From NCBI GenBank assembly GCA_900128565.1, contig LT635932.1, positions 1 through 43,188 of the forward strand: DNA of 43,188 nucleotides, written 5' to 3'. Numbering within the stretch: the first letter of the stretch is position 1; every line of letters starts with the position of its first letter. The notes under the pieces are model-generated. The model ran no database searches. It had not been told where the DNA came from and saw only the letters and a list, made by a program, of their open reading frames with translations. Positions 1 to 43,188 of this stretch are shown piece by piece. The stretch is from Stramenopiles sp. TOSAG23-6. Taxonomy: Eukaryota. The position numbers were made by a program, and so were the translations under genes.

Positions 1-45
1 ATGGAATTAAAAGATGAAATGTCAGAGGCCGATTGTGTTGGGAGA
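1..45 (+). repeat. 45-bp exact copy of 19680-19724 (probable chimeric contig end)
   Basis: atggaattaaaagatgaaatgtcagaggccgattgtgttgggaga is identical at both places. It is in frame with the giant ORF only at 19680. Confidence 0.9.
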
Positions 46-3000
46 GACGAATAACCAAGCATATACTAAATGTGAACCTTGTCCAAATGGAAAATATAAC
101 AAGGATGAAGGAACTGCTTGTCTATTGTGTGCTCCTGGCAAGACTACCACTTCTTCCAAAGTTAAATGTGACCCATGCACGGCTGGTAAATTTTCTGACG
201 ATAATAGAATTTGTCAAAATTGCCCTGGAGGTGAGTACGTTTTCATAATTCATTTCAAATTATTTTTTTTTTCATCCCAAATTATATATCTAATGAAATT
301 CAAACTATCCACATATTTCCCCAAAATACATATACACTAACGACAGCGGGAAATCAGATTGCATTGAATGTGGGGTATCAAAATGGAAAGCAGTAAATGG
401 AAACACAAAATGCGAGTATTGTCTAGCAGGCAAAGGTACGATTGTTGGTAGTGTATCTGATTCCTCAGACGACTGCATCCCATGTCAAAGTGGTCAGTAT
501 AGAGATAAAGAAGATGATACTGAATGTAAAAAATGCGATCATGGGAAGTACACAGGCACAGCCGGACAATCAACATGTACAGACTGTCCTAGTGGGAAAA
601 AAGTAAAGGACACACAAAACCCTGTAGTATGTTTAAAATGTAAAGACGGGAGATATCAAGATGAACCTGGACAAACAACATGCAAAGAATGTGATCCAGG
701 AACTTATGCCAATGATGTTGAACCCAGTAAAATATGTACACCATGTGAAAAAGGAAAAACACAACCTGGTTTTGGATCAGCGTCTTGCACGAGTTGTGTA
801 GGAGGGAAATATATGGATGATTCTGGAAGTCCGGCGTCAGTGTGCAAAGCTTGTGAAACAGGTAAATACCAAAGTGGTGAAGAACAAAGTGAATGTATCG
901 CATGTGCATTAGGAAAATATGGTGAAAAAAGTGCTGAAAAAATTTCTGCTACGGATTGTATTGTTTGTCCCCTTGGGAAATATGCTCTTGTAGAGGCGAA
1001 GTGTGAAGTATGTGAACGTAATAAATATTCAGACAGTGTTGGGGCAACATCATGCACATTATGTACACGGTGCGCTCCAGGAACATATAATGACTCCTGT
1101 CGTGAAAGACCAGGTGGTAATACAACTAGTGGCTCTTGTATAACTTGTGAAACGGGTACGTTCTCATACGAATACACATATAGTAAAGAATGTAATGACT
1201 GTGATGCTAGTTTTGGGGAGGATGTGGGAATGTTGACACAATCGAAAGATATTGCAGACAAATATGGACACATGTGTGTACTTTGTCCCGAGAAAACGTA
1301 TTTCAGTGGAATTTGCAATACTGGAGTTGATCTCATTGAAAATCATTCATTTGAACTTTGGGAAAAAGAAAAAAAATGTCTAGATTTTCCTGTAGAAAAG
1401 ACACCAAAGGAAGAATACAATATCACTACTGGATTTTTAATTTTTAATAGTAATACAAGTAGTACAACGGAAGAAGATAATTGCAAGAACAAATGTATAG
1501 AATATGCATACATGTCATTTAAAGATGACAGTCAGACAATCGAGTGTCACTGTTCCAATAAAGAATGTGTAATAAACGATAAAGATGAAATTGAACTTTA
1601 CCAGGATGAGAACACGAATACCTATCGAAAAGTTACACAACTGGATTGCATTGCTTGTCCGAATGGTAAACACACAGATGAATATGATCCTTCAAACGTT
1701 ATCGGATGTACTGGGACGTGCGACCCTTGTGAAAAAGATCATTATAATAAAGATTGTAATGCTGATGACGCTGGGAAAAAAGGGGGGAAATGTGAAGAGT
1801 GTAAATGCAAAGCAGGTGAACATGTCACCCTGTGTAACGAAGGAGTGAGAGGCACAGAAAATCTTATTTGTGAGGTGTGTGAACGTGGGAAATACTCCGA
1901 ATACAAAGAAGACTCCAGTCGGCACCCACAAAACAGTCGGGAGTGTGAACTTCATGAATGTCCTGCTGGAGAGTATGTTGAAGGAAATATCACTCCTTTT
2001 AGTGGTGGGGAAAAAATATGTACTCCATGCCCTCAGGGGGAAAGTTATAGAAGTGTCGCTTTAAAAGGTCTAGACCTCTACAATGATAATTCAAAAACGG
2101 GAAATGATTATACTTCAGATATGGGCAAAGAGTGTGATCCGTGTGTATGTGGTCTAGGACAGAGTTATGGGGGTTGTACTGAGACATCTGTTACATGTCT
2201 TGATTGTGATGATAATTTTTTTCAAGATCAAATTGACCATAGGCTGCCGTGTGAACAATGTGAATGCCCTGGAGGATATAAACTAAATACAGGATATTGT
2301 ACAACAAAACAGAAACGAGCTAAGTTTCCAATATTTCCAACATGTGTGGATGATAATTGCGATGCAAAAAAAAAATGCTGTCCTAAGGAACATGATATTA
2401 TTAGTTTTTCCCCTATTTCTAAATATTTTTACGCTTGTGGATACACTATCCAAGATAAAGAATATACAAATAAAACTAGATTTGAATGTCAAAAAGAGTG
2501 TGATGAAGATGAAACTTGTTCTGGTATCTCCTGGAATGCGACTATTGATAGTTGTAAACTGAAAAATGTGTCTGCGGATGAGCTTTCAAAGGAACAATGT
2601 GTACCTGATGAAGGATACTTTTTCCAAAAAGACGATGAATATAAAATGCAGTCTATTAAACCAACCCTATTGTATGCTTGTGAAGAACACACAATAACAA
2701 ATGAAGGTACTCATACAGTTTCAACCAGATTTGATTGTCAACAAATGTGTGATGAAAAGGAGAGTCCTTTGTGTTTTGGTATCTCCTGGAATCCAGATGC
2801 CGCTGTTGGTACTGATAATTGTAAACTGAAAAAAACGCTGTCTCCTGAAAATGACCTTACAACAGAAAAATGTGATCCCGACGAAGGATACTTTCTTCAG
2901 AAGAGCAAAAAATATAGAATACTGAATAGTCAGGAGGAGATACGTTGTGAAGAAACAGAAAACTGTAAAGTAGAACATAATCATATGTGTACTAAATGTG

Positions 3001-6000
3001 AAGCTGGAAAATTTGGTGATGGTACTAGTACAGAATGCACAGAATGTACGTGTCCTGAAGGTACCTATTTAGGATCCACATGTGATGGAGAAGGAACCGC
3101 TGTATTCAACAAAAAAGACCACTGTATCGCATGTCCTGAAGGCAAACAAAAAAGTGAGGAAAATGCTGAGAAAGCGTGTCAGGATTGTGTATGTGCCGAT
3201 TTTGGCTTTAGAAGTTTGGGTTGTAACAATAAAGGAAATGAATCAAATTGTGTCGAGTGTGATGGTGGAACGTATGGTACACTACAAGAGGAAAGTCAGG
3301 GAAACACAATTCTAAAAAAATTAGGCTATGATCACAATTCTCAACTACATGCGTGTATAGGATGCGTAAATTGCCCAGCTGGAAAAGAATCAACATGTAA
3401 AAAGTATGTACCTGAATTTAAGCCAAGTGCTCAGGATAAGTGTCTTGAAATATCATTTAATAAAAAAAACGATTCTAAAACAAGAGCTCAAAAGGAAATT
3501 GCATGCAACACTGATTTTAAATTGTGTGAATGGAAAGAAGATAATACTTGTGAGTATAATTTAGATTGGACGGAATTTGATGACAACTTGGTTTATGGAC
3601 AATGTTCTGTAAATGAAGATGAAGCAAGTTGTCTGACAGCAAGTGTTTGTAAATGGGGCATCTCAGAAGATCAGGCAGAAGTAGACAAGTATTGTCAAAT
3701 AAATGATGTACAAATGATTGCACTTAAAGGAAGCACGGGCATGTCCAAGAATGATGACACATTCGCGACATGTCAACCATGTCCTGCAGGGAAATATCGA
3801 AGTAGTGATCATGTAGAATTATGGTGTGTACCTCTTAAGAAATGTTACAATGGCGAATTAAATGAGAATAGAGGACAGCAGGAAATGATTGATGAAGGTA
3901 AATGTTCTGGGTGTCCATCGGGAAAGTATAACCAAAGTACCCACCTTGGTTTATGTAAACCAATTCCATATCAAGGGATTTGTCGGGACTCCGAGAATGA
4001 GGAAGATTGTAATAAAAACGACATTTGTAAATGGAATGAGAGTGGGTGTCAACTAAAAAAACCAGTACACACAGGCACAATGGCACTTTGTTCGAATACC
4101 CGTGTAACTAAACAACGATGGGACAATGATGACTTAACTGTAGCAACAACTGGTTGTTTTTCTATTAAAGATGAACATGGTGAACGAGCATGTTATTTTG
4201 AAAAATTTCCTGAAAATGAGATACCAAAAGAGATGTTGTGTGTACCTTATGTTCCACAAAAAGAATTCGTTTCAAATGTTAAGATAGCTATGCAGGAAAA
4301 TTCTACATGTGAATCTAATGAAACAAGAATATTTATGGAGAATGTTGTAAATTTTTGCAAGAATATTCCAGAATTTTATACTTGTTCTTCTATTTCCTGT
4401 AATAGTGGCGTCTCTCATTTTAGGGTTACTCTAATAGAAGAAACATCAGGACGAAGACGACTAAACACTGCAGATATTGACGTACAATCCTTGTTAGAGA
4501 AGGCATTTGAAGATAATAATTTTCTAGACCAAGTAGATACGACTCAATTAGTTGCAGAAAGTCCTGTACAACTTCCTTCAGATTATAGCTGCAATATTGG
4601 TTGTGTTAACACAGACTGTGATTTAGATATCAAACTAACAACTGGTCCAAATCAATGTAGGCGTTGCACAGAGTTAGGCTATTATCTGAATAAAGCGGCG
4701 AAAAGATGTTCAGCTTGTCCAATTGGTAGATACTCTGATATTCCTGAATTGGAAAGTAAAGATGACTGTAAGTTATGTGGACCCCACAAATATCAAGACG
4801 AGATGGCGACGTCAAGTTGTAAGTTTTGCCCAGTTGGTAAATATGTGAATTCGCAAGGGTCCTTTGGTGCAGAATTTTGCGAAGATATACATTCTCCATG
4901 TGATAGCAGTCCTTGTCAAAATGGTGGAGTATGTATTGATAATGATGAAGATGTGAACATTGCACTGTTTATCTCTGATATTCCCGATACAAATTGGGGT
5001 CATATATTTAATGGTCAATACTTCAATAATATCTTTGAAAAGGATTGTACAGCCGAAGGCTGCAAAGAAGGTGTATCTGATTGTAATGGAATTACACAGT
5101 ATAGAAAAAAAACATCGTATCAAAATGGTCCATATTTGTATTTGTATTATGAACCTATGCGAGAAAATACAGGATTCTGGCACATATCAATAACAGAATG
5201 TTCAGGGTCACTTACTCGTAGATTTGGTACATTAGAAGAAATCAATACAGACACAACAAAACAATATTATATTCCAAAATTTGACAATGCAGATGCAGAT
5301 AATTCAAAATGGGGTGACTCTAAATGGGGAAACAATGTCACTGAGGCACACCTTGAATCCTATGTGAGCTTAAGTAGGGATAATGTATCTTTCCAAGGAT
5401 GTCTTCGTTCAGTTAACAGATTTGGTGATGCAAACTCTGGAACTTGTGTTACAAGCGGTGAAAGTTCAATACGATTACGTAATGGTGATCCATCTATTTC
5501 GAAAGATGACATTGCAAAGAATTGTCATACACTATGTTACAATAAATCCGCTGCGTATAATGAAAAACCATGGCCTGAAGGTGAAGATAAGGCACTTAGT
5601 TTTGAAGTATTTGACAAAACATCTTTGGATGATGATATCAATGTTCCAGCAACATGGATCATGGAATGTAAGGAAGCAGGTACGATATTTTTACAATTGA
5701 CATGGAGAGAGAAATATATCAAAATAGTGGCAGAATCAATGACAATTACTCAACTGTCTGATAAAATAATTGACGTATTAAATAATGGAAAAAATGAAGC
5801 AGATAACTGGGATGCAAGTAACTATGGTGCTACAAGTACTGATTCTTCAAGCCTTGTATGTTCTTCAACGCCACAATCTATCACAATTACATTGCCTTTC
5901 TCAATGTCATTATACTCGTTGAAACCCGAGCTTACTACGACTCAGACTGTAGGTGGTTCTGACTGGCGTAATGGAGAGTGCACATGCACATTCAAGACAT

Positions 6001-9000
6001 GGGATTCTACGTGTACTGACAATTCGGAAAATGGACAACACATTAAGAACTACACAATACAATCTCCAACGGGCCCAGCCATATCATTTAAAGACCCAGA
6101 AAATGAAAATATTTGGAGTTTCAAATCATCAGGGAGGTGTAGCGGGCAATCAATTTATCTCATTAAACCAAATTCACAATCCTCAACTAGGACACAGTTA
6201 GGAAGTGGAACTTACTCCGCTGATTGTACATGTGGTGATAATGATGATGGAGATCCTTCTCAAAATGAGAACTGCTGTACAGGGGGTGTCACCACACTAA
6301 ACGATTGTAAAGACTTATGCTCTGCGGAAACTGATTGCGAATACTTTTCATATTATAATGGACACTGTTTTCAAGAAAATTTCCAATTAGATAATAATGG
6401 TTCACCAATAGGATTAGAGGAAGGAAATTTTGATGTATATGAAATAGGATACGATCATGTCATTAGCACTACTAATAGTGAATCTTTAGATAGCTGTAAA
6501 ACAGCTTGTATGAGTCACAATGAGTGTAACTATATATCCTTTACCGAGGGAAACCCAACGAAATGTAGTATTTTCAAAGGTCAATGTAAAAATTTTGATA
6601 CTACAATTTCAAGAACATCAACATATCAAATAATTCGAAAAGTTATGCGAAATTTAATTGTAGAGGACCATATGCGTGTTGGTCGTCCAAATATTATATA
6701 TACTAAGTATAATGGTAGCAGTATTGCCAATGCACATAACTGCCGGCAAAAGTGTGTCACACTCGGCGAGGAGGGATATTATTTTAATTGGAATGCAGGA
6801 AATTCAAAATGTTCTTGTTCTCCTGTCGATGCTGCGCTAAAACCTGATGAACATTTCATTTCTGGTCATGCTTACGGAGGAGTTGGTCTACCAAAATGGT
6901 GTGAACCAAAAGATGGCGAATCATATTGTAATGGAAACGATCCACTCTTTACTGAAATCACACAACATGCGATTGATTTTGGTATTGATTGGTTTGCATT
7001 ATCCTGTCACATAAATGACAGTGGTGAAGCTGATTGTTCACATTCAGATTCCACATGGAAATTTGGAGCCTCTATCATCTCCGAAATAGTTTTTTCAAAA
7101 TGCGCAGGAAATAATATTGGGTGCTCAGACTCCTCTGATAAGACATGTGGCAATAAGCAAGATAAACTATGGGCTGTGTATAACATAAATTATCTTTCGC
7201 GAAAGTTTACAGAATACAAAATTAAAGCTAGAAGATATGCAAAGACTGGAGTAAACGCCAATGAAACAAACATTCCAACTTTATTAAAACGTCAATATCT
7301 TGGTAAATATGTAGATTTTGGTTTATCACCACCATGCTACAGTAAAACAGTGAGTTCAACAGTTCCCGCATCAGTTAGTGCTCTAGTATCTAATTTAACT
7401 CCATCAGTCACTGAGGTTTCATTTTCAGTAAGAAATGACGAATATGTAACATTTTATCTTAGTGAGGATGAAGAGATGGGATCAAGTGACATTTCAATTA
7501 CTTTGGGAAAAAAAGTCAGTGGTGATACAATCGATACAATTAAGTATAATGGGACTGAGTATTTATTCAAGCACTCCGAGCAGGATAGTAATGAATATTC
7601 TGATCTTGTTCAAAACAATAAAATGTCTAATTATTGGGTGAGGTGGAGAGACGATAAATTAACAATTGGTTCTCCAGATCGCAAAGGATCATGGGGTGAT
7701 TGGACGACTTGTGCAAATGATGGGGGATCTTGTTCATGTGAGCGTGGTAGAGTTCGATATGGCCTAGAAGGGAATTGGAAAATACTCCCTTCACACACTG
7801 AACTTTCTTGTACATCAAGTACTTTTGGTGGTGAACAGAACAGTAATAATATTTGTGAATGCAGTACTTCACGAAATGAATGGTTTATGGATATTTCAAT
7901 TGATAATGTATCTATAAATTACTTTTTAGTCTCAACTGGGCATTGGTGGCTTAGAAGTCCATGTGAAAGAAACCACGGGAAAGAATTTGGAATGCATTCA
8001 ACAAGAGTAATTGGTCCGTCTTCAAATAGAACCTCTTTTGATGAACGAAAACAAGGGTGCAATGAAATAAATATTGATACTGCTGGTGGAGATTCGCCTC
8101 AAGCATTAATCAGCATACCAGACGATACATTTAATATGGTCCTTGAAATTAAGCCTACATCAACTTCAAGTTCAATCGATATTATACTAAGTTCCGGTGA
8201 GTCGGATTCTTCGTCTTTTCTTTACAAAGTTTCTCTAAATGTTCAGGAAACAGACGGTAATAGCAATGACAGAATAGTGAGCAATGATGGTGATATTTTA
8301 ATCAAATCAGTCGATACTCTTATAAAATCAACAGACAGTTTTGTGAAACTTTGGATTTCCTGGGAAAATGGAATTATACGCGTTGGAAAAAATGCAGTCG
8401 TAGAACATGAAGAGTTTTTACAGGCATTTGTCCCGCGTTCATATCGCAAAGTAAGTCATGTGCAGGGACACTCGGATGTAGATGTGTCCTGGCGTATATG
8501 GGATTCTTGTAACATAATTACAACTTTAGATGATTGTAAGAAAATGTGTGACGAGTGTGATGGTTTCAAACTTAATTGTGAATGTGACTGTATTTTATTT
8601 GGTAGTTTAAATAGACTTGAAATGCAAGGTAGAAAATCCCATTATCCAGGTATTTTATCTAGTTCAAAGTATTTGGGGTGTCTTGAGTTGAATGACGTAA
8701 ATCGAAGTAAAATATCGATTTTGAATTCACCTGCAAATCATTCCATTCATAATTTGATGNATGCTNGNTTTTTGGATGCAAAATATTTTGGAACGAAATG
8801 CACCGTGAGAAGAGGGAGTACATGTGAAACGATTCAGGGATTTGCTTTTGAAAACCCACCTCCTATAGTTGATTGTCCAGGGGAAAAGATTGAGTGTTTC
8901 GAACAGCCTGGTATACGAAAATATTGCGGGATTCGTGGTGCTGGAGATGAATATATGAATTACCTTACTGTTTATGAAACCCCTGGAGTTTGTCGTTTGC

Positions 9001-12000
9001 AAAAACAATGCTATACTCCAAGTGTATTCCTCGATATCACTGAAATACCAGACATGTCATCATTTGGAGGTAGTAAGGTAATTTACAATACGTATATTAA
9101 ACCCCAACATAAATGTAAATGTCCGCTAGGTTTTGGAGGTGAATTTTGTGAAGAGGAAGATTTACAATTTAAGTGTGCTTCTTTGTATAATAATTGCTAT
9201 GGACATGGAACTTGTAGGAGGGGTGTGTGTGACTGTCAAGCGAGTTTTGATACAAATACGCACTGTAGAACATGTTTGGATGGTTATATTATGAATGAAG
9301 ATAATGAATGTAAACCTATTGAAAATGTTACGAAAAATCGCTGCACAAATTTCTTACAAAATTCGGGCTGCTTCAATTTAAATGGAGCTCCGACCGGAGT
9401 AAGTCTATATACTTGCGGAAGTTGCAATGATCCAGAGACTTCAGAAACACAATGTAAACCACGTGATGATCTCTGTCTTGATGCCTATATAAAAGGTATT
9501 GGAAGCTGGGGCTCTGAAAAATGTACAAATAATAATAGCTGTATCTGTGGGGCAAAGGGCGATTGTGACGGAAATGGCGAAGACTGTGATGCAGCAGGTA
9601 TATGCACAACAAAAGTAGACGAGAATACCCATAAAAAAGAAATTGAATGCACATGTGAAGATGGTTTTGAAAAGGTAACATGCGACACCGATGAAAGCAA
9701 TACCAAAACTGGTGTTTGTGCATCTATAGATATGGGACTTACAGATGATAATTATTATTCACGATGTTATGACATAGATGAATGCAAATTAGATGATTCA
9801 AATCCATGTGGTATTGGTGGTGTTTGTACACAGACGGATGATGGAAAAAGACTAACGCGAAATGCATTTCATTGTACGTGTTTGGAAGGCTACAAAAAGC
9901 ACCCCACTTCTGAACCTCAATGTGTTTTAGAAGATCCTTGCAATCAAGGAGATACATGTCCTGAAGAAAGTAATCCGAATTCTTCATGTCTGGAGACTAC
10001 ATATGGTCATATTTGTCCTTGTAATGGAGGTTACGGTAAAGATTTGCCGATAGAAAAATGTATAAAATGTGCAAAAGGTAAATATAGTAACGCGAAAGCG
10101 CATGGCAATTATTTCTTTTTGGATAATCAGCGTCATGTTTTTCATAGCTGTGGTAGGAAGAGTGGGCCATCAGGACCAACTGCAGGAGAATGCAAGATGA
10201 AGTACACCACAGGTACAAAAAATAAGTGGGCAAATGATATACGTTTTTTTAATGTAAAAGAAGGCGTTCAAATATGGACAGTACCAGCCACTGCATATTA
10301 TGATATAACTGCCGTTGGTGCAGATGATCCTTGGTCAGTCTGTGATGAAGGTGAACCTAATTGTAATACAACTGCTGATAAATCAGGATGCCGGGAATGG
10401 TTTTATCCAACAAATAAGCAAACAGTTGAAAGAGGTTGCCGTTCTTCAAGTAGAGTTAAAGGGAAGGGAGGGAAAGTTAGTGGGAAATTTCGGCTATTGA
10501 AAGGGTCCCAAATATTAATGATTGTAGGACAAAAGGGCACAATTGGTACTAGCACTGACTCTACCAATCCCGGTTGTCGCCGTATAGGCCAGGTGTGTAG
10601 TTTTAGTTCTGGGGGCTCCGGGGGTTCATTTGTCGTCCAAAGTCCTGCTATAGTGACCATTACACATCCATTACCTGATGGTCAATTTATTCCTATTGAT
10701 ATTCCAGACACTTTTGATGTAGAAATAAAAGATTTCCCTTATCTCAAGTGCCCAAATAGTGTATTAGGTTGTGAAACAGGAGAATCAGAATGTTTAATAG
10801 TGTTGTCGGTCATAACTTTTTCATCAAATGAAAATGAAGAGAATAAAACAATTAGAGTAACTACATCCGGTGAAGGCTGGAAAGGCACAGTGAAGTTTAC
10901 ATGTACAACTCATCAAGTAAATAATGAAGAAGAGCAATTTACCATTACATCGTCAGTTGGAAATGTATTACTTGTTGCTGGTGGCGCAGGAGGTAGCGAA
11001 GCTAATTTAAAAAATCCAAATGATGGCCGAGAAGGCGGAAATGCTAGATTTAATGTTTTAACAAACCATACACAAGTAGACAATTTAAGTGGTCGCGGCG
11101 GTAGTGAGCGTTGGCTTCCTAGAACCATCACCCATATAAATTTTACAAGTGAGGGTAGTACTGTTGGTGGCAAACATTATACCTCTGGACTTGTTGCATT
11201 TGAGTGCGAAGATCCTTGTACAAATGAACTGAATGCAGCAGATTGTAGTAGCAGTAACAATAATTGTGAATGGGAGTCTACCATACAAATGTGTTTTTCG
11301 AAAGAAGCAAGAGGTTGTGGTTGTGACCCACTGCCGGAGGCATTTGTTGAAATTACCGATTGTGATACTCCAACAACATGTGAAAATCGCTGTACAAGTG
11401 AAGGACATTGCTGTAAAAGGTCTCTTGGTTTTATACCATGTGTTGAGTCGTGTGAATGGAGAGAAGAGAATAATAAAACTGAATTAGAATGTATCAATTA
11501 TTGTAACACTTCATTGAATGGGGAGCGCGAGCCTAATGACGATGTTGCAAGCTGTTCTTGTGAAATCCAAAGTATAGAAGAGTGTCGGAGAGGGTGTAAA
11601 CTAGCTGGATCCTTGGGAACAAATCAGTGTCGTCTTAATGATGTGTGTGATTCTCAGTCAATTGAATCCATTACTGTGACTAAAGGCGGACGTTGCCTCA
11701 AACCTCCAATAGCAATTGCTATTAAACCTACAGGCGTAATTGCAAAGTATGTTTACCGTGAACTAAGGGAGTTAGTAGTCACGGGTAAGATGGTGACTGA
11801 TATTAACTTTAAGTCAGGTGATATTTTATATATATATCGTCACATTGATCGCGAATACAAACCTCTAGGTCGCGTTGAGTCTATCACTAAAACAAATTAT
11901 TTAGATGTACTCACAAGAGACGAAGATGTTACTACATCAGAAACTAGAAATCATGTTTCATCATCAATTATATTTAGTAAAGTTTCTATTGAAACTGCAT

Positions 12001-15000
12001 CTGGAATGCTTAACAGTGACGACCTATTAGAAAATCTATTGAATGTTGTTGAAAATGAGGAGATATTTAATGGATCGGGTTCCAATGATAATACAGAAGA
12101 TGTGTCGTTGCAAGTTTATACGGATCGTCTTCGGGCAGCAAATGCTTCTTGTGATGGATCTGGTGGCGGAGGATTTTTGAGCTCTGGAAGTACATATTTA
12201 TTGAGTGAGAAAACTGGTGGGGCTTCATTTGTTAATCTAGGTAAAGGGAGCCACAAAGATGGTATTCATTATGGAATGGGTGGGTTTGGTGGTGGCGGTA
12301 GAGGTGGCACAAATTGTGGTGGCGGTGGCGGAGGAATGGTTGGTGGAGATTTTGGTGCAAGTGGAGAAGATGCAACCAACCCTAACGAAATCTCTTCTGA
12401 AAGAGGTGGGCAAGGTGGAACAAATTATGTTAGTCATGTTGCGGAAGAAAACAGTTCAACAGATACGTTGCGTACAGATACACTATATTATGGAAATGGT
12501 TATATTGAGATCAAATTCAGCGATCCGAACCACCCAATCAACAGTTCTTGTATAACTTGTCCTTCAGGTAAATTTTCTGATCCAAATAAATATGAAAGTG
12601 GGAGACCTACTGTAGACTGCAAAGCTCATACTATAATTGTTGATGATTGCAGTAGCCAACAGAAAATATTTATTGCTGGAACTTCAGAAACTGATTCAGA
12701 ATGTTTACTTTGTCCAGCCGGGAAGACATACACATCACATATTGAAGATGATGTTTGGGAAGGATGTGCTGTATGTGCTGTTGGAAAATGGAATCACTAT
12801 AACTATAGAGATCCTGAAAATTGTAGAATCAAAAATAACAAAGCTTCTTGTGAAAGTATGGTAAATTGTGAATGGAAGCGGGAAGACGCGTGTATGGTGG
12901 GAGATATAAATATAGCGTTCTTAAATGTGTGTGTACGTGAAACAGGTGATAGCATTCTCGATAGTATATCAAATGAAAATGATTGTGTTAATCTGGGTCA
13001 TATTTGGCATTTAAGTGGTTCACGTACTGATGGTTGCCCATGGACTAATGCTTGGGCTGAAGGAAATCCAATGTGTGTAGATGATTCATCCTGTGATAAT
13101 CATTCTCAGCAAGATTGTAATGGAACTTCCTATTGTCAGTGGAGTGACACAGACAATATATGTAGCTTACGTGTTGGTTTTTCTCCATGCAATACAACTT
13201 TGAACAGAGACGATTGCAATTCAAAGTCGCTCTGCAAGTGGGATGATGACAATTCAACACTTCCACGCTGTAAAGGAATAAATATACAGCATGCTTGTAG
13301 GAACTGTCCCATTGGTTTTTATATTTCAGACAGTACAAATGCTAGCAAGCACTCTTCAATAATAGAATGCATTGATTGCAGTACTGGTTATTATACTTCG
13401 GACCAAGTCAATTGTACCGCTTGTGTTCCAGGAAAGTACTCATACCATCGAGAAGTGGCTTGTACAAATTGTGAAAAAGGGNTTTTTTCTGCTAATCCTG
13501 GTTCTGCGCAATGTACCCCATGCATTCCTGGTCGTTACACTTCTGATGGAGGAAATTCTGAATGTCGGCTTTGTGAAAATGGCTCTCATACATATAAATT
13601 TAATAAACGGATAAAAGAGGTCTGTCAAAAATGTATTGAGGAAAATCCTGATGACCCTGAAGAGTGTCATTGTGAATACAAATTCAATAAACAGAAAAAA
13701 GAGGTCTGTCAAAAGTGCATTGAAGATAATCCTGATGACTCTAGTGAATGCCATTGTGAATATAATGCATCAAATATCATTTTTTTAAATACTATGTATC
13801 AATCTACAGAACTTTTTAATTTTACAGAAATTCTATTTGATGCATCTGCAGCAGATTATGCAACAGCAATTGAAAACTGTGATGATACAAAACCCGTTCT
13901 CCCCAAAATTGCAGATGGTAATGGTAATGATGAGTTATATTGTAGTCGTGGTGCCTTTGCATGCAGACAGTGTATTGTTGGCAAATACTCGCCCGAATCT
14001 ACTACAAAGTGTATAATATGCCAGGCGGGAAAGTATCACTCATCAAGTGGTCAAAGCGAATGTATTGATTGTCCGATGGGAACTTATAATGATAACCCCG
14101 ATCCTACTAGAGATGCTTCAGAAGTAGCCAAAGTAGAGGAACATATCAATATAACCTCATGTCATATTTGTAAAGGTGGAAAGTATCAACCTAATTTAGG
14201 AGTGGAACGAGAAATCGGTTGCATTTTATGTCCTGCGGGTACAATAAACGAGGATTGGACAAACACAGATTCTGATTATGCATCTGCTAGATCAAATGCA
14301 CTGGCAGAGGGTGGTTCAATTCAGGATTATTTAAACTTTGCTAGTATGTATGATAATGAAATAGATTGTGACTTGTGCCCGCATGGTAAATATTCTACAA
14401 CTATTGGAGCAATGACATTCGCAAATAATTGTATAGATTGTCCTCAAGGATCATGGAATAACGGATATTTGCAGTTACCATATGATGCAACCAAACAGAA
14501 AAAATCGGATTTCCACAATAAACTTGATGACTGCATTGTATGTGAAGCTGGGAAGTACCAAAATATTACTGGGGCTACCGAATGTAAAGTCTGCTTCCAT
14601 GGTAAATTTAATCCTACATCTTATACCAATGATCAAGATCATGTGGCATCTACAGCAAATAATGCCGTTGAAAGAGGCTTTGATTCTCTTGATGATTGTA
14701 AAAATTGTCCTGTTGGTTCACACATTAAAGATCACCAGACGCTTGCAGAAAACCACGACCAACTATCGGATTGTAAAACATGTGTACATGGTGAATGGAT
14801 GTCAACTGGAGGATATAATCAACCTTGTACAAAGTGCTATGCTGGAAGGTACCTTTCTAGTGAGTCATACCCAAGAAGTGCTGATGGCATCGAAGAGAAA
14901 AAACATAATTCGAGATGGGATTGTAAACTTTGCCCTGCAGGCAGGTTTAATGAAACTCCAGGTTCAAAATTTTCCAATCAATGCTTGTCATGTCCAGCAG

Positions 15001-18000
15001 GAAAGTTTATTCTTGAAAGCGAGAAATGTATAATTGATAATGGGGTAGATGTATTTGCTCAGCCAACATGTGTAGAATTGGAGGAGGATAAAAGCTGTTT
15101 CTGTAAAAGTGTTCAGGAGTGTGAAGTAATGAATAGTAATACAGGTGAACATTGTAGTAACTTTGACTCTGAAGAAGCATGTGTTGATTTATCAGTGGGT
15201 TTTCCAATGTATTGCAAGTGGGAGTATTTACCAAGGGCCGTTACACATGAAGTGGAAGGCAAAGTAGTATATTCTGAGTGCTCTAAGGAAGAGCAAATCT
15301 GGTTACCTGTACCAACAAATATGGATGAATGTTTAGGAACCTATTCATCACCACTAGCGGAGACTCGCAACCAAGCCTCTGATTGCATTGTTTGTCCTCC
15401 AGGGAAATATAGTGGTGAAGGCCATGGGGATATTTGCATCGATTGTGAAGCTGGTAAGTTTAATGGCAACACTGTTCCCAGGGCAATGTATCGATTACGA
15501 GAAAGCTGTGAAGCGTGTGCTGCTGGTCAATACGAACCCGAGACAGGACAGACAGAATGCACCAAGTGTGCCGCAGGTAAATATAATCCTTTGACTTATT
15601 CAGAAGACGAATCAGCATGTATATTATGTCCCGACGGGCGATATGCTTCATTCGAAGGTAACACTAGTTTTGAAAGGGAAGATAATTTATCATGTAGATT
15701 ATGCCCAATTGGATATTATATTGGAGGAAAAGGTCAAAGTGAGTGTGTTCCAAAACCCACTGTCCATGGATGGTCAGGTTGGCTCAATGGTTTGTTCAAC
15801 AAAAAAGTCCGATTAACATTCAAAGTAAAACATTTACTGCCACACGAAGCTATGGAAAATCGTAATGATGGTGGCACTCCAGAGGAAGGTACATATTACT
15901 GGACAATGTTGCCGTATATTAAATTTACTACAAATGAGTGCAACTCATCAGATACTTTTGATGATGCTACTGATGGTTTACATGGCGAGCTACAATATTC
16001 TAGTTCAACTGAAGCTTACATTGATCTACAACCAATAGAAAAATGTGTACCATCTGTGGGTATTGACAAGGGAGTATTTTTTTCAAGAAATGTTACAAAA
16101 GAAAATTGTGAGAAAAGTTTCAAATTTGGATGTATTGTTCAAGGTCAAAATATATCAGATAAGGACACATGTTTAGAAAGATTAACTGATGAAAATGGTG
16201 TATTGGTTTTAAGGAAAAGATCTGGTGATAAGAACGAATGTTTATCTAAAGGTCTGCTATGGGTACCAAAATTCAGTGGTGAAAAAACATGTCCATCTCC
16301 TGCTGAATGGAAGAAGATTTTCGGTGTTTGGGGGCACCATCCTAGAAACGATCACAATTTGTGCTGGACTAATTACTACCCAACAACGAGATGGAACGAT
16401 GTTCGGTACGCTTTCCCTCAAGGTCAAAGTCTGCATGGGATTGGACCGTACCAGAAGTTGCCCAATTATCATTGGAATGCTAATATTTGTAGACTTGATG
16501 AGCCACCAGAAGATGTGACAGGTGATGATTTAGCTGCATATTTAGTAGCCAAGTGTACTAAATGTTTTAATGATGTGGTAACTGATGATATAAATATGGG
16601 AGGAGAACTTGTTATGAAAGATAATAGATGTGAATTAACATCCCCACCTTATTGGACTACTCCTTTTGTATATGATCGAGTAGCTTTACAAATAGTCTCA
16701 GTAGGTGACATAATCGTTGCTAAAGCACCTGAAGCATATGGGCTTGATATGAACTTGGAAAATGTCACAGAATATATGTTTTATTATAGATATGAAACAC
16801 CTGGAATAGTTGGTAAGTGTATGGTAAGAGATTCAAATGAAAATCTTGTCGACATTGAATCACAAAATGTATGTGTAGGCCCTAATGCAATTATCAATGA
16901 GGATTGGGATACAAAAGATGCTTGTGAGGAAAATGATGGTATATGGCATCTTATGAACACAAAAGAGGCTGGGTGTCCTTGGTGTATAATTGACAATGAA
17001 GACATACACAACAAATCTGTGTGTGTACAAGCTCCTAATTTTACAAGTCTTTTAAAAGATAGGAGTGAAAGTAACTGCGCAACTAATATCAATGGAAAAA
17101 AAGGTATTTGGAAGAAACCGAGTGATGCTTGCCGATGGTGTTTATTAGATAATGGATTTAATATTATGTCTGGTTCAGGTCAACATTGTGTAAAGCTTGA
17201 TTTTTCTAAAGTTATACCTAATCGTACTATATCCAATTGCTCCACTGGTGACGAGGTTGGACTATGGTATATTAATGGCGAAAATCCTCTTAATGTATGT
17301 GTAAAGTCTGACTCAAAAGCAATTGAAGATGCAGATGATAAAAGTTGCGCAACAGGAGAATTTGCTGGGTACTATTTAAAACGTGAGAAAGGTCTTGTAA
17401 CATCCCAATGTGTCGATCGAACACGAGTGGACCAATCTGGTGGAATGCCACCAAATCCAGCAGCTGTCAATTTGTCTGAAACTGATTGTGCAACATATTC
17501 AGGGTATGATTGGATAGATGCTGGTAGAGGTATCATTGATTGTAAAACAAGAGCATCATGGCAAGAAATCAAGTACATTGACTGGCAATTATCACAAGTT
17601 ATTGTTGATGGGAAAGTCGTCCCCAATGTAGGAGGTGTTCAAATTATTGATGGGCTTTTAAATCAACAGGGTATTGAAGTGAAAGTTGTAGCCATAAATG
17701 GAATGAGTGGTGACAATTTGGATGAATTGCTCGCTACTAAATCTAGTCACACGCTTGAGGTGCTTATGGAAGTTGTACCCCCTTCTCCGCCAACATGGAG
17801 TAAGAAAAATCCTGTTGTGAAACACCGCAATGAAGAAATTCATTTCATAGACTTGGACTTGACATTTAAATGTCCTTTTGATGGTGGTCGCGATATTAGA
17901 AGATTTACATTTAACATCAATGGCGAGGATGTGATCCCCCCCCCTCCACCACTGGAAGTACCATGTAAAAAGGACTCAGAACTAAATTACATTCTCAAAA

Positions 18001-21000
18001 CTACGCAATCCGGGAAATTTTCACTAAAGATGAGAGCAACTAATGGCCCATTACCATCAGATTGGGGTGCATATAGCACAGTACAACAAGTAGAGGTATG
18101 TGGTAAAGGTACATTCTACAATAGCAATACAGATTCTTGTGATGATTGCCCACAAGGAAGATATAATCAAACTGGGTTACAACAACGAGAGTGTATAGAA
18201 TGTGAAGCTGGTTTCTATTGTCCTGCAACCCCTGAAGGTAGAATTACACCTGAACCATGTGGAGGTATACCAGGGAGTTATTGTGAGGCTGGAAGCCATG
18301 CCCTTGGTTCATGTCCTCGTGGCTTTTATTGTACCAAGGGAAAATTCAAGCACTCTTGTGATCCACCATATGATCGCGCATGTATGGTGGGTGGTGTAAA
18401 TATTGCAATGAAAAATATATGTGTAAATCTATCAGGTTCTGGTATTCTTGATGATATCTCAAACCAAGAGGACTGTGAAGAAGCTTCTGGAATTTGGCAT
18501 ACCCGTGGTTCAGGTGCTAGTGGTTGCTCATGGAATAAAGCTTGGGTTAAAGTAGAAGATGAGGATTCTCAGATAAGTTGTAATGACTCTGATACATCTA
18601 GGTGTAAAGCTTTATATTGCCCAAGTAATTCTTCTCGCCCAGAAGTTTGTACAGCTGGGTCATATTGCTACACATCATCTACTAAAGTCTCTTGTGGAGG
18701 TAACGGTAATCATTGTCCTCAAGGGTCATGGGAAATATCATCGTGTCCTATTGGACATTACTGTCCAACGTCTTCAAAAATGTATCCATGTGAATGGATT
18801 CCAGCTGGAACTGGAAATGATCGATGTCTACCATTCTGCGATTCCGTTGAACAAAAATTCAGATTGATAAGTCCGGATATTGGGTGGATTTGTGAAGGTG
18901 CAAACCGAGTCCCAAAGAAATGTGATGCAGGGTTCTACTGTGATGGTGGCGATAGAAAGTATTCATGTGATTATCCCTTTTCTGGTTGTATGATTGGAAA
19001 CGAATATCATCCGGAATATACAGATGATTCAACTTGTGAAGGCAAGGGTGGTGAATATTCCGCTTTTGAATACGATGAAAGTGATAAAGGAATACAAAAT
19101 AAGTATTTTAAGGCTGGTAATGAAGAAAGTATTGAATTGGCATTTTATTGTGAAAAGGGATCATCAGAACCCAAAATTTGCCCCGAAGGCTATTTTTGTT
19201 CAACATCTGAAAAAAAGGAAAGATGTTCTGCTAGTGGTTCATATTGCCAGGCTGGTAGAAAATCAGCTGAAATATGTAGAGCAGGATATTTTTGCCCAGA
19301 TTCAAAGACATCCATTAGTTGTGAAGATTCAGGAGATAAAAGGTGGTTGTGTAATGCTGGATCAGCTGTAAGAACCCCATGTCCACCAGGTTATACATGC
19401 CCAAATGCAAAAACAAAAGAAGCTTGTCCACAAGGTTTTTACTGTCCAGGAGGCGTTGCACCTAAATCGTGTGTATATTCTGATGATATTGAGGACGAAA
19501 ATATCATTGAAGAGTTTGCATTTTACTGTCCACCAGGAGCATCAAAGCCTCAGAAGTGCCCTCGGGGTAATTATTGTACGCTGGGTTATAAATTACACTC
19601 TTGTCATTCATACAACGTTGATACATGTATGGTATCGGGTGTAAATATAGCAGCACAAGATATATGTGTATCTGAGAGCATGGAATTAAAAGATGAAATG
19701 TCAGAGGCCGATTGTGTTGGGAGATATACATGGCATAAAAAAAATATTGGTCAGAGTGGATGTATGTGGTGTGGAGTAGGTTCTGTTGACATTCATGATA
19801 AGAGTGTATGTGTAAGTATTGATGGTAAAAATATTCTTAAGCGAGCAGATCGTAATGCATGTGAAGATCCATCAGACGGACAAGATAAAGGTGTTTGGCA
19901 CGTTGCTGGAGGTGAATGTCTGTGGCCATCCTGGTATATTGCAAAAATGCCTGAAGAAGCTAGATATTGTCCTCCTGGATCAAAAACATACAAAATATGC
20001 TCAAAAGGGCATTATTGCGAAGATGCAAATGCAGAAGTTGCATGCCAAGCAGGTAATTTAGACCAACGTGCATATTACTGTAAAAAGGGTTCTTTTTCTA
20101 TGAAACTATGTCCTGCGGGGAGTTTTTGTCCATCAAATATTGAAAAATATTCATGTGTATGGAACGAAGCTGAAGGTGCTGAAAATGCAATTGAGCTGAA
20201 AAATCCAGATAAGCGGTGGTTTTGTAAAGAAGGTTCGGAAATACCAATTCCCTGTCCGGGTGGAAAAGTGTGTGGTGAATTTGCATCTTCACAGGAAGAC
20301 TGCCCAAGTGGGTTCTATTGTCCGGGTGGGGAAGCTCCGATTAGTTGTGCAATAAATACCAACAACAAGGCATTTTACTGCCCCAAAGGATCTTCAGAAA
20401 AAACGTTGTGCCCTAAAGGCTATTATTGTGAATCAGGAACAAACAAATATCCATGTGATGCACCTTTTCATCATACATGTATGGTTGCAGGGGTGAATAT
20501 AAATCCATTAGACATATGCGTTGATGCGAAGGGAGAATACTTAATGACTGAAATTTCAGAAAAGAAATTATGTTCTGGTGTTTGGCATACTAAATGGAGT
20601 GGGGCAAAGGGTTGTACTTGGGCTTGGTGTATTGTTGCAGGCCAAAATATTCATGATAGGGACGTTTGTGTTAATGATGATCATTCGAATATCTTAGAAA
20701 GAAATGAAGCTACATGTACAGATGTCATTGATGGTGTATTTGGAAGTTGGCATAATATTGGCGATACTTGTAAATATAATTATATAACATCTTGGTCGGA
20801 ATCAATAGATTCAACAAATCCTATTGGAGAATGTAACAATCCAGCTTATTCGACTCCAAATGAATGCCTAGTATATGGTGGGATATGGACTGCTCTGCCA
20901 AATTCTCACGAGTGGACAAAAGGAAAAGGAATTGATCTATATTATTATTGCCCGGAGGGTTCAAGTACATACGAGCCTTGTGCGTTTGGTCATTATTGTC

Positions 21001-24000
21001 CAACCGCAAGCATACAAATTCCTTGTTTGAGTGAGATTGGTATTTCATGCCCACCAGGAGTTAATAAACCACTTTTATGCGAAGCGGGGTATCATTGTAA
21101 AACACCAATGCATAGAGCATCATGTGAATGGGATGCCAATTTAACAGGTGAGGAAATGGCAGAGCAAGAAAACACATTGAAAACACCAGACGATGCGTGG
21201 TTTTGTCCCCCAGGCACTAAAATTATAGCCAATTCTGAGTGTCCAAGTGCTTATTATTGTACAGAAGGGATGTACAAACATCGATGTGATGCGCCATTTG
21301 AAACGTGTTCCATTGATGAAAGAAAGACTGAGTCAGAATGCATTTGGGGTTTATTCAATGATTATACAATTGAAGCTACTGATTCAAAATATGATGGTTG
21401 TACTTCTACAAGTGATACTACAGCATGTGATCATTTTTGTAATGTATGGACATTGATTGGTTCATTAGATGATTGTAAAGTTAAATGTGGTAATTTAACA
21501 GATTGTATCGGCTTTGACATGACAACTGATGTGTGTATTGTTGCCAACGAAGATATTACACATAAACATAAATGTATTGCTACTGATGGCCAAAGTTTTA
21601 TTGAAGTCAATACGAAAGTTGATTGTGAAAACGGTTCTGGAATCTGGCATGAACGAGGTGGAGGAAAAGAAGGATGCAAGTACTGCTTTGTTGGGGGCGA
21701 AGATATCTCAAAAATTGATGTATGTCTAAGTGCGGATGGAAATACTATTTTAGGCCGCGATGAAACGGATTGTGCTGGTACTTGGAATCTTAGTGGAACT
21801 TGTCAATCACCATCTTGGATAACAAATACGTTTTGTATTGGTAAGATGGCAGACTGCTCTCTAGCGGAACCAAATATACTTTACAATGGTTACACTCCAT
21901 ATACTAAGGTAGAAGAGTATACCCAAGAAGATCCAGGTAGAAAGTTTAGCGTGTGTGACAATTGTGGTAATGATTGTCAAGCATGGGACCCTACCCCTAA
22001 ATGCAGCATCGAAGAGTGTAAATCTAGGTGTAATAATGATCCATATTGTTATGGTATCCAAACAACACCTATAGATGTGTGCATGGTTGGAGATGTTGAC
22101 ATATCACAAGAAAGTGTTTGTGTTCAGGGTGGTGTTTCAATATTGAATGATGACGACATTGACGAGATTGCTTGTGAAGAAGGTGGTAATGTGTGGCATC
22201 GAACAGGTAGTGGTGAGAATGGATGCTTGTGGTGCATTGTTGATGGTATAGATATTCACGATGAGGACATATGTGTCAGCATCGATGGAAAATCTTTTCT
22301 CTCACGAAAAGACCCGGGTGATTGCGAAAATCCAGAGTCAGATGATGCAGTTGCTGGTATATGGCATTCCGAAGGGGGAAAATGTAACTGGCCTTCATGG
22401 TATTCTACTTTTGATTGTAAAGGAGTATACAAAACTTGTAAATTAGGAGCTTCAGGTAGTAATAAGAGTGTTATTTCGTATACTCGTCGAATAGAAAGTA
22501 ACATTGGTAAGTGGCTGAAACCAGAAGAGGGTAATCCAGATTTTGATAGAAATAAAGCACACTACTGTCCAGCGAAATCCAAAGTCCCCCAACGTTGTGC
22601 CCAAAACCATTTTTGCCCCGATTCCAAATTCCAGTTTGAATGTGCAGCGGAAGGTAATCCAGGCGGTATTTTCTGCCAAGAAGGCTCATTTGAGGCTAGA
22701 CCGTGTGACTCAGGAAGTTTTTGTCCCGATTCAAACACCAAAACAAGTTGTGTATGGGATACACAAAACCCTAAAAATAATGATGCAGAGAATCTTGTAG
22801 ATGCAGAACACGAATGGTACTGCCCACCAAGCTCCAATAAACCTATTCCGTGTCCTGGTGGTCATCAATGTGAAGGCGCAAAACAAATTATTCCTTGTCC
22901 TGTAGGAAGCTACTGCAGTGAAGGAAAATCAGCAATAGAGTGTGTAAATTCTGATAGTTCAACCGGGGGTTTTTACTGTCCATTGATGAGCGAGGAAGAA
23001 CAATTTTGTCATGCTGGATTCTATTGTAAAACTCCGACTGAGAAATTCAGTTGTGATTTCCCGTATATTCAAGGTACATGTGTGAAGGACACTAGATATT
23101 GGCCAACTTCAGGAAATCTCCCAGAAGCAAGTGACTTGAATCATTGCAAATCTCTTAATGGAAATTGGCAATATAAAACTGACGAAAATATTGCTAGATG
23201 TATGCTTCCTAATGGCGCCGATGTTGTCCAAAATAGAAACACCCCAACTCTTTGTGAATCTCCTGGTAGTGATGGATTAGTAGGTGTATGGACTCGTGCA
23301 ACATTAGCACGATATTGTCCTCAAGGTTCAAAAACACCAAATGTTAAATGTGAAGCCGGTTTCTATTGCCCAAAGTCAGATACAAAGATTCAATGTACAG
23401 ATTCTACAAGTTATTGTCCCGAAGGATCTTACGAACAAAAAAAATGCCCAGTCGGACATGTTTGTCCAAAGGGTTGTCTACGCAAGTTTACAAACAACGA
23501 GAGAATTCCCGATAGATTGTGCCCGGATCCAAATTCTAAGGGTACTTGTATATTAGATATACCTGGAGGAATTTATCTTTTAGATTTATCAATAACTGTA
23601 TCGTCTGATTGCACCAGTGGAGATGGAAATTCAGAAAATATTTGGCTTGGTTCAACCCTGGCAATATCGTGTATGTATTCCTCGGGTGGGTTATCACAAC
23701 AATATTTAGATGCAATTATAATGTCTATGTTCAATGACAATATTGATAATTATAATAGGTTGTCACTTCAAAATGGTATTTTAGGACATGCTATAAAAAG
23801 AGATGGCTCTGTCAAATGTTCTGACAAGAGAGAAGACGACAGTGGAAATAAATATACACAACGTCTTATTATCCTTGATGATCAACAATGGCATTGTGAT
23901 GATGGTCGGTATCTTATTGAATACAAGTATCGTCGTTGGTCATGCTTAGATGTACTAAATGCAAACGAGAAGAAAAAAGAAAAAGGTGCCGTGGGCAGAA

Positions 24001-27000
24001 ACGTCTTTACTTTAGACGAATGTCAAAATTTGATAGAATTTGAAGATCGTCAATGGTATTGTCCAAAGGGGAGTCAAATACCATTGCTTTGCAGTAATGG
24101 ATTTCGATGTCCAAATGCGAGCTCTGTAAGTAGATGTGAAGCGGGTAATTATTGCGCCGAAGGTCTATTTCCATCCACATGCATATATGATAAGGATTTA
24201 CCTGATGCTTCACTGCAACCACCTACTGCTTGGTTTTGTGAAGCAGGAACAGGTGATATTCTTGAAAGAGATTCCGATTATGCTTGTGTATATAATATCT
24301 TTCATCCAGAATCTAAAAGGGGTGGGCTAGCTGAGTTTACTGCTAAAATCGATATTACTGGCTATAATGTATGTGTACAGAATGGCACACTAAAAACCGT
24401 ATTAGGCAATGTTTTCACAAAAGAAGAATGTGATGGAGTTACAAATGGATACTGGCACGAGAAATATACCGGTGTAAGTGGATGCCAGGAACCATTTGTA
24501 TGGGAGCAACCCCAAAAACTAGTTCGCATCTGCCCTGCTGGGTACTATTGTTCTAAGGGGAAAGTTAAAATATCATGTGAATATCCATACTATGATAAGT
24601 TTTTCAAGGCATGTGATATTAATGGAATTATAGATTATAATATTACAGACTCCACTTCCTGTGTGAATCAAAATGGGGTTCTCAAAGAAATTGAAGAGAG
24701 ACGTGGTAGACATGAACCCGGGAATCCAAGACTTGGTCGTTGTTTTGTCGGTAATCGTGATGTTACAGAGGAAAGACCTGTACCGAGCATGTGTACTGCT
24801 GACCCTGATGGCATTGGTGGTGTTTGGGTTGCAGAGGAATTAACCAGATATTGTCCACCTGGATCAAGCACACCCGGAATTTGTGCAGCTGGATTCTATT
24901 GTCCTAAACCTATCGTAAAACTGCCTTGTAAAAATGATGGAACCTTTTGTCCTGCTGGTACAATGACACCTGGGATTTGCCCCGAAGGATATTATTGTGA
25001 ATACGCAAGACAGAAAATGAGTTGTCAATGGGATGATGATGTCTCTGATTCAAATTTGATAGACAATACTAGATCTTGGTATTGTGTTGAAAAATCCCAA
25101 TCACCTGAGCCTTGTCCTGCTGCACATTTTTGTAAGGAAGCAATAAGTTATGAGGGATGCCCTATAGGCTACTTTTGTGAAGAGGGCAGATTTAAGAAGA
25201 CATGTAACCCGATATTAGAGGAAGATGATTCAGTAACGTGCGTAGAAGGAAGCACAAAAGCAGATGAAGTTTGCCCGGAAGATTTTTTTTGTTTGGGTGA
25301 AAAATGCAAGCCTCAGTCTTTCTATTGTATGGCTGGAAGTGGTGAAAAAACATTATGCCCGGCCGGATATTATTGTGAAGAAGGCAAAAACAAATATTCG
25401 TGTGATTATCCATTTTATGGGTGTATGATTGGTGTAAATGGAGAAAACTCCATACATTTAGGCAAAGATACATGTGGTGATGCTGTCGACGAAGCGAAAC
25501 TTTTGAATGATATAAGCTATTGTGAAGTCACAGATATTCTGCTAGGCAATACTACTTATGCCCACATGGGTCGAAGTCCAAATTCTTGTACAATTGCTGG
25601 TATATGGGATACAAGTGGTAAAATACCAATATGCATTGAAGATTCTGCAACTCCGTCAAATTCTACAATGAAACTTTTGTCAGTACGGACAGAAGCTGAT
25701 TGTGTAGTTTCAGGAACTTGGCAAGAGCGTACTGTAGTATCTCCGCGTTCAAAAGAAGACTGTGAGCGCATTCTTTGGTATGATTACACTAAAGAAATCC
25801 GAAAAGCTACAATACAGTTTCCATTCAAACCTATATTGAAACCAAGTGGTATATGGTACGAGGCACGGCTAACTAGAGAAGAATGCGAAATGCCAGTAAT
25901 TCAAGTACCTGAAAATTGGAGCTATAAAGATATTAGAGGGTATTGGTCTGATAATTTACAAGGGCCGGGTGATCCCATTGTAGCACCAGGTGGATTGTAT
26001 TATGGTCGAGCTTATCAATGTAATGCAGGTACAGGATATCCAATACCATGTGACGTTGGATATGAGTGTCCTGACTCAACAACCAAAAATGAATGTGTAG
26101 GTCAGGGTAGATATTGTGGTGTACGAGGTGAAGAGGGATCAAAAATCGCTGGCTGGAGAAAGTCGGTTCTTTGTCCTGAGGGGTTCTATTGTACTACAAC
26201 AAAAATGAAAGTAAAATGTCAAGGTATTGAATTCTGTGCTGCTGGGCAATTTAGACCATTAGAATGCCCAACTTGGAACAATGTTAAATTAGTTACAGGT
26301 GATGCTATAGGTGGTGATCGGAGTAGATGCGAATGCCCTGTATCTTTTTATTCTTTTATTGGTGCTGATACACCATATTGGTCTGGTAGTTGGGATGAGG
26401 ACTGCGCACGCGAGGCAAAAAAAATTAAAGATGCTGGCCCTGATTCTAGAATAAGTAGTGCACAGCCATGTCCGTCAACTAGAACTTTTCAGCTTAAGTA
26501 CACAGATAAGTATTTTAATGATACTTACTTTGAGTATGCAGATGATTGTAATGGGCGAAGACCCAAAGATGCGACATTTGGTCTTCGTACTACACAAAAG
26601 TTGTTTAATTGCAATGATACAGGGGCTGCAGTGACTGGGCTATCGATTAATGTAGAGGCTCTTATAGGAACCGATACATGGGCGCAAAAGTGTTCACCGT
26701 GTCCTCAAGGAGCCCGCTGTGATAAATATGGTCTTTCATTACAAACTGCTGCACCAGATAGAAAGATTCATCTCGTACCATGTTTGGGTAATCCATATAC
26801 TTTGGGATCATGCGAAGAACCACTTCCAGGTATCGAAAAGGGCGAACAAATCAATGGATACTGGCAAGACCCAGTACTACTGCGTCAACATCCAGACTGG
26901 TTTTGCCCAAAGGAAGTCACTGATGATTGCAATGATAATCCATGCGTTGAATGTAAATGTGCACCAGATCCGTTGGCACAAAAGGCCTATCGTGATTGTA

Positions 27001-29594
27001 CACTAAGAAGCTGTTTGGCTCCTGATAACTGCGAAGCTGGACCCTTACGTGGAAATCTCACAAGCAATTGGCAAAATTGTAGAGAAGGCCATGAAGGTAT
27101 TCTATGTGGAATTTGTCAACTTGGATATGTTATGTCCGCAGATGGGGTTCATTGTACAAAATGCGAAGCACAATCTAAAAGTGCTAAAGGTAACACTTCG
27201 GGTATGATGCTGTTGTGTATAATATTTGGTATTTTTGCATACAGTACAATGCTTTGTATTATGACAAGAAAAGCGGATCAAGGTTATTATAATGAAAAAT
27301 ATATGAAACGCCTTACAAGTCTTCAATCTCGAGTAAGATTGGCAGCAAAACGAGCATCTTTATCGCATATTTTATCGATGGATGCAAAGACACATACAAA
27401 AGGACACTTACATATCGAAGACATGAGCCGTGAAAATATATTCGCTGAAAAGAGTCAAGCCAAACTACAAGAAAAGATGATGCTTATGGAAGCAAAAGCA
27501 CTTGTGAGGAAGAGGACCATGAGACAACTTGAAATAGAAAACATGGTCTCCTCAAAGAAAGGAACCAAAAAACTTATGCATGAATTGCACAGAAAGAATA
27601 AAATGGAGTTCGTGCTTAAGAAAGATTTAAAAGTTCGTAAAAGGTTGCATCACGTAAGTAATAAAGCTGCAGTAAAAGCCCAGCAATGGGCAGAGTTTGG
27701 GGCTACAATCAAACTCCTTATGAGCTACTTTCAAGTGCTATCTCAAATGCAACATTCTGGGGGTTCCGAATATCCACCAAATTTTATTGCATTTTGTGCA
27801 CAATTTGATATCATTAATTTTGATATCATGAAGTTTGCTACATTCATTGAACCTTGTGCATTCTCTACCGATTTTGCTACTTCATTTTATGCATACATGT
27901 GTGCGGTACCACTCGTATTGTTATGTACATTCACGGCTTTAAAGACTGCCCATACGATTAAACGTTTTGGTCAAGATCGAGTTAAATTTAATAGACTTAG
28001 CGCAGAAATGTATGCGTCAAGAATACTTATATTAGTAATATTCTGTATATATCCCGCTTTATCCGTTCGATGTTTTCGCGTGTATAACTGCTTTGAAGTT
28101 AATGGATCCAATTATTTAGTAGCAGATTTATCTGTCAGTTGTGATGACTCATCGTATAAAATGCTAACCATGGTGGCATTGTTATGCATATTTTTATACG
28201 TCATTGGCATTCCATTATTTGGTTTTCTTTGGCTATATCCAAAACGAGTATGGCTTGTAGCGGAAGATGAGATGGGCAACGAAATGCACGATGCGTTATT
28301 ACACCATAGAACATTAAGAGAAATGCATCATAAATTGACAAATGAGTATGGTTCGCTTTTTATGAGTTATCATCATAATTTATGGTGGTTTGAATTTTCA
28401 GAATTATTTCGGAAGGCAATGATGACAGGAATGCTCTCAGCTCTCCCCGGAGGTATATTTCGCAATTCCATTGCGGTTGTATTAGCTGTATTATTTTTCT
28501 GTTTTTGTGCTATTCTCAGTCCGTTTCGAATACCTTCTGACTTTCATTTACAACTGATCTTATTATTCGCGGTGACTATGACATTTTATTGTAATCTGTT
28601 GATTAGTGCAAATGCTTTTAAAAAGCACGAACATTTCTTACTTATGGGAGAGTTTCTTATTTGGGGAAATATTGTGATATTTTCATTTTCATTTTTTACA
28701 ATAGCTAGAATGTTACCAAAGTTTAGACATTTCGGCGATCACATTGAAAAGATGCTTAGTGAGGATGAAGATATCCTCGATTTGAATGAAAAATCTCAGT
28801 TGAATGAGCTATTTGCTCAGCGACATGAGCGAGCTAAATTGATTCACAAAAAACAGAAAGTAGAAGTAGTCAAAAGTTTTAAAGTTGCACCAGTCAATTC
28901 AGAAAATGAACACGAAGAGAGAGTTCAAGGTTTGACGGAAAAGTTTCTATACAAATTGAGGAGGAGAAAGACGAGAGAGCTTGCTGCGAAAAAAGCAAAA
29001 AAAGCCGCCAAGAAAAAAGCTAAGAAAGCTGCAAAGAAGGCTAAAAAGAAAGCCAGAAAAGAAGCAATGAGTTCTGGCTTTGTAGTTTCTGAAACTTCTG
29101 GTAATGACAAAAAAGCTAAAAAGGAAGCCAAGAAAAAGGCAAAGGCTATCAAGAAGGCCAAGAAAGCAGCAATGAGTTCTGGTGCTGAAGTTTCTGAAAT
29201 TACTGGCGATGATGTTATTAAAAAAACAAAAAAAGATAAAAAAGCTAAAAAGGCTGCAAAGAAACTGAAGGAAACTGAACTTCTCAATAACACGGACTCA
29301 CTCACCAAAGTTGGAGTAGCTATTGGTAATGATGGTGTGGTCAATAGTGAAGAGAAAATTCAAGAATCAAAGAAGCCAAAGAAAGCAAAGAAAGAGAAGA
29401 AGGCTAAAAAAGAGAAGAAGGCTAAAAAAGAGAAGAAGGCTAAAAAAGAAAAGAAAGCCGCGAAAGAGGCTAAGAAAGAAACTCCTGTGATTGATTTAAA
29501 TGTCCCTCCACCTCAGATTGATAAACGCGAAGTTTCCGAGTTTGAAAATGAATACTCAGAATCTGATGTAGAAAATCTTGAAAAGTGGGTGTGA
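44..29594 (+). CDS. Giant cysteine-rich multi-pass membrane/surface protein, >9,800 aa, 5'-incomplete; exons <44-234 and 332-29594
   Basis: The 9593-aa ORF (813-29594) stays open upstream in frame +3 to ~332 (YTNDSGKSDCIEC...). Frame +2 at 44-234 encodes the same CxxCPxGxY repeats. Domains read by eye: TNFR/GCC2_GCC3-like Cys repeats, PAN/Apple-like, EGF, FAMeT-like, glycine-rich (ALK/LTK-type), FN3-like (~17778-18080), CPxGxYC repeats, ~7-8 hydrophobic segments (27204-28715) and a Lys-rich tail. Confidence 0.9.
235..331 (+). other. Intron (97 nt), non-canonical GT...AT, family member A
   Basis: gtacgttttcat...ctaat...acatattt...atacat, with no AG inside. Removal gives CQNCPGGEYTNDSGKSDCIEC, matching the G-x-Y-x4-G-x3-C spacing of neighbouring repeats. 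Confidence 0.7.
2430..2910 (+). repeat. Two tandem PAN/Apple-like modules (intragenic duplication)
   Basis: YACG..TRFECQKECD..GISWN..CKLK..PDEGYFFQK and YACE..TRFDCQQMCD..GISWN..CKLK..PDEGYFLQK. Nucleotide identity is retained (ggtatctcctggaat, tgtaaactgaaaaa). Confidence 0.7.
13593..13760 (+). repeat. 84-bp (28-aa) tandem duplication within giant CDS
   Basis: YKFNKRIKEVCQKCIEENPDDPEECHCE / YKFNKQKKEVCQKCIEDNPDDSSECHCE. Confidence 0.9.
29388..29459 (+). repeat. 18-bp coding tandem repeat x4 (KKEKKA)
   Basis: aaaaaagagaagaaggct-like units within the Lys-rich tail. Confidence 0.85.
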
Positions 29595-29662
29595 ACTTAA
29601 GAGACATGGAGTATATTATATTATTCTAGCATGAAAATAAAAGATAGAAATTACTATACATG

Positions 29663-32236
29663 TCAATTTTTTAATTTTGCCGTTGCTACTGCCTTGGCTT
29701 CAGCATCCAATTTCTTATTAAGTGCTGCATAATCCACTGGCGTGCCACCACGTCGACGTTTTCTAGGTCTGCTATTTTCATCAGTATTTGTAATATTCAA
29801 TACAGGTACATTATCTGCACTTGTCTCTTGGACTATTTGTTTTGAACGTATACTTCTTTGTGTGATATTTTCTCTTTCATCTTCTTCATCTCGATGACGC
29901 CGAGGTTCTTCCTCAGCACGCCACATTTTCTCTCGACTTGCTGCTTCTGGTGAAGGATCCCATGTATACTTATAATCTGTTCTATGCATTGCTCGTACAT
30001 GAGCTGTTACACTTCTTGCAAATGGCGAAGCAGCACCAGAATGAACGCGGTATCCACCTTCAAGCACAGACACAACACGACCTTCGCAGCAAATATTCGC
30101 AATACTTTGAACATGCTCTGTAAACCACGCATAGTCTTCATCTTGCAAATTAATGAAATCATGATTGAGAGCATCTTGTTCATGAGCATCGAAACCTGCA
30201 GATATAATAATTAAATCAGGATTAAAGTTGAATAATGATGGTAAAACTTCATCACGCCATGCCTCACGCCAAGCCATTGCACTGTGTTTCGGTAAACCAA
30301 CATTGACAACATTACCGCCAATGTGTTTTGCACTATTTCCGGAACCTGGATAAAAATAAATTTCACCATCATCTCTATCCCGTGGCCCATATCCATGAAC
30401 AGATGCAAAAAACACATTTTCATGGTCTGTATCATTTCTCCAGGGTTTATATGATTCAAATGATATTTTACTACCATGTAACATACCTGCTCCAACCATT
30501 TTCATTTCAATTTCACGAACTTGTGGAGTGAGATTACGAACAATAGCTTCAGTACCATTCCCATGATGGACATCAAAATCTAATATTGCTACACGATCTA
30601 TCTGGTCTCTCAACACACACCGAGCATATGCTGCACCAACTGCTACATTATTAAATAAACAAAACCCATGGCTACCACAAGTATCATGCTCTGAGTTTTC
30701 AATACCTGAAGGACCAGCATGATGACCAGGTGGACGTGTCGCACAGAATGCGTTACGAGCTTTACCAGAACAAACCTGTTCAATGGCGTGACAAACAGCA
30801 CCTGCAGCATGAAGTGCAGCTTCAAAAGACTGTCTTGACAAAGTAGTATCAGAATCCAAATGAGCAATTTGAGACACATCATTTGCTGTTTTCAGATTAG
30901 AATCCTTTTTACTTTGTTTCTGTTTTGGATTAGTTTCAGAATCTGAATCACCAAATAATTTATTATCAAGGTTATCATCCTCTGATTCATCAGAATCTGA
31001 GATATTTTCCAAATCATCCAAAGTCACACCATTGGATTTAACTTTATTATTAGATTTATCATCAGAGTGATGTACAGGTAACGCATTACACATCTTCGCA
31101 ATATTAGAGACATAACCGTGATCGTGACAACGCATGACATCAACAATTGCACAACGAGGTGGATCTTCCATAATTACGAGACCATTTTCTCCCGAAAATT
31201 CTTTCGTCCTTAACACACCATTCATATCATCTAGTAGTACTTGAAGTCGACGAATATTTTCAGGTGGTGGATGTGGTCCACATCGTTTGTAGGCAGAATT
31301 TTCACAAGTATGATGTTGCTCACAGGTGGGATGAGTTACCACAAGTGTCTTCCTAAGTTGCTTCTTGGGGTTGCAGGTTTCTGCCCATTGAGCTGGCGTT
31401 TTGAGTGTATAATCAAGAATTTTATCATCCGCTTTGTTATCGTATAATATCTCAGCACATTTCCCAGTCATAGATGTACTTGCAGCAGCAAGATGAAGGG
31501 GTGTGCGTCCCATACGATTTTGTTCATCAACTTTTGCGCCGTGAGATAAAAGTATTTTCACAGTTTCTGGATGATTGAAACGACTCGCCATGTGTAATGC
31601 CGAACATCCATTTCTATCTAATGCATTGACAAGGAAAGATTTATCCTCGACAGAATTTATCAAAGCGGTGACACAACCTGAGAGACCTGCAGTAGCTGCA
31701 ACATGAAGAACTGTACGAGAGGCTCCGTCTCGTATTAAACTATGCACAGCGCCAATTCCACCACCCCCCGGCGGAGAAGCATATGCTACAGCTTTATACG
31801 TCAACAAAAGGGGAATAATATCACGCGTAAATTCAGTTCTTACTTCATCATTAAAGGTACCAGCAATTATAGCGAGGTGCAGAGGTGAACTACCGTGACA
31901 AAGTTTATTTACATTGGCACCAGCATGTACCAGTACCTTTACACATCCCGCATGACAACGCAGAAGCGCAATATGCAATGGGGAGCATCCAGATTTATCC
32001 CGCTTGTCCAAGTAGAAACCTCGGGATGTTGGATCCATTTCTCCATCCGCAAGTGCGTTCCTAATCACCGTCTGTAAAACTTCAAATTTACCAGATTCCG
32101 CGGCGTTGTGTAGGGCGAAAGCACCTTCTTCAGACTCAATTTCCATATCTGATTCAGGCATATCTTCTGGACAAAAATCATCTTCATCACTATCATCATC
32201 CGTCAAATTATCTTTGAAGAGATCAGCAAGCGACAT
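29663..32236 (-). CDS. Ankyrin-repeat histone deacetylase (class II-like Zn-dependent HDAC), ~857 aa, single exon
   Basis: N-terminal ankyrin repeats (SPLHIA, SPLHLA, TVLHVA, SALHMA, TPLHLA). HDAC motifs RPPGHH, GFCLFNN, DFDVHHGNGT, SAGFDA and LEGGY are all intact. First ATG is at 32236; the ORF track starts at a TTG. Confidence 0.92.
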   Translation of the reverse strand: MSLADLFKDNLTDDDSDEDDFCPEDMPESDMEIESEEGAFALHNAAESGKFEVLQTVIRNALADGEMDPTSRGFYLDKRDKSGCSPLHIALLRCHAGCVKVLVHAGANVNKLCHGSSPLHLAIIAGTFNDEVRTEFTRDIIPLLLTYKAVAYASPPGGGGIGAVHSLIRDGASRTVLHVAATAGLSGCVTALINSVEDKSFLVNALDRNGCSALHMASRFNHPETVKILLSHGAKVDEQNRMGRTPLHLAAASTSMTGKCAEILYDNKADDKILDYTLKTPAQWAETCNPKKQLRKTLVVTHPTCEQHHTCENSAYKRCGPHPPPENIRRLQVLLDDMNGVLRTKEFSGENGLVIMEDPPRCAIVDVMRCHDHGYVSNIAKMCNALPVHHSDDKSNNKVKSNGVTLDDLENISDSDESEDDNLDNKLFGDSDSETNPKQKQSKKDSNLKTANDVSQIAHLDSDTTLSRQSFEAALHAAGAVCHAIEQVCSGKARNAFCATRPPGHHAGPSGIENSEHDTCGSHGFCLFNNVAVGAAYARCVLRDQIDRVAILDFDVHHGNGTEAIVRNLTPQVREIEMKMVGAGMLHGSKISFESYKPWRNDTDHENVFFASVHGYGPRDRDDGEIYFYPGSGNSAKHIGGNVVNVGLPKHSAMAWREAWRDEVLPSLFNFNPDLIIISAGFDAHEQDALNHDFINLQDEDYAWFTEHVQSIANICCEGRVVSVLEGGYRVHSGAASPFARSVTAHVRAMHRTDYKYTWDPSPEAASREKMWRAEEEPRRHRDEEDERENITQRSIRSKQIVQETSADNVPVLNITNTDENSRPRKRRRGGTPVDYAALNKKLDAEAKAVATAKLKN

Positions 32237-32502
32237 TACAGCATACAATATTTGGTTTCCAATATGTTCCTCGGGATGCTTTTATGATGTGTGAATTTAT
32301 AATTTTCGATTCGATCAACTGAGAAACAAACCTGTTTGCGTTTTGACCGCGAGTCGTCGACTGACTTTGTTGTTTGCGTTTGCTACTTTTTATACAGTCA
32401 GTCCACACGAGGCACGAAGTGCACGACGTTGGTGCAGGATAAGGCGCATGTTCCGCGATTTCATCAGTTGTTTGCTCTATTCACTGTAGTATGTGTTGAA
32501 CT
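32237..32502. promoter_or_regulatory. Short divergent (likely bidirectional) promoter region between HDAC and GTPase
   Basis: 266 bp between head-to-head ATGs, relatively CpG-rich compared with the flanks. Positional inference only. Confidence 0.4.
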
Positions 32503-34535
32503 ATGTGGGCAACCCGGACTAGTTCCAGTTTATTCTATAGATCATTCAATTTAAGATCATGTAAAGATACAACAACTGCGAATTCCATAAGCGCTTTTGT
32601 TTGTAAGAATTTCTTCTCCTCGAAGGCAAAAAAACTTAGTCGTCATGTCTTTGAGACTTCCAGTGGTGTTTTTTCCAAAGTATTAGGTAATAACACATGT
32701 AGTGATTCTCTTGCCAATGGCAAGGAATACGATAGGATAAAGGACGTACCTGAATCTTTTAGACAGAAACTAAAGAAAGCTCCTGTGACTCCCGAGATAG
32801 CCAAAGAAATTGAGTTTCTGCGCGTTGGCCGTAGTCGAAATCGTCGTAAAAAATCGGATAGCCTCAAACAAGTTTCTCAGAGGAAGGACCTTTTATTAAA
32901 GCAGATGAATCTTCGTCCTAAACTAATTGTTTCTGCAGAAAACAGCAAAGAGTTTCCATGCGATGATGGCTCTAATTGTCGTGAAGTTGTATTTGCTGGA
33001 CGTTCCAATGTAGGAAAAAGTTCTCTTCTTAACGTCTTAACTGGGCGTCGCATTTCTGCCAAGGTTTCGGCCACACCGGGTGAAACTCGTGCTATTGACT
33101 TTTATAACTTAAAAAGTAATTATAATTTTTCAGAAAGAAAAAAGTATACTAGTACTAGTGTGTTGCTTCCTCGATTTGTTGATTTACCTGGATATGGTTT
33201 TGCGTATGCGTCTTNAAGTGNAAAAAAAAATNGGNAGNACTCATTTCATATTATTTCAATAATAGGAGTGTTTTAGATACAGTTTGTTTAGTGATAGACA
33301 GTCGTCATGGTTTAAAACACGCCGATAGAATCACTCTTGAACGTATTGATGCTCGTCTACAAGGAACTCGTGTTCTTCACCATAGAAATAATAACTCTTT
33401 ACGTGCTGTAAAGGAGCGTAGTCGTTTACGTGTCGATGTTATTGTAATTATGACAAAATCGGATCTAGTTGAGCAGGTACGTTCATCTTTCACACAATCA
33501 CGATGTATTCATTCGTTTTCATATATATTTTGAAATTTGTTTTTTTCAAAATATAATCTTTGTACAACGACACACTAGAGGTGAATTTCTTCAATGAGGA
33601 AACACTTATACCTTCACGACGGTCTAATGAGGCTTTGGTCTTTGATATTAGCCTTTCTCACCTGAGAAGAATTCCTCTAGGGTTAGGGTACTCGGTACTC
33701 ATTTTTTTTACATTATGTTTTCTTTACATGTTTTTTACAAGATTTGCCAATGATGATGAATTGTGTGTAAATATCATTTACCGATGATATAATGTGCATC
33801 ACAAAATCATTTCGGATTATCCTACTGAGGCATTTTCATGTTGTATCTAGTGTTCATTGATTTTGTGTTTTTTTCATTTTTATGCTGAATGATTATCGGA
33901 TTTTAACCATCTTTCGACTGACTTTGGGCTTTGCAACCCGTTTAATGTGATTACATATACGGTCCCAACATTCTGACAGTAATTCAAATGATTATTTTAC
34001 ATCAAACTATGAAACAAACAATGAGTTTTTTAAATTTTCACTTTTCGTATTATTTTTTTTTTCATTCTTTTCTTGTCCAATGACTACAAATAATCCGCTC
34101 TAGAATTAATCTGCAGTCTGCTTCGGCGATGACGACATTTGTACTTTACTACGGTTAATGAGGACAAATCTTTTGAAAAAATCTTTTTTTTTTTTTTGAC
34201 ATGAATGAAAACTAATTATATATCAATTATCTATGAATGAAAACTAATTATATATCAATTCATATATATAGTAATTAAAACAGAAGACATTAGCGAAAAT
34301 GAAATGGATTGTACAACAGGAACTGGATGGATTTTCACGGATTAGTAGTAGAATTTCACTTGTGAGTTCAAAATCACTTGCTGGAATTTCAGAACTTCGT
34401 GAAATTATATTTGGTNCNAAAATCANTCNAAAAAANAAANCCNTTACCAAATTATCAAAAATCATCAACGAGAAAAATCACTACAGTTTTACCGAGACGT
34501 GGAATGAAGCAAAGTTTTCAAGAAAGACGAAATAG
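32503..34535 (+). CDS. EngB/YihA/YsxC-family ribosome-biogenesis GTPase, probably organelle-targeted; exons 32503-33476 and 34284-~34535 (end may be 34671)
   Basis: G1 [10 protein letters not shown]2 TPGET, G3 DLPGYG, IDSRHG, G4 TKSD, and SSK in exon 2. A one-base shift in the N-containing patch (33214-33240) restores [24 protein letters not shown]. The Ser/Arg-rich N-terminus resembles a transit peptide. The C-terminal frame is uncertain because of Ns at 34416-34444. Confidence 0.85.
33588..33670 (+). ncRNA. Box C/D snoRNA, SNORD35/snR73-like (LSU rRNA guide)
   Basis: Box C ATGAGGA 33594-33600, D' ATGA 33627-33630, D CTGA 33662-33665. Terminal stem tcttc/gaaga extends to ctagag/ctctag. Guide tcacgacggtcta is complementary to conserved LSU TAGACCGTCGTGA. 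Confidence 0.85.
33745..33832 (+). ncRNA. Box C/D snoRNA, target not recognised
   Basis: Perfect box C ATGATGA 33750-33756, D CTGA 33825-33828, terminal stem tgcc/ggca; lies within the cluster. Confidence 0.65.
33883..33981 (+). ncRNA. Box C/D snoRNA, double LSU guide (snR39/snR59, SNORD32/51-like)
   Basis: Box C ATGATTA 33889, D' CTGA 33918, C' GTGATTA 33947, D CTGA 33973, stem tgctg/cagta. Guides accatctttcg and ggtcccaaca are complementary to LSU TGTTGGGACCCGAAAGATGGT. Confidence 0.85.
34073..34167 (+). ncRNA. Box C/D snoRNA, double SSU guide (SNORD45-like), degenerate boxes
   Basis: Stem ttgtcc/ggacaa, box C ATGACTA 34080, D' CTGC 34111, C' ATGACGA 34129, D ATGA 34158. The 12-nt guides gctctagaatta and ttactacggtta are complementary to 18S TAACCGTAGTAATTCTAGAGC. 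Confidence 0.8.
34201..34260 (+). repeat. 28-bp direct repeat (period 32) near intron 3' end
   Basis: atgaatgaaaactaattatatatcaatt at 34201-34228 and 34233-34260. Each copy contains a branch-site-like CTAAT. Confidence 0.9.
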
Positions 34536-34905
34536 TAGAAAACAAAACAGTAAGCGAAGTCTACGTGAGAAATCTTTAAGATGCGAAAAACAATATTATA
34601 AAGAAGCGGATGATTATGGCTCTGTAACTGGATATTCCTTAAACGCACGGAAGAAACGTAAAATGCGATGATGTATATGTTGTGTATCATTATAGATAAA
34701 TATAAACAAGAAAATAAAACTATAATTACTATATTGATTCATTATACCAAGAAATATTCTATCTGGACGAAATATTAGATTTATTGTTGAAAGTATTTCA
34801 AAAAAGTCTTTTTTCATCATCATTTTATTATACCCTGTGAAATATATTTTTACTCTTCTATGAATTCTATTCTATTCACCAGCTCATGTATAAAGAGCCT
34901 AGGTA

Positions 34906-37809
34906 TTATTTCAGAGTTATTTTTGTGTGCACATTCAATTTCTTTGCAAGTTCTTCAGCATCTAAAACTCTGTTTACTTTATTCTTCCAATTTAGTTCTA
35001 ACTTCATTTGCATTTGATCTCTCAAAGAATTGTTTAGTTGATGTTGTAATTCCCTTCGTGTATGTGTTTTGGCCCAAGCAGCTCTTTTTCTCTCCATTAC
35101 TTTGGTATCCAGTCCCGCAATTTGACTTTCTAGATAGTCTCTTCTATTATCTATATCGCCGACTAAATTTATTGCTTCTTCCATCTTTCTATCAGTCTTA
35201 CACATAGTTTTACTGTACAAAGAATTTGCGTTCTTTTCTTCCGCAAACATATTCATCAGTTGTGTTGTTTCTTCATTTTTTGTCATCAGTAGAGATTGAA
35301 GTTTAGTCTTTCCTCTCTTGACGTCGTCTAATTGTTTCTGCAAGTCAAATGAAGTGCTTTGCTCTTGATCTATCATCGACTCAAGTGTGTTTTGTGCGAC
35401 TGCAGCTTCTGTTTCTGACATCTCGAGGCGTTCTTGTAAACGTTTAGCTTGTAATTTTGCAGTGTACGTTTGTTTAGTAAATATTTCTACTGCGTGATTT
35501 TTTTCAATTAATTCATCTTGTAAAAGAGTTATTTTTGATTGTACCATATGTGCATCTGCTATATGAAGTGCTTCTTGTCTTGAATAAGCCTCCTTTAACT
35601 TGAATATTTTTTCCGAATTTACTTCGATCTGCAAGCTTAATTCTTTACCTTTGTGTAAGGTTTGTTTTAATTCTTTCTGTAATAAATTATAATCTGTCTG
35701 TGTATTTTGTGACAATAGCTTCATTTTTTCAATGGTTTCTTTTTTATGTCGGAAGTGACTCTTATGCATTTTGTATTGTTGTTCAACATTGGCTAAGTGA
35801 TTTGCCTCGGTACATTGTACAGTGACCATTTGCTGAATTTGGGTATTGAACTGGTCTTCATTAGCTTTTTCGTCTCGTAGCTCTTGAAGTGTCACCTTTT
35901 GTTCATTTCGTAAAATTTCAAATTGTGTTGATAAATCATCGACTTCTGCTCTTGTTCTTGCTTCCTCATTTTGTAACTTTTCAAGCTGAGATAATTCATC
36001 ATCTACTTGTCTCTTGAGTTTTATAATTTCTTCGCCATTAATAGTAGACATTCCTACAGCAGTTTTTTCATTTGAAACAATTTGAGCTGTAATCCGTTTT
36101 GTACGTTCATTTGCTGTATTGAGATCAGCAGTTATAAATGCATTACGAGATATTTCATCCTTAAGACCGCTTGTGAGTTGCTCATTTTCTAATTCAAGTT
36201 TTGTTATCATATCCCTCATTTCTACCTTCGTTTTCAAAAATTGTTTTCTTTCATCTTCGCATATCTGATTTGCATTATTCAACGATTGCTCCGATAATTG
36301 AACTTGATTCATTTGTTGGTTGACTTTATCAGTGATATTATCAAGACTTTCGTTTAATGATTCATTTTCGTTTGCAATAGATTTGTTTGCTTCATTTAAA
36401 TTGGTAACTACGTCTTCCATTTGATTTTTCAATTGCACTAAATCTGAAGCTACATTATCGAATTGATGGCTGATATCTGCATAATCAATTTCTGCTTCCT
36501 CAGTTTCACAACAAAGGGCACCATATGCACCACGAATATCACTTAGTTCAGCTTGTTTGTCCTCTTTTTGTTTTCCCCACTGTAATATCTTCTCATTGAA
36601 TACATTTCGATCAGCACGGGCTTTCTGTAATCGAATTTGTATGAAACTTTCTTGATTTTTAAGACGTGTCGATTCATTCTTTAATTCTAAAGTATTTTCT
36701 ACAGCTGAACGACACAGTTTTGATAAATCCTTATTCTGAGCGACGATAATTTCAATGCTAGCTTCCATAACATCATTCTCACTTTTAAATGTCTCTTTCT
36801 TTAGAATATATTCTTCCTGCAATTCTGTTTGATTATGAATTTCTTCAACAACGGACGAAATTTTCATATTACTTTGATTCAAACGATTAGCTAAAGTTAA
36901 TGACATCTTTTCCTTTTCCTCTAACTGTGTTTTAAAAATTTGAATTGATGCATCCATTTCTTCTTTTTCAGCTAAATTATTTATCTCTTCTTTTTTCTTT
37001 TCTGCAATTTTTGTGCAAAGAATATTATTATTATTTTCTTGTAGTTTCAAACGATTTTCCATTTCGACCTTCATCTTGTCGAGTAAAGTCCATCGTAATT
37101 CAATATCATCTGCAACAACTTCAAGTTTCATTTGTTTATCTCTTAATTGTGTATTAAGAGACCTAAGCTTTTTTTCTTTAGCCGTGATATTGCGGTCGAT
37201 AGACGAAGCGTCCATTTTGTAATTTTGTAAAGTTTGTAATAATTCGGAGCATTCCTTTTGATTAGTTTCTTGCAACCTTTTCACTTCACTTTTGCTTACC
37301 TCTAATTCATCTATCATCTTTTTATTATCCATTAGAATATCCTGTAAAGTACTTTCCATCGCACGAATATTTGCATTACTTTCAGATAATCTGTTAGATA
37401 CTTTGCGACTTGACTGAAGATCAATTTCAAGTCTCTCTCGCATCTTTTTTAATTGCTTTTCGCTTTGAACAACTTTCATACCTATCTCATAGCATTTGCG
37501 CTCAGATTCAGTATTATCTGTCTTTAATATTTCATAGCTAGATCGTAATTCTTTGCGCAGTTCTAATCGCTGAACTCGAAAAGACTTTTCATTGACTAGA
37601 CTTTGACGTAAAGCCTCGTCTTTGGCTTGAGCTGCGTGTAAATTCCTGAGTAAAACTGTCTCATAACGAGATTTATCAAGAATTCTTGTCTTCAATAAAT
37701 CATGAACCGAACCTGTAATATCTGCGCTTGTATATCGCTGCCCATTTGAGGACAGCGATTCGTTATAAGGTTCATATGCGTTAAATAGATTAGGCACTTC
37801 ACAGGACAT
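34906..37809 (-). CDS. Long coiled-coil protein of unknown function, 967 aa, single exon
   Basis: Uninterrupted ORF rich in E/K/Q/L/N with heptad character, almost proline-free after the N-terminus. No motor or ATPase motif seen. Confidence 0.85.
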   Translation of the reverse strand: MSCEVPNLFNAYEPYNESLSSNGQRYTSADITGSVHDLLKTRILDKSRYETVLLRNLHAAQAKDEALRQSLVNEKSFRVQRLELRKELRSSYEILKTDNTESERKCYEIGMKVVQSEKQLKKMRERLEIDLQSSRKVSNRLSESNANIRAMESTLQDILMDNKKMIDELEVSKSEVKRLQETNQKECSELLQTLQNYKMDASSIDRNITAKEKKLRSLNTQLRDKQMKLEVVADDIELRWTLLDKMKVEMENRLKLQENNNNILCTKIAEKKKEEINNLAEKEEMDASIQIFKTQLEEKEKMSLTLANRLNQSNMKISSVVEEIHNQTELQEEYILKKETFKSENDVMEASIEIIVAQNKDLSKLCRSAVENTLELKNESTRLKNQESFIQIRLQKARADRNVFNEKILQWGKQKEDKQAELSDIRGAYGALCCETEEAEIDYADISHQFDNVASDLVQLKNQMEDVVTNLNEANKSIANENESLNESLDNITDKVNQQMNQVQLSEQSLNNANQICEDERKQFLKTKVEMRDMITKLELENEQLTSGLKDEISRNAFITADLNTANERTKRITAQIVSNEKTAVGMSTINGEEIIKLKRQVDDELSQLEKLQNEEARTRAEVDDLSTQFEILRNEQKVTLQELRDEKANEDQFNTQIQQMVTVQCTEANHLANVEQQYKMHKSHFRHKKETIEKMKLLSQNTQTDYNLLQKELKQTLHKGKELSLQIEVNSEKIFKLKEAYSRQEALHIADAHMVQSKITLLQDELIEKNHAVEIFTKQTYTAKLQAKRLQERLEMSETEAAVAQNTLESMIDQEQSTSFDLQKQLDDVKRGKTKLQSLLMTKNEETTQLMNMFAEEKNANSLYSKTMCKTDRKMEEAINLVGDIDNRRDYLESQIAGLDTKVMERKRAAWAKTHTRRELQHQLNNSLRDQMQMKLELNWKNKVNRVLDAEELAKKLNVHTKITLK

Positions 37810-38180
37810 TTTTTTTCAATATTGCGCACTATATTACGACGTTAATAAGTGCTTCTTCAAGGACGTCGATTATAATTTGTGATTCAGTGTACAACAAAGT
37901 ACTGGTAATGTGATACAATAGGGAAATGTTGAATCTTAAAGAGTTGCTTCTTATTGCAGACAATTATTTCGATGATTTTGAGATCCACTTGAAGGAATTT
38001 CCTTATCCTTTCAACACGACGTAACGGTTAGTAACGTCCCATTGCTAATCTGATTTCGTGTTTTAACAGTTCGTTTGACTGCGACTGGCTTCTTTTCGTA
38101 AGGTGTAGTACCGGTAACTTGTAAGTACTTTGCAAAAATAGACCAGGGTAGTCCTGTAATTACTTTCATTACAAATAGCA

Positions 38181-39065
38181 ATGCATAGCCCTGCCGTCGT
38201 TCCAGATATATCGCATATGTCTTATAGAGATTGGGATAGTGTTTATGAACCAGCGGAGGATACATTTTTATTTTTGGACTCTCTGAAGGAAGAAAGTTCA
38301 TTTTTAAAAACCTTGCAACCTACAATTTGTCTCGAAATTGGTTGTGGAAGTGGTTGTGTTGTGACATATTTGTCACAGTTGTTACGCTCGTTGTTACCAA
38401 ATATGGCACCCCCTCTTCTCTTTGCTACAGATATTAATATTCGCGCTGCACAAGTAGCAACTAGAACTGCACTTAGAAATGGTGTCAGTCTTGACGTGGT
38501 TTGTACTGACCTTACTGAAGCGGTCCACTCACGACTCACTGGAATTGTAGATATCATTGTGTTTAATCCCCCATACGTCCCATCTCCACAATCCGAGGTT
38601 GGATCGCGTGGTATAGAAGCTACATGGGCAGGTGGAATTGATGGTCGTGAAGTAATTGATCGAACTCTTCCTTTAATTAAAGAGTTGCTATCGCCTATTG
38701 GAGTATTTTATCTAGTTGTTGTAATTGAAAATAAACCGAAAGAGCTTGCTGAAGCAGCCGCACGTATTGGACTCAGTTGTCAACGTGTAGCAGCTCGTAA
38801 TGCAAGAATGGAAAAACTTTCTGTGTTGAAATTTACTCATAGTGGACAATATATTGATGCTCATATTGCTAGTCTGGAAATGACGCGTACTGCGAGTGAG
38901 ATTCTTCCAGCGGCACACGATACTCTCTTTACTAGAACAATTTTTGCTGATATTGATGAAAAAGTAGATCAAACAATAGATAGCAAAATGGACCAGACAG
39001 TAGATGATAATGTTAAGCGTAGCGTTGAGAACAAGTTCAGTGGCTGTACTTTTCTATTCGGTTAG
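38181..39065 (+). CDS. N6AMT1: HemK2/N6AMT1 (Mtq2)-type eRF1 glutamine methyltransferase, 294 aa
   Basis: VYEPAEDTFLFLD, LEIGCGSG, NPPY and WAGGIDGREV motifs; ~70-aa C-terminal extension. Confidence 0.92.
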   Translation: MHSPAVVPDISHMSYRDWDSVYEPAEDTFLFLDSLKEESSFLKTLQPTICLEIGCGSGCVVTYLSQLLRSLLPNMAPPLLFATDINIRAAQVATRTALRNGVSLDVVCTDLTEAVHSRLTGIVDIIVFNPPYVPSPQSEVGSRGIEATWAGGIDGREVIDRTLPLIKELLSPIGVFYLVVVIENKPKELAEAAARIGLSCQRVAARNARMEKLSVLKFTHSGQYIDAHIASLEMTRTASEILPAAHDTLFTRTIFADIDEKVDQTIDSKMDQTVDDNVKRSVENKFSGCTFLFG

Positions 39066-39100
39066 TTTTAACCCTAAATTTTCTATTCGGTTAGTTTTAA
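39050..39100 (+). repeat. 22-bp direct repeat spanning the stop codon, 7-bp spacer
   Basis: ttttctattcggttagttttaa at 39050-39071 and 39079-39100; spacer ccctaaa. Confidence 0.9.
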
Positions 39101-39136
39101 TAAATGAAATAAGAATCTATTTAGTTAGTTATAGTT

Positions 39137-40715
39137 TTATACATCAGCATAAATTTTGATTTTTCTTTTTGGTGAAATCACATCAAAGTCAGTATACTCA
39201 AATACTGGTTTAATATTAGGAATATTCGAAAACGAACTTTTACAACAGGGCATTACAACTGCAATACGAGGCATCGGCATTCTTTGCCAGAATTCATGTA
39301 GTGGTGCATGACTATGACAACCAACAACTATACTAAGACAATGTATACGCTGTTTTGGCAAAACAAAGTTTTGACTAAGACCCTTGAACATGAAAAAAGA
39401 ATCTCCATACTTTGAATCTTTAATCGCTTTTAATGAAGGGTGGCTTATTTCTAAAAGTGGATCAATAGAAAACATTGTAAAATCAATCCCCTTATTTTTT
39501 ACGTTTTTTACTTCATTTGTACTATTTGTACTATTTGTACTATTTGTAGTAGTAGTCAATTCATTAAAACCATACATTTCATTTTCATTTGACTTTACAA
39601 CTAAATCATAAGAAACTTGTTTCATGTTAGCTTTCCGACAAAGTAAAGAATTATTTTCTATTGCAAGTCGTATAGCTGCAGCGCATAATGGAAGTTTCCC
39701 ATCACCAAGTACATACACTTTTACATTTGCTAAAGTATCTGCCGGTTTGTGTATTATGTATTGTAAATAAATATGTCAAATTTAAAATTCGTCAGCTACA
39801 GAATTGTTTGGGAAAATAAATAAATTTGAAATTCATAATGAAAACCAACATATACTTCAGGGCTTTTTCTGTAGCAGCAACTATCGACATGACTTCAGTT
39901 ATTTCCTTGTCGTACACTTTTTTACCAATTAAATCAACATTAGTAAGTAAATTCATGAGTGGATTTGAAATTGGATGAAAAGACCGTGATAAACTTAACA
40001 TTCTTGTCATATACACCCCAGTAGGTATAGGACAAGTAGAATGAGTAATACGATTTAGATTTCCTTTCAAATTATTTTGGCTCACTACTCTGCTCTTCTG
40101 TCTATTACTCAAGTGCTCACAACTTTTGACTACTAAGTCTCTATTACCATACTCTACACATAATTGATTTAGCGACATCTTTTGGAACTTCTCAATAGTT
40201 TTAACACTTCGAATATGAGGATCTCTTGCAGATTTCCAAAGAATTTGTTCACCAGTGTCCGAGTTGAAGCCAAGTTCGAAGCCAACCAATAAATTTGTTG
40301 GCGCATACAAAGTGTTAGAATCTGGGATACACACAAAAGAACATTGACCAGATGTTTTTTTCTGTTTGTTACTGCTTTTTTTATGGAGAGGCACAAATTC
40401 AGTTGAAGCAAAATTTGATTGAAATAGACCCTTGCTAGAAGATGTACAACGCTGTTTCTGGAGACTGAGTTGATGAAGACTAGTAATTACAGTCCGAGCA
40501 GACCTAACATCTTTGTATAGAACCCAAATAGATCCCTTTGTTTTTCTACAAGAAAAATCAACTGCTACGTGAGGTACTCCCGTTGTCGATAACAACTCAA
40601 TAACATCATCATTAGAAAATTTACTAGGCATCAAGCCACGGATATATATACAATCACTTTGACCAAGCCTGAAATCTCTACAAATAGGCCATTCGTGCAT
40701 ATGTGCCGGAATCAT
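39137..40715 (-). CDS. RRM-like + putative SAM-dependent methyltransferase-like protein, ~494 aa; exons 40715-39850 and 39755-39137
   Basis: The N-terminal IYIRGL...KGSIWVLY...ARTVITSLH resembles RNP2/RNP1. The C-terminal part has KEITE, VLGDG, SIDP, HSHA, MPCC and YTDFDVISPKR. The two ORF-track ORFs join in frame on removing 39849-39756. Confidence 0.7.
39515..39549 (-). repeat. 9-bp coding microsatellite (TNS)x3-4
   Basis: atttgtact repeated on the + strand. Confidence 0.8.
39756..39849 (-). other. Intron (94 nt), non-canonical GT...AT, family member B
   Basis: Minus strand gttggttttcat...ctgac...acatattt...atacat. Removal gives ALKYIIHKPADTLANVKVYVLGDG. The only internal AG leads to a stop or wrong phase. 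Confidence 0.7.
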
Positions 40716-41098
40716 GATTTGCAATCAAATAAAGGAAGAAAAACTAAAATCTTCAAAGATTTTTCATCTTTAGGAAACACGTGTAAAGCAATTTGGAAAT
40801 TGGAAAGAGAAGCACACGCGAAGGATGAGCCTTAAAAAAAAAGCCGGAAAAACGCAAACAAAAAAAACAAAAAGTCGTTAAGTTTGAAGGAAGACTTCGT
40901 ATTGGAAAATGCAGTCCAAACGAACTGAACTGGTACAAATTTTCATACTAAAAAGAAGAATAAAGTTTTTATGATTCCACTATATATAAATAAGCACATA
41001 TTACAGTATGTGTACTCATGCGCGAAGAATAAATTATTGTCCGATAAGTAATATCATAATTATAACGATAAGCAGATTTTTATTCTGTAAAATAGTAG

Positions 41099-41851
41099 TT
41101 ACTTTTTCAAAACTTGAGATAGAAATGTTTCCTTCAACATAGGAGTACTAAACATTGTATAAGTACCCTCGGTAGAAGCTTTTTGACCAATTTCCGTTGT
41201 TGTTGCAGTGCAATCAGTCAAAGTGATTACATTGAAACCTTTTTCATATGCGGTTCTCATGTATAGCGAAAAATATGTGACTGTTTTTTTTGTTAGGTAC
41301 GGAATTTAGTACAAAAAAAAATTGAAATTTAGTATGAAAACGTACATTGTAGACTCCACACAACAATTAGTGAGAAAGCCTCCAAGAATTACTGTTTCAA
41401 TATCATTCGATATGAGAAGATTTTCAAGATTCGTATTTGTGAAGGCATCTAGTCCTTTTTTGCCCTTTACAACAAGGTCATTTTCATCCGGTTTCATTTT
41501 TTCGTAGAAATCTGCATTCCAGGTATTTTCAGTAAAAAGAGAACCATCTTTGCACCCTGCAAGAATTCCAAGTTTGGAATTGGGATTATCACTTGAGTCA
41601 GCTTTAAACATTATTGGAGCATGTATAACAAGCATTCCACATTCACGAGCTTTCTTCGCAACTTCAACTGAATTTTCAAGCATATTTGTTTTTTGCATAA
41701 CATTTAGAACAGCATCATACATTTTCCCTCCCTTTGAAGTAAACTCATTTTGATACTCAATGAAAACACACGCCGACTTTTGAGGAACAATATCACAGCC
41801 TCCTTTAGCATCGGTGGCATTAAATACACGGTCTGAAATAGTATTTGTCAT
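41099..41851 (-). CDS. Isochorismatase-family cysteine hydrolase, ~221 aa; exons 41851-41346 and 41258-41099
   Basis: IEYQNEF, VIHAPI, KGKKGLDAF and GFLTNCCVEST, continuing after the intron with MRTAYEKGFNVITLTDC. Stop TAA at 41101-41099. Confidence 0.9.
41259..41345 (-). other. Intron (87 nt, contains in-frame stop), non-canonical GT...AT, family member C
   Basis: Minus strand gtacgttttcat...ctaac...acatattt...atacat. Removal restores the family motif CCVESTMRTAYEKG exactly. Confidence 0.8.
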
Positions 41852-42021
41852 TTTATAAAGACCAATTCCTGATTTTCAAAATTTTACAATCAAAACAAGT
41901 TTTTGTTGATCAAGCAATTTGTACATGCCCATGTCACATGTCACACATAAAAAAACAATATTATATGACAGCAGCAGGCCAATGTAAAAAATTGTCAATT
42001 TGAATTTTCAACTAAAAACAT

Positions 42022-42092
42022 TGCACCGACCGGGAATCGAACCCGGGTCTTCCGCGTGGCAGGCGAATATTCTACCACTAGACCACCGGTTT
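42022..42092 (-). tRNA. tRNA-Gly(GCC), with mismatches at acceptor pairs 1:72 and 2:71
   Basis: 71 nt; D arm GTCTAGTGGTAGAA, anticodon loop CTGCCAC, T arm CCGGGTTCGATTCCCGG, 3' TCGGTGCA. A T5 Pol III terminator lies 3 nt downstream. Confidence 0.85.
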
Positions 42093-42536
42093 ACTTCTGC
42101 CGCATCATATGATTTTCATCAAATACAATCTGGTTGATCACTTTTAGTAATGAATACTCCGACTCAAATTGACAAAACAAAAATTTATTTACCTGGAATC
42201 GAAGTAATCTCTCACATAGTTGTCAAAATAAGGGACAAATGAAAATTTTGTAGAAAAAATTATACGGGATGAAAAAAAAATTCGAAATCTAATCGTAAAA
42301 TAAAATAGACCAAGATGTTTTTTATTTAAAAGTGTAATGTAAAAATGATTTTCTCTCCCAGTAGGTGATCCTTTTCTTATCAAAATCTCAAAATTTGACA
42401 AATTCAAAAAATGAAACTACTCCAAATTTGGAAAATGTTGAGTGTCACACCTCCCTTAGTCATCAAGTGTTGTACTACTTTACTGTAAGAATATTTCAGA
42501 TATTTATTTCTTCCATTCTTATTTTTTTTATTAAAT

Positions 42537-43188
42537 TTACGATAGTTTAGCTTGATGAAGTGAAGTTTTGAATAATCCTGAAATATTTCCAATTTTTTCA
42601 ATTAGTTTTACTAGGAGAAGTTTTAAATTTGAATTGCTAACAACAATTGTTCTTGTGTCATTTGAATCATTTGAAAATGCAGTTGAAAGACAAATGGAAA
42701 CAAAAATAGCAAAGAAGACGATGACTAGAGTATTGAATAAAATACTTGAAACTAGGAAAAAGTTGAAGCATCTGTTGTTCCACGTAGATTTTGTGTTGTA
42801 TTTTGGTGTTACTGTTGATGTTTGGGACTCAGTCTGACCAGCTATGTATTTCGTACTTTGTAATGTTGTACAATGAGTACTTTTTGGTTTTGAATCTATT
42901 TTGTAAAATAATTCATCATTTAGAGCAGTTTCTTTTTCTAATGGTTTGAATGCTATTGGATGAGTTCCATCAATTATTGACAAGGTCGAATTCTCTGTAG
43001 CAGTTTCTGTTGAATGTAAAATATTTGGTTCAACCTCTACGTTTGATAATATAGAATCATTGATATTTTCAAGTTTATCAGCAGTAGGAGTTTGTGGTGG
43101 ACATACTTTAGATAATATAGAATCATTGATCAGTTCAAGTTTATCAGCAGCAGGAGTTTGTGGTGGACATACTTTAGATAATATAGAA
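42537..43188 (-). CDS. 5'-incomplete hypothetical protein with 22-aa repeats and a C-terminal hydrophobic (TM) segment
   Basis: The frame of the 42537-42983 ORF stays open to the window end. Hydrophobic stretch FFLVSSILFNTLVIVFFAIFVSICL. Confidence 0.65.
   Translation of the reverse strand, partial: SILSKVCPPQTPAADKLELINDSILSKVCPPQTPTADKLENINDSILSNVEVEPNILHSTETATENSTLSIIDGTHPIAFKPLEKETALNDELFYKIDSKPKSTHCTTLQSTKYIAGQTESQTSTVTPKYNTKSTWNNRCFNFFLVSSILFNTLVIVFFAIFVSICLSTAFSNDSNDTRTIVVSNSNLKLLLVKLIEKIGNISGLFKTSLHQAKLS
43045..43188 (-). repeat. 66-bp coding tandem repeat (>=2.2 copies, runs off window)
   Basis: gataatatagaa recurs at 43045, 43111 and 43177; encodes SILSKVCPPQTPxADKLExIND. Confidence 0.9.

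Follow-up and report, generated by a model that had tools for sequence, protein, structure and literature searches.

The window analysed here, i.e. the whole stretch of 43,188 nucleotides of DNA from Stramenopiles sp. TOSAG23-6, contains a giant gene for a Cys-rich repeat protein, the frame of which shifts across an A/T-rich insert near positions 235-331, referred to below as intron A. The upstream exon (46..234, + strand) encodes Cys-rich ephrin-receptor-like repeats (Pfam PF07699), ends in ...GGA GGT GA and is matched by an RNA contig over 106-232. The downstream exon (332..29594, + strand) is an open reading frame of ~9,750 codons, with Pfam matches on 333-932, and encodes a Cys-rich repeat protein with C-terminal hydrophobic segments; the 150 best representatives of its homologues all show 30-39% identity. 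The first 45 nucleotides (1..45, + strand) are a copy of 19680-19724 (100% match), and RNA contigs from three runs at 1-45 run on into the letters that follow 19724. This segment is probably an assembly join and not the start of the gene, so that the true 5' end of the giant repeat gene would be missing. Within the repeat region, the RNA runs depart from the assembly in a cluster at 775-1018, with about 17 SNPs and a deletion of 3 nt, which forms a divergent allele block.

Beyond this gene, an intronless ORF is found at 29663-32281 (- strand), which we take from its motifs to encode ankyrin repeats fused to a histone-deacetylase-like domain, and a tRNA-Gly(GCC)-like gene with an irregular-looking 5' end lies at 42021-42093 (- strand). 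An 807-nt intron at 33477-34283 (+ strand), located in what is presumably the gene of an EngB-like GTPase, reads CAG|GT...AG; its 3' end sets it apart from the family of intron A, and its removal joins TKSDLVEQ to KTLAKMKW in frame. Given this ordinary-reading intron in the window, AG ends still appear to be usable. A second member of the intron A family (41259..41345, - strand, 87 nt), in a gene that we assume to be isochorismatase-like, is of the form AT|GT...AT|G with redundant flanks, and its excision restores ...CCVESTMRTAYEKG...

Candidate junctions of intron A

Four splice models were put forward in the original prediction, and the codons given for all of them were reproduced. Removal of 235-331 (GT...AT) leads to GGT GAA TAC (CPGGEYTNDSGKSDC), that of 233-329 (GA...AC) to GGT ATA TAC, that of 239-335 (GT...AC), indistinguishable from 236-332, 237-333 and 238-334, to GGT GAG TAC, and canonical removal of 235-346 (GT...AG) to GGT GAC GGG (CPGGDGKSDC). 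Two further options are an intermediate register, 234-330, which yields Val, and a canonical-looking donor, GAG|GTGAGT, at 231; the combination of donor 231 with the AG at 346 was rejected, being out of frame. The flanks of intron A are indeed non-redundant, as had been claimed. The donor GTACGTTTT (235..243, + strand) forms 9 of 11 pairs with the U1 candidate of this genome described below, the canonical-looking donor at 231 reaching 5.5, whereas canonical U1 would favour 231 (8.5) over 235 (7). A branch-like motif, TCTAAT (289..294, + strand; TACCTAAC in the family), would put the branch A at 293, at a distance of 38 nt from the 3' end (family median 39). The 3' motif TATTTCCCCAAAATAC with the terminal AT (314..331, + strand) is the sole strong match to the family 3' matrix, which scores 14.2 bits at 331, -0.3 at 329 as the next best and -24.7 at 346. 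Moreover, 43 other places in the genome match the intron A stretch, 27 of them beginning exactly at 235 and 34 at 234-236, so that the insert is no chance occurrence.

The tempting acceptor CACTAACGACAG at 335..346 (+ strand) is a decoy, the A of which lies only 6 nt from the AG. As originally proposed, it is coding (Y-T-N-D-S in the frame of the ~9,750-codon ORF), as indicated by its retention in the RNA contig and by the repeat spacing. The argument that the canonical model breaks the repeat spacing was likewise borne out: among 9,917 repeats from the 150 homologous proteins, the gap from the G to the next Cys is of 10 residues in 63%, and the 5-residue gap of the GT-AG product occurs in 0.4%. 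At the variable position affected by intron A, the 7,132 repeats with the aromatic residue there contain Glu in 3.0%, Lys in 22% and Ile and Val in 0.01% each, Glu being ~300-fold more frequent than Ile. Repeat HMM scores are 25.3 bits for the models with Glu, 20.1 for Ile, 19.9 for Val and 10.7 for GT-AG.

Contigs from four of the 11 RNA runs were compared with the window, and intron A is spanned by one contig only, in one of these four runs and at low depth. This contig of run X1, which is 295 nt long with a depth of 3.3, aligns to 106-232 and to 332-497 with 'AA' in between, so that a net 97 nt is missing, and shows no other difference within 293 aligned bases. It reads GGT AAA TAC, with one mismatch to GT-AT (G233), one to GA-AC (T331) and two to GT-AC. 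The junction 234^347, which had been set as the test for refuting the non-canonical reading, is unseen, the single contig across the site keeping 332-346. Thus, to call intron A decisive goes too far: the site speaks against 234^347 and does not fix the register on its own, since the 97-nt models differ by 1-2 bases, the RNA population carries SNPs, and the contig is one mismatch from both GT-AT and GA-AC. Over 3 kb, 24 SNP sites and 2 indels separate the RNA runs from the assembly. G>A substitutions lead with 8 sites and none is T>A, a mild argument for GT-AT. From the same 24 sites, the chance of a SNP within 2 nt of the junction is ~1-2%; such a coincidence being improbable, the mismatch may point to alleles that differ along with the intron. 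A search for proteins encoded by further RNA contigs that cross intron A or the junction in LysRS (see below) gave none at the thresholds used. Taken together, removal of a non-canonical 97-nt intron is supported by the family matches, the frames, the RNA contig, the 3' matrix and the homologous repeats, and intron A is very probably best read as 235-331, GT...AT. It is the family-wide stop test, the residues of homologues and the U1 complementarity, and these only, that settle the GT-AT register.

The intron family and its register

A strict donor plus branch pattern gave 1,340 matches in the genome, against 0 in the control, comprising 236 with a non-T at -1, 342 with C/G/T then T and ~762 with AT, all family counts being inflated by duplicated contigs. 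The host genes of the copies span many Pfam families. The median length of the family is 97 nt, and the branch A of the motif TACCTAAC lies 33-49 nt from the end. Genome-wide, AT ends outnumber AG ends by 1,600 to 101 (~6% AG), a count that includes some off-register matches. For a closer description, 75 of 84 elements were used, taken from blocks totalling 132 kb that had been selected because they contain known matches. Their ends are AT in 54, TT in 5, AG in 4 and other in 12, so that AG is not the usual acceptor of these elements. Their starts are GT in 63, a share biased upward by the picking of donors according to likeness to GTAYGTTTT, and non-GT in 12 (GA 4, AT 3, TT 3, GC 2), some of which may be mis-calls. 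The automatic caller errs on the donor in tandem GTATGTATG, and two MCM5 cases were set by hand. Between branch and 3' end, AG occurs in 43 of 164 copies for 87 expected; as the 5' part shows the same degree of depletion (53 vs 98), there is no specific signal of AG exclusion near the 3' end, and the AGs present in the 43 copies must be skipped. The density of introns is very patchy, with 12 in 2.9 kb of MCM5 and one in the 29-kb gene of the window; the Prp8 gene (G000:C84) runs for ~7 kb without a frame-breaking intron.

The register was analyzed on loci deliberately enriched for non-T at -1, where 221 of 248 unique candidates received their 3' end from a matrix blind to the upstream flank. 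With the cut running from the GT to motif+2, 175 of the 221 copies keep 30 or more open codons to either side; shifting the 3' end by 1 or 2 lowers this number to 61 and 54. Seven of 171 copies with a confident frame were dropped because they end in other dinucleotides or correspond to the second copy of the window; one of these, with an end called AA, contains a register 0 stop. For the remaining 164 copies, junction stops number 0 for register 0 (GT..NN) and 1-16 in every other register from -6 to +6, including 4 for the GA-AC type and 3 for the GT-AC type; the frame filter biases this comparison toward register 0 with respect to the positive registers, -1 and -2 being unbiased. When the upstream dinucleotides of 76 non-redundant copies were shuffled, a mean of 5.0 stops was obtained, with 0 stops in one of 400 shuffles. 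As shuffling creates stops, the upstream dinucleotides behave as exon.

Homologous proteins give the same register. In the LysRS copy, AA|GT..AT|ATAC, the exons meet at human residues 406/407 and SPLAK is kept by register 0 only; its context is identical to that of the RNA allele of intron A. In the PGM3 copy the exons meet at 137/138, and the Ser of DTRPS is again kept in register 0 only, whereas for a copy in a PHD-finger gene the alignments of homologues end ahead of the junction residue. The MCM5 gene (G000:C80) contains 12 family introns in 558 codons, of which two end in AG, one is ambiguous and nine cannot be GT-AG; the intron at 726-836, also readable as GT-AG 722-832, was left out of the non-AG count. 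Aligned with two homologues, the protein spliced in this way reaches 761 and 683 bits and the longer public model P0001 676 and 624; in P0001, VYTSG is lost and the Walker B motif is replaced by intron-derived residues. P0001 bears a MAST label, and those homologues that have names come from stramenopiles. The same gene has a 13-nt micro-exon (1397-1409) between two family introns with the variant donors GTAGGT and GTCCGT.

The U1 candidate and the rest of the spliceosome

The sole U1 candidate found in the genome (G000:C1146:349-508) lies in a U5-U2-U1-U4 cluster and starts with AAACGUACAUGG and not AUACUUACCUGG, i.e. it carries U2A, U5G and C9A with respect to the Rfam consensus. It matches positions 1-166 of RF00003 with an E value of 3e-12 and a Sm site is present, the score of 54.1 bits being lower than the cut-off of 69.5. 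The gene is found on two contigs, identical over its length; C6122 is the same for the first 663 bases, with divergence beyond them. A U1-bearing contig also carries a family intron. The start of the candidate is the complement of CAU|GUACGUUU, the donor of the family, down to the exonic U at -1; in other words, its reverse complement, CAUGUACGUUU, corresponds to this donor together with the adjoining exon bases. The donors of the 75 elements form a mean of 9.4 of 11 pairs with this candidate vs 6.9 with canonical U1, a comparison that is partly circular on the intron side, because donors were chosen by likeness to the consensus, and not on the exon side, where A at -2 is found in 72% and T at -1 in 87% of the elements. 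The computed donor duplex amounts to -16.2 kcal/mol with the candidate and -4.6 kcal/mol with Rfam U1. A pattern search of the genome, the assembly of which is incomplete, gave 0 matches for canonical U1, and among 120 metagenome pattern matches for relatives of the variant, the 80 compared by blastn contained none similar to U1, U2, U4 or U5. The apparent removal from GT to AT in this marine protist, in place of the near-universal GT to AG, together with a variant U1 fitting the start signal of the family, suggests a rewritten splice-site code.

The remaining components read as ordinary. The branch-pairing GUAGUA of U2 is present and fits the family branch TACCTAAC, the loop of U5 is that of the consensus, ACAGAGA is present in U6, and Prp8 gives a gap-free alignment to human residues 1295-1794, the stretch TNAQRSGLNQIPNRRF being identical. 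One U2AF65-like gene was found (667-2628, - strand, G000:C433). The second RRM of its product aligns to human RRM1, and the RS-adjacent motif KKSNFTDGP is without the Trp that is needed in U2AF65 for the binding of U2AF35. None of 15 zf-CCCH matches in the incomplete assembly contains a U2AF35-like finger; a candidate on C1280 was rejected as another RRM protein.

Alternative readings, origin and known systems

The same splicing rule may hold and the X1 contig may nevertheless stem from an intron-free allele (GGT AAA TAC, with Lys), i.e. from a presence/absence polymorphism that would render this contig uninformative on splicing. We consider this possible, although not the probable case. As an RNA library may also yield contigs of DNA, an intronless allele would give the same contig; regarding removal as a lariat, what was obtained is one joined contig, equally compatible with spliced RNA or with such an allele. 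In favour of this reading, Lys is found far more often than Glu at the position concerned (22% vs 3%), the sole mismatch of the contig sits at the junction, and the RNA population shows the SNPs and indels described above. On the other hand, a spliced AA|GT..AT|A allele would yield an identical read, and the LysRS copy has precisely that context. Furthermore, the exact 22-nt flank of intron A, searched in metagenome contigs for other alleles, gave 0 matches, and no DNA contig with this flank was found there; the evidence from the whole family, the homologues and U1 is unaffected in either case.

Other alternatives concern the rule itself. With the register shifted by -2 (NN...AC, that is GA-AC here and AT-AC mostly), the family would consist of U12-like AT-AC introns, which redundant copies cannot tell from GT-AT and which lie one mismatch from the X1 contig; the branch CCTAAC also resembles the U12 branch motif. 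This is very unlikely, however, as it introduces 4 junction stops in long ORFs, replaces Lys by Ile in LysRS, Ser by Cys in PGM3 and Val by Met in MCM5, and puts at intron A an Ile that amounts to 0.01% in homologues. Moreover, the donor is GTAYGT and not the RTATCC of U12 introns, the U1 candidate pairs with a cut before GU, and a search of the incomplete genome for U12 snRNA gave no match, a weak point given that the control was silent as well. Canonical splicing to the next in-frame AG would obey the universal rule, finds CTAAC..CAG at 335-346 and agrees with the ~6% of family copies ending in AG. Still, it is refuted at intron A by the retention of 332-346, unless the contig comes from an intronless allele, and it would delete five repeat residues there; 51 of the 164 copies have no in-frame AG within -30..+60, and MCM5 would lose 21-96 nt of invariant motifs. 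We regard it as extremely improbable. A comparably small probability is given to non-spliceosomal removal, by RNA structure or DNA excision, as proposed for the non-conventional introns of euglenids: the terminal inverted triplet GTA...TAC and the duplicated flanks would fit, but intron A has no stable fold (-1.3 kcal/mol), and the donor, the branch and the U1/U2 complementarity are all spliceosomal.

We thus consider with good confidence that intron A is a U2-type spliceosomal GT...AT intron made by a short introner-like repeated element; it behaves as an introner-derived U2 intron, yet lacks the terminal AG. Copies with T at -1 carry traces that would fit this origin, with TT ends in 10 of 19 preceded by TT vs 2 of 89 others (p=1.3e-7) and GT ends in 8 of 12 preceded by GT vs 0 of 96 others (p=1.4e-9); among AG-ending copies, G is found at -1 in 14 of 38. 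That the last intron bases mirror the last exon bases is the signature of a 2-nt target duplication making the acceptor. Copies without T at -1 mostly end in an unmatched AT (54 of 56 share no base), intron A among them. This would be accounted for by subsequent drift, by conversion towards the consensus or by a second route of insertion. The inverted repeat at the element ends is limited to GTA...TAC (ATGTA...TACAT with flanks).

In the mechanism that we propose, an element of ~95 nt would bring the donor GTAYGTTTT, the branch TACCTAAC and the long 3' motif TTTTTCACAATAC, and a 2-nt target duplication (mostly AT, also TT, GT and some NG) would supply the last two bases of the intron; at intron A this duplication would no longer be visible (GA upstream, AT at the end). 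The variant U1 (U2A, U5G, C9A) may then pair with CAU|GUAYGUUU, a computed pairing that places the cut before GU and agrees with the exonic AT preference. The second step would occur at a YAU ~39 nt past the branch A, a position taken from frames and homologues, and the 3' site would be set by the extended 3' motif and not by the first AG. Lariat chemistry, expression and use of U1, transposition and the manner of AU acceptance are the parts that we infer. More generally, the usual context AG|GT...AG|G would have been replaced in this lineage by AT|GT...AT|G. The C9A change at the near-invariant C9 of U1 would read the last U of the exon, AT-duplicating introners would make both ends, and a 13-nt 3' motif would set the site of the second step, which would take AU, UU, GU or AG, possibly without U2AF35 and with a normal U5 loop and Prp8 core, a scenario for and against which we see even chances.

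In the accessible portions of PMC13326754 and PMC11282704, Fritillaria borealis and F. pellucida are described with 3' AT as the commonest acceptor (34% and 44%), a YAY triplet that both precedes the donor and closes the intron, a transposon origin and use of the U2 spliceosome, all of which are likenesses to the present family. Their donors are mostly non-GT there (AG/AC, AG/AT), and, in the part of PMC13326754 concerned, U1 is not diversified for such introns (two copies with identical 5' ends), a U2AF duplication and m6A changes being implicated instead. In the stramenopile, unlike these accounts, donors stay GT, one family dominates, and the pairing arm of U1 is changed. With regard to duplicated, divergent U2AF subunits, one U2AF65-like gene was found in the incomplete assembly. 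U1 arms co-evolved with atypical donors and pairing with intron positions are reported in the text available of bioRxiv 10.1101/2022.06.08.495308 for Entamoeba (ACAAAC) and Mastigamoeba (ACGUAC). The 5' arm of the present candidate is likewise matched to an atypical donor and shares its ACGUAC core with that of Mastigamoeba, but here C9A also pairs the last base of the exon (U at -1), alongside a non-AG acceptor. As for the introners of Micromonas, Aureococcus, Amoebophrya and Parmales, the sections available of PMC11282704 and PMC12130899 describe sets of hundreds to thousands of short, similar introns inserted at unrelated positions in genes, with one splice site co-opted from a target duplication. 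The present family resembles them in its many similar copies at unrelated gene positions and in a target duplication that supplies a splice site; it differs from these descriptions in that the co-opted acceptor is AT, TT or GT rather than AG and that the inverted repeat is of just 3-5 nt. In the same part of PMC12130899, the expected 3' sites of introners are AG and AC, other families needing RNA alignments. The words 'splic' and 'canonical' are absent from the main text of the single-cell genomics papers PMC5778133 and bioRxiv 10.64898/2026.04.17.719054. Our literature search, limited to main texts and largely to open-access papers, brought up no description of GT-AT introns in a stramenopile, nor of an altered U1 in one.

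U12-type AT-AC introns have a non-AG end as well, and redundant copies of the family can be written as AT...AC, but the register, the donor and the U1 pairing indicate GT...AT and the major spliceosome. The terminal AG is regarded as being read in the active site of the spliceosome. In most copies of this dominant family AG seems dispensable, while the U5 loop, the U6 box and Prp8 1295-1794 look ordinary, which makes it testable what defines the 3' splice site. If true, a U1 changed at the exon-pairing base would represent a rare natural co-evolution of snRNA and splice site, and the target choice of introners would be tied to the evolution of the spliceosome. In practice, the public gene models of Stramenopiles sp. 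TOSAG23-6 are damaged, as exemplified by an MCM5 without Walker B motif, and introner surveys based on annotation would overlook families ending in AT.
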